A stretch of DNA of 55,285 bases from Nemertoderma westbladi (lineage: Eukaryota; Animalia; Xenacoelomorpha). Location: the NCBI GenBank assembly GCA_032718475.1, contig JAUCBJ010000408.1, positions 1 to 55,285 of the forward strand, written 5' to 3'. The notes beneath the pieces are model-generated. The model made no database searches, was not told the origin of the DNA, and saw only the letters and a program-made list of their open reading frames with translations. Shown in pieces: positions 1 to 55,285 of this stretch (the first letter of the stretch is position 1; the number at the start of each line of letters is the position of its first letter). The position numbers and the translations under genes are program-made.

Positions 1-338
1 GTTTCGCCTGCCCTGTGAAAAAATCATGGATCCGCCCCTGAATTGATGCCAAAATATTCGGTTTCAAAACTTCATACTAATGTGTCTTAATTGTCCTGAT
101 CTAATTGTTTTGCTCCTTTATAATGCTTTTATCACAGAATTTAGGATTTGTAACAATACCAGCTATTTATCAAAAAGACCATTTATCATTTATAACCGGC
201 ACCAAAAGTAACTAATGCCATTTACGGTACCATTTAACATTATCGAATTTCTTGCAATTGCATCCATTTGTGCAATACTAACATCTATTGCTAACATCGT
301 TATATCTGTCCATCACTGCAACTACATCCACTTTCTAG

Positions 339-3300
339 GTGATTGCTCTATGGCTGTCGCAGGGGGCGTCAACTTTATACTAGACCCCGATGTATTTGTT
401 AATCTCAGTAGAGCCAGGATGGTTTCCCCTACTGGTTTGTGTCAACCTTGGTCATCAGCAGCTGATGGGTAAGTAAACACAACACCAGTTCAATTGATAT
501 TGTTGACCAGTAAAAAGGTATCACATGTTGCTCAAAGGTATTTGAGCAACCATTATTAATATTTAATTCTTAAAATATGTTTTATTCGAGATATTTTCAT
601 GTTTCGATATTTTTCAATATAACCATCACGAGGACGAGAGGTGAATTAATATCTCGTCTCAATGTTATATTATCAATCTAAAGAAAAGAACAGGTTATAG
701 CGGCGCGTTATTCCAACCAAAACAATAAACTATAGTCCAGAGAACAGGTTACAGTTATATTTCTGAGAGTAATCAGCTGTTATTTGCGCTGATTTTCACC
801 TGGAGAGGGATGGATTTTGATTCATTGCGTCCAGTTTCCAAGTCCATCTTTTCTGATTAATATACTTTGGAAATATCTTTAGATATGTTCGCGGCGAAGG
901 ATGTGGAATCCTGGTTCTAAAACCTCTTCACAAGGCTATCACTGATAAAGATAGAATATGGGCTGTTATACAAACTGGTTCAAATCAAGATGGTCATACA
1001 ACAACTCCAATAACCGCACCATCCGGGGTAAGTTATCTATTATCATAATATATCTGGAACATAACTTAACCATTTTATACCTGCGGTCAATGAATCTTTT
1101 AACAACTGAGAATACATATTCAGTTCATATGGTCAACTTTTGTAATGCTAGAAAATATGCCGCTCTAGTAAAATAAATAAGATGCACCGCGCCGGAGGTT
1201 GATGGCTTACCACACCCTCAATTTATTTACTAATTTTTAAATAAATTTAAATAAAAATAATTTACTTTGCTATCCGGACAGGAGACCTTCGAAATTTATG
1301 AAGACATATAGAGTTTATTACCATTTTTCACTTCCCTCATTTTGGTGCGCAGAAATGTTGGTATATCTGTTTGTAGCACAAAATATTATTGAAATGTGGT
1401 TGCACCAATTCCTCTATCCAGTTTCAAAAATAATAAAAAAACTTTATTATCTTCCAGAATTTAAATATTTGATTTATTTATTTTAAATTTTCACATAAAT
1501 GAGGGAGGTGAAAATGGTGCTCAAGTCCCTAATCAGCCTAAATCTGCTGGCATTGCTTCCCAAAGGCGATCGAATTGCAAAGACTCTTTGAACAAGTACC
1601 GAGTTTGTACACAGTAAGAGTAACTAACTTTTTTTTTCGTTTTTAGATGCAGCAACAAGCCTTAATGCGTCAGGTTTATACCAAAATAAACGTGGACCCT
1701 GCAGACATTCAGTACATTGAGGCCCACGGTACCGGTACGCCAGTTGGTGACCCCATAGAGGCGAGATCGTTAGGAGAAGTTATTGGTCGATCTCGGCCAG
1801 ACGACGCCCCGCCATGTTGGATGGGTTCAGTGAAGAGTAATATCGGACACCTGGAGTCTGCAGCAGGTACTGTGTAATCGTTTTATTGTTAATATTTTAT
1901 AATATTGAAAATCATATTAGGCTTTTGTCATCATAATATACCTCAGATTAATTGCATATCGAATGACAACCTCCACCATGCTTGGTGCCTTTATACGATG
2001 ACAAATATTTTTAATCAATAAATTTCCGAACAGCAGTACTAACTTTTACGAGGTTACTTTATCATATCATACTAGACCTCAATTCTGTTCATTTTGTCTT
2101 ATGATATGTGGAAATGTCGAAGTACAAATACCTTTTCCCTTTTTCACCTTTTCGACTTATGTGTGTATAGTTGAAGAATGGTTAATTATTTTGGGGATAC
2201 AAAAATTAATAGCTGAATAGGGTTGGTGCGCGAAAAAATGTTGGCCTAGAAACAATTGACTAAGGGGTAGGTAACAAGGTGCCCTGAATCGAGTGGCGAG
2301 GTGTGTTTTTTGTAAAAAACGCGAGGAAACGGTCGAAATGGAGGGTTTAATGGTTGATGGTGGAAGACAATTTTGAAAATCGGCTTTGATTGGCTGCTAC
2401 ATATTTGACGTCATTACAAAGTGCTCTGATAATTTTTTATCTTGGTTTCTATGGATAGAGATTTTCGATTGATTCAAATACACATTAAATCTCAATCATT
2501 TCACATGTGGCTTATATCAATTGAAAGCTAAGAGTCTTGCGCGTCTTTTGGCACTACACAACCCGCCACTCGATTCAGACACCTTGTTATCCCTTATTCG
2601 ATTGTTTCGAGCCCAACAATTTTTCGCGCACCAACCATATTGTGTTATTTTATGTGCGATGGATATGGAATTTAATTCTTTCTTTACTATTACAGATTTT
2701 ATAATATAAAAATAACACAATTATTTTAATTTAGGTGTTGCTGGAATAATTAAAATATTGCTGATGATGAGATATGGCAAAATAGTTCCAACGTTACATT
2801 ACTCAGATGATAAATGCAATAAGAACATCGATTTTCAGTATCTGCGAACCAGAGTTCCGACTTCGGTGGAAGACTGGCCAATTGATAAGTTTACTGGGAG
2901 GCTCGCTTGTGCAAACTCTTTCGGTTATGGAGGGAGCAACTCCCATGCCATTATCAGTCAGTACTTTCTTCCCAAACAACCCGACCTTCTCAACCGAACT
3001 GATGTAGTTTGCATCAGTGGCAACACTTCCACTACTGTGAAGGCCATTGCATCTGATATGATAGATAAGCTACGGCAGGGTGTAGATGACCAGTCTAGAT
3101 ATACTTACAGTCTCCAAGACATCGCCTACACCTCCTGTTGCCGCAGAACTCATTATAAATTCAGATTGGCGATAAAAGCCGCGAGTTTGAAACAGTTAGA
3201 AGATAATTTGAGTAAATCGATTGAATTGGAGTTACCGAAACCGGAAACTGCCAATATAAATACAATTTTTGTTTTTTGTGGAATGGGTGCGAATTGGGCA

Positions 3301-6300
3301 GGGATGTGTACAGAGTTATTGAAGGTTGAGAAAGTGTTCTCCAATAAAATTTATGAAATTGATAAGCACTTCAAGGAGATAAGCGGGGGTATGAGCATTG
3401 TTGATAGACTTCAACAGAAGATTGATGATAAAGATCCAAAATGGTCTCAACCTATTCTGTTCGCCTGTGAAGTTGGATTGGTGGCATTGTGGAAGTCATG
3501 GGGAATCGAACCTAATGTAGTTCTTGGTCATTCTGTTGGGGAGGTCGCCGCAGCACATGCTTCTGGGATGCTGACGTTGAATCAAGCAGTCCAGATCATC
3601 TACCACCGCGGTCGTCTGCAAGCCGAAGTTACGGGAGGAAAAATGATGGTCGTGGGGAAGCTACCGGTGGAAGAGTGTCGAAACATGTTGATGGAATACG
3701 ATGGTAAAATAGTCATAGCCGCGGAAAATAGTCCTACCGGTTTTACAATCAGTGGCGATGCTGACATTATAGATGAATTTGTCGCAAAATTAACAGCACT
3801 CAATGAGGCAGAGAATAGGGGACTTTTTATTCGTGTCTTGGACGTGCCTTCGGCTTACCATAGTCATCATATAGACCCTATATGCGATAGGCTGACAGAA
3901 TCATTAAAGGATCTAAGACTTCGTTCGGATAAAGTACGAATAATTTCTACAGTGTCTGGGGAACATGCGTCCCGTTTAGACTTCGGACGGCCGAGATATT
4001 GGGCTGATAATATGCGGAGACCTGTTCTGTTCAGACAGGCAGTCTCCAGGGCGTTGGAACAAAATTCAAACAATGTATTCATTGAGATTGGCCCTCAGCC
4101 AGCACTCAGAATGTACATAAGAGAAATAGCCGAAGGGATAAAATACTCCTTAATTCCATCGATGAAGCGGAATTTAGAAAGGGAATGTATACTTCAGTCG
4201 GTCTGTGAATTATATCAAATGGGTTTCAATCCTAAATGGATTGCTTTTTATAAAGATCGACAACGCTATCCTGTTGATATACCGCGCTATAAATTCAAAT
4301 TGCAGAAGTTGTTTTTCTCCCCAGAGGTAAACATTGCCAGACGTATGGGAGGTTCTAAATCTTCACATTCGTATTCCCATCCTTATGTGGAAAAAATACC
4401 TGGCGAGAAATTATTGTTTAGAACAACAATCAGTAAAGACAACTTGGCTACTGCTTACTTGTACCAACATGTGTTTGCTGGTGCAATTATTGTACCAGGT
4501 GCATTTTTTACGGAGGTGGGTCTCGCATGTACTACAAAATCCTTTGGTGAAAAATGTAAACCAGAAAATGTACGTCTAGATATAACATTTTTGTATCCTC
4601 TACAGTTAAACGCAGAGATGAAAACAATTGTTATAACTGAAGTTTTTCTGGACGAAAACTCTAACTCATGTACGTATGCTATTTCTAAAGATGGAACAGT
4701 TCATTGTCAAGGTAATGCCATATTCAATGAAAATCACAGAACATTGACTCATGTAGATATTGAAGCTATCGCACGTCGTTGTACAACAGATGTAGCTCTT
4801 GATGAAATGTATCAGTTTTTAGAGGATTTTGATTTTTACTTTGGACCATTGTTTAAAGCATACCGTCACGGCACTGCTAAACGATATAAATTTAAGGAAT
4901 CTTTGGTGAAAATAGATTTAGCCGAGGAAATATATTCTCAATCGCGTAAAACTTACTTACATCCTGTAGTTTTGGACAATTTACTTCGAATGACTGGCAT
5001 CATGTTCTTCGGTTTAGGTGACTCCAGCACAGAGCGCTTCCTACCACGGCGTCTGCATAGTGTGATTGTACGGAAACCTTGTGTGTCTAGTATGTGGAGT
5101 TATATCTGCCATGTTTTTGATGATGAAAGTTGTAACATATCCAATGGAATTGTGTTTGACGAACATGGTGACGTGATTATTGAAGTGCGTGGATATTTAT
5201 GTGCGAATATCGGTAATATGCCAAGGATTGCCGAAAGGTTTGCTTATAAATCTACCTGGATCTCTCCACCGGAACTTAGTTTGGATGTATTTAAGATGGG
5301 TGTGGAACATGTTAAAGACACCTCTATTTCATGTGTTAAAGATGTCAAAGCACTTATTTTTGCGGATCCGAGTGGAATTGGGCATAAGTTATTTGATAAA
5401 TTATCCAACTCTAGCCAGATTATCAAACTTTCTGAGTTTAAAAAAACCGATTGGGAAACAAATGAAGATGCTCTGAATACATTATTTATCCAAAATAATA
5501 TAAATATTAATGAATTTGATGTGATTCTTCATCTATGGAATATTAATTTATTGATTTTTGATGATCGAGATATAGAAGAAATAATGGAATACATATTTAT
5601 TGGCTGTGCAAGTTTAAGGCAGTTGATGAAGTTGACACAATCAGATTTTAATGTTCCTCTCAAAATTATTACAACTACATCTCAAATCAGTTTCTGCGAC
5701 GATGACCGTTTCCGATATAGAGCTGCCAACTTTAACAAAGATGACACATTGCTTCCAAGGTGCCTCGAAAGCGCTTCAGTTTGGGGTATGGCCAGGACTC
5801 TTATTAAGGAAACTTTGTCGTGGGACATACAAGTAGTCGAGCTAGCACACCCAAATGAAACTGAGCAAGAAATGTTTTTGCAGGAGTTAGTTGACAATAA
5901 CTACTGCAAGTTTTGTGAGGTTTTGTTTCACAACCGTAGTGTGTTTGTTCACGAATATATGAGGCTGGGTCCAGATGAAGGAATTAATACACATCGTGAA
6001 AACTGTGGTTCTAGAAACAATCAACTTGTTGTTAAGTCTTCGCATTCCGAATTTATTCAGAACATACATGCAACAATAGATGAAGAGGAAGAAATTCGTC
6101 AAGAAAGTCTCAAAGTTATTGTTTCAATTGACACTGCAACATTTCATCAACACAAACTATATCCATACACTTTTGAACAAGCTGATAACACCAAACAATT
6201 TCTTTGGCCTTATGATAATTCAGATAATTATTCGTTAGTTGCTTTGGACCTTTCTGGTTCAATAATTAAGCCAAAAGGAAAAAGCGCTTGGAAATCTGGT

Positions 6301-9300
6301 GAAAAAGTTATTGTTTGTGGACCTCATCAAATATCGTCGCAACTAGCTGTTCCAATTGGTCAGGTTATTCGAAAGAGTGATATTCCACCGAATATAAACT
6401 GTTACTGTTTGTCATACTATTTTTTTGCTTGGGAGTTACTTTGTAATAAGTTATATATAAAGAAAGGGAACACTGTCCTTCTTATAGGTAACAAAAATAC
6501 CAATTTTATTGTTGGTGTTGTTAAGATGTGTATTGAGCAGCAAAATGGAACAGTAATATTCGATGAGACAAATATGCCAAACAATAAAATTGATTATATT
6601 ATTACTTTTGATGGTATTACTTCTGATATTTTGGATAAACTTGGTGAGAATATCCACCATTCAACGAAATGTGCCATAGTTCAATCTGTGGGAAAGTCAG
6701 TCCATCAAAGCCCTATATTTGGCCAGGTGCAATATATTATGGTGAACCCAATTGAAATACTTCAAAATAGCAATATTGAGATGAACTTGGAGAAGGCCCT
6801 TAATTGGTTAAAACCAAACAAACAGAATTTAAAAAAACCAACATTTTGTATACCTATCAAAATGCTACATTTGAAATCTTCAAAAATGCCTGCCAATTTT
6901 ACTGGTTTGGAAAATTTTGAAATACCGGAAAACAACTCAGTGATCTCAAACAAAGCCGTTTCTGTGCTTGATTTATTTTCAACCATCGATGATGATTGTA
7001 TAGTGAATAACAATACAGTTCCAATAAAAGTTACAAAGAAAAATTTGTTTCGAGTCAATTGCAGTTACATTGTAGTTGGTGGCAATAGTGGACTGGGTAA
7101 AGAGATTGTTGGGTATCTGGCTTCAAGAAACGCAGGTTTTATTGTATCGATGTCAAGATCACCTCCTTCTTCTCAAGTGAGAGAATATTTTGATGGTTTA
7201 CAAAAAACATATAATGTAAAAGTTTATTCAGTAACTGCGGATGTAACAAGCTATCAAAGTCTACAAAGAGCCATCGAATCTTTATATGAAAAAACGGACA
7301 ATAGAGAAATCAAAGGTATATTTAATGGAGCTGTTGTTTTAAAAGATGTCATGATTCAAAATCAGACACATGCTGATTTTGTTGAAGGATCCAGTACAAA
7401 AATAAGAGGTGCATGGAACCTGCATATTTTATCTAAAAAAATGAAACTCAAACTGGATTACTTTGTTATGCACTCCAGTACAGCCTCGGTATTTGGTAAT
7501 GTTGGACAGTCATCGTATGCTACCGGTAATGCCTTCATGGATGGTTTATCTTTACACAGACGTCAGCTAAATCTCCCTTCGATTTGCATCAATTGGAATG
7601 TTCTTAATGTTGGTGTGGTAGTAGGCAATGAGGCTGCACTCCGAATTTTTAGTCAGATTGGTTTTATTGGGCTCGAAATTAATGACATCTTGATGTGCTT
7701 GGATTACGCTCTTTTGTTAAACTTTGCTCAGGTATCATTCGGTAATTATGACTGGGGACAATTTTACAAGGCTGCATTAGCATCACCGATGCTTCGAAGC
7801 GGCAGTCAGAAGATGAGAAGTGTTATGGAAGAAGGATATAAACTAACTGGAGGCTTGGAATCGTTTGGCCCTGAATTAGGTTTGGATAGCCAGGGCTCCG
7901 CAATATCAGATATCATTAACAGTGAAGGGGGGAACCGAATAAATGCTATTGAGACTTACCTAATTCATCTGGTCAGTTTGATTTTTGCCATTGAAATTGG
8001 AACTTTTAATAGTGAAACCTCTATTTTAAGTATGGGCTTAGATTCCATGTTGGCAATGAACTTTATTTCCAGGATCAGAGATTCCCTAAAAGTTAACCTG
8101 CAAGTTGCAACACTTCTTAATGGTGACACCAATATCGTGTCACTTACAAAATTGATATTTGATGGCCTTCCAGGTAGTGGGAAATTCGTTCAAAATTCAG
8201 AAGTTGAAGAAATCAAACTGCAAGACTACTTTACACTGGTTCAGTTTAAACAATACGAATTACAGAAAGCTGAACCAGAATGCATTGCTCAGCATATATT
8301 GACTACGTTCTATCTATATGATACAAACTGTGATCCTGCATTTTGGAAAAAGTTATTAAAACATAGTATAGACAGATATCCTGTATTCAGGACAACTGTT
8401 GAAAAGACACCAGTAACTAAACTGCACAAGTATGGAGTAAAACCAAAAATTAACAACGAATATGAAGTACAATTCGTACAGATCGAAGGCTCAACAGATG
8501 CGGAGGAGGCTTTAAGAGCCATTGAAATTCAGGCTAAAATGCCCTTTGATTTAGATAATGTTATCCCTATAAGAATGTGCTTCGCCCAACTGGATAGCAC
8601 TCGAGCTTATATGGGTCTAGTATTTCACCACATGTCCGTTGATGCTTTTTCTGTGAGCCATTTTTTGCATGACCTTTTGTCATCACAGAAATACTTCTCA
8701 GCTGGCGCCGAACCACCACCAAGAAGACATGTCTATGAGCTTGGGAACCTGCAGCACGCGAGGGATACCCTGGTGGAGGAAACACGAACAACACTTGAGA
8801 GTTTCTGGAAGACGGCGATAACTAAGGACATGGATACATTTACAAGTATTCCATTTGCCAAACAACCTCGACCCGAAAAATTTGACAAGAATCAAGGAGG
8901 GACAATTAGAAAAGAGATGCCACACAATTATATTGATTCAGTCAATAAGTTTTTGGATGAACATAAAGTAACACTGTTTCAGCTGTGTATGTCGACTTAT
9001 CAATTACTTTTGCATAGATACTCCGGGCAAAAACATATCATAGTGAGTGCCCCGGTTGATACAAGGATGTCATTTCCTCAGTTTGCAGATGTAGTGGGAT
9101 GCGCAAGTAACGACACACCGATTGTGGCTGAGTTTACTGATCCAAAAGAAACATTCATGGGTTTTCTTAAACGGATGCAAGTAGTAATGAACCAATCATT
9201 AGAACATAGTTTACTATCAGCATATGACATTGCTCGTGTTTGTTCTGTGAAGGAAGATGGATCAATGAACTCTATTTATCAGCACGCTGTGGTTTTGGAC

Positions 9301-12300
9301 GAAAGGAATTTGTATCTGGGAGGAACTCGTCAATTCGACAAAAAATTAGCGGGTATGTTACAAGGCACCGATTTGCTGGAAATCCGTTTGTTAGGTGCCT
9401 TTTTAGATACACGTTTACTAATTAATAGGGATTCGGGAAAGCAAGCTTTACAAATAGTACTCAATTACAACGAAACCATATTTTCAGAAACGGATGGTGA
9501 GAAAATATTTGGCGATTTTTGCGAACTTCTATTGTTTTTGACTAAGAATCCCGAGGCATCATTATCTGATACACCGATAGATTCAGAAGCGCCTAAACGC
9601 CTATTGCTTGATGGGTGCGCCCCGAGTTTGGAATGCTTGGTTGATATGCACACAAGCATAGATAAATATGACTCTGATGTGTTTAAAACGTTAAACAACA
9701 CAGACTACACATTTGATACTGACACAACTATCATTAAGATGTATGCGGAAGTTGTCAAAGAACACCCTGATCAACCTTCAGTGATATGTGATAAATATAC
9801 ATTGAAACATAAACAGATTGATAAAAAATCTAATGCTTTAGCTAATATGATAATAAAACGTTTGGTCCAAAGTGAAGCTACTGAAAATATATTTGCTATT
9901 CTACACGATTCAATAGATTCATTGCTGTCTTGCTTAGCTATATGGAAATTGGGTCTAACAATCGTACCAATTAACTCAGATTTGCCAATTCAAACGTTTG
10001 ACCAAGTAATTGCGAACATAACTTTAAGGGATCCAATAATTGTCACAACCAAGAGCTTGTATGCCTCAATGGTTGGGCTCCAAAAAAAGAAGTACAAGCC
10101 TATTATATTCGACTCTAATGATTTACCTGAGGTTGAACTACTATCGCGGATGGACTTTGGCAGTGACTACGCTTGCAGATATTTCCACGATGTTGGCGAC
10201 GGTAAGATTATCATAGTTAATGTGCGACATTCTGCTATACTAAACAGCATGCATTGGGTGTGGGGTAACTTCCCATATAAGGAGTGCGATGTAGAATGTG
10301 TTAAAGCACCCCTGACACACATACAATTCCTATGGGAAGTTTTCTCCGCTCTCCTTAAAAATATCAGGGTCTTGGCAGTTTCTCGGACAACGTTAACCAA
10401 TATGAATTCATTGGTGCGATTTATGCGCGATGTTGGAGTTTCTCGGTTGCATGGCAACACTGATACCTTTTGGAAAACATTTTTAGCTAATGAGGACGTG
10501 GAGAATGGGTCATTGAAAAAGGTACGATTTTCTAAATAAGTTTTTATAATATCTTTATAATATTCAATAAATTGTCGACGGCTACATTTAGTAATTATTA
10601 CGTCCCATACTGTGCTGTAAATGTACAGTGGCAAAGGCAATAAACAATATACTATAATTATTGTCTGTTCGAGAACGGAATATACGGAATACGGAATATA
10701 CCTGAAGCAAATTAATAGGCATCAGTAGTTATACATGATTTATTTGCTGAAGTATAAATTAATATTCTAGAAGTGCATGGATAAACGTCAATATCTTAAT
10801 CTTCAGATCAACCACGCAGGGTGATGCTTGGATTCTTTAGTAGCACACCAAGTTATGCAATATCCTGACTGGATGTTTTATTGTTATTATTGTAATATTT
10901 TATTTATTCTTTCGTTTTAGATTTCCTTATTCTTAACAAAAGCAGGTAAAAGCGTTTCCACGGAAACTCTACATTCGCTACGGAAAACCTTTCCGAATGC
11001 CAACATCCTTAACGTTTACTCGGACATTAGAATTCCAGGCGCCGCATTAACAAACTTATTTGGTCCGACCGATACAATCGATAATTATATTGTTGGTAAA
11101 CCTATTTATAACACCAAAGCTTATATATTGAGGTTGGTATTTTGGATAATAATGTTTAATTTAGGGAGGCATTACTGTAGAAGAACGAAGTACTACTACT
11201 ACTACTACTATCGGCATGCTGCATTGCAGCTGTATTTTTAAGAATGCTGTGCCGGCTTGTCGACAAAATTGCGCCGCCACAACTCCCTATCATTCATGAC
11301 GTTTGCTAGATCATCCGCATAAAAGCTGTGATAAAGCTACCATAAAGGCTGTGATTTCAGTGAATGAAATTTGTAACGTCCGACACATTGTAACGTCCGA
11401 CACTATTATTATTTAATGTATTTAAAGTCTAAATTGCAGTGTGTAGTGTAAAATGCATAAATAAATAAAAATAGGTTTCAATAATTGCGATTTTCGACTC
11501 AAAATTCACACCTTAGTATTTTGATGATATATTTCTCAATTGTTGGTGAAATTTAAAATCTGCAGTGCAATTTAGAAAACCTTTTCGAAAACTAGAATAG
11601 TTGAGCTTCTATTTGAACCCAAAAATATTAATATACCAGTCTTCGGCATTAATTGCAATCAAAAGTAAAATATGTACAATAAAAAGTGTCCTATTTTTGT
11701 AACGTCGACACCTTTTTAAAAGTCAACTGTTTAAGAAGAATAACGTTTCCCAATGCAGGGTATTTGCGATATTCTGAAAGATTTATAAATTGTCCCATTT
11801 ATTCAACGCAATCGGATGTCAAAAATTCAAGTATTTTCGTAAATTTAAAGAAAAACATTCAAAAATCAAGAATGTCCGTAACGTCCGACATCGTGGAATT
11901 GCCCATATAAGAGTACTGGTACTACTACAGCCATAAGTAATCGAACCTTAAGTTTTCTTATCTTACTAAGTAATGAATTTTATGTTACTTCCAATTCCTA
12001 GAAACGCCATTCAACGCTACCCTTACGTATTGGAAGGTCCTCACATGACTTCCGGATCCATGATCCCAAGTAACAGAAGTCGTACATGCTCAAGCATACC
12101 ATCCTTTGAGCTTATGCTCATGCGATCATACATTTCCTAAGGAGTTTCTTAGTTAATTTTTCCAAATCGTAGTCTTCTTGGAGTTACAAAAGGACCGTAT
12201 ACTCAAAGCAGCCCGTGATAAACTGTTGTTAACTGAGGAGCCGTTGGGCTCCCTCTAGTGATTCTGAGAGTACTCCTAAGTCATCCGCAAAGTTTAGGAA

Positions 12301-14933
12301 CAAGTAGGTGCTTTTACCATCACCCCATCGTCATTATGGTGGTCTAAGGACATGCGTAGAACATAGTTAACTACAAATATGAATAAGAATGATGCAAGTA
12401 TGTCACCCTGAACTCATAACACTTCAAGTAAAATCGACCTAACATAATATCGACCTAATATAATAACGTATAAACATTAATAAAATAATTATTACAGTAA
12501 AAACTTCTTTATTTAACATATACACAACGAGATCAAATATATCAATCATTATATTCAAATAATGCTGTTCATAATTAATTGATTGGTATTCATCCAAAAT
12601 TATGTTTGAACTACATTAACATAAATATTTTTGTAATATTTATAATTGTAGAATTAAATTTTAGTTTGTATTCCCTCTTATTATTGGTTCTTGGATGGTA
12701 TAAATTACGTAAATTGTAATTTTGCTCGATATTATCAGTTCCAGAGATGAAGTTCGACCCATTGATCATGTTGGTGCTCTATACATGACTGGGCCAGGTA
12801 TTGAAGACAACATACAAGGGGGAATAATAAAACAATTTGATGAAACAACAATGTAAGTGACAATTTATCGACATTAGATAATCGATAGATTAACATAGCT
12901 ATAAAAGATTTGGATTCGGGAGGGGTCATTTAATGCAATTTCACATTAAACATGTAATTTCAATTTCTGTAAAATGTTTGAAAAATTATAATAAAGGTGT
13001 AAATAAAATACTCTGATGAATATATTATATCATCGTGGTTCAGTTTCTTTTCTGAGAACCAGTCTCTCTGTATATATGACGACATTTACCGTATGGATTG
13101 AAGACATCCGACCCAACAATGGCAAGGAAAAGGAATTTTTCTTATTAATAATTTTATTTCACCAGGCTGATTGATACACGAGATGTCGCAATGGTAAACT
13201 CAAGTAACCAGATTGTATATGTTGGAGAAAACACATGGCAGAATCTAGGAAGTATTAATCACGTTAATGTAAAAGATGCTATAGAGTTTATTAAAGAGGG
13301 TTTGTTATTGTAAAGGATGCAAAAGTTTAATTACATAATAAATAAGAATTTAAGTTAAACTAACAATCAATAACAATTACATTAATTTTTATTAAATTAT
13401 GTTTATTTAATATTTAATCTTAGGATCAATGTTTACCAAATCTCATAAAAGTAATCGATACTTGCGACTCGATACGAAGAATACTCAGCCGGTGATCGCC
13501 TGGGGTGCCAACAGCAACTACACAAATAAACGGATACCGGTCGCAAATATTTCTAAGATTACTTCTTACATGTCGCATGGTTAGTCGAGACAGGGAGGGG
13601 AAACACGACGCAAATCCCATCTCGGCGAATTATTATTACAATTTTAAAATATCAATTATTAGCAGGTTACAGAGGCACGTTATTCTAACCAAATCCATAA
13701 ACTAAAGTTAATCCAAACAGGTTACCGTGGAACGTTATTCTAACCAAAACAATAAACGAAACACAACAGAACAGGTTACAGTTTGATTTTTTAGAGTAAT
13801 CAGCTGCTATTTGTGTAGATTTTTTCCCTGGAGAGAAATTAATTTGTATTGCGTCGAAAGTCTATCTGAGTTATTCAGAACTGGATGGCTTGAAGAGGGA
13901 CTTGCAGGATTACTATGTTTGCTATGAATATTGTTTAGGTTCCTGGGTTCCTTAAACCTCTGAACCTACACCCCTTCCCCAGGGTGAATTCCTTCCATAC
14001 AAGGGGAAAGTGTCAAATATACACAATAAATTAGGGAGAAAAACTGGTACTGAAATTTAGTTATTTAATGGAATTTATTTCAGTATAGTTATGTGGGCGA
14101 CGGGCATGTTAACAATAATAATATTATTTTATTTTTAGGACAATACGCCATGGTGCTGAGCACTAAAGAGAAAGAATATGTGTTCAACTGCCGGAATCCA
14201 GACACCCTAAACAGATGGTTGGTCGGTTTGCACGGAGTCCTGGATGAGTTGCTGCCTAGAACGGTGAACGAAGCTGGGGAGTACGTTGATATGGGGGCCG
14301 CCGAAGTTTGGGAAAGTCAGCCCCGGAAAATGACAGACATTCCAGGGGTTGTAAGTTATCAATTAATTACAATTAATTATTTGTAATTTATTATCGTAAC
14401 TGTATGCGAAAGAGATGCCACAATCTGATACATCGCCCACAACTGGGGCTTCCAATTTCAAATATAATTTGTTACAATTACGTTTACAGGTTTACTAAAA
14501 TACGAGTTATAAATAATCCATAATTAGTCACAATTGTTTATTTTGACTCTTTTATTATTATCTTAGAATTACATGAATGGTTTGTATGAAAGTATAGATA
14601 AGTTACATAAGTATCATTTGATTTTGTAAATATAAATAAATGAAAAAAGCAAATTATTTAATTATACCCGCTAATATTTATTTTGCTTGCAAATTTTTTG
14701 AAAATCGTTTTGATTTAAAATTTTTTATCAAATTCCAGATACGAAAAATATCATCGGCTTTTCAAACTTTACCACGTGGAGTCGAAAGAAGAAGAGGTTC
14801 AACTGTAGAAGAAAAGGGCAAAGAAAAAGGCCGGCAAAGTGTTGATATACAGATGGAGGAACACGAGAAGGTTGTTAAGAAAAAAACTTCGGGGGACGGC
14901 AGAAAAACTAAATTCTATATTGACTCACGATAA
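339..14933 (+). CDS. Multi-exon type I PKS-NRPS-like hybrid (KS-AT-DH-psiKR-ER0-KR-ACP-C-A0-PH), 5' end outside the window. Exons 339-468, 883-1027, 1647-1866, 2735-10521, 10921-11132, 12739-12852, 13166-13299, 13424-13579, 14139-14350, 14739-14933
   Basis: All nine introns are GT-AG with matching phases, and the joined frame is open to TAA at 14933. Motifs: [31 protein letters not shown]; AT GHSVG (3526-3540); [13 protein letters not shown] (4468-4500); KR GGNSGLG (7078-7098) and YATGN (7516); ACP GLDSM (8035-8049); C domain HHMSVDA (8626-8646); A-domain remnants ([23 protein letters not shown]). The C-terminal exons are slightly less certain than the core. Confidence 0.9.
687..830. repeat. 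Interspersed repeat family, with copies near 13660-13850 and a partial copy at 24295-24355
   Basis: Shared core cgttattc(c/t)aaccaaaacaataaac...agaacaggttacagtt...agagtaatcagctg...cctggagag seen at these loci. Confidence 0.75.
2221..2636. mobile_element. MITE in a PKS intron, ~85-bp imperfect TIRs
   Basis: ggttggtgcgcgaaaaa...aacaaggtgccctgaatcgagtggcg at the left end is mirrored by cgccactcgattcagacaccttgtt...tttttcgcgcaccaacc at the right end. Confidence 0.85.
2735..10521 (+). CDS. Giant 7.8-kb exon of the PKS (end of KS through the N-terminal half of the A-like domain)
   Basis: ORF 2758-10539. Acceptor ttag at 2731-2734 gives G|GT-VAGIIK, continuing the KS HLESAAG motif. Donor AAG|gtacga at 10521/10522. 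Confidence 0.93.
11191..11320 (-). mobile_element. Short 3' fragment of an RTE-like LINE with a (TAG)n tail
   Basis: Near-identical to 22608-22718, the 3' end of the RTE fragment; preceded by a (tac)n microsatellite. Confidence 0.8.
11365..11908. mobile_element. Non-autonomous DNA transposon remnant
   Basis: Repeated gtaacgtccgaca motifs (11373, 11390, 11879). The internal block at 11500-11565 resembles the interior of the MITE at 53700-53790. Confidence 0.5.
11909..12072 (-). mobile_element. Older RTE-like LINE RT fragment
   Basis: Aligns with 23042-23160; the minus strand encodes [18 protein letters not shown]. Confidence 0.65.
13166..14350 (+). CDS. PKS exons 7-9: end of the A-like domain and a PH domain (PLC-type PH resemblance)
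   Basis: Spliced translation [95 protein letters not shown]. It shows G-x-hydrophobic-x-K in beta1, R-Y-L in beta2, and a C-terminal helix with the invariant Trp (RWLVGL). Confidence 0.75.
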
Positions 14934-15071
14934 TCAATGAACTTAGTTCTAATTTCAATTTAACTTTATTTGGAATTATTTTAGTGGTTAGGAACACTGT
15001 TAGTTAGTTATTCGGTATTTTTCATGTTATAATTATGTTAAGAAAAAATCTGGGTTGTTAAACAGGCTAAT

Positions 15072-18000
15072 GTAATTATATTCTTTAATCCAACATATGG
15101 AATTAATAATTTATAAAATAGCTAAAATAATTAATTATAAAATGTATATCTACTAATAATTAAAAATGCAGTTAAACGAGTTCGAGGAGGCGAGGTTATA
15201 GGTTAATCGCTCAGGTGTCGGTCGGGGGTTCTATACTCATGAGGTACAGGGCGCACCTTAATACTGATAAGTTGGTCGGAATTCCAAGGCATTGTGAATA
15301 ATGTGCGGCCGAGGTAGCGTTACTGTTACATAACCAACAAACACAGTTATCCATGGGCCTTCAGCAGTTGGGCTTCTTACACAATCGATGATGGCAGCCA
15401 TTGGCGATTAGCTGGGCTGCGGCTCTGCGGCGGAACCCAGTTAGGGACACGAGATTTATTTCTGCACCATCGCAGTTATCGATTGCGTTTAGTACGGCAG
15501 TTGAGGACGATAGTTTGTAATAGAAGGCTCTGTATGTACATGTTCTAGTTGCGGTATGTTTTCCAGTGAGGTAAAAACGGTGCATCAATATGTTGCTGAG
15601 GGGTAGACTACTGAGGTCCATGGCCGCTTTGCTGAGTCTAGTGATATATGTTGCATATTTGCTTTAGTTGCAATACAGATGGAGCTGGCCACACCCTTTT
15701 TGTATAAGTGCTGATAATGCGCGGATGGACCATTTTTTGTGGAGAGAATGACGCCTAGGTAGTTAAAAGTCGTTTTGAATTCAAGTTTGGAGCCATTGTA
15801 ATATAATATGTCGCTTTGAGCTAACCGTCCACCTTTGCGAAATTTTACTATTTTTGATTTTGATAGGTTGACCGTAAGGTCGTTGACCCGGCAGTAATTA
15901 GATAACCTGTCTAGAGCGTCCTGGGTGGTCTTAATTGAATCCCCAACTAATGACAAGATCATCTGCATACATAATAACAAGGCAGAGGGTTCTCATGAGA
16001 ATGGATGGAAGATCTGCCACAAAGATACTACAGTATGTAAACAGTGACAGTGGAGACTCTCTGGACTGCCACTGGAGAGCCAAAGGCTCGACAGAGTCTT
16101 ATGAGGAATAAATAATGCAGCCTTTTTAACGAAACTTAGCAAACCAACATAAACACCAAAGTAAAACCTCATAAGATAGCATTATATCGAACCCCTTGTC
16201 AAGTAGGCACTCTCCTTTGATCTTTTTTAGGTCGATTTTTAAAGGATTTTTCCAGCAGAACGGCGAAAGCTAGAACGATTCTGTTTGCGCGATCTTGTAG
16301 ATGTCCCGAGCGCGCACAGCAGAGAAATATTTGGCAAAAATCTGTTAATTAATTAATTAGTAATTAGCGATTAAAGATTTCTAATTGATTTTTCTCGAAA
16401 AGTATTTGGTTTTTCCCCTAGCAACGGTGATTTTTTTTTGTTCATCTCGGTAAGATCTAAAAAAAGTTCAGTCATCGCTATGGCCCTCCTATTACTGTTA
16501 ATTAGTACTAATTAGCCGAAAACTAATTAGCGTCGTAACTCGAAAACACTAAGAGCTATGAAAAAACGTAACATCACAAAGTTGTTCGGAATTTTATTCT
16601 ACACAAAAAAGTCTTTGGCGCCGATGCCGTATCTACTACCGTTAATTAGTAATTAACTAATTACTTAATTACCTAATTGGCGGGGGGGCTTTGCGCCCCC
16701 CCCCCCCCCCCCGTCCCCCAAATCCTTATTCACAAGGTGTATCAAAGCGGTTTACTATTTTACAAATGATAATTACTCTAAAATCTTTTGAATCTAACTA
16801 ATTAACGATTTTACTAATTAGTAAAGTTCCCCAAATTAATTAATAATTTATCCAATCCGGCTGCAATTAATTAAACAGCTGAGTCGTCAGCCTGGTTCAG
16901 CAAAAATCAGCAGTTGGTAGTATGCTCAAAAAACTGTGTTCATACTACTGACTTATGCCGGTAGCTACTACCTAGCTCTGTCTGTCTGTAGCTAATCATA
17001 GTCTGTAGTGCCCGGTGTACTCTGGGACTGCTATGGCACCTTCAGTCCTGCAGTCCGAGCTGTATGCACACGCTGTACAGCAGTACAGCGCCGCGGTACC
17101 TGTTGCTGTTGTCCGTTCTTAAAGCATGTACAGATGTTAGATGTAAGGGGACGCTTTAGGCTTTCTGGCAGTTATTTAAAACGTTGTAGGCAGATGCCCA
17201 AGGTTGGCAATAATGTTCCCCATGTTCGGGCGCACTCTGAATGCCTAAATTACGGTTGTTTGGTGCAGTTAAAAGTTGCCCAACTTGTAGGCCTATGTAA
17301 TTGCGTTATTTCAATACCTCACCCAGGGCTATCTGACGAAATGGATTTTGACCATCAAGGTGGGTAGAGGCCATTGATGGGTATCTGATGCATGCAACAG
17401 AAAATTTCATCAGACCGAAATCATGCAGCCAGGACATAGACTGTTTAAACAGTCTGTAAACTGTAACAGTAAGGGCGATAGCTTATCACCTTGTATGACT
17501 CCTACAGTTTGAGTAATCGGTTCCAATATAAATGCATACGTAGTTTACTGCGATAAGTGCCCATATAGCCGCAATAAACTTTCGGCTGACACCAAAAGTT
17601 ACCAGACGTTGATATAGGGTTTCTCTGTTGACTGAGTCGAACGCCTTCGTAAAGTCTACAAATACGCAATACGCATGACCTCCAGCTGGTTGTAGGGCAA
17701 CTGTTATATGATTATATATACGTTTAACGGCCATCAGGGTTGAATAACCTCGGCGGAAACCATATTGGGTAGCGGGGAGAATACCTTTGTTCTCAGCAAA
17801 CAAATATAGTCGCTCAAAAATAATAGCTGTATAGACCTTTAACAGGCACGATAGGAGAGCTATTCCGCGATAGCCGTCTGGGGATGTCTTCTTTCCTTTT
17901 CCTTTATAGAGCGGGAGTAGATTGAGGTTAACCAAACTACTGGGCAAGCTCCTAAGGAAAAATAGAGGGTGAACAAACTTAGAAGATACGGGAGTAGTTG

Positions 18001-18137
18001 TAGAAGCCCTGATTTTAGTGCCTCATTTGCCACTCCATCAGGCCCGGCTGCCTTATGGGGCTTCGTATTTGATATTGCGGCTGCTATTTCGGACGGCTCT
18101 ATTTGGCGATCTAGCTGATCATTCGGTTGGTCCGGTA
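15072..18137 (-). mobile_element. 5'-truncated LINE (L2/CR1-group-like RT), decayed and interrupted by an insertion of ~16031-17460
   Basis: RT motifs YRGIALL, QYGFR, VFVDFTKAFDSV and QGDKLSPLL (17470-17947) continue after the insertion as MYADDL, NLSKSK and FNYLGV (15585-16030). 14-bp TSD ttaaacaggctaat at 15058-15071 and 18138-18151. Confidence 0.88.
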
Positions 18138-19448
18138 TTAAACAGGCTAATATTCCACTTAAAATTAAAGTTATAGAGTTTTAAGTTCTAAACTTAAGAT
18201 AAGTTATAAATTTAAAGTTATATATTATTAGGAGTTTTATTATATTATAGTTTGTGGTACGTCCTGTCCTCCCAGTGGTTAAATTACTAACTATACAGTA
18301 CGTAGGGGCCTACTGTGTGTCAACTTAATTTAATTTCCACATTTTTTGGCTTGTCCTCTTGAGAATGCCTTCAGCTGCGGGGCTAAACATGCTGATCAGA
18401 TTATTGCGACAACAGATCACTAGTAGCTTGCAAAGTCTAACTAGCAGGGTCCAGTTGCTTGTTTGAGTTTTTTTTTTACATAGATCGGACCTTACATACT
18501 TTACCTACCGAGAAGGTTTCTTACATATGAGGACTTAAATAATAATATAATAAATGAATTATATAATTCTGATATTCGACCCAGCTTTTTTGAGCTGTTT
18601 TTCTAGCTTATTTTTGAGCTTTTTCTCAAGCTTTTTTTGGAGCTTTATTCTATAATTTAGGTTTTTAACATTCGAAAATTCTCAGATTTATCTTGAAGCC
18701 ATTAATTTCTAGAAATTGTTTTAACTAAAAAAAGCTTGAAATAAAGCTCAAAAAAAATCTTTACGAAGACAAATAAAAAACTTTATTAAAAAATATTTAA
18801 GATTTGAGTTTTCGGGCTACAAATATTTCAGACTGTAGAATGAAATAAATAATATCTTACATAGAAAAATTCATGATAGCAGATTTTGTTAAGATATGAT
18901 TGAATATTATTACTATTACTAGTTCGAGCGAACCCGGACAGTGGAAATGAGATCCTTCCAGGCTTCCCGATTCGCTATAGTTGTTGCAATTTCGTTTCTC
19001 CCAACTCCAGTATCGCTTTCAATTTATTTTGTATATGTTATAGCCGGTCGTAAGTTAGAAAAATATTTGTAGGCCCCATCTGTATGTAAATTCAATAACA
19101 GTCAGGTGGGCGCATGATTATTTCGACTATGTAGATCCGATTAAATATTTAGGGCTCCAAAAATATTTGTCCCTTCGTTAAAATGAATTGGGGTTGAGGG
19201 TTGAGCAGATAAAAATTCATAAAAATGCAAAATTCAAAATTACTCTTTTCGTATATTTAAACGTATTAAGGCTTTTCGTTCTAAGGAAAAATGAAAAATA
19301 TGTTTAGAAAAACTTACAAAGAAGGTAAGCCAAACATTTGGGAAGTGAACGGCAAATGTATTGGTAAAGAATAAATGGATATTAATTAAGGGAGATAGGT
19401 GAACACACCATAATAATAATGGTTAATTAAACTTATTAATTATTGTCT

Positions 19449-21137
19449 TTACAATTGGCAAACTGCATCGACAATGTCCTTCCTCAAAATCAGCCATCTC
19501 GTGGTGTATATTAGCGGCGGCGGAATTGTGCGACAATACCAAAAAAATAGTTGAATTTGCTGCAAAACTCTAAGGTCTGTCATGTTAGAAGAGACCTTGT
19601 ATATAAACAAAAGAGAGACAAAGATAGGCAGCAGAAAAATTGCGCAAGAAATTTGCACGATAATTATAGTTATGACGTCGTAGATATGTTGGGGGTGGAC
19701 CGCGGTGTACCTTTTGAGACGACGTCTCTCGCCCCTGATATTGACACTTTCTTCCATGACTAATGGAGTTCTCGTGTGTAACCAGTTGTTGGTTCCTGAA
19801 GCTGTCGTCACGTCAGAACACGCCGAATTTGACCTCAGAATGGCGCTCCTACTATTCCTACTGTAGTATATACTTTTCTTTCCAGTCGCAAGTCGGGGTT
19901 GATTAGACAGTGCGGGAACTATGTTCACGATCGGAGGCCCGGGAGGAAAATCCATCGATATCTTCTCGGATGGGGATGTAGGCGTGGAGTAAGAATGGTA
20001 CGACGGAAGTGGGATCACTAGCTCTTTTCGTGGACTTGGTGGCAATGACAAATATCGTGAAGATTTAAATCTAGTTGGGGGGATTAATGTCCCATTTTTA
20101 GTATATAATGCGCCTTTGTTGCAGTCTGCGCTATTACTCCTTGTTATTCTTCCCAGTGAAGGTGATAATTGGTAATGCGAAACGGTCATTTCTTGTAACG
20201 GTTTCTGTACAGTGAGAGGCGCTTTTAGTGGCCATGAACTCAACTTCGACCTGGACTTGTGTTGCTTCCCCACAATGTGTTCATTCAAACTCGTTTGACT
20301 TGGTATGAAGGCTGAATTATCACGCGAATATTTCGACATTGGTGGAGGCAAACTTGATCCTTTTTGTCTAAAACCTCGGATGTACGAGACATCCCTGTTG
20401 ACTAGCGACTTTGAGTGACCGAGGACAGCAACGAATCTGATTTTCCTCATATGGCGCCATTCCAGTTGAGTTCGGGTAGGAATATTTCTCATGGCTATTA
20501 GCATTCCCCTAACCGCAGCGCATTGAACAACGAATGCAGCGATAAACAATACAGCGAATAACGATTGATAGAACGCGTGAATGTTCGCCGTTATTGTCAC
20601 ATTGAACAATCGTGTTGCGTAACAGCCTCCAAAATTCTTCCAAGGTTTGAGATCAGGGTAAATTGCGTAGGTAACGATAACGACCGGGAAGCTGACAATG
20701 TAGACGACAGTGATGACAGCATCCTGGGACATACACGCCACATTATTGGTGTAATGCAAAGGGACAGTCATACGCGAGTAACAATTGCGAGAGAGAATAA
20801 GCAAATTGAACAAAGTGACTATTAGTAGAGAGTCTTCAATGACCCACAACAAAACAATGCAAATATCCATATTGTATTGCGCGATTCCCGTGGTTTGATC
20901 TACCAAATACACCAAACCTAATACGCTCACAATCAGGTCGCAGGCGGACTGACTGGCTATAATATGCGACTGATTATTTTGAAGCCATTTTGATCGAAGG
21001 AATGTGATAAGAAACGCGCCGTTGATCAAACACCCGAGCACGCACAGTATGGCGAGAGCTAACGCCGTGGGATAGTTGGAGTTCAGTTTCTGTTGGTTCT
21101 CCAAGGTCCATTCCCTTTCCACAGTAGGGTAGCGCAT
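19449..21137 (-). CDS. Divergent orphan rhodopsin-like (class A) 7TM receptor, intronless CDS, long ICL3
   Basis: 562-aa ORF with 7 hydrophobic segments. TM1 GCLIN, TM2 SACDL, TM3 Cys with SRNCY at the DRY position, TM6 FLLP, TM7 PPLIY. A ~270-aa Ser/Pro/basic loop lies between TM5 and TM6. Confidence 0.8.
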   Translation of the reverse strand: MRYPTVEREWTLENQQKLNSNYPTALALAILCVLGCLINGAFLITFLRSKWLQNNQSHIIASQSACDLIVSVLGLVYLVDQTTGIAQYNMDICIVLLWVIEDSLLIVTLFNLLILSRNCYSRMTVPLHYTNNVACMSQDAVITVVYIVSFPVVIVTYAIYPDLKPWKNFGGCYATRLFNVTITANIHAFYQSLFAVLFIAAFVVQCAAVRGMLIAMRNIPTRTQLEWRHMRKIRFVAVLGHSKSLVNRDVSYIRGFRQKGSSLPPPMSKYSRDNSAFIPSQTSLNEHIVGKQHKSRSKLSSWPLKAPLTVQKPLQEMTVSHYQLSPSLGRITRSNSADCNKGALYTKNGTLIPPTRFKSSRYLSLPPSPRKELVIPLPSYHSYSTPTSPSEKISMDFPPGPPIVNIVPALSNQPRLATGKKSIYYSRNSRSAILRSNSACSDVTTASGTNNWLHTRTPLVMEESVNIRGERRRLKRYTAVHPQHIYDVITIIIVQISCAIFLLPIFVSLLFIYKVSSNMTDLRVLQQIQLFFWYCRTIPPPLIYTTRWLILRKDIVDAVCQL

Positions 21138-22599
21138 GGTTCGTCAGTAGTCTATAAAGGTTCGAGTAAAAAACACATTATGTAGGCCTACCTTTACAAT
21201 ATATTACGTATTTTGACAATAATGGCGATCTGGATTCCCACTTACTCAAATAAATTAATGATTTTTAAGTAAATTAGCACCAGCAATATTCACCGCTTAT
21301 TAGCGAAATCTTCAGTATGTTTCTGACTTGAAAACAATATATAAAAATATAAACCCATATCTCACGTACACTCTACCATTTTAGCATCATAGCGTTCGAA
21401 CACAATTTCCGGACACGCATCACATCCAGACATGCGCACCGATTCCGGAAAAAACATCATCGTGTTTTGAAAAACACCGCGGCTGTATAATTAGACAGAG
21501 AGCGCACACCAACATACATTACAGTGTTGCACCATAAGTTTCTACACTCACCTTCTCGACCTACTGTAGAGTAATAATGTTTGAGATTCTTAAAATATAT
21601 AAACTACTCATACATAATAAATGTTCAATAATTAATATTAAATTAATAAATAAATTATTAAATTGTTTAAATAACATAGGTCTAAATCTTATACAATTAT
21701 AAGTAGTATTTAACTCTAGGTTTTTATACGAATACTCTTTATATAATACGAGGCATCCCGTTCTTGGAACAGTGAGAAAAACCGTATCATTAAATATACA
21801 GTAGTATTGCCACGCCTAAATGTTGGGGACACTATCGATCATTGATTGATATTGATCCCTTCGGAGAAGCCATGAATTATGCAGTTGCTTCAAATACACA
21901 GGAAACAACGGAATAATAATATTATATAACTTTGGCATATATTCTCCATAAATAATATTATGATCTCTAGAAACTTACGTCAATTTGATAACCTTCACAA
22001 TCTATACTTTAGGGCTCTAAATAATTCTTGGAAAGTCACACCCAAATATTATAATACAGTACTATTCTATAAGCTATAAACGAAACGCTCGCGCCTTTGC
22101 AACATACAGTACAATATATAATGTAACTGTAATAAAGTGCAACTACAGTAGGCCTTTATACATATCAAAGTATATTTCACGTTCAATTTCGCAGTGTCAC
22201 TATGTATTACTTATTACAGTATTAGGGCCCATGTGAAGTACAGTTGTAGGCCTATAGACTTTCTGCTGTTATATTTTTCACTTTGCAGTTTACCCTCCAT
22301 CCATTGTGAAGAATACAATGATATTGAAGTTCCATAAACAAATTAGTATCAGTATCTGCACCAGGGTATAAGATGGGAATAAGATAAAATTTCAACCGAA
22401 ATGAAAACCTGATATTCTACACATTGGCGATGGCGATTCAGCGATTATTAGTACCGGTACCGGGACAGGCACAAATGAGAAAACGAATATGAATTGCGGA
22501 ATCTAAATATACTATATTTAAGAATTTATACCACCGATTGAATTTTTAGTAAGAATGTTATCATGTTCACGTATACAAAATAGTATCTAATGTATCCTA

Positions 22600-23176
22600 C
22601 TACTAGGATCGGCATGCTGCATTGTAGCTGCATTTTTAAGAATGCTGTGCCGGCTTGTCAACAAAATTGCACCGCCACAACTCCCTATCACCCATGATAT
22701 TTGCTAGATCATCCGCATCTTCAAGGCCAGTGTCCTTTAAGATGCGTCTCAAGAAAGTCATGGGCTGTCCACCATGCTTATTCACTCCATGAGGCTGCCA
22801 AAGTACAAGATTATGCACTGGCTAGTCCTCACGGCGAAAGCAATGTCCTGCAAAGCGGAGGCGATTTTGTTCTAGTGTCAAGCTTGGGGGAACCAATGAG
22901 ACACCTCCAATGTTATATAGTGTCTGGTTGGAGATTTGTGCATTGTACTTGACACAATGAACCCGGCGTAGCATTCTTGTGAATTTGCCATCCAGAGATT
23001 TGGTGTCCTCAGCAGTTAGAGCCCAGCATGGACTCCCGTAGAGGAGTACTGGAACTACTGCTACTCTAAATAATCGGACCTTAAGTTTCCGATTAATTAT
23101 CGGTGACTTCCAAATCCTGGAAAGCCTATTCAAGGCTGCCCATGCCTTTCCCTTACGTATTCATACGTATTCGAAG
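22600..23176 (-). mobile_element. 5'-truncated RTE-like LINE fragment
   Basis: KAWAALNRLSRIWKS...[20 protein letters not shown]...RLRFAGHCFR is typical of RTE C-termini. 12-bp TSD taatgtatccta at 22588-22599 and 23177-23188. Confidence 0.85.
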
Positions 23177-24689
23177 TAATGTATCCTAGTAGATTATTAT
23201 TAATTATTAATGAGATAAATACATAATTTTTAATAATATATACAATTTAATGTTTAACCGATGTAATGTTAATTACTGTCTTAAATACTTTATTACTTAT
23301 ACAAAGTAAATGCAGTAGTGCCTATTTTGCGGAACCACCACTGCACTGACTCGCGATGGGCGTTTACAGCGTTCAAACTGGAACGTCATGAATGAATTCA
23401 ACCCATAATGTTAAGTTACAGAAAGGAATATAAAGAAAACAACAACTGATATTGGAAGCAATCATGCGTGTAAGCAAACTGTATGCAGCGTAAACTCGAT
23501 AGGTTGTAGGCCTAGTTGCCGCCATCCATAAAATTGGACAACCGAACTCTTGGGATTTGTTCCTGGGTGGGTTACATATATAAACCACATCTAATTACCA
23601 CTACAGTATAGTATAAATGATGTACAGGACTGTTGCATTAATTATACTGTAGTGGTAATTTGCCTTCTTTTCGATAAATAACAGACTTCGTAGCTCGTAC
23701 AGTAGAGAAACACAATTTATACAAAATAACAGATAACTCAATACATGAGGGCAGAGAATCGAAATATCGGCAGCTGAAATTAGTCTGAAGGAGTCAAGAT
23801 GATCTCTCGGGTTATTGTTTAGAAACACAGGGGGGGGGGGGGGGGGGGGGGGGGAATCCACCCGACCTGTTTTCCGCGACTAATGGTCGCACCCAGTCGG
23901 TAAGTGCGGCCTATCAATCGTTTAGGGCAATACGATTGGCTTAATGCTTAATGTACAGTAAGTTACGAGTATAGACCTGATTGACATGTGTGAGTTGTAG
24001 GTTATGTGAAATGCCGGTAGGTTATGTGTAATATTATTTTATAAATTTTTTTAACCAGTAAACATAATTACTTGTTAGTTTCTCTTTTTTATCTATTCAA
24101 TTTATACGCAGTTTATGTAAGTACATTTTTATCTATTCAAATTATACACAGTTTATGTACGTACATTATTGCCAATTATATAGGCCTAACATGGTCTTTC
24201 AACTACAGTATATACGACATCAATCAAAATTAAAGAGACGTGACTTTCTAACTAAAACAATAAGAGATATCTTTAGGAATTTTTGGAAAAGATCAGGTTA
24301 CAGAAGCAGTATTTTCTAACCAAAACAATAAACGAAAACAAATAGAACAGGTTATTATTGAGATAAACGAATGACTGAACGAACTTCTTACCGATAATAC
24401 AAGAGGAGGGTTGATGAAAGGAGATGGCGGGGGGGTGGGGGGGGGGGGGGGGGTAGCTTTGACTTTGATGCTATTCACAATATTGCGTATTTGCCTATTT
24501 ACTGCCACAACAGTCTGCGCTGCATTGCGAGTGTAGTTTATATTTACAGTAGTTATACTGTATTGTAACATAGTTTATAGTAGGAGATTACAGGATTATG
24601 GTATGTAGTATTTGTTCTGGGGTAAAACGTGTTACTCGCCCGTCGCCCGGGAATTGATGTCTCAAAAATCATAATACAGTACATTTCAG

Positions 24690-25632
24690 ATGACAACAAC
24701 CCCAAACCATCAAACTCGAAGACTTCTTTGTAAACTGTACGATAGCAGCTTACGTCCATCTACTACTAAGAAGAAATATGCCAATTGGTGGAAACAATAT
24801 GTTGGGTGGTGTGAAATTTCCCGCCTAGTGCCCGGCCCTGTGACTTTAGATAAGTTAGAGGGTTTTGTGGTCTATGCTTGGTGTCATTCGTTTAGTCCCA
24901 ACACAGTTCAATGCATGTTGAGAATGTATAAAGTATAAAGAATGAAACAAGGATTCGGAACGTAGCAATCGATTGTGATGACTCACGATTATCCCAGCTG
25001 TTACGTGGATATAGGAATAGTTCTGTTTCGGTTGTACAACGAGCTACACCTATAAGACGGCAAGACTTATGTGTTTTCGTTTCTAAGTATGAACGAAACT
25101 TTGGAAGAGTTTCAACATGGAATTTTCGGTGCTTTATGGCTTGTTTGTATTTTGGATTCTTTTCGGCGTTACGAATTTCGGAATTACTCGCTCTGAAGAG
25201 GTATAATGTTGAATTCCATCAAGACCATTTGACCTTAATGGTTCTCGCTACTAAAACCACTGCGGTACCACAGTCATGTCCTGTGGCCAAGACTGTTGGC
25301 TTAATCTGCCCATATACTGCTTTGTTACGTTACATTCATTGCCGAGACCGTGTTGCTCATGCAGATGCATTCCTCTTTCTGTTTGATGATGGTTCGAGGA
25401 TGACAGCTTCTTAATTTAATAGCATGCTGCGGAAATGCTATGGCAAAACGTATAGCAGTCATACAGTAGCATGCGTGCTGGATTGGCCAAAGAAGCCGCC
25501 AAGTGTGGCATTGCAGCAGGTGTTATCAAGAAAATGGGGCGTTGGAGCAGTGATTGCTACCTCATATATGTGCGCCCTCATCACGAGGATATTATCGCAG
25601 CTCAGCAGAAAATTGCTACGTTTAATGTTTGA
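24690..25632 (+). pseudogene. Tyrosine recombinase of a DIRS/Ngaro-like retroelement, with stops and frameshifts
   Basis: FFSALRISEL (catalytic R), KT, and YSSH.. followed in a shifted frame by RAGLAKEAAKCG...MGRWSSDCYLIYVR (H-xx-R, W, Y). Confidence 0.85.
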
Positions 25633-25836
25633 ATAAACTGTGTTCTAAACGAAATTAATCTGTTAACGCTTATTTGATAATTAATGGTTGTAACATGAAC
25701 AATAAATTTTAAAAGATTTAAACTATTGCATATTTAATCGGTAATCATATCATATATACTGTATATATATTATGTGCATGATAAGTAATATATTTGAAAT
25801 AAAATAACACACAGGACCGGTATAGTGGTTTACGAC

Positions 25837-26796
25837 TTATATACTACCTGCATTCAAGTGATAAGCATCTTGAATAGTTTGAGAAATGGTGTCCCATGTC
25901 TCTAATACATTTACTGGGTTATTTTCTGAATGTGGGAATTCCTGAAGAAATCGTTCTATTTGAAGCCGACTGAGCATATCTGCGGCTATATTATCGTTAG
26001 TCCGTACATAGTTTGTGTATACCATTAACCCATGTTTTGTACATACTGCATAGAGTTGGCGTATCATCGCCATTGTTCGTTTATTATTTGAGCTGCCTTT
26101 TTCTAAGGCGGCGATATTGCACAAGTTGTCCGTGTGAATGAGCAGACGTTTCCCAGAATATTTGTGTCCGAACAGTAGTACTGCCATAATTACACCTTTA
26201 ACTTGAATGTCATCTTTATAATCTACTAACCAATTTGGGAAGCTCATCGCAAACCATTGATTGTCGCGGACTACTCCAATAGCAAACAATGTTGCATCTG
26301 TATAAAGACTGTGTTCACTAGGTAGTATTATCTTGGGAAGTTGGAGCGGTGCTCCCCCAGCAGACAATGTGTTTAAAGCAATTTCCCCCAAATTTGAGAT
26401 CGTCGTTTATATCTGATGTCTTTTTTAATTCACTATATTTAAGAGGAATAGATATTGGGTCTAATAATCGACGCAAGAATATTCAGCTCGCCCATATTGC
26501 CTTAGCAATGAATGATAGGCGACCTATCAAGGACTGCACGTCTCTTTTTTGTAGTGTGCTACCTACTTCGACCGCTTTGAGTTTTCTTATTTCTTCAAGA
26601 TTTGCAGTTGAGTGTTTTCGAAAATGTATGGTCGGTTTTCAAAGGGACCGGAGAGGTAACCGTTTAGAATTTCCTGCACTAGAATGTCATCGACAGCTTG
26701 TGAGTTTTCGATTGCACTTCGGTTATTTTTTCGCTCTATTCTTGTATTTCTTGGTCCTTGATAACCGATGGATACTCCATTTTTGAGATCAGATAA
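25837..26796 (-). pseudogene. DIRS/Ngaro-like pol remnant: RT N-terminus and connection region plus RNase H; RT core apparently deleted
   Basis: RNase H YTDAT...IHTDN...NIAADMLSR (25837-26391). Upstream, QSLIGRLSFI..IFLRRL and NGVSIGYQGP..NRSA..GYLSGPF. No YxDD seen. Confidence 0.8.
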
Positions 26797-27334
26797 TGTG
26801 ACGGGATCCAGGAGGGATCCCGATTTATCCGGTGTGGTATTTAGTCCACGCGTCCCCGCCGTGTATAAGAGTGAAATAAAGATAACTGAGTTCTGAAGTT
26901 CGGTGTATAATAAGAGGTTATAAGATATAGATATATTGTGAATGTGTACAAGGTGGGATACGGTAACTAAAGTCCCGTGATCCCCTAACTAAACTAATTG
27001 GCTGTACCCTACGCTAGCACTGCTGCACTGAGATAACTGAATCACTGATTAATAGGTTATTGGTTATATTGCACGGTGGCCTTACTGCTACTCAATCGAT
27101 GCCATTCCCCCCTCTGATTGGTTAATACCCTTGTTGGCGCCCCGTGGAGTATTCCCGTTCACTCCACCTGTTCTCTCTGGGTTAGGGGTTTGGCCCCTGA
27201 CCCTCCATTGTGTGCTTCCTTCCCACTCTCATTGGGATTGGCACGAGTTGGTTAATTGCCCAATCTCGTGGCTCCCAATATTGCTTATCGGCTAATAACT
27301 TTATGGGGTGTTGGCGGGATTGAATAAGCTAACA
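26797..27334 (-). repeat. 3' LTR of the BEL/Pao element
   Basis: Matches 40481-41018; I found one substitution by eye (T26954 vs C40638). The adjacent ctccccccc (27335-27343) is the PPT on the minus strand. Confidence 0.96.
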
Positions 27335-28044
27335 CTCCCCCCCATGCTATCTTCCCGGTAAGAAGATAGCATCAACCAAAAAAAGTGCGCTACAATCCCG
27401 CTGGATCCCGATCTAGTATCGGGTGTGGGGTGGAATTCTTTTCTCTTGGAGCCGGCTTTCCAGGCCGCCCCCTATGGGTATGATAACGCTACCCTGTGTG
27501 CCTGGCGTCTCATGTCGGGCCGATCGCGCTCACCTCTTCACGCGATTTTTGTTTCCCCAACACTTTCGCCCTACCTCCCCTCTACTCTCACCCTAACTCT
27601 CTCATACCCCCGGACCTCCTCGTCCCTCACTCAGCCTCTTATTCTCCCCCCCCCACACTAGAATTGCGCTCGCACTCTCTCCGCACTTCACACTCTTATT
27701 CCGATTCTCAACTCCACTTTGACTGTTTTATCTCTCCTGACGAACCTCCCCCCCCCCTCTCGTGCCGCCGCACTCAAGAAGTGTGAAATTGTCAGTTGTC
27801 TCGTCCATAGTGCCATAGTCAATTGTCCCCCAGTCCCAGTAGCTAATTGAGAAAGGTTGTATGACTATAGTACTTACTCCAAACGTATGTATTTTACTGC
27901 TAATCGTATATACGTACATACAAATTGCACTTATATAGTTATTTGCATTAATTAAATTTATACTTAATAGTTCGTACGTTACATGCGGCGCCTTCCAGGC
28001 GCACCACTTCCCAGTCTCAGTCTCATTCCCTCGCCTCCGGGAAC

Positions 28045-28941
28045 TTATCTGTACCTCCTCACGTCCTCCTCCCTGGCCCGTTTCTTGGTTATCACCGCTC
28101 CTCTGGCATCATCCGCTTTCTGCTTCCGGACCTTTGCCGCCACTTCCTTGCTGATCCCGGTCGTCGGCTCCCTGGGCGTTGGTGTTATTAAAGCCCGATA
28201 CCGCTTCGCCGGTGGCCCCTCAGAATGGCCTGGTTGTTTCCCTCGTGTGGCGTCCCATAGGATCATCTTCATTGCCTTTGGTACGTGTTCCGCCAAGAAA
28301 TCCCTAAACTCCCTCCGGTTCTCTGGTGTCCACCTGTCCAGGTACCGTTGCGTGTTCATAACTCCGGCGAACGATGCCGCCGTAGCTACCTCTTGATAGG
28401 TAAACGGTAACCTTCGCTTTATGATTTCCATGTGGGTCTCCTGGTTTATGAGGAAGAAACCCCACTTGAACTCTTGGGCCTTCATGCGCTGGCGCGTCAT
28501 GGCCCCGACGTCGGCCCACTCCTCGAACCTCGTGAACTTCTCCTCGTCGCTCATCCAGTCGCACTCGCGCCCGTAGTGTCCCCGAAAGTGGCACTTTGGA
28601 CATCGGTTATGCAACCGTGGACACGCCCCCATCCTGTGACTTGGTTCTCTACAATAGAGACAAAAGGTTCCCCGTTGGAACCGGTATAGGCAGCTGCTTT
28701 CCTGATGGGTCTGTCTCCCACAGTAGTCGCAGCCGAGTACCAATGTCTCGCGTCCCACCTCGTCCTTCGTCCCAAGCGATCTCCGCGGTCTATGGAGTCG
28801 CTGGTAGGCAAACTTCTCCACGTTTCTCTCCCTGTTTACGTCGATCTCTCCGCCCCTCTTGGGCATCGTCTCCCCGAATACTATCCGTGGCGCCGTCCCC
28901 GGTTGCTCGCCCAACCTGATGGTGCTCCCCGCGAAATCCAT
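28045..28941 (-). CDS. Accessory ORF with three CCHC zinc knuckles, inside the BEL element
   Basis: CDYCGRQTHQESSC, CLYCREPSHRMGAC and CPKCHFRGHYGREC all fit C-x2-C-x4-H-x4-C; basic C-terminal tail. Confidence 0.75.
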   Translation of the reverse strand: MDFAGSTIRLGEQPGTAPRIVFGETMPKRGGEIDVNRERNVEKFAYQRLHRPRRSLGTKDEVGRETLVLGCDYCGRQTHQESSCLYRFQRGTFCLYCREPSHRMGACPRLHNRCPKCHFRGHYGRECDWMSDEEKFTRFEEWADVGAMTRQRMKAQEFKWGFFLINQETHMEIIKRRLPFTYQEVATAASFAGVMNTQRYLDRWTPENRREFRDFLAEHVPKAMKMILWDATRGKQPGHSEGPPAKRYRALITPTPREPTTGISKEVAAKVRKQKADDARGAVITKKRAREEDVRRYR

Positions 28942-28950
28942 CGCCGGCCC

Positions 28951-30579
28951 CTAGTGCACCCAGGTCCGCTTGCCGGATCTGTTCCAGAAGGCCCTCGCCC
29001 CACTGGCCGTCACCACCCTTCCGCCAACCCAGTCCGTGTCCGAGTGGCCTATCCTCTCGATGGGCGGCATCTCTCCGAACTCGTCGTCGTCGTCCTCCTC
29101 TTCCGGTAGTGTCTCCAATCCCGGTATCCCGATGGATCCACTATGTCCCTTCCCGCCTTGGCTCTCGCCCGTAGCTCTCCATCCCTCCAGCTCCCTTAGC
29201 TTCCTTGGCGGTTGGTCGCCCTCGGCGCCCGCTGGTATGGGTATCGTGTGCAACCCCGACGTCGACTGTTTCGGCGATCCCACCGTCCATCCCAATTCTC
29301 GCCCTAGAGACTCCCCCGAACTCCCTGACGAAGTCCAATGAAGTTCGTCTAGGCCCGCCTGTTCCTCGAAGCCGTAACTCTGTGCCCTGGCCTCCTCTTC
29401 CCTCTCCTCTGCTTCTATCCTCTCCCGTCTAGCGACTTCTTCCAGTCGCTTTGCTTCCCGTCTATCCATCTCTAGCTGCTCCCATCTCTGATACGGTGTA
29501 TCCGTCTCCCCATCTACCAGATGTCGGCTGTTGTAGTACACCGACTCGCCCTTCAGCCCCGGGTGGTCTACCAGACCGTCAAAGGCCGTCTTAAAGGCTC
29601 TCCTGTAGCTTAGGGGTGATCCCGATAACAGAAATGCCCCTGGTTCTCTTTCGATAACTACAGTCATGAATAAGTTAAGTAAACTTATCATCATCCAGTC
29701 CTCCTGCAGGATATATCGCTTCTGATATACCTTTATCGCTCCTCTGCGAAACTGATATACCTCCTGCTTTCCCGGTCTCGCTCCCCACTTCAGCGAGTTT
29801 GCTAGTTCTGCTCCGTATTCTTCCCTAAACTTTCCCCAATCCATTGGTTTGTGGCATACGAGCCCCAATAATTGGCCCATCGCCACCGCCCCGCATTGGC
29901 CTGAGTTCTCGACCACCCCCAATCCATCCGGTGCCGTCATAGCCATAAAGACTTTCTGCATATCCAGGAGGTTGGTGGCGTCTGGACCGATGATCCTCTC
30001 CGCGTCCTCGCGAATCGCCGATCCCACTTTCGTCGTCAGATTCTCTCTTACTAAGACTTGTACCGCTTTCGGTAGTCGGTCTAATTTCGGCCCGTCCTTC
30101 TTCCCATACGTCCCTAGGTCGAATAAGAAGATGTCCCCATTTGGCGCTGCCAAATGCAAGAGTATGGTCCTGGCTGACCCTGCCGTTCCTCGTCTCGAAC
30201 CCGCTTCGTCTTCCACGGTTCCCTCGTCATCTAGGATCATATATCCTCCTCTGTTGACGGACTCTATGAATCTTTTCCAGTCCTTCCTCGGCGATTCCCT
30301 CGGATACTTCGGAATCCCGAACTTCGCCTCGTCTCCTTTCACCACGTAGTGGAAGTGTTGGAAGATCGCGTTGTCCAGCGACGGCGTCCCGTAGGTCCCG
30401 ACCAACCGCTGTTCGTGCGCCTCCCGGAAGTGATCCTGCAGCGCTCGTGCCGCGTGACCCCTTTCCAACCTCTCGTAGTATCCTCTCGTCTTCTCCTCCG
30501 GGTGTCTTTCGGTGAAATCCACCAATATTTCTTTTCCTCCTGACTCCGCCTTTCTCTTCCTGATCAGCTTACTCGCCAT
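28951..30579 (-). CDS. Accessory ORF, putative DEDDy 3'-5' exonuclease (WRN/EXD2/Mut-7-like fold)
   Basis: ExoI ILDDEG, then ILLHLAAPNGDIFLFDL and LPKAVQVLV, ExoII TKVGSAIREDAERI, NLLDMQ, and ExoIII-like YQKRYILQED. First ATG at 30579 in a ggaATGg context. Confidence 0.68.
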   Translation of the reverse strand: MASKLIRKRKAESGGKEILVDFTERHPEEKTRGYYERLERGHAARALQDHFREAHEQRLVGTYGTPSLDNAIFQHFHYVVKGDEAKFGIPKYPRESPRKDWKRFIESVNRGGYMILDDEGTVEDEAGSRRGTAGSARTILLHLAAPNGDIFLFDLGTYGKKDGPKLDRLPKAVQVLVRENLTTKVGSAIREDAERIIGPDATNLLDMQKVFMAMTAPDGLGVVENSGQCGAVAMGQLLGLVCHKPMDWGKFREEYGAELANSLKWGARPGKQEVYQFRRGAIKVYQKRYILQEDWMMISLLNLFMTVVIEREPGAFLLSGSPLSYRRAFKTAFDGLVDHPGLKGESVYYNSRHLVDGETDTPYQRWEQLEMDRREAKRLEEVARRERIEAEEREEEARAQSYGFEEQAGLDELHWTSSGSSGESLGRELGWTVGSPKQSTSGLHTIPIPAGAEGDQPPRKLRELEGWRATGESQGGKGHSGSIGIPGLETLPEEEDDDDEFGEMPPIERIGHSDTDWVGGRVVTASGARAFWNRSGKRTWVH

Positions 30580-31079
30580 TCCGAACACTACACTCGCTCA
30601 CCTGCAGGGTGGTGCCTTACCAAGGCGCAATACAGATGAGTGATGTATTAAGATGTTTCGTACAGTTCGATAATGGCCTACTTTTCTACTTAACTGCGCC
30701 TTTCAAGCTTAATTTAATCTAATTAATTTCGGAGCTAGTAAATCAGCCTAATTTACAATTTCCGTCCGTTACTTTTATTATGTTCTAGAACGACTTTCCT
30801 TGTGTTACCACTATTTTCCGATTTTAGCCCTATTCTATTTATTTATTTATTTTGCTTTGATTCTACTGTCCTACTACTTACTACTGCCTATGGATTTATT
30901 CTATTCTCTGATCCATATTCTGGCCTACTCAGTGGGCCTATGCAGTACAGCAGTATGCGTCGTGTGGCCACACGATTTATCCAGCTGTACTCATATGCCC
31001 CCCTCTCGCTACTAACTCTACTTACTACTAACTAATATCTATATCCTATTTACCCCTTTTGCCTCTTACTCTCTCTCTC

Positions 31080-31640
31080 TAACTAATGGTACTACGTACC
31101 CTCTAACTCTAACTCTAACTAGGTACTACGTACCTACTAACTCTAACTCTATCGGTACTACCTACCCTCTAACTCTAACTCTAACTAGGCATTACGTACC
31201 CTCTAACTCTAACTCTAACTAGGTACTACGTACCTACTAACTCTCTAACTATCGGTACTACGTACCCTCTAACTCTAACTCTAACTAGGTACCACGTACC
31301 TACTAACTCTAACTCTATCAGTACTACCTACCCACTAACTCTAACTCTAACTAGGCATTACGTACCCTCTAACTCTAACTCTAACTCTAGGTACTACGTA
31401 CCTACTAACTAACTAACTCTAGGTACTACGTACCTACTAACTCTCTAACTTTAGGTACTACGTACCTACTAACTAACTAACTCTAGGTACTACGTACCTA
31501 CTAACTAACTAACTCTAGGTACTACGTACCTACTAACTCTCTAACTTTAGGTACTACGTACCTACTAACTAACTAACTCTAGGTACTACGTACCTACTAA
31601 CTAACTAACTCTAGGTACTACGTACCTACTAACTCTCTAA
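31080..31640. repeat. Internal tandem array of the BEL element, ~17 units of ~32-33 bp with a palindromic core
   Basis: Core AGGTAC-TAC-GTACCT (with variants) separated by (aactct)/(aact) repeats. Confidence 0.9.
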
Positions 31641-31749
31641 CATTATTTTTATTTTATTTTATTTTATTTGTGTGGGAAGGGCGTCTCGCCCTCAATCCCA
31701 CCCCCCTCAGTCCAAAACTTGGACGACTAAACTCCACTCTAACTCCAAT

Positions 31750-34700
31750 TTAAGGTGCCCCTTCTAGAAGACAGCACTTACCTACCGCTCTCCTGTAGGT
31801 TTTTCTGTCCTTCGCACCTATCTTTCCACCTATCCGCACTTCTACCGATCGGACTCTTCCGTCCTCGTCGGAGTAGGTGCCTACAACTCTCGCCAACCGC
31901 CACTGGTTGTTGATGATAGTATCATCCGTGACGATTACGAGATCTCCCTCTTTCAACTCCCTGTTTGGCTTCCTCCACTTGCTTCGCTTATGGAGTGTGG
32001 GTAGGTATTCTTCTACCCACCTCCTCCAATACTCTGCGCTAATCGCTTTAGCTACTTTCCAACTTTGGCGGGAGTGTATATCATCTGGGTCTACACCCCG
32101 CATATCGATGGTAGCTGGCCTTTCCATCAGGAAATGGCTAGGCGTCAACACGTCTAATGACTCAGGGTCATCATTCTCCGGGTATAGCGGTCTGCTATTA
32201 ATGATCCCCTCGCACTTCGCAAGTACTGTCCGTAAGACGTCTTCAGTGACCATGTGGGTGTTCATCAGCTTCGTCATTAGACGTTTTGAACTGCCCACGA
32301 GTCTCTCGACGCATCCTAACGTATGTGGTGCATACGGCGTCCTTCTCTCCCACTTCACTTGTCGTCTTCTCATGGCCGCTCTGACTTCTTCTCCCTCCAA
32401 GATGTCTAAGGCCTCTGCCATCTCACTCTCTGCGCCCACAAAATTGGTGCCGTTGTCGCTATATATCACCGCGATCGTCCCACCTTTGCGGTCCCTAAAC
32501 CTTTCTAGGGCGTTAATGAATGCTGATGCGGTTGCATCTTGGGCGAGTTCTATCCCTACCGCCCGCGTATTGTTGCATACGAAGATAATACCGTAGCGTT
32601 TCTCCGTGTGTCGCATCACCTTGATCTTTATCGGCCCGAACATGTCCACACCGCAATGCGTAAATGGCGGGTCGTGCTGTCTTACCCTACTCGCCGGTAG
32701 TGGCGCCATCTCCTGTACGGCTCGTTCCTTCTTCGCTCGTCGGCAGGTCTGGCACTGCCCCACTACCGCTTTAACCTTCTTCCTTAGTTGTTTGACCCAA
32801 TAGGTCCTCCTTATCTCTGTGAGGGTTCGGTTGGTGCCCCCATGCAGTATCGATTTGTGGGAGTCCCATATGATCTGGTGGACTATAGGCGATCCTGTGG
32901 GAATGATGATGGGTTTCGGTGGCACGACTATACTGTTGTTATATCCCACCCTAGAATTCATTACTAGAATCCCATCCTCGTTGAGTTGTGGCGACAGCGT
33001 GATCAACTCGCTATCCCGTCGGAGGTGCTGTTGGTTACTGACGCGTTCCACCTCGTCGCCGTAGTTCTTGCGTTGTTCATAGCGGATCACTGCCTTGGCC
33101 GCTCCTTCCAGATCTATGGTTATCCTGGTCTTCTTGTCCTTGCCGACTCCCGCAAGGAAATTCCCAAAGGCTCTCCAGTACGCCACTAGTTTCTTGGTCT
33201 TATACCAACTGGAACTGTAGCTGAGGAGTCTATCCGTCGGGTTGTCGCACAGTTCCCTTCCTGGTTGCACGTCCCTAATCTCCCTCACCATCTGGGAGTA
33301 TATCTCTTCTCCCTCTGAATCTCCCTCTCCTTCTGATATTGGTTCCGAGCCCGGGTCCACCTTCCTCATCGGCGGCCAGGCCCCTCTATCGCTCAGAAAT
33401 TGTGGCCCATGCTGCCACAATACTTCCTTCTTCAGGAAAGTGTGGCGTTCCACGCCCCTCGACAGCAAGTCCGCTGGGTTCTCATCTGTTGGGCAGTAGT
33501 GCCACCTTTCCAGTTCTGTGCTCGCCCTTATTTCGTCCACTCTATTCGCGACGAATATCGGGTATCTCGTCTTTTCGTTGTGTAGCCAACCAAGCACTAC
33601 CATGGAGTCCGTCCAGTAGTGTGTCTCCACTATGTTGGGAATTGTATCCACTAGGTAGGCTGTGGCTCTAACTCCTAGTCTCGCAGCTGTCAATTCTAAC
33701 TTGGGAACAGATGCTGAATCTGGCGGCGTTGACTTAGCTTTGCTAAAGGCTAGTCTGGGCTTGTGAGGCCCCTCTCGTTGTACTAAATAGAGTGCCGCTC
33801 CGTATGCCTCTAACGACGCGTCGGAGAACATATGTAGGTCCAGATTCGTCATGTTCCCGTCCGGGAAATACACTCGCGGCATGTTGTATGTTCCCATCCT
33901 CTCCAAGTCTCCTGTCCATTTGCTCCACTGTTTCTTGATGTCTTCTGGTACCTCTACATCCCACTCATCCTTCAACTTATATACTCTCTTGAGTATCTGT
34001 TTCCCCGTGACTAGTAATGGGGATGCTAGGCCTAGGGGATCGTATATCCTTGCTATATACGATACATAACCCCTCTTCGTATGGGTATCTGCGCCCTCTT
34101 GGCTTAGCTGATACTTCAGTTCGTCTGTTCTTCTATCCCACACGATTCCCAACGCCTTCTGCTGGGATTCCGTTCTCTTAATCGCCATGTCCTGTCCTTT
34201 GGCTGTTGTAGGGTTGTCCATGGTCGATTCTGGTTTCTTGTCTTCTATTTCCCTGATAAATTCTTCTGAACTGGATTGGAATTTGGTCAGGTTGAAGCCG
34301 GATCCTTTCAGGATGTCGCGAACCTCGCGCCCTGTTTCCAGTATCTCCTCAACCGTATTTCCAGACTCCATGCCGTCGTCTACGTAGAAACCGCGTCGGA
34401 TCATATCGACGGCCCTACTGCTGTATCTATCTTCCTTCCCCTTTACCGTGTCTCTCACTGCCATAGTCGTCGTAAATGAGGACGACTTGGCCCCCATATT
34501 TTGTACTACCATCTTATACACTGGTATTACCGGCGGTTCTTCTTCGCCGTTATACCATAAGAAGCGTTGACTATCGCTATCTTCCTCTGTTACTCGGACT
34601 TGGTTGAACATGCCTTCTATGTCACACGTGAAGGCGTGTTTCCCATTCCGAAACCTAAGTAACACCTCTATGCCCGAATTGTAAATATTTGGGCCTTCCA

Positions 34701-37700
34701 ACAGGTAATCGTTTAAGCATTTTCCGTCGGTCTTTGCCGATGCATCGACTACCATCCTCAGTTTACCTTTCTTTGGGTCTAATGCTACGTGGAGTGGCAG
34801 GTAGTATGTCCTGTCCGTATTCGGCTCGTCGACCAGTAACTCCACGGCCCATCCTTTCTCGACGTACTTCTTAATGGTTTTGTGAATGTACTCGTTCTTC
34901 TCGGGGCTCCGTTGTAGTGTTTGTTTCAGCTTGCGGAGTCTCGTGAGTACCATCCCTCTATTATCGGGTAGCGGTATCTTCGGTAGTTTCCATACCATTC
35001 CTATTGTATACCGCCCCTCATCACACGTCATCGATTCCTCCACACTTTGTAGAGCCTGCTTGTCTTCTACCGAGGTCCCGACCCCGTTCTCTTTCAGTCC
35101 CTCGAAGTCCTGTCTGAGCAGTCTTTTAAGCTGCTCCTCTGCTCCCTCGTCACCCATTTCCTGCATTGTTCCCGCGAACATGCATCCTGATGTCTCCGAC
35201 ATCCTGAATGGTATCTTGCTCTTAATTGGACCACTCAGCGTCCACCCGAATGGCGTTAATATGGCCACCGGGTCGCTCTGCTTGTCTTCGCCGAAGACCG
35301 TTTGCATTCTCTCGTGGGCCGTTGGGCAGTCCATGCCTACTATGATGGATACCTTCCTAACGTCCACGTCTGGGATTGAGAAGTCAATGTTGTCCAGGAA
35401 TTTGTATTGCTCGACCTCGATGTTGGTTGGCCGCCTGGCATTGATGTTAATTGACTCTATTACTTGGATGGGGTCGATGGTTGCCCCATAATCGCATCCT
35501 GGTGCCACTGCTGCAATTGCGCACCGTCCTGTCCTCATCTCTAGGATCTCGTCTTTGCTAGAGATGGTTGTCACCGCCATCCTGCTTGGCCTCGTTCTCA
35601 ACCCTATTTCTTCGGCTACCCATTCCTCAACTAATGTGAAGGCAGCTCCACTATCAACCAGCATTAGTGTTGTTACTGATCGATTGCCTTCCCCGATCAC
35701 TCGTACTGGTACTACTCCAAGTAGCACTGTTCCTCTCTTCTTCGCCCCTACTGTGCTCGTTGCCATCGTCTGGCCTCTCCTTTGGCCAAACTTGACCGGT
35801 TTCTCTTGGCATTCCCTGGCCTTGTGTCCACTCTTCACACATCGCGAGCAGATTTTATTGCTCGACGCGTAATCTATCTGGTCTTGCCTCGGTAGTGCCT
35901 GCCAGTACCTGCAGTTCATGGTTTTATGAAGCGCATTTGCGTGTAACTGGCATTTGCTCTTTGGGTCATAGCCCTCTTTATACAATGCATTGCGTATCGC
36001 AGTTATATTCGTACCAAAGTCCCTACTATTCTTATTGACTGGGTTTGACCTACTGGACGTACTGGGGTTATGTTTATTCATGTTGTTATTGTTCCCCTGT
36101 CCGTCCCTTGATGTTGTCTTATCTTCGTTTGTCTGTGGACTTGCAGTCCCCTGCGTCGCTGCGTATGGCAATGATTGTCTGAGCCTCGGCAATGCGTTTG
36201 ATGTATTGTGCTCTGGTTTGGGCCTGTAATGATCTGTCTTTGGTCCCTTTCCCAGGCTATCTTCACTATAGACTGGGTCCGTTATTAGTTCAGCCTCGTA
36301 ATTTAAGAAGTTTGACATTTCTTCTAAACCTGGTTCCGCACCCTTCTTGTCTCGGGTGGAGAAAGCGACCTTCCTCCATTTGTTGCGCAGCCAGCTCGGT
36401 AGTGCCTGCGCTATCGTGGTGATGTTATTGGACGCGTTGAGTTCGTATGGCGCGTCTAACGTCTTCAGCACGATCAGCGCCTTCTCGACTTTGTTAGCAA
36501 ACGTCTTAATGCTAACGGGATTATCCTGTAGGCCACCCGATGTTATGCCTCTCAGCGTTTGCCTGATGATCTTGGCCGGGTGCCCGTATTCCCTATCCAG
36601 TGCCCGCCATGCTGTCGTGAAGCCGCCCTCTATCCCTTGGTATTGCCTCACGATATCGTATGCTGGGCCTCCCGTGTACACTTGTAGATACTTTAGGCAC
36701 TCCGCCTGCGTCAAGTTTTTTGTTAGTATTTCGTTACTATACATTCGCCGAAACTGCAAGTATTCTTCCGGCCTGCTCCCATCGAATTTGAACGGTTCCA
36801 CGGGTGGTAATTCGATCCTCGTTTTCAACGCATCGATCAACGTGGCCATCCCCATTGCCTGCGCTTCTAATGGATTCGACGGATGCTGTATAGTTTCCCC
36901 TGTCTGGTGCGGTTCGTCCGTCCTATTTCTTGATCTTCTCTGACTCGGATATGTCATCGGGGGTAGCGGCCCCCTCCATATGTCTGTATCACACGACCTG
37001 TTTTCGTCCAAGGGTTTCATTGTTCTTGCTACCATCGGGGTATATTGTTGATATTGTGATGGGGGAATGTCACCCTGTCCCCCCCCCACCTGTATGTCTG
37101 GTACTGGGGTTGATGTTAATACGTTGGGGCCCATGCACCTATCCGCAATAATTCCCCCCTCCCCTGGGTATATGTTATGTCCCTGCATGCTGTAGTCATA
37201 CTGCTGTGCCGGTACCGGTATAGGCCTATCAGCTTCTGGCCTACTCGCCGGTATGTATTCCGCGACTTCCGGGTTTAATCCCGTTGTCCGCGCTATCCTA
37301 TCGCCTACATTGCCTCTCTCAGTATGGCCTACGGTATGTGCAGTAAGACCTACAGTATGCCCTACAGTCTGCATGCGTTGCTCGGGATCGAAGTTTATTC
37401 TTCTCGAATAATCCTCCCCGCGGCTACCGTATTCTCGATCGGTAGGTATATTCCGTCGGAAAGTTTGTCTTCGACCCCCCTCTCCACTGTTTTCATCTTC
37501 GTACCGGTACATCGCGTACCCCTCTCTCGGCGTGTAATGCGTCTCACCGGATCGCATCCCTCCGGGGCGACGGCAATCTCCCGGAGTCCGACCCCACTGA
37601 CTCTCCGTTCTCATCTCGACTACCGACGGCTCGCTGTCCGTCCTCGCTCTTCTATTGTTTGCGGCGATATTTCTACTACTCTCTTCCTCTCTTCTCCTAT

Positions 37701-38079
37701 CAGTGGAATATTCCCGCTCACGAGATCTCTCGTCGACCTCCCGGTTAAACCCCACTGTTCTTCTTTCCTCCTCTGATCGGGCTCGACGCTCCGTCTGCCC
37801 TCCCGCGACGTCAACCTGTCTTTCTCTGCTCGATCGCACGTCGCTGGGGATACTCGCAATCCCCCTATTACTTTCCGTCGCCGGTTGTTGCGGTTTACCT
37901 TGTTCGGTCCTCGCATTGTCCGCTGACGGCTGTGGGACACTCTCTGCCCCCCCCCCCCCTCTCGCCGCTAACTTTCTGTTGTGGGGTGCTCGTAGTCCCC
38001 CCCCACTCGCTACATCTAACTTCGCTACCTCTCGCCCCGCTACTATATATCTCTCTAGTCGACACATCAACCCTACCAC
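31750..38079 (-). CDS. BEL/Pao gag-pol polyprotein, main open segment (true start probably further upstream)
   Basis: Zn knuckle CSRCVKSGHKAREC, protease LVDSGA, RT FYVDDG, RNase H FSDAS/KLELTAA/WTDS, integrase HHCC, GVDMFGP, SDNGTNF, ERLVG, and C-terminal YLPTL..RSKW. Confidence 0.95.
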   Translation of the reverse strand: MVGLMCRLERYIVAGREVAKLDVASGGGLRAPHNRKLAARGGGGAESVPQPSADNARTEQGKPQQPATESNRGIASIPSDVRSSRERQVDVAGGQTERRARSEEERRTVGFNREVDERSREREYSTDRRREEESSRNIAANNRRARTDSEPSVVEMRTESQWGRTPGDCRRPGGMRSGETHYTPREGYAMYRYEDENSGEGGRRQTFRRNIPTDREYGSRGEDYSRRINFDPEQRMQTVGHTVGLTAHTVGHTERGNVGDRIARTTGLNPEVAEYIPASRPEADRPIPVPAQQYDYSMQGHNIYPGEGGIIADRCMGPNVLTSTPVPDIQVGGGQGDIPPSQYQQYTPMVARTMKPLDENRSCDTDIWRGPLPPMTYPSQRRSRNRTDEPHQTGETIQHPSNPLEAQAMGMATLIDALKTRIELPPVEPFKFDGSRPEEYLQFRRMYSNEILTKNLTQAECLKYLQVYTGGPAYDIVRQYQGIEGGFTTAWRALDREYGHPAKIIRQTLRGITSGGLQDNPVSIKTFANKVEKALIVLKTLDAPYELNASNNITTIAQALPSWLRNKWRKVAFSTRDKKGAEPGLEEMSNFLNYEAELITDPVYSEDSLGKGPKTDHYRPKPEHNTSNALPRLRQSLPYAATQGTASPQTNEDKTTSRDGQGNNNNMNKHNPSTSSRSNPVNKNSRDFGTNITAIRNALYKEGYDPKSKCQLHANALHKTMNCRYWQALPRQDQIDYASSNKICSRCVKSGHKARECQEKPVKFGQRRGQTMATSTVGAKKRGTVLLGVVPVRVIGEGNRSVTTLMLVDSGAAFTLVEEWVAEEIGLRTRPSRMAVTTISSKDEILEMRTGRCAIAAVAPGCDYGATIDPIQVIESININARRPTNIEVEQYKFLDNIDFSIPDVDVRKVSIIVGMDCPTAHERMQTVFGEDKQSDPVAILTPFGWTLSGPIKSKIPFRMSETSGCMFAGTMQEMGDEGAEEQLKRLLRQDFEGLKENGVGTSVEDKQALQSVEESMTCDEGRYTIGMVWKLPKIPLPDNRGMVLTRLRKLKQTLQRSPEKNEYIHKTIKKYVEKGWAVELLVDEPNTDRTYYLPLHVALDPKKGKLRMVVDASAKTDGKCLNDYLLEGPNIYNSGIEVLLRFRNGKHAFTCDIEGMFNQVRVTEEDSDSQRFLWYNGEEEPPVIPVYKMVVQNMGAKSSSFTTTMAVRDTVKGKEDRYSSRAVDMIRRGFYVDDGMESGNTVEEILETGREVRDILKGSGFNLTKFQSSSEEFIREIEDKKPESTMDNPTTAKGQDMAIKRTESQQKALGIVWDRRTDELKYQLSQEGADTHTKRGYVSYIARIYDPLGLASPLLVTGKQILKRVYKLKDEWDVEVPEDIKKQWSKWTGDLERMGTYNMPRVYFPDGNMTNLDLHMFSDASLEAYGAALYLVQREGPHKPRLAFSKAKSTPPDSASVPKLELTAARLGVRATAYLVDTIPNIVETHYWTDSMVVLGWLHNEKTRYPIFVANRVDEIRASTELERWHYCPTDENPADLLSRGVERHTFLKKEVLWQHGPQFLSDRGAWPPMRKVDPGSEPISEGEGDSEGEEIYSQMVREIRDVQPGRELCDNPTDRLLSYSSSWYKTKKLVAYWRAFGNFLAGVGKDKKTRITIDLEGAAKAVIRYEQRKNYGDEVERVSNQQHLRRDSELITLSPQLNEDGILVMNSRVGYNNSIVVPPKPIIIPTGSPIVHQIIWDSHKSILHGGTNRTLTEIRRTYWVKQLRKKVKAVVGQCQTCRRAKKERAVQEMAPLPASRVRQHDPPFTHCGVDMFGPIKIKVMRHTEKRYGIIFVCNNTRAVGIELAQDATASAFINALERFRDRKGGTIAVIYSDNGTNFVGAESEMAEALDILEGEEVRAAMRRRQVKWERRTPYAPHTLGCVERLVGSSKRLMTKLMNTHMVTEDVLRTVLAKCEGIINSRPLYPENDDPESLDVLTPSHFLMERPATIDMRGVDPDDIHSRQSWKVAKAISAEYWRRWVEEYLPTLHKRSKWRKPNRELKEGDLVIVTDDTIINNQWRLARVVGTYSDEDGRVRSVEVRIGGKIGAKDRKTYRRAVGKCCLLEGAP

Positions 38080-40364
38080 AGTCGGGTCTATTCACCCCCG
38101 CCTCTCCCTCTGCTATTGCGTGGCCTTCCAGGCCCTCTGCTCCCTCTCTACCAACTACGTGGCCTACCAGGCCCTCTGCTCCCTGTCTACTAACTACGTG
38201 GCCTACCAGGCCCTCTGCTCCCTGTCTACTAACTACGCGGCCTACCAGGCCCTCTGCTCCCTGTCTACTAACTACGTGGCCCGACGTGTTTACATTAATA
38301 GCACCTATATTGGAAACGGAATTAATTTGCTCATTTGAAACAAAATCATTTATATTATTCTGCGCGACTACGTTATCTGAATTATTTTGTAAATTCGGGC
38401 TAAGATCATTATTTGAATTATTCGAATTATTCTGTGTAATTGCGTTATTTAAGTTATTTTGTAGGTCCGAATTCGAGTTATTATTTTGATTATTTGAATT
38501 ATTTTGCGTAACTACATCAATATTAGGATTATTTTCTACATTAACACTGGGATTGTTCTGATTTAAATTTAAATTACTACCACCAGGCAAAGTATTTCCT
38601 GTAATAAAGGTTTGATTAGCGTTATCCCATACGGTACTATTAATATCAACAACGTCTACTGTACCATTATTATTACCCCCCCCCGCCCGTACGGTCGCAC
38701 CAGTTTTGGGTCTGTCGTGCGGTCCCTGTCAGTGGAGTATTAATAAATACATCTACGGCCCTCGGCTCCTCAAAAATACTCGAGCCGGCCCCAGTTTCAG
38801 ACGGCGGTCCCACTCGCACGTATTCCAACTCGTGCGCCCCTCTAATTATATTTCCCGCATACTCACTCTGCCGTTTCTCTAATTCCTTGCGCTCCTTTTC
38901 ACTCTCTGCCACTATCCCCTCACGCTCCTGGGTGTCCTTGATGGCCGAGTCTGCGGCACTCTTAATGCTCTCCCTTCGTCTCGCCCCACGCTCTTTGCGT
39001 TCCTTTTCCTTTCTCGTCTCATATTCCATGCGTTCCGCCTCACGCTCCTTGCGTTCCTTTTCTTTTCTCGCCTCACGCTCCTTGCGTTCCCTTTCCTCTC
39101 TCGCCTCACGCTCCTTGCGTTCCCTTTCCTCTCTCGCCTCACGCTCCTTGCGTTCCTTTTCCATTCCCGCCTCACGCTCCTTGCGTTCCTTTTCCATTCC
39201 CGCCTCACGCTCCTTGCGTTCCGCCTCACGCTCCTTGCGTTCCTTTTCCTCTCTCGCTTCACGCTCCCTACACTCCCTTTCCTCTATCTCATCATACTCC
39301 CTTAGGCTTTTCAAAGCCCTTTCGGCCCTTTCTCCGGTTTCTCTAAGCAATACCGTTTCCCTCTCTAACCGCACTCTTCCCTCCTCTAGCCGTTCCTTCA
39401 TTTCTCTCTGACCTTGCTCTGCCATGCTGAGACGGTATGCGGCTCCTATTTTTCTCACCGCTCTTTCTTTCGCGGAGGATGTAGCAGACTTATCGGTTAC
39501 GACGGACTTCCCCCGCCTTCCCGACCTACTAACTTTCTCCCCCTTCCCGGAGCTTTCTCCAACCGACGAGGCCGAACCCTCGGTGTTAACCTCGGATTCG
39601 CCCTCTTCAGGTCCCTTCCAACCCACTGGTTTCACTCCCCGGGCATCGACCAAGTATGGCCCTATGTACACTGGGGCTATGCTAGGTTCCATACTCCCAC
39701 ACTCCCATAGTTCAAACAGTTCGCCGGCTATCCTTTCTGCTCTCTCCCCGGCCAGTTATCTCTGCCCAAAACGTATTAGGTAATTTAAGTGTTTATCCGA
39801 CTCACCTAGTCGCTTTCTCAGTCTCACCTCGTCTACCTTCGCCCCTTTCTTCTTGGCGTCGTTTATCAGCTTCCGGGTCGCGTTGTAGGCCCGTCGAAGT
39901 CGCTCAGAAACCCCGACGTCCTCGTCGCCGACCTCTCCTCCGTCCCTCCGGGTCCGACGTCGTACCGGCGGCTCCACCGTCGCCGTTCCGGTGGGCCGTC
40001 CGTCGCCCTCGGCCTGTAGCTGGCCGGCGACATCGGTACCGATCTCTCTTCCGTCTCTTCGTGTCCGGCGTCGCACCGTCGGCCCCACCGGTTCGGTGGG
40101 CCGCTCGTCGCCCTCGGCCGGTAGCTGGCCGGCGACATCGGCGCGCCGTCCTCCGTCCCGTGTCGACTCATCTCCTTCTCCCTCCGTCTCGCTCTCTTTC
40201 TCTCTTGGCTCGACTTCGGGTTCCAGGCCCTCCTCGTCCTGTGCTTCCGGTTCGCCCGTTATCGATGGCTCCGGCGTCGTGGGCCTGTATCGTTTGGTCG
40301 CGGCCTCGCGGATCGTTAGGTCTTCGTCCGGGGTCCGCGGTGGCGTCTCGCCCGACTCACTCAT
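37895..40364 (-). CDS. Probable N-terminal extension of gag: ORFs 39756-40364, 38673-39692 and 37895-38590, joined by one stop and two homopolymer frameshifts
   Basis: 39756-40364 and 38673-39692 are in frame across a single TAA. Frame changes coincide with C9 (38676-38684) and C13 (37947-37959) runs. Includes a 33-bp repeat encoding a charged coiled coil and a 39-bp repeat. Confidence 0.6.
38118..38282. repeat. 39-bp tandem repeat, ~4 copies
   Basis: Unit cgtggcctaccaggccctctgctccctgtctactaacta; encodes GHVVSRQGAEGLV on the minus strand. Confidence 0.9.
38975..39270. repeat. Coding tandem repeat (~33 bp), E/R/K-rich
   Basis: cgcctcacgctccttgcgttcc repeated; encodes EREAREERERK-type units. 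Confidence 0.9.
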
Positions 40365-40480
40365 TTCGTCTGGTTGCTGATGGTTCGGCTAGCTAGGGTG
40401 GAGTTCTTTGTGTTTAACTGGGGCGGCAGCTCGTCTTTAGTTACTGAGTTTAGCTGGGGAAGCAACACCGATTTAGTTAC

Positions 40481-41018
40481 TGTGACGGGATCCAGGAGGG
40501 ATCCCGATTTATCCGGTGTGGTATTTAGTCCACGCGTCCCCGCCGTGTATAAGAGTGAAATAAAGATAACTGAGTTCTGAAGTTCGGTGTATAATAAGAG
40601 GTTATAAGATATAGATATATTGTGAATGTGTACAAGGCGGGATACGGTAACTAAAGTCCCGTGATCCCCTAACTAAACTAATTGGCTGTACCCTACGCTA
40701 GCACTGCTGCACTGAGATAACTGAATCACTGATTAATAGGTTATTGGTTATATTGCACGGTGGCCTTACTGCTACTCAATCGATGCCATTCCCCCCTCTG
40801 ATTGGTTAATACCCTTGTTGGCGCCCCGTGGAGTATTCCCGTTCACTCCACCTGTTCTCTCTGGGTTAGGGGTTTGGCCCCTGACCCTCCATTGTGTGCT
40901 TCCTTCCCACTCTCATTGGGATTGGCACGAGTTGGTTAATTGCCCAATCTCGTGGCTCCCAATATTGCTTATCGGCTAATAACTTTATGGGGTGTTGGCG
41001 GGATTGAATAAGCTAACA
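40481..41018 (-). repeat. 5' LTR of the BEL/Pao element
   Basis: Direct repeat of 26797-27334, followed by TSD GATAA. Confidence 0.96.
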
Positions 41019-41230
41019 GATAACAATCGTAAAGCATCTTTCTTATCTAATACATATTTCAAATCATCTTCCAACTGAGGGATATTCAGTGGTGTTGAAG
41101 GTTGTTTATCGATAAGGTGTGACGCACGAAGTATGTTGAGATTCATGAAATCGTCTGTTGGATCATCTATAAATAAGTAGCTGTTTTCCTTTGATAGTTT
41201 ACTTTTAACTATGTCAGATACTCGCTTCAT
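41019..41230 (-). pseudogene. 5' part of the DIRS/Ngaro-like pol ORF split by the BEL insertion
   Basis: Removing the BEL element and one TSD copy restores the frame STPLNIPQLEDDLKYVLDKKDALRLLSDLKNGVSIGYQGP. Confidence 0.8.
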
Positions 41231-42601
41231 AGTGTCACGTACTTTTTAGCAATATACTATTTATTTATGACAAACTACATCGGTAATATCCATCGAGTCT
41301 ACCTATTTCATGAGCTCCAAAATTTTCTTATTACCGAATTAGTGTTCTCAAATGTAATTGATTGTTTATTAAATAAATTGGCATAAGGCTAATTTGAATT
41401 ATTAAATAATGTATGTCAGCTATAAAGCTGTCTAGTTGTGAAGAAACACGTGTTTGTGTAATCGAAAGTCGCCAGGATGTTTGGTTTGAGTAGTAGTTGT
41501 TTGGCAGGCATTTACATGTGCTTCAGGCAGTGGCACGGGCTAGTGATGATCTATAACTTTAGTATCGTCGTGACTTAGTTTTGATGTCGGGGGAGAGCAT
41601 GGTGATCATCTGTATTGTAGTGGGGGGAGCGGGGCTGTGCTCGTATAATACAACTGGTATTTACGCTACTTTCTGACGAAGGCGGTTGTCTCTCTCAATA
41701 TATGAAATCCCCTTTCTGTTTGGGTCATGTATAAAGGCGACCATTCCGACTCTTCTACCACCCTGTCCTGTATGAATGCCGACCAGCCGACAACTTGCGA
41801 CTTAATCTCAGTTCACTGGGTCGCCTTTATTTATACAGTAAATACATGACCCAGACAGAAAGGCTCCACCTATAGTCTATTGTTAAAAATAAACGTTTTG
41901 CGACCATTTCTATATTAACTATTGTGTATGTGATACTGTATGTAAGCGAACCAGCGCCGACCACTTGCGACTTACTCTCAGTTCAATGGGTCGAATAGTC
42001 CCCTTTATACATGACCCAAGAGTGATTGGAACTTGGACCAACCTGCTAAATACTCCCTATGTAAACTAACTTCTAGCGATCCTCCATAAGTCACCGGTGT
42101 AGTCGGTATTATTAATAAAGTAAATTATAATACTTACTGCCACTTGGTTTGTGCAATAATTTTAAGTTGTCCCACCTACAACTACCCTGGGTGCGCGTGT
42201 GGGAGGGAATCATGATCAATCATCTTTATCTTGCAGTAACGTCATACATGCCAGATGCTTCGTAACCATACGTACTAAAATTGATTTGAAACATATGATA
42301 CGGGGAAGTGGGAGATAGAATATCTACCCGGACCAGCCTGTATGCGTTCTCTAGTAATACAGTAGTTTAGGCAGTCACCTTGCAGCCTTGTCACTGCAGC
42401 ACTGTCTGACTGCATGACTGTGCTGTGCAGCAGTGACACTTGAGCTGATGATAGGCCTAGCTTTTTCATTTGGTTTGTCTGTCGTATTTTTCAGCTTGTT
42501 GCCTGTGTAAATTTAATATTTATTTCAGTATTTAGGCCTACTGCAGTAGGCCTAGTGGTTACTGGTACTACAGCTGTACAGTACTGCAGTACTGCTGTAC
42601 T

Positions 42602-43222
42602 GGGTGCATGTAAAGAGTGGACTGTGGACTGGCGGTCTACGGACCTCGGACGCGGTCAATTTGAATTATCGACTTCCAAACTAAGAATCCGTTCTTTGTC
42701 AGTTTGTTGTCTGGATCTGGCAGTCTGGACAAATGGCGGACTGAAGCCGGCAAATTCTGAAATTGTAACCTGATTGGCGCAATCATTTACATAGGCTGAA
42801 AGCGTGAAAGGGAACTTAAAGAATGAACCATCCCATTGCAGCATTGGCCATTGTGCAACACTGTAATACAGGAAATAGTTATCCTATACAGTACCGGTAA
42901 TTACGTGGACTGTTGATTAAGGGACTACTACTAGTGCAGTAGTGGCGAACCTACTGACCTATACCTCTACTGTAAATACAGTAGGCCTAGTAATCAGGTA
43001 GGCCTAATATTTTCCTAAACTTTCACATCAAGGCACTCTCATCTCATCTTACGTAAGCGCGTAAGCCTGGATGTATTATAGTAAGTTTAGCTTTGGACGT
43101 TTAAGAATAGGATTCGTACATTATACTGTTATAATGCTATTATTCAAATTGACCGCGCATATTTGGGCTTTTAATTGACAATCCGCAGTCCGTAGTCCGC
43201 AGTCCGCTCTTTACATGCACCC
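42602..43222. mobile_element. MITE with GGG...CCC termini, ending ~110 bp upstream of the ABCD3 start
   Basis: gggtgcatgtaaagagtggactg is mirrored by cagtccgctctttacatgcaccc; the inner pair cgcggtcaatttgaat / attcaaattgaccgcg is also inverted. Confidence 0.8.
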
Positions 43223-43331
43223 CTACAGCTGTACAGTACTAACGAGAGTTGAGACACGTGTTGTCTGAATCCATACACTGCGGAATCTCAAGGATCTTAT
43301 GATACCAGCATCAGCAACCTAACCAGGTAAC

Positions 43332-45308
43332 ATGCCTTCAGTACTCAGTGTTAGTATCACCGGAAGGCAAAAAGCCGCGTTAGCTCTCTCTGCGAGTGCC
43401 GCCGCTATAGTTTTACTTCGGAAGAAGAAAACTCAATCAAAGACGGTGAGACTAACATTGGCGATCAGCAACAAGAAAAAGGAAATTAAAGGCAAGGAAG
43501 TGGCTGTCAACATTAATTTTCTTTGCGGGTTGTGGAAACTTCTAAAGATTCTTATTCCTTCTCCATTTTCTCGAGAAGTTTATTACATGCTACTGGTTGG
43601 GTTTATGCTGGCTGCTAGAACCTATTGCGATGTCTGGATGATACAAAACATGACTTCCATAGAAGCCTCTATAATCGGTAGAAACATGAACGCATTCCTG
43701 GGTCATCTCTCTCAGATAGTTATTAATATGCTGCCGATCTCCGTAGTGAATAACCTATTGAAATACGGACTATGTAAGCTCAAATTATCCTTTCGGTCGC
43801 GTCTCACGTCTCACTTATATTCGCGGTACATTCACGACTTCACCTACTACAAGATGGACAACCTGGACTCCCGTCTAACAAATGCGGACCAGTTACTAAC
43901 TCAGGACGTCGATTTGTTCTGTAGCAACCTTAGCAATCTCTATTCGAACCTAAGTAAACCTATTATAGACGTGGGTTTGTACGCGTTAAGATTGACTGGC
44001 TCGGTTGGGGCGGCAGCCCCTACGGCTATGCTTCTATACCTTTTAGGTTGTTCCCTCGTTTTGACAACTTTGCGGCGCCCCGCGGCCGGTATGACTGCCC
44101 GCGAGCAGCACCTAGAAGGCCACTACCGATTCACAAACTCCCGTCTTATTGCGAACGCCGAAGAAGTCGCATTTTACAGAGGGAGCGAACGCGAAAACCT
44201 CAACATAAGTTCAGCGTTCAACGCACTCGCTAACCACATACACGATTCCATAGCATTCCGCTTTAAGATGGGCGTGTTAGACAACGTGATAGCTAAATAC
44301 CTAGCCACTATGGTCGGGTTCTGGATGGTGAGTCGCCCCTTTATGGATCCCACGCACCCGACGTACGGGCGCGCAGGGCATTCCAAACGCCTCGAGGCCT
44401 ACTACAACTCGGGTAGGATGATGGTGAACATGGCCCAAGCGATGGGGCGTGTCGCGTTAGCTGGGCGGGAACTCGCCCAACTAGCGGGGTTCACCTCACG
44501 CATACAGTCGTTACTAACCGTCCTAGAGGACGTGAATAAAGGAGTTTACAAGAGGACTTTAGTGTCTGCGGAAGCTGATGGCGCTAAGAATAAGTTGAAA
44601 GGGAGTTTTATGAGCGGCGGAGTTGTTATAGAACGTGATAATGTTATTAAGTTCGATGATGTTCCTGTTGTAACTCCAAATGGCGATGTTTTGATTGAGT
44701 CGTTGACTATGGAGGTTGTTTCCGGTTTTAATGTTCTCGTCTGCGGGCCGAACGGTTGCGGGAAATCTTCCATGTTTCGCATCCTCGGGGGTTTGTGGCC
44801 GCTTCTAGGCGGCGAATTGACTAAACCGCGGGGCTCCCAGCTGTTCTACGTGCCGCAGCGGCCGTACATGACGTTGGGGACGCTACGGGATCAGCTGGTG
44901 TACCCGGACACCGCGGAGATGGTCGTGGATAAAGGTTTGGGGGACGCGGATCTGGACGAGCTGCTGGAGGCCGTTCAGTTGAGTTACATAGTGGAGCGGG
45001 AGGGCGGTTGGGATGCGGTCGCTGATTGGTTGGATGTCCTCTCCGGCGGCGAGAAACAACGACTCGCTATGGCTCGGATCTTCTACCACCGGCCGCAGTT
45101 CGCCATCCTAGACGAATGCACCAGCGCCGTTAGTGTAGACGTCGAAGGCTTTATTTACTCGCATTGCAAGGAACTCGGAATCACTTTATTTACCGTTAGT
45201 CACAGAAAGAGTCTGTGGAAGTACCACGAATTCTACTTGCACATGGATGGGCGGGGCGGCTACCAGTTTAAACCTATCACTGAGTGCACTAATGAATTCG
45301 GTTCCTAG
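43332..45308 (+). CDS. ABCD3: Peroxisomal ABC half-transporter ABCD3 (PMP70)-like, intronless CDS
   Basis: 658 aa. NADQLLTQDV, EAA motif NAEEVAFYRG, Walker A GPNGCGKS, FYVPQRPYM, LSGGEKQR, ILDECTSAVS, LFTVSHRKSLWKYH. Confidence 0.93.
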   Translation: MPSVLSVSITGRQKAALALSASAAAIVLLRKKKTQSKTVRLTLAISNKKKEIKGKEVAVNINFLCGLWKLLKILIPSPFSREVYYMLLVGFMLAARTYCDVWMIQNMTSIEASIIGRNMNAFLGHLSQIVINMLPISVVNNLLKYGLCKLKLSFRSRLTSHLYSRYIHDFTYYKMDNLDSRLTNADQLLTQDVDLFCSNLSNLYSNLSKPIIDVGLYALRLTGSVGAAAPTAMLLYLLGCSLVLTTLRRPAAGMTAREQHLEGHYRFTNSRLIANAEEVAFYRGSERENLNISSAFNALANHIHDSIAFRFKMGVLDNVIAKYLATMVGFWMVSRPFMDPTHPTYGRAGHSKRLEAYYNSGRMMVNMAQAMGRVALAGRELAQLAGFTSRIQSLLTVLEDVNKGVYKRTLVSAEADGAKNKLKGSFMSGGVVIERDNVIKFDDVPVVTPNGDVLIESLTMEVVSGFNVLVCGPNGCGKSSMFRILGGLWPLLGGELTKPRGSQLFYVPQRPYMTLGTLRDQLVYPDTAEMVVDKGLGDADLDELLEAVQLSYIVEREGGWDAVADWLDVLSGGEKQRLAMARIFYHRPQFAILDECTSAVSVDVEGFIYSHCKELGITLFTVSHRKSLWKYHEFYLHMDGRGGYQFKPITECTNEFGS

Positions 45309-46315
45309 TTTTAGTCTCCTAGTCTAATATTAGTAGGTGCTCAAGTTTTAATTAATTATTCAATTTAATTTAATAAATAATTTAAATTATTATAATTCTA
45401 CACTATGCTGATATATTGTGTGGGAATGTTTAACCGCCACTGTCAGTTGATTTAATTTAAATTTTAGCTGATTTAAAAACTAATTAAAAAAATATTAGAG
45501 TTTATTAGTTAGAACCTCTTTGCTCTCGCTGCAGATAGGGGGGAGGGGGGGGGGGGGGTGGGCTTCGACCGCAAGTAACAGCTAACGACTTTAGTTAATT
45601 TATTTTGGCTAGACTTAGAATAAGACTAGAATAGACTATTAGACTTATAATTTTTTTTCTTAAACCCACGTAATCAATTCTAAAGCAAATTTGGCTAAAA
45701 CTACCTTTTGAATAAAGCTATCGTTTGCATGTCGTTAATCCTGCTCTAGTATTAATAACATTTTATTTTAATAAACTTATTAAGGAAAGTTATTTTCACG
45801 TTATTTTTCTTCAAACTTATTTTTAAATAAAACATTTTTTCACTCCATTAGAAAAGCCGTTAAACAATCAATTACATTATTCTCACGGTATTTTGTTATT
45901 GTAACAATTTAATTTTGTTATTTTGTGGTAATATAATATCATAATATCGTGAAAATAATAAAATACATTTAAATAAAATCAAGGTACTGCATGTAAAATA
46001 AAGGTCCGACTAGATAAACTGATTTTTATGTCGCTGTTTCATTTATTTTCGTTTACACATTCTATATTATTATTTATTTAATTAATGATTACTCTTACAA
46101 TATAATAATAATTGCACTTAGCACCTTTAGTATTCTTAGTTTTAGAATTTATTAGAATAGTTATTTATTAGCGGACTATGCGTTTTGGTTATAACTTATC
46201 ACCTTTAAGCACCTGGTGACGTATTATCAGTGCATTTTAAAGTTCATTCAATATTTCCTTTCTATCACTCAAATGTAAATATAAATATAGGATACTGATT
46301 AATAATTGTTTCTCG

Positions 46316-46697
46316 AACGGAGTGGAACGGAGGTCCGAATGGGACGGAAGTCCGAGTGGGACGGAGGTCCGAGTGGGACGGAGGTCCGAGTGGGGCGGAG
46401 GTCCGATTGGGACGGAGGTCCGAGTGGGACGGAGGTCCGAGTGGGACGGAGGTCAGAGTGGGACGGAGGTCCGAGTGGGACGGAGGTCCGAGTGGGGCGG
46501 AGGTCCGATTGGGACGGAGGTCCGAGTGGGACGGAGGTCCGACTGGGACGGAGGTCCGAGTGGGACGGAGGTCCGACTGGGACGGAGGTCCGAGTGGGAC
46601 GGAGGTCCGATTGGGACGGAGGTCCGAGTGGGACGGAGGTCAGAGTGGGACGGAGGTCCGAATGGGAAATGGGACGAAGGTCCGACTGGGACGAAGG
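46316..46697. repeat. 17-bp minisatellite, ~22 copies
   Basis: Unit gtgggacggaggtccga with few variants; degenerate at both edges. Confidence 0.95.
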
Positions 46698-47997
46698 ATC
46701 GAAAGTTGCCTTCAGGTGCGCTTCTGTCAAAAACGAAACCTCAACCTGTTTTATTGACTCTCGTTTGTTGTTTTGGTTAGAATAACGTGCCACTGTAAAC
46801 GCCTCCTTACCGTATATTGGTAAATTAACATCGAGACGAAATATTAATTTGCCGATATGAGATTTGCGCCGCACCCTTGAGGTAGACCGTGGAAGTAGGG
46901 CCTTCGTGTAACACGTGATATAAACTTATGTTAAGTGTCAACTGGAAAGAATTATATATAAGCAAAATCTAAAGAGATGTCCCCTAATTACTTAAATCCC
47001 CCAATTTTGTCCCCTAATTCCCCTACTTACTGGGTAACTGCAGTCGATTTAAGAATTAAAAACTCAGTCTGAGGTTTAGAATATATGTGCCAGGTATCAA
47101 TCAGGAAGAAAGAATTTAAACAATAATACGAAATGGCTGAACATTTTCATTTCATATATTTCGCCCTCTAGCGGTAGATTGGAGAATATGCATTATGCAC
47201 ATATCTGAAACCATAATAATACTATAATATACTCTTCTAGACGTATCATATGTAACGGAATGGGTCAATAATGTTTCCCTCTAGCGGGAGACAGTTAAAC
47301 TGATGTGTATGAAAGTCTCTAAATATCGCCCATGTGAAGAATACCAGGATTTCACTTTTCGGTCAACTTTTTATGTAATTTTATATATGAAGATTTTTTT
47401 ATTTTTTTAAATTTATCTTTATAACGTGTTTTATAACGCTTATTTCTGTCTTATAACCTATACATATACTAATTCGTTTATTGTATTGGTTAGATTCAGC
47501 CATTCTGTAACTTGTGTTTTTGGTGAAAACCTGGTATTCTTCATATGGGGTAACTGCAAAGTGAAATATAACAACAGAAAGTCTGGTATCCTTCACATGG
47601 GTCCTAAATATCTCAACTTTTGGTCTTATAAAAGACCTAAAGCCCGAAAACTCGACAGTTTTAAATTTCATCTCGACATCTTTGAATTCGACAAAGTTAT
47701 TACAGTAGGCCCTATTAGGTAAAGCTCCACCAACTTTGTGACTCGCCCCACTCTTTACCTATATCGTACTGCGCTGTCTTCTGGTCGTTAGCCAGTCACC
47801 AGTTGCTGTTGCAGTGCAGTTACTATCTTCTTACAGTCTTACCCAGTTACCACTTACTGCAGTACTGGTATACTATACATACTACAGTAGGCCTACTATT
47901 TCAGTATTATTGTAGTCTTTACGGTAGGCCTACCGGCTAACCGGTATTGCATATTGATATATCATACAAACTTCTGTACTTCGACTTAAATTTAGCA

Positions 47998-48432
47998 ATG
48001 ACAGATAAGAAAGAAAACCAACCGACCCAGATTGACAGGGAAAAAGTTTGTCCGATGTTATTGCGAGTTTTCTACCAATACAACCGGCACCATCGAATCG
48101 ACGAATTCATCCGAGGTAAAACCCCCCCGAACGAACTCAAGATCTACACGTGGATGGACGCGACCTTGAAGGAACTCTCCAGCCTCATAAAGGAGGTGAA
48201 CCCCGACGCTCGTAAACGCGGCACTTACTTCGATTTCGCGATTGTCTCCCCGTTGCCACAGCGACCGATCTACCGTATGAAGGACATCGGCACGACCTGC
48301 GCGGGTGTCCGCGGTGCCGACGACAACGTGACCCTCGGTTCCCAGGAGTTTGTTATCGGCGATTGCATCGACGTATCCATACAGATCCCCGCTAACTCCA
48401 TATCGATGCGGCAACGGCCCAGAAACTGGTAG
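47998..48432 (+). CDS. SAP18: Histone deacetylase complex / ASAP subunit SAP18, intronless CDS
   Basis: IDREKVCPMLLRVF, ELKIYTWMDATLKELSSL, KEVNPDARKRGTYFDFAIV, DDNVTL..FVIGD. ATG at 47998 is preceded by tttag-ca. Confidence 0.95.
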   Translation: MTDKKENQPTQIDREKVCPMLLRVFYQYNRHHRIDEFIRGKTPPNELKIYTWMDATLKELSSLIKEVNPDARKRGTYFDFAIVSPLPQRPIYRMKDIGTTCAGVRGADDNVTLGSQEFVIGDCIDVSIQIPANSISMRQRPRNW

Positions 48433-48816
48433 GACTTCCGCTCGATTTAAATATCCAACGTGCAAATAGCGAACAACCAGAAACTATAAGTTGCCATTCA
48501 GGACTAGTTTTATTATCATTTAATTAATATAATTGTTAAATCTTAGTCATACCGGTACTAAGATACAATTTCCTCACTTAGGTAAAACTGGTATTCCTTC
48601 TGGAATAGGCAGCCTATTACATATTTTTTAATATAAATTCAGAATCTTTAATTTAATCTTTAAAAAAAATATACCGTGTCGCCACCGTGTACTGGTATTG
48701 GAAGTATTGTTTGTAAACTTCTGTGAGTGTGTGATTCTGTATAACTCTATATTATATTTTACATTTACCGTTTTCTCACAATATAATACGCCTCTGATAT
48801 TGTTAACTCTCACCCA

Positions 48817-49578
48817 ATGGAGGCTCTAATGGCTTACGGTGGAGATAGTGACTCGGATACAGAGTCTGAGTCGGTGGATATTACTCATAAAATTCTCCCC
48901 TTGTCGTTACCTAACAAAGTAACTACGTCACAATGTGTTGCTAAGCAACCCGTAGACGACGCGGCCTCCCACGACGGTAGAAGACGCAGGTTCCCTCACG
49001 TTACCGGTAACTGGGCCTCCTATGTAAGTCTTCCATTGGAATTCGATGAGACTTCAAAGGAACTCATTAAATCAGTAAAATCGATTTTATCCGAGTTTGT
49101 TGATAATTTGTTTGCGTTCGAAGAATTCCATGTCAGTTTATCGAAGACTGTGACGTTACGTTACCATTGGATTCAGCCAATAGCGTCGCAGTTGCAATCA
49201 ATTGTCTCGGACAGTCCGACATTTTATTTATCTTTTAGCGATTTACTTTCGGTTTATACCAACGAGGACTGCAGTCGCACCTTCTTTAGTTTGAACGTAG
49301 AAGACGGTTTTAATGTGGCGGAATCTTTGGTCAGTAGAATCAACCTAATATTAAAGGAATACAATTTGTCCGAGTTCCATAGAATTCCTTCGTTCCATGC
49401 CAGTTTATTTTGGTGTAACGGCGATCTGAGTTGTTTGAGGGACAAACTTCAAAAGCATTTGGAATTGAATAGGTTATTGAAAGTTCTAGTTGATTCCGAT
49501 TCGTGTATGTTTCGTGTATCTAAGGTTTTATTAACGGCCGGCCATTTATCTTTCAACTATGAATTAGGAACAGGCTAA
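48817..49578 (+). CDS. USB1: U6 snRNA phosphodiesterase USB1 (2H phosphoesterase), intronless CDS
   Basis: ALMAYGGDSDSD start, HDGRRRRFPHVTGNWASYV, two HxS motifs (FHVSLSKT, FHASLFW), TNEDCSRTF. Confidence 0.92.
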   Translation: MEALMAYGGDSDSDTESESVDITHKILPLSLPNKVTTSQCVAKQPVDDAASHDGRRRRFPHVTGNWASYVSLPLEFDETSKELIKSVKSILSEFVDNLFAFEEFHVSLSKTVTLRYHWIQPIASQLQSIVSDSPTFYLSFSDLLSVYTNEDCSRTFFSLNVEDGFNVAESLVSRINLILKEYNLSEFHRIPSFHASLFWCNGDLSCLRDKLQKHLELNRLLKVLVDSDSCMFRVSKVLLTAGHLSFNYELGTG

Positions 49579-50079
49579 GACGGTCAATTATGTGTTATAT
49601 TTTTTCAATTTTATTTCCATATATTTTACTATTGGTACACTAACTTCTGGATACTGAGTGGATAGAAAAATTATTCAGCGTGTTATTTTTATTTCCAAAA
49701 TGAATAGTTAATTAACCTGTTACAATAAATGTTTGAACTTTTTGTCCTTGTTGTTAAAGAAATTGTTAAATATATACCCGAATAAAGGAACCAATGGGGA
49801 GGGGGGGGGGGGGGTCTGTTTTCAATTTTGTAACAATGAATCCAAAGTATTGGGAATATATCAGTGAGATTGTTAGTTTTCTTTACATCTTTCTTTAATA
49901 ATAATAATAACAAATACTCCAAACAACGTATATACTGTAGGTATGTCATTGCCCAACATAACATATTGGTATCTATGTTTTTTATTTAATTAGGCAGAGC
50001 GTTTCAATTTTAATATCGTTTGAAAACAAAGAATAAAAAAAGCAGCACCATGAGTTGTGAAATTCCTAGGCTTCCAATT

Positions 50080-50210
50080 AAGAATCCCTGGTTCGATCCC
50101 TCTATGGGGCAGCACTGTTTGGGCACCGTGCTTTAAATGCTCCCGCTTAGCCCAACCCTGGTTTTCATCCTTCAGAGGTCGTTAAATGGAAACCAAGGCT
50201 CAAGGCAACT
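50080..50210 (+). mobile_element. Possible tRNA-derived SINE remnant
   Basis: B-box-like ggttcgatccc followed by a ttcatccttcagaggtcgttaaatgg motif reminiscent of conserved SINE central domains; no clear A box. Confidence 0.35.
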
Positions 50211-51017
50211 TGGGAAACAAAATGAAGGGTTTACTGTGGAAGGTCACCCATGGTGGTGAACAGGTAGGTATTCCTTGGCTTAACGAGCCTAAAAGATTTT
50301 TCAATTCCAAAAACAAAGTATCAGTTTCGAAGGATTTACATACACGTACGGGTTATCCATGCTCCCCAGGAATTATGCACCATTGAGGCCGCAACTTCGG
50401 TCGCTATAATGAGTAACCGATTGCCATTTATTTGTTAACAGATAACCACCTAGTCACATTTTCCAAAGCGAAACATTATTCTGTATCGCCTTGTCTTTGC
50501 CTGATAAATTAACGCGTTTCTGAATTAAATGACCCATAGCGCATTGAATAACGTGCTGTAATTTTTATCCAAATGTTGAGGTTTTTCCCGATGATGATAT
50601 TTTTATACATAGCCGAACACTAACTACTGTAACAGTCCCCGATATACTGTATTAATCAAGATTTAGGAATTCTATGATTTGTAAACTGTTACAGAGGGAA
50701 ATTTGAATATTGGTAATTTACTACCGTACCTGACTTGTGATAACTGCGCTATAGACCTGTGTGTCTGTATGTCAGTGTGTGGTTCTTTTCTCTACAAGTT
50801 TTGTAATAATTTCATGAAATCCAAACGCGGACATGTTTGGTCTTCGATCTTATTTAATCAGACTGCAGATAAAGATTTGATTTGATTTTGTATTTTGAAA
50901 ACGCAACGTAACCGTAGCTCAATTCTCCATAGTCTAATGCAGGACATAACTCGATCAATTATCCTTTAATTTAAAGTTGTTTGTAATAACTTTATGATTC
51001 AGTTATATAAGTCGATC

Positions 51018-51935
51018 ATGTCTAAAGTACAATTTATTGACATCGGTGTTAATCTGACAGACCCGGTGTTTAGGGGCGTTTATCACGGCATACGGAGACA
51101 CCCAGACGATATGAAAGCCGTACTGGAGCGAGCCGAGAACATAGGAGTCGAGAAAATGATAATAACCGGAGGAAGTTTAGCGGAGAGCGAAAGGGCTTTG
51201 GAGTTAGCGAGAACCGATAGCAAACTGTACTGCACGGTTGGCTGTCACCCAACGCGATGCGACGCCTTCTCCAAGTCAGGGAATCCTACTGCGTACCTCG
51301 AAAACCTGAATAAACTCATAGACGACAACCGAGATAAGGTGGTTGCAGTCGGAGAATGCGGTCTCGATTACGACAGACTCCACTTCTGCACGCGTGAAAC
51401 ACAACTCGAGTATTTCGAGAAACAATTCGTCTTGGCTCGATCGACGCGTCTTCCTTTGTTCCTCCACTCTCGAAGTTGCCACGGTGATTTCGTATCTATT
51501 TTACGTCGGAATATGGACAGTTGCGTCGGGGGCGGGGTGGTCCATTCGTTCACTGGTACTCCTGAGGAAGCCGCCCAGTACATAGACCTAGGTTTCTACG
51601 TCGGTATCAACGGGTGTTCTTTAAAGACCGAGGCGAATCTTGAGGCTATGAAGTCAGTCCCGTTGGATCGGCTGCTATTGGAGACTGATTGTCCCTGGTG
51701 TGAAGTTAAGACTAGCCACTCCGGTTCGCATTGGGTTCGGACACGATGGCCCTCCAGAAAGAAGGAGAAGTGGCAGCAAGGCGAGTGTATAAAGGGTCGC
51801 GTTGAGCCCTGCCACATTGTACAGGTGTTAGAGGTACTCGCAGGGGCCAGAACTGAAACCATTGACGATATCGCCGCCGCTGCCTATACTAACGCACAGA
51901 AATTGTTCTTTACGTCCAATGAGCAAGTCCAATAG
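51018..51935 (+). CDS. TATDN1: TatD DNase TATDN1-like, intronless CDS
   Basis: MSKVQFIDIGVNLTD, TVGCHPTRC, GECGLDYDRLHFC, LFLHSR, VVHSFTG, GINGCSLKT, ETDCPWC, KGRVEP. The second ATG (51018) matches the expected N-terminus. Confidence 0.94.
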   Translation: MSKVQFIDIGVNLTDPVFRGVYHGIRRHPDDMKAVLERAENIGVEKMIITGGSLAESERALELARTDSKLYCTVGCHPTRCDAFSKSGNPTAYLENLNKLIDDNRDKVVAVGECGLDYDRLHFCTRETQLEYFEKQFVLARSTRLPLFLHSRSCHGDFVSILRRNMDSCVGGGVVHSFTGTPEEAAQYIDLGFYVGINGCSLKTEANLEAMKSVPLDRLLLETDCPWCEVKTSHSGSHWVRTRWPSRKKEKWQQGECIKGRVEPCHIVQVLEVLAGARTETIDDIAAAAYTNAQKLFFTSNEQVQ

Positions 51936-52027
51936 TTTAAACTGTTCCTTACATGATGTCATGATGACACACTGAGTAGACCATGTCCTGGAATATGTCC
52001 TGTTTCACCTCCCTCCTCCTTGCTGGG

Positions 52028-54255
52028 TGAGCCAGAATTTGTATTTTTGCTTTCATTCTTTAGCTACAAGCGTTTGATAAAAGTTTCTCCGGCAAAATTG
52101 CACCAGTTACACCGCAGTTATTCTTCAACCTTATAGTGATTTGTTGGTACTAGTGGAAAGCTGGTTGTGCAAGGATTCTAAATTATTATGTAACATAATC
52201 TAGATTTCGTCTTAAAATAGCTGAGATATTAGCGTTTAAAACGCATGGTTTTGCATATGAGCGAGGCTTATTTTATTATATTTAACAAATACACCATATT
52301 CTGGAACATTTTGTTAATGCATAAGTAGCTATGCAATAGTATAATCAAGGTGTACTAAATAACAGGTCATGCAGCGAGCGGATTGCTGAAATTAGCGGAG
52401 GCCAATCGTTTCCCTATTTATGGCACTATTTTCATAATATTTCCTTAGAAACTTATTTTATGCTACTTTTGTTAGGTGGATATGATGACTAGGGTTCATA
52501 GAAATGTAATAAAATGTCTTTCTGGAATTTTATCTTGTAGTTGCCAAGGTAACCGGGTGCAAAGTTCAAATTTCGAGCGCCTGTAATTCAAGACGACAAT
52601 GGATTCTGTTCTTGAGATTTGATATGAGTAAAGGGAATAAAAGTCTTTCAAAATATTTTACATTTAATTTTTTTTACAATCCCGTTTCCATGGTGGCGTG
52701 AATTACGATAATTTCCCATTATGACCGCCAGATAGAAATTGGGCTACTATTTACTACTTATATAATTACAATTACACACATACAATACAATTACAATTAT
52801 AACTACTTATATTAATTTTCTACTTACCATGCTATTACAGGTATTGCTCTCTGATTGGACAGTTTAGTTTATTGGCAAATATTGACTTTTAGAAATATGA
52901 TTCACAATTAACGAATTATAAAATAAAATGTTGGCAATTTTAACTTATTATTTAGACTGACAAACCGAATACAAATGGTGTTTTGTAGAATTAGTAAACA
53001 ATTGTTCAAATTTTTCATTATACTTATTTCCATGGTAACGGGAATGTAAACAAATTCAAATGTAAAATATTTTCATAGACTTATATTTCCTTTATCCACC
53101 TTCCAAATCACAAGGGAAGAATCCATTCTCGCCTTGAAATACAGGCGCTCAAAGTTTGAACTTTGCACCCGGTTACCTTGGCAACTACAAGATAAAAATT
53201 CCATAGACATTTTATTACATTTCTATGAACCCTAGTCATCATATCCACCTAACAAAAGTAGCATAAAATAAGTTTCTAAGGAAATATTATGAAAATAGTG
53301 TCATAAATAGGGGAAAGATGGCCCCACGCTAATTTCAGCAATCAGCTCGCTGCATGACCTGTTATTTAGTACACATTGAGTATAATTAAAGAGGTATTGC
53401 ATTGTTGCCAAGCTACGTATGGGATAAACAATATATCCCAGAATATGTTGTATTTATTTACACCATAACCCTTAATACAACAACCTTTTTTAGGGGGTCG
53501 GAGCCCCCCCCCCCCCCCCCCTCCCCCTAATTTTTTCAAATTTAAATAAAATGCTACGAAATTTGGTATGATGATAGATCGACACCTTTTCAATAATAAT
53601 TAATAATTCTTAATTAATATAAATAATTAATTAATAATAATAATCAATAATTAATATTCTAGAATAAAGACAAAAAAAACATCAGAATTATAGCGATTTA
53701 CCTCAAAATATGCACCTTAGTATTTTGATAATATCTTTACCACTTCTTGGTTAAATTTAAAACGGTTTTCTGATTCGGAATCTGCAGATGAAGGCGGTTC
53801 TAATGATATCCAGATTACATTCCAAAGACGAATAATAATGTCTACAGAGGTGGTTAAACATTGCTTAAATATACATTTTTTAAGGGATTGTTGTATGGAA
53901 ATAACTGAGAAATTGGAAAATCCGGCCAGGCCAGCAGTAAGAAAAGGTGTCGATCTATCATCATACCGAATTTCGTAGCATTTTATTGAAATTTGAAAAG
54001 AATTAGGGGGGGGGGGGGGGGCTCCGACCCCCTAAAAATGGTTGTTGTATTAAGGGTTATGGTGTATAGGTACTAGTATTATCATGTAGGCATCGCTTTG
54101 TTGCCAAGCTGCAATATTTTTACATTTTTGGAATCCTTGCCCGGTCAGCTTTCCACTAGTACCAACTGCAGTACGACTGGTGAAATATCGCTGGAGACAC
54201 CTTTTTTAAGCGCTTGTAGCGAAAGATTGAAAGCAAAAATAAAAATTCTGGCTCA
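52028..54255. mobile_element. Foldback-type element with ~580-bp inverted arms (52028-52610 vs 53117-54255, right arm interrupted)
   Basis: 52338-52610 is the reverse complement of 53117-53384 at high identity. tgagccagaatt...ggtactagtggaaagctg is mirrored at 54128-54255. Confidence 0.82.
53461..54064. mobile_element. MITE with ~130-bp TIRs, flanked by TA, nested in the foldback element
   Basis: caccataacccttaatacaacaacc...gatagatcgacacctttt is mirrored by aaaaggtgtcgatctatc...ggttgttgtattaagggttatggtg; TA on both sides. Confidence 0.88.
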
Positions 54256-55285
54256 AAAATTATTCTCTGTTTCAAATTTCATGCAATTTCAAGACTTTGT
54301 AACAATTTTTATTTTGGGGGGGGGGGGGGGGGGGCGTACCTGAATTACGACACTATATTCCGGGACATGGTATATATGGAGTGGGGAGGGGGGGGGGGGG
54401 TCTGATATATCGTGACACAATCAATTTATGGTGAACTCTGTTATGTAACTATTATGTTATTATATATTATTATATTATATATATATATTATATATTATAT
54501 ATATATATTAACATAGAAATTGTTGACGTGGTGCCACCCACGTATATGTTAGTTTCGGAACGGTGTTTCAATCATTTCTACTAGGTCCTAATGCTTTAAA
54601 TTTGTTATACGTCTTAATAAAGTAAAAATAAAGTTTACTTAAAAAATATTTTTTCATCTTACACAGTCAATCAAATTTTATAAAATTCCGTATTATTGAT
54701 ATATATATACATTTTACATTCGAGTTTTCCATAGACTTAATGATAGAGTTGTGGCCCTAGGGCAACATGTACAATTAAATATAGAAGTTGACAAGATGCC
54801 ACTTTTGCACACGAAAAATTTAAACTGATTTTTTGAAAAAACTGTAAAGTGGAACGTTGTTTAGAATCTTCATTCAAAAACAAACTGCAATTTATTTTTA
54901 TTACTTCTATTTTTAAAGACATATATACATTCATATATAGATGTTTTTGGGTTGCAAAGGTAATACTAAGTACATAGTATGTTACCCGATAAAGTAGCTA
55001 AAGTTATGAACAAATTCAAAATTTGGAAGTTCTATGTTTTAAATTTTATAAACAATTTTTAAGATTGGATTTTAGCCTCTATCGGTTCGGTAAAGGTAAA
55101 ATCGATAACTTACGAGTATTTTTATTTATTCTAGTCGAATAATCGAGTCAAGAAATGCGATTTTTTAAAAATACACGAAAATGGCCCAGAACCATCTTTT
55201 ACATATCTAGATACATACTGAAAACAAATTGTTGAATTTATTCAAGCATGCATGGATCAAAGACACCAAACATAATAAAAATAGA

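Follow-up and report, generated by a model that had tools for sequence, protein, structure and literature searches.

A gene at the start of the window (the whole analysed stretch, a 55,285-nucleotide contig of Nemertoderma westbladi, JAUCBJ010000408.1) is predicted to encode an animal type I polyketide synthase (PKS), the spliced product of which ends in a condensation (C) domain, a dead adenylation core (A0) and a pleckstrin homology (PH) domain. We put at slightly above one half (about 0.55) the probability that this is a single gene for a synthase which likely builds a polyene, releases it through the C domain onto an amine or alcohol and docks at a membrane or a partner by its PH domain. 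Product release and the cellular site of animal PKSs that lack a thioesterase (TE) are open questions on which this gene bears. Related PH tails occur on annelid and bivalve PKSs, where they are apparently unreported.

Gene model and domain order

Ten exons and nine introns join into a single frame of 3,100 residues with one terminal stop, at 14933 (Table 1). All nine introns have GT–AG ends and compatible phases; this applies to the six junctions proposed in the initial annotation and to three further ones in the KS. The predicted domain order is KS-AT-DH-(ER remnant)-KR-ACP-C-A0-PH-tail. The gene is incomplete at its 5′ end, about 200 KS residues, including the active cysteine, lying upstream of the window. 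G+C content is higher in the exon than in the next intron in all 10 cases. The architecture put forward in the initial annotation is borne out by the continuous frame, by Pfam matches to AT, DH, KR, ACP, C and a partial AMP-binding domain (in exon 4, E 6e-13), and by profiles for the A0 and PH exons. The lack of thiolation (T) and TE domains also holds: Pfam detects neither a thioesterase nor a second carrier, and exons 5–10, which follow the first part of the A domain, give no carrier match. Its pseudo-KR and inactive ER stand in a weaker form, the former as a weak match and the latter as a barely detectable remnant.

The splice chain was judged by homology, using a bacterial adenylation profile for exons 4–7 and an animal PKS-tail profile for exons 8 and 9, both built without the window sequence. 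On the adenylation profile, made from 58 bacterial A domains, the four best of 1,229 six-frame open reading frames (ORFs) are those holding exons 4–7; exons 6 and 7, taken singly, are weak matches (E 0.9 and 3.8). The matched profile positions are consecutive, and the score rises from 93 to 119, 139 and 142 bits on adding exons 5, 6 and 7. Since the A core continues through these exons in profile order, the gene extends beyond the stop at 10539.

Table 1. Features of the PKS gene and of its surroundings in the window
Feature	Coordinates	Strand	Evidence
Exon 1 in window, KS N-terminal half (partial)	339–468	+	Pfam ketoacyl-synt E 6e-08; AG/GT ends
Exon 2, KS	883–1027	+	Pfam E 0.022
Exon 3, KS C-terminal half, both catalytic histidines (motifs 1719, 1848)	1647–1866	+	Pfam E 2e-25; motifs
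Exon 4 (7,787 nt), KS end through first two thirds of A0	2735–10521	+	Pfam, splice signals; A-profile positions 23–303
AT, active serine 3532	3265–4182	+	Pfam E 2e-59
DH, catalytic His and Asp motifs intact	4402–5217	+	Pfam PKS_DH_N and PS-DH
Pseudo-KR region and ER remnant	5218–7062	+	NCBIfam KR prefix E 0.09; ER profile −1.7 bits
KR, Rossmann and YxxxN motifs intact, LxD motif present	7063–7605	+	Pfam E 8e-45
ACP, serine 8044	7960–8157	+	Pfam PP-binding E 1e-06
C domain, HHxxxD intact at 8626	8242–9606	+	Pfam E 2e-38; best PDB match AB3403, 4zxh, E 7e-19
A0, adenylation core N-terminal part; A3 phosphate loop lost (~10168)	9673–10521	+	A-profile, motif alignment
Exon 5, A0 core continued	10921–11132	+	A-profile E 2.7e-4, positions 304–368
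Exon 6, A0 core continued	12739–12852	+	A-profile positions 367–390, in register
Exon 7, A0 core end (A7 Asp kept, A8 hinge degenerate) and helix into PH	13166–13299	+	A-profile positions 415–438
Exon 8, PH first half	13424–13579	+	PKS-tail profile E 0.018 among 1,229 ORFs
Exon 9, last PH strands, C-terminal helix with conserved Trp (to ~14246), tail start	14139–14350	+	PKS-tail profile E 5e-05; Pfam PH E 0.27
Exon 10, charged tail and stop; least supported exon	14739–14933	+	Splice signals; no homologue found
Dispersed ~120-nt repeat, 74–81% identity	689–807, 13716–13835, 46743–46849		
Reverse-transcriptase fragments, likely LINE, just past gene 3′ end	15585–15992 and 17486–18022	−	
564-residue ORF, hydrophobic stretches, long Ser/Pro-rich loop; divergent GPCR-like by eye	19449–21143	−	No Pfam match
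Three ORFs (189, 301, 548 residues), zinc-knuckle-like and RNase H-like stretches by eye, possibly DIRS-type	25837–30597	−	No notable Pfam match
BEL/Pao LTR retrotransposon, uninterrupted 2,113-residue ORF	31750–38091	−	Pfam
Intronless ABC transporter, ABCD type, 28 kb downstream of PKS	43323–45308	+	Pfam ABC_membrane_2 E 2e-89
Intronless HVSL-family gene	48787–49578	+	Pfam
Intronless TatD gene	50970–51935	+	Pfam

Synthase, condensation and adenylation domains

The features of animal type I iterative PKSs, KS-AT-DH-(ER)-KR-ACP on one chain, are present. Nine spliceosomal (GT–AG) introns, together with neighbouring retroelements and genes of eukaryotic type, mark the gene as host-encoded. The protein has the serines of AT and ACP, both histidines of the KS, the His and Asp of the DH and the KR motifs. 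The AT motif AYHS is common to 10 of the 11 animal relatives checked, fish and frog PKSs among them, and the AT presumably uses malonyl units. No methyltransferase was matched between the DH and the KR (5218–7062) by a profile from 12 sequences. On an ER profile from 62 fetched sequences the window scores −1.7 bits, as against 15–26 bits in six vertebrate relatives. Polyenes are the products of ER-dead animal synthases according to the accessible part of PMC7280274, so by analogy this synthase would build a conjugated polyene chain iteratively, by malonyl extension without enoyl reduction.

Two quick trees of KS-AT together with KR were calculated without bootstraps and without animal FAS and AFPK sequences; one bacterial row, having no KR match, was dropped from the first, and the second used a 17-row subset. 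The window PKS lies inside the animal PKS clade (SH-aLRT 100), as sister to the PH-bearing PKS of the annelid Owenia fusiformis (support 93 and 94) and outside the mollusc clade. Its PKS part groups with animals and not with fungal or bacterial rows; vertebrates, gastropods and bivalves are each grouped as expected. Taken by itself, this placement would suggest a lophotrochozoan source, perhaps an annelid. Homologue searches with the KR-to-A0 and C-A0 regions were dominated by bacterial NRPSs, and the Solemya velum protein P0061 was the only animal PKS among the 120 matches listed for the KR-to-A0 query. Vertebrate PKSs (fish pks1, budgerigar MuPKS) share the clade, the AT motif and an ER remnant with the window protein, which matches the fish and frog models at about 29–31% identity across some 2,000 residues; unlike it, the six vertebrate models compared have the ACP as their last domain. 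MuPKS makes polyene pigments, as summarised in a review (PMC7036892, accessible part).

The C domain itself is not the novelty, because PKS-C fusions with N-terminal introns are already described for a mollusc PKS clade in the available text of Lin et al. 2024 (PMC10764717). The mollusc proteins have the same KS-AT-DH-KR-ACP-C order, lack a TE, belong to the same animal PKS clade and come from genes with few N-terminal introns and one very large exon. The example given there ends after C. In the window protein, by contrast, C has both histidines, and the dead A core, the PH domain and the tail come after it, using six additional small exons. The fungal LovB (PMC6260248, in the part available) is likewise an iterative PKS with a dead ER and a terminal C domain, but in its C domain Arg replaces the second His and the acceptor side is blocked. 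His-Arg as in LovB is also seen in the C domains of abalone PKSs, and a scallop C domain has SHxxxD as in fungal terminal C domains (set P0288, P0293, P0295, P0298). Fungal and bacterial PKS-NRPS hybrids have an active A domain, a T domain and a release domain; the window protein has a dead A and no T. Nematode PKS-1/NRPS-1 (nemamides) and rotifer NRPS-PKS are, according to the accessible portion of PMC10531068, animal genes that also mix PKS and NRPS domains, but the nematode enzymes are multimodular with working peptide modules, a distinction drawn from their description. The gene is placed as a member of the animal PKS clade that is most like terminal-C iterative PKSs in its working.

Both catalytic histidines of the C motif are retained in the window copy and in none of the 10 animal relatives, one of which has the second; the window motif ends in Ala, not Gly. 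Since no other C domain shares more than about 23% identity with it, the preservation of both His and the Asp suggests selection on catalysis. A tree puts the 11 animal and 28 bacterial C domains on either side of one branch (support 99), but long branches meet there. C domains are able to release chains (PMC10510592, in the text available). As neither TE nor T is present, the product probably leaves through the C domain, and release onto an amine or alcohol would be the likeliest role of this domain; the proposed acceptors are a free amine or alcohol, or an aminoacyl group on a separate carrier. Offloading is stated to be unknown for most related TE-less AFPKs in the accessible text of Lin et al. 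2024 (PMC10764717). The window copy, being the only one of the 11 compared animal PKS C domains with both histidines, offers the best opportunity to test whether an animal PKS releases its product through C.

The initial annotation took the A domain to be dead, and its motifs agree: the A3 loop is lost, the A7 Asp is kept and the A8 hinge is degenerate. The profile match stops at position 437 of 530, so that the small subdomain and the A10 lysine are absent. The A10 lysine is required for adenylation (PMC10510592, part available), which makes A0 inactive by prediction. The PH domain stands where the small A subdomain would begin. Judged by these motifs, the gene does not encode a working PKS-NRPS peptide module; we infer that A0 is a structural partner of C. 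The nearest matches of A0 belong to a rare subtype, with 'FVD' found in six of 1,001 domain hits and five of these six among the top eight scores. We take this subtype to be the beta-alanine/Ebony type.

The C-terminal PH domain and its relatives

PH domains are modules typical of cell-signalling proteins. Among 21 animal-type PKS proteins (17 named and four placed by the tree), three database gene models have a PH-like C-terminal end related to that of the window. In Owenia fusiformis (P0274, CAH1799202.1), where it lies about 130 residues past the ACP, and in Solemya velum (P0061, KAL5012951.1), the domain directly follows the ACP region and there is no C domain; in Sinanodonta woodiana (P0294, KAL3888379.1) it comes after a C domain without the second His. 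None of the three has an A core. They are named 'hypothetical', 'unnamed' or 'polyketide synthase' and have no PH among their precomputed Pfam families. At the curated cut-off, Pfam misses the PH domain in all four proteins, the window match being weak, and further cases are therefore probably unannotated. The remaining 18 relatives, some models of which may be incomplete, show no PH domain; they include all six vertebrate and all seven named gastropod models. A scallop model (P0392) has what appear to be the first two PH strands right after C and then becomes repetitive; the match, obtained with one of four queries, has a z of 5.0 and was equalled by 0 of 300 shuffles. A PH-alignment search among proteins of 192–2,000 residues, a range that full-length PKSs exceed, gave no match, and a metagenome scan found no relative.

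On a profile of the Owenia, Solemya and Sinanodonta tails, window exon 9 comes first and exon 8 second among 1,229 ORFs. The spliced window segment scores 40.7 bits on the tail profile, whereas the highest of 1,000 shuffles reached 10.9; pairwise comparison of the three tails with the window PH gives z-scores of 9.3–13.0. AlphaFold2 models of the Owenia and Sinanodonta tails (pLDDT 88.5 and 84.3) consist of seven strands and a C-terminal helix. Their top Foldseek matches are PH-fold proteins: ISP3, PLC-gamma, ARAP2 and PLC-delta for Owenia, and ARAP3, DAPP1 and GRK2 for Sinanodonta. The ESM Atlas gave PH clusters at 0.90 and below, with exon 9 at 0.87 and below, which is a lead only. The seven-strand sandwich, C-terminal helix and conserved Trp of the PH fold are thus modelled in two homologous tails and, by alignment with them, predicted in the window, in agreement with the PH assignment made in the initial annotation. 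The window PH, when spliced, reaches 32.8 bits on the three-tail profile, and no PDB chain exceeds 14.3 on a profile made from these tails, so the four tails look like one PH subfamily.

Since the PH domains are similar, an origin in the annelid–mollusc ancestor with later losses is a simpler reading of the sequences than two gains, and the domain was probably inherited from that ancestor. A grouping of the PH-bearing PKSs (five proteins) as one clade, named after the first tree had been seen, was rejected (p-AU 0.0003). The series PKS-C-A0-PH, PKS-C-PH, PKS-PH and PKS-C suggests a route by which an NRPS module decayed inside an animal gene.

The initial annotation had proposed a membrane-recruited synthase, the C domain of which would pass the polyketide to an acceptor at the membrane. 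The canonical phosphoinositide motif KXn(K/R)XR of the β1–β2 loop is found in none of the four PH domains, only the first Lys, in the first strand, being common to all; lipid binding is therefore possible and not predicted. This motif is a poor predictor of binding (PMC8282632, in the part available). All four domains are net basic (+5 to +10). The PH domain would dock at an anionic membrane or a protein partner, a partner being as plausible as a lipid. A specific tie of the PH to C-mediated transfer is not supported, since two of the three PH-tailed relatives lack a C domain. Its presence on proteins that have both C and A0, only C, or neither of them suggests a positioning or regulatory role for the entire synthase. 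A conserved signalling-type module shared with annelid and bivalve PKSs also offers a small, expressible handle on localisation. The 95-residue tail contains five overlapping basophilic Ser/Thr matches at four places (0.6 expected, p 0.0001); these hint at kinase control, three of the four places lying in exon 10, which is without homology support. The helix in exon 7 has a weak similarity to the Owenia N-terminal helix, with 3–6% of windows scoring as well, and this is not counted as evidence.

A PKS with a C-terminal PH domain was not known to the initial annotation, and a literature search of titles and abstract beginnings, with few subscription papers, likewise found no description of a PH-tipped PKS or of a PKS-C-A0. 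'Pleckstrin' and 'PH domain' do not occur in the main text of PMC10764717 and 12 of its 18 supplements, nor does 'pleckstrin' in the available text of PMC10531068.

Alternative explanations and gene neighbourhood

A bolder version of the preferred reading is offered tentatively. It holds that the PH-tipped PKSs of annelids and bivalves are an old family recruited to membranes by signalling, the window protein being its most complete form, in which an active C domain at the membrane would join the polyene to an amine to give a new acyl-amide signal or pigment, with the kinase sites of the tail as a switch. It is rather improbable that the same gene, PH tail included, has a C domain that shapes, cyclises or dehydrates the chain, or is structural like that of LovB, with release being spontaneous or left to a separate enzyme. 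The second His is missing from nine of 10 animal relatives, so that C catalysis is not conserved in the family; three of them have His-Arg like LovB, whose C domain is required to make the product but not to release it (PMC6260248, part available), and relatives with neither C nor TE exist. The window copy, however, with both His and the Asp kept at such low identity, speaks against this alternative. A condensation in trans is doubtful: here C would join the polyketide to an aminoacyl group from a separate adenylation-carrier protein, possibly an Ebony-like beta-alanine enzyme, and C-A0 would be the remnant of a full module. The closeness of A0 to the 'FVD' subtype is in line with this, as are the Ebony-clade A domains of annelids and those of amphioxus, which occur with C domains (PMC10531068, in the text available), but no such partner was seen among the long ORFs scanned in the window.

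As regards the PH domain, a role other than localisation, in which it stands in for the missing adenylation subdomain or forms a dimerisation or product-binding cap, appears quite unlikely. The position at which it starts, that of the small A subdomain, and the absent lipid motif would suit such a role; PH domains that follow an ACP, or a C domain without A0, indicate on the other hand that the PH is independent of A0. A shorter PKS, terminated by the in-frame stop at 10539 or just past exon 7, with the PH exons forming another transcript or a minor isoform, is very improbable. Retained introns would give in-frame stops after exons 4, 7 and 9, and there is an AATAAA at 10566, although this signal is common, with 14 sites between 10521 and 16000. 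Against an early end stand the A core running in register over exons 5–7, the distance of only 124 nt between exons 7 and 8, an in-frame stop just upstream of exon 8 and the union of PKS and PH in the models of three other species.

Downstream of the PKS, the nearest long non-transposon ORF is the GPCR-like one, which is arranged tail to tail with it. The ABC transporter, on the same strand as the PKS, looks like the peroxisomal acyl-CoA importer ABCD3, presumably, and the HVSL-family gene is taken to be USB1-like. With the TatD gene they make up three conserved single-exon genes in a row beside the intron-rich PKS, being either retrocopies or a lineage trait. Copies of the dispersed repeat of about 120 nt lie in intron 1 of the PKS, in the intron between the two PH exons and at about 46.8 kb.
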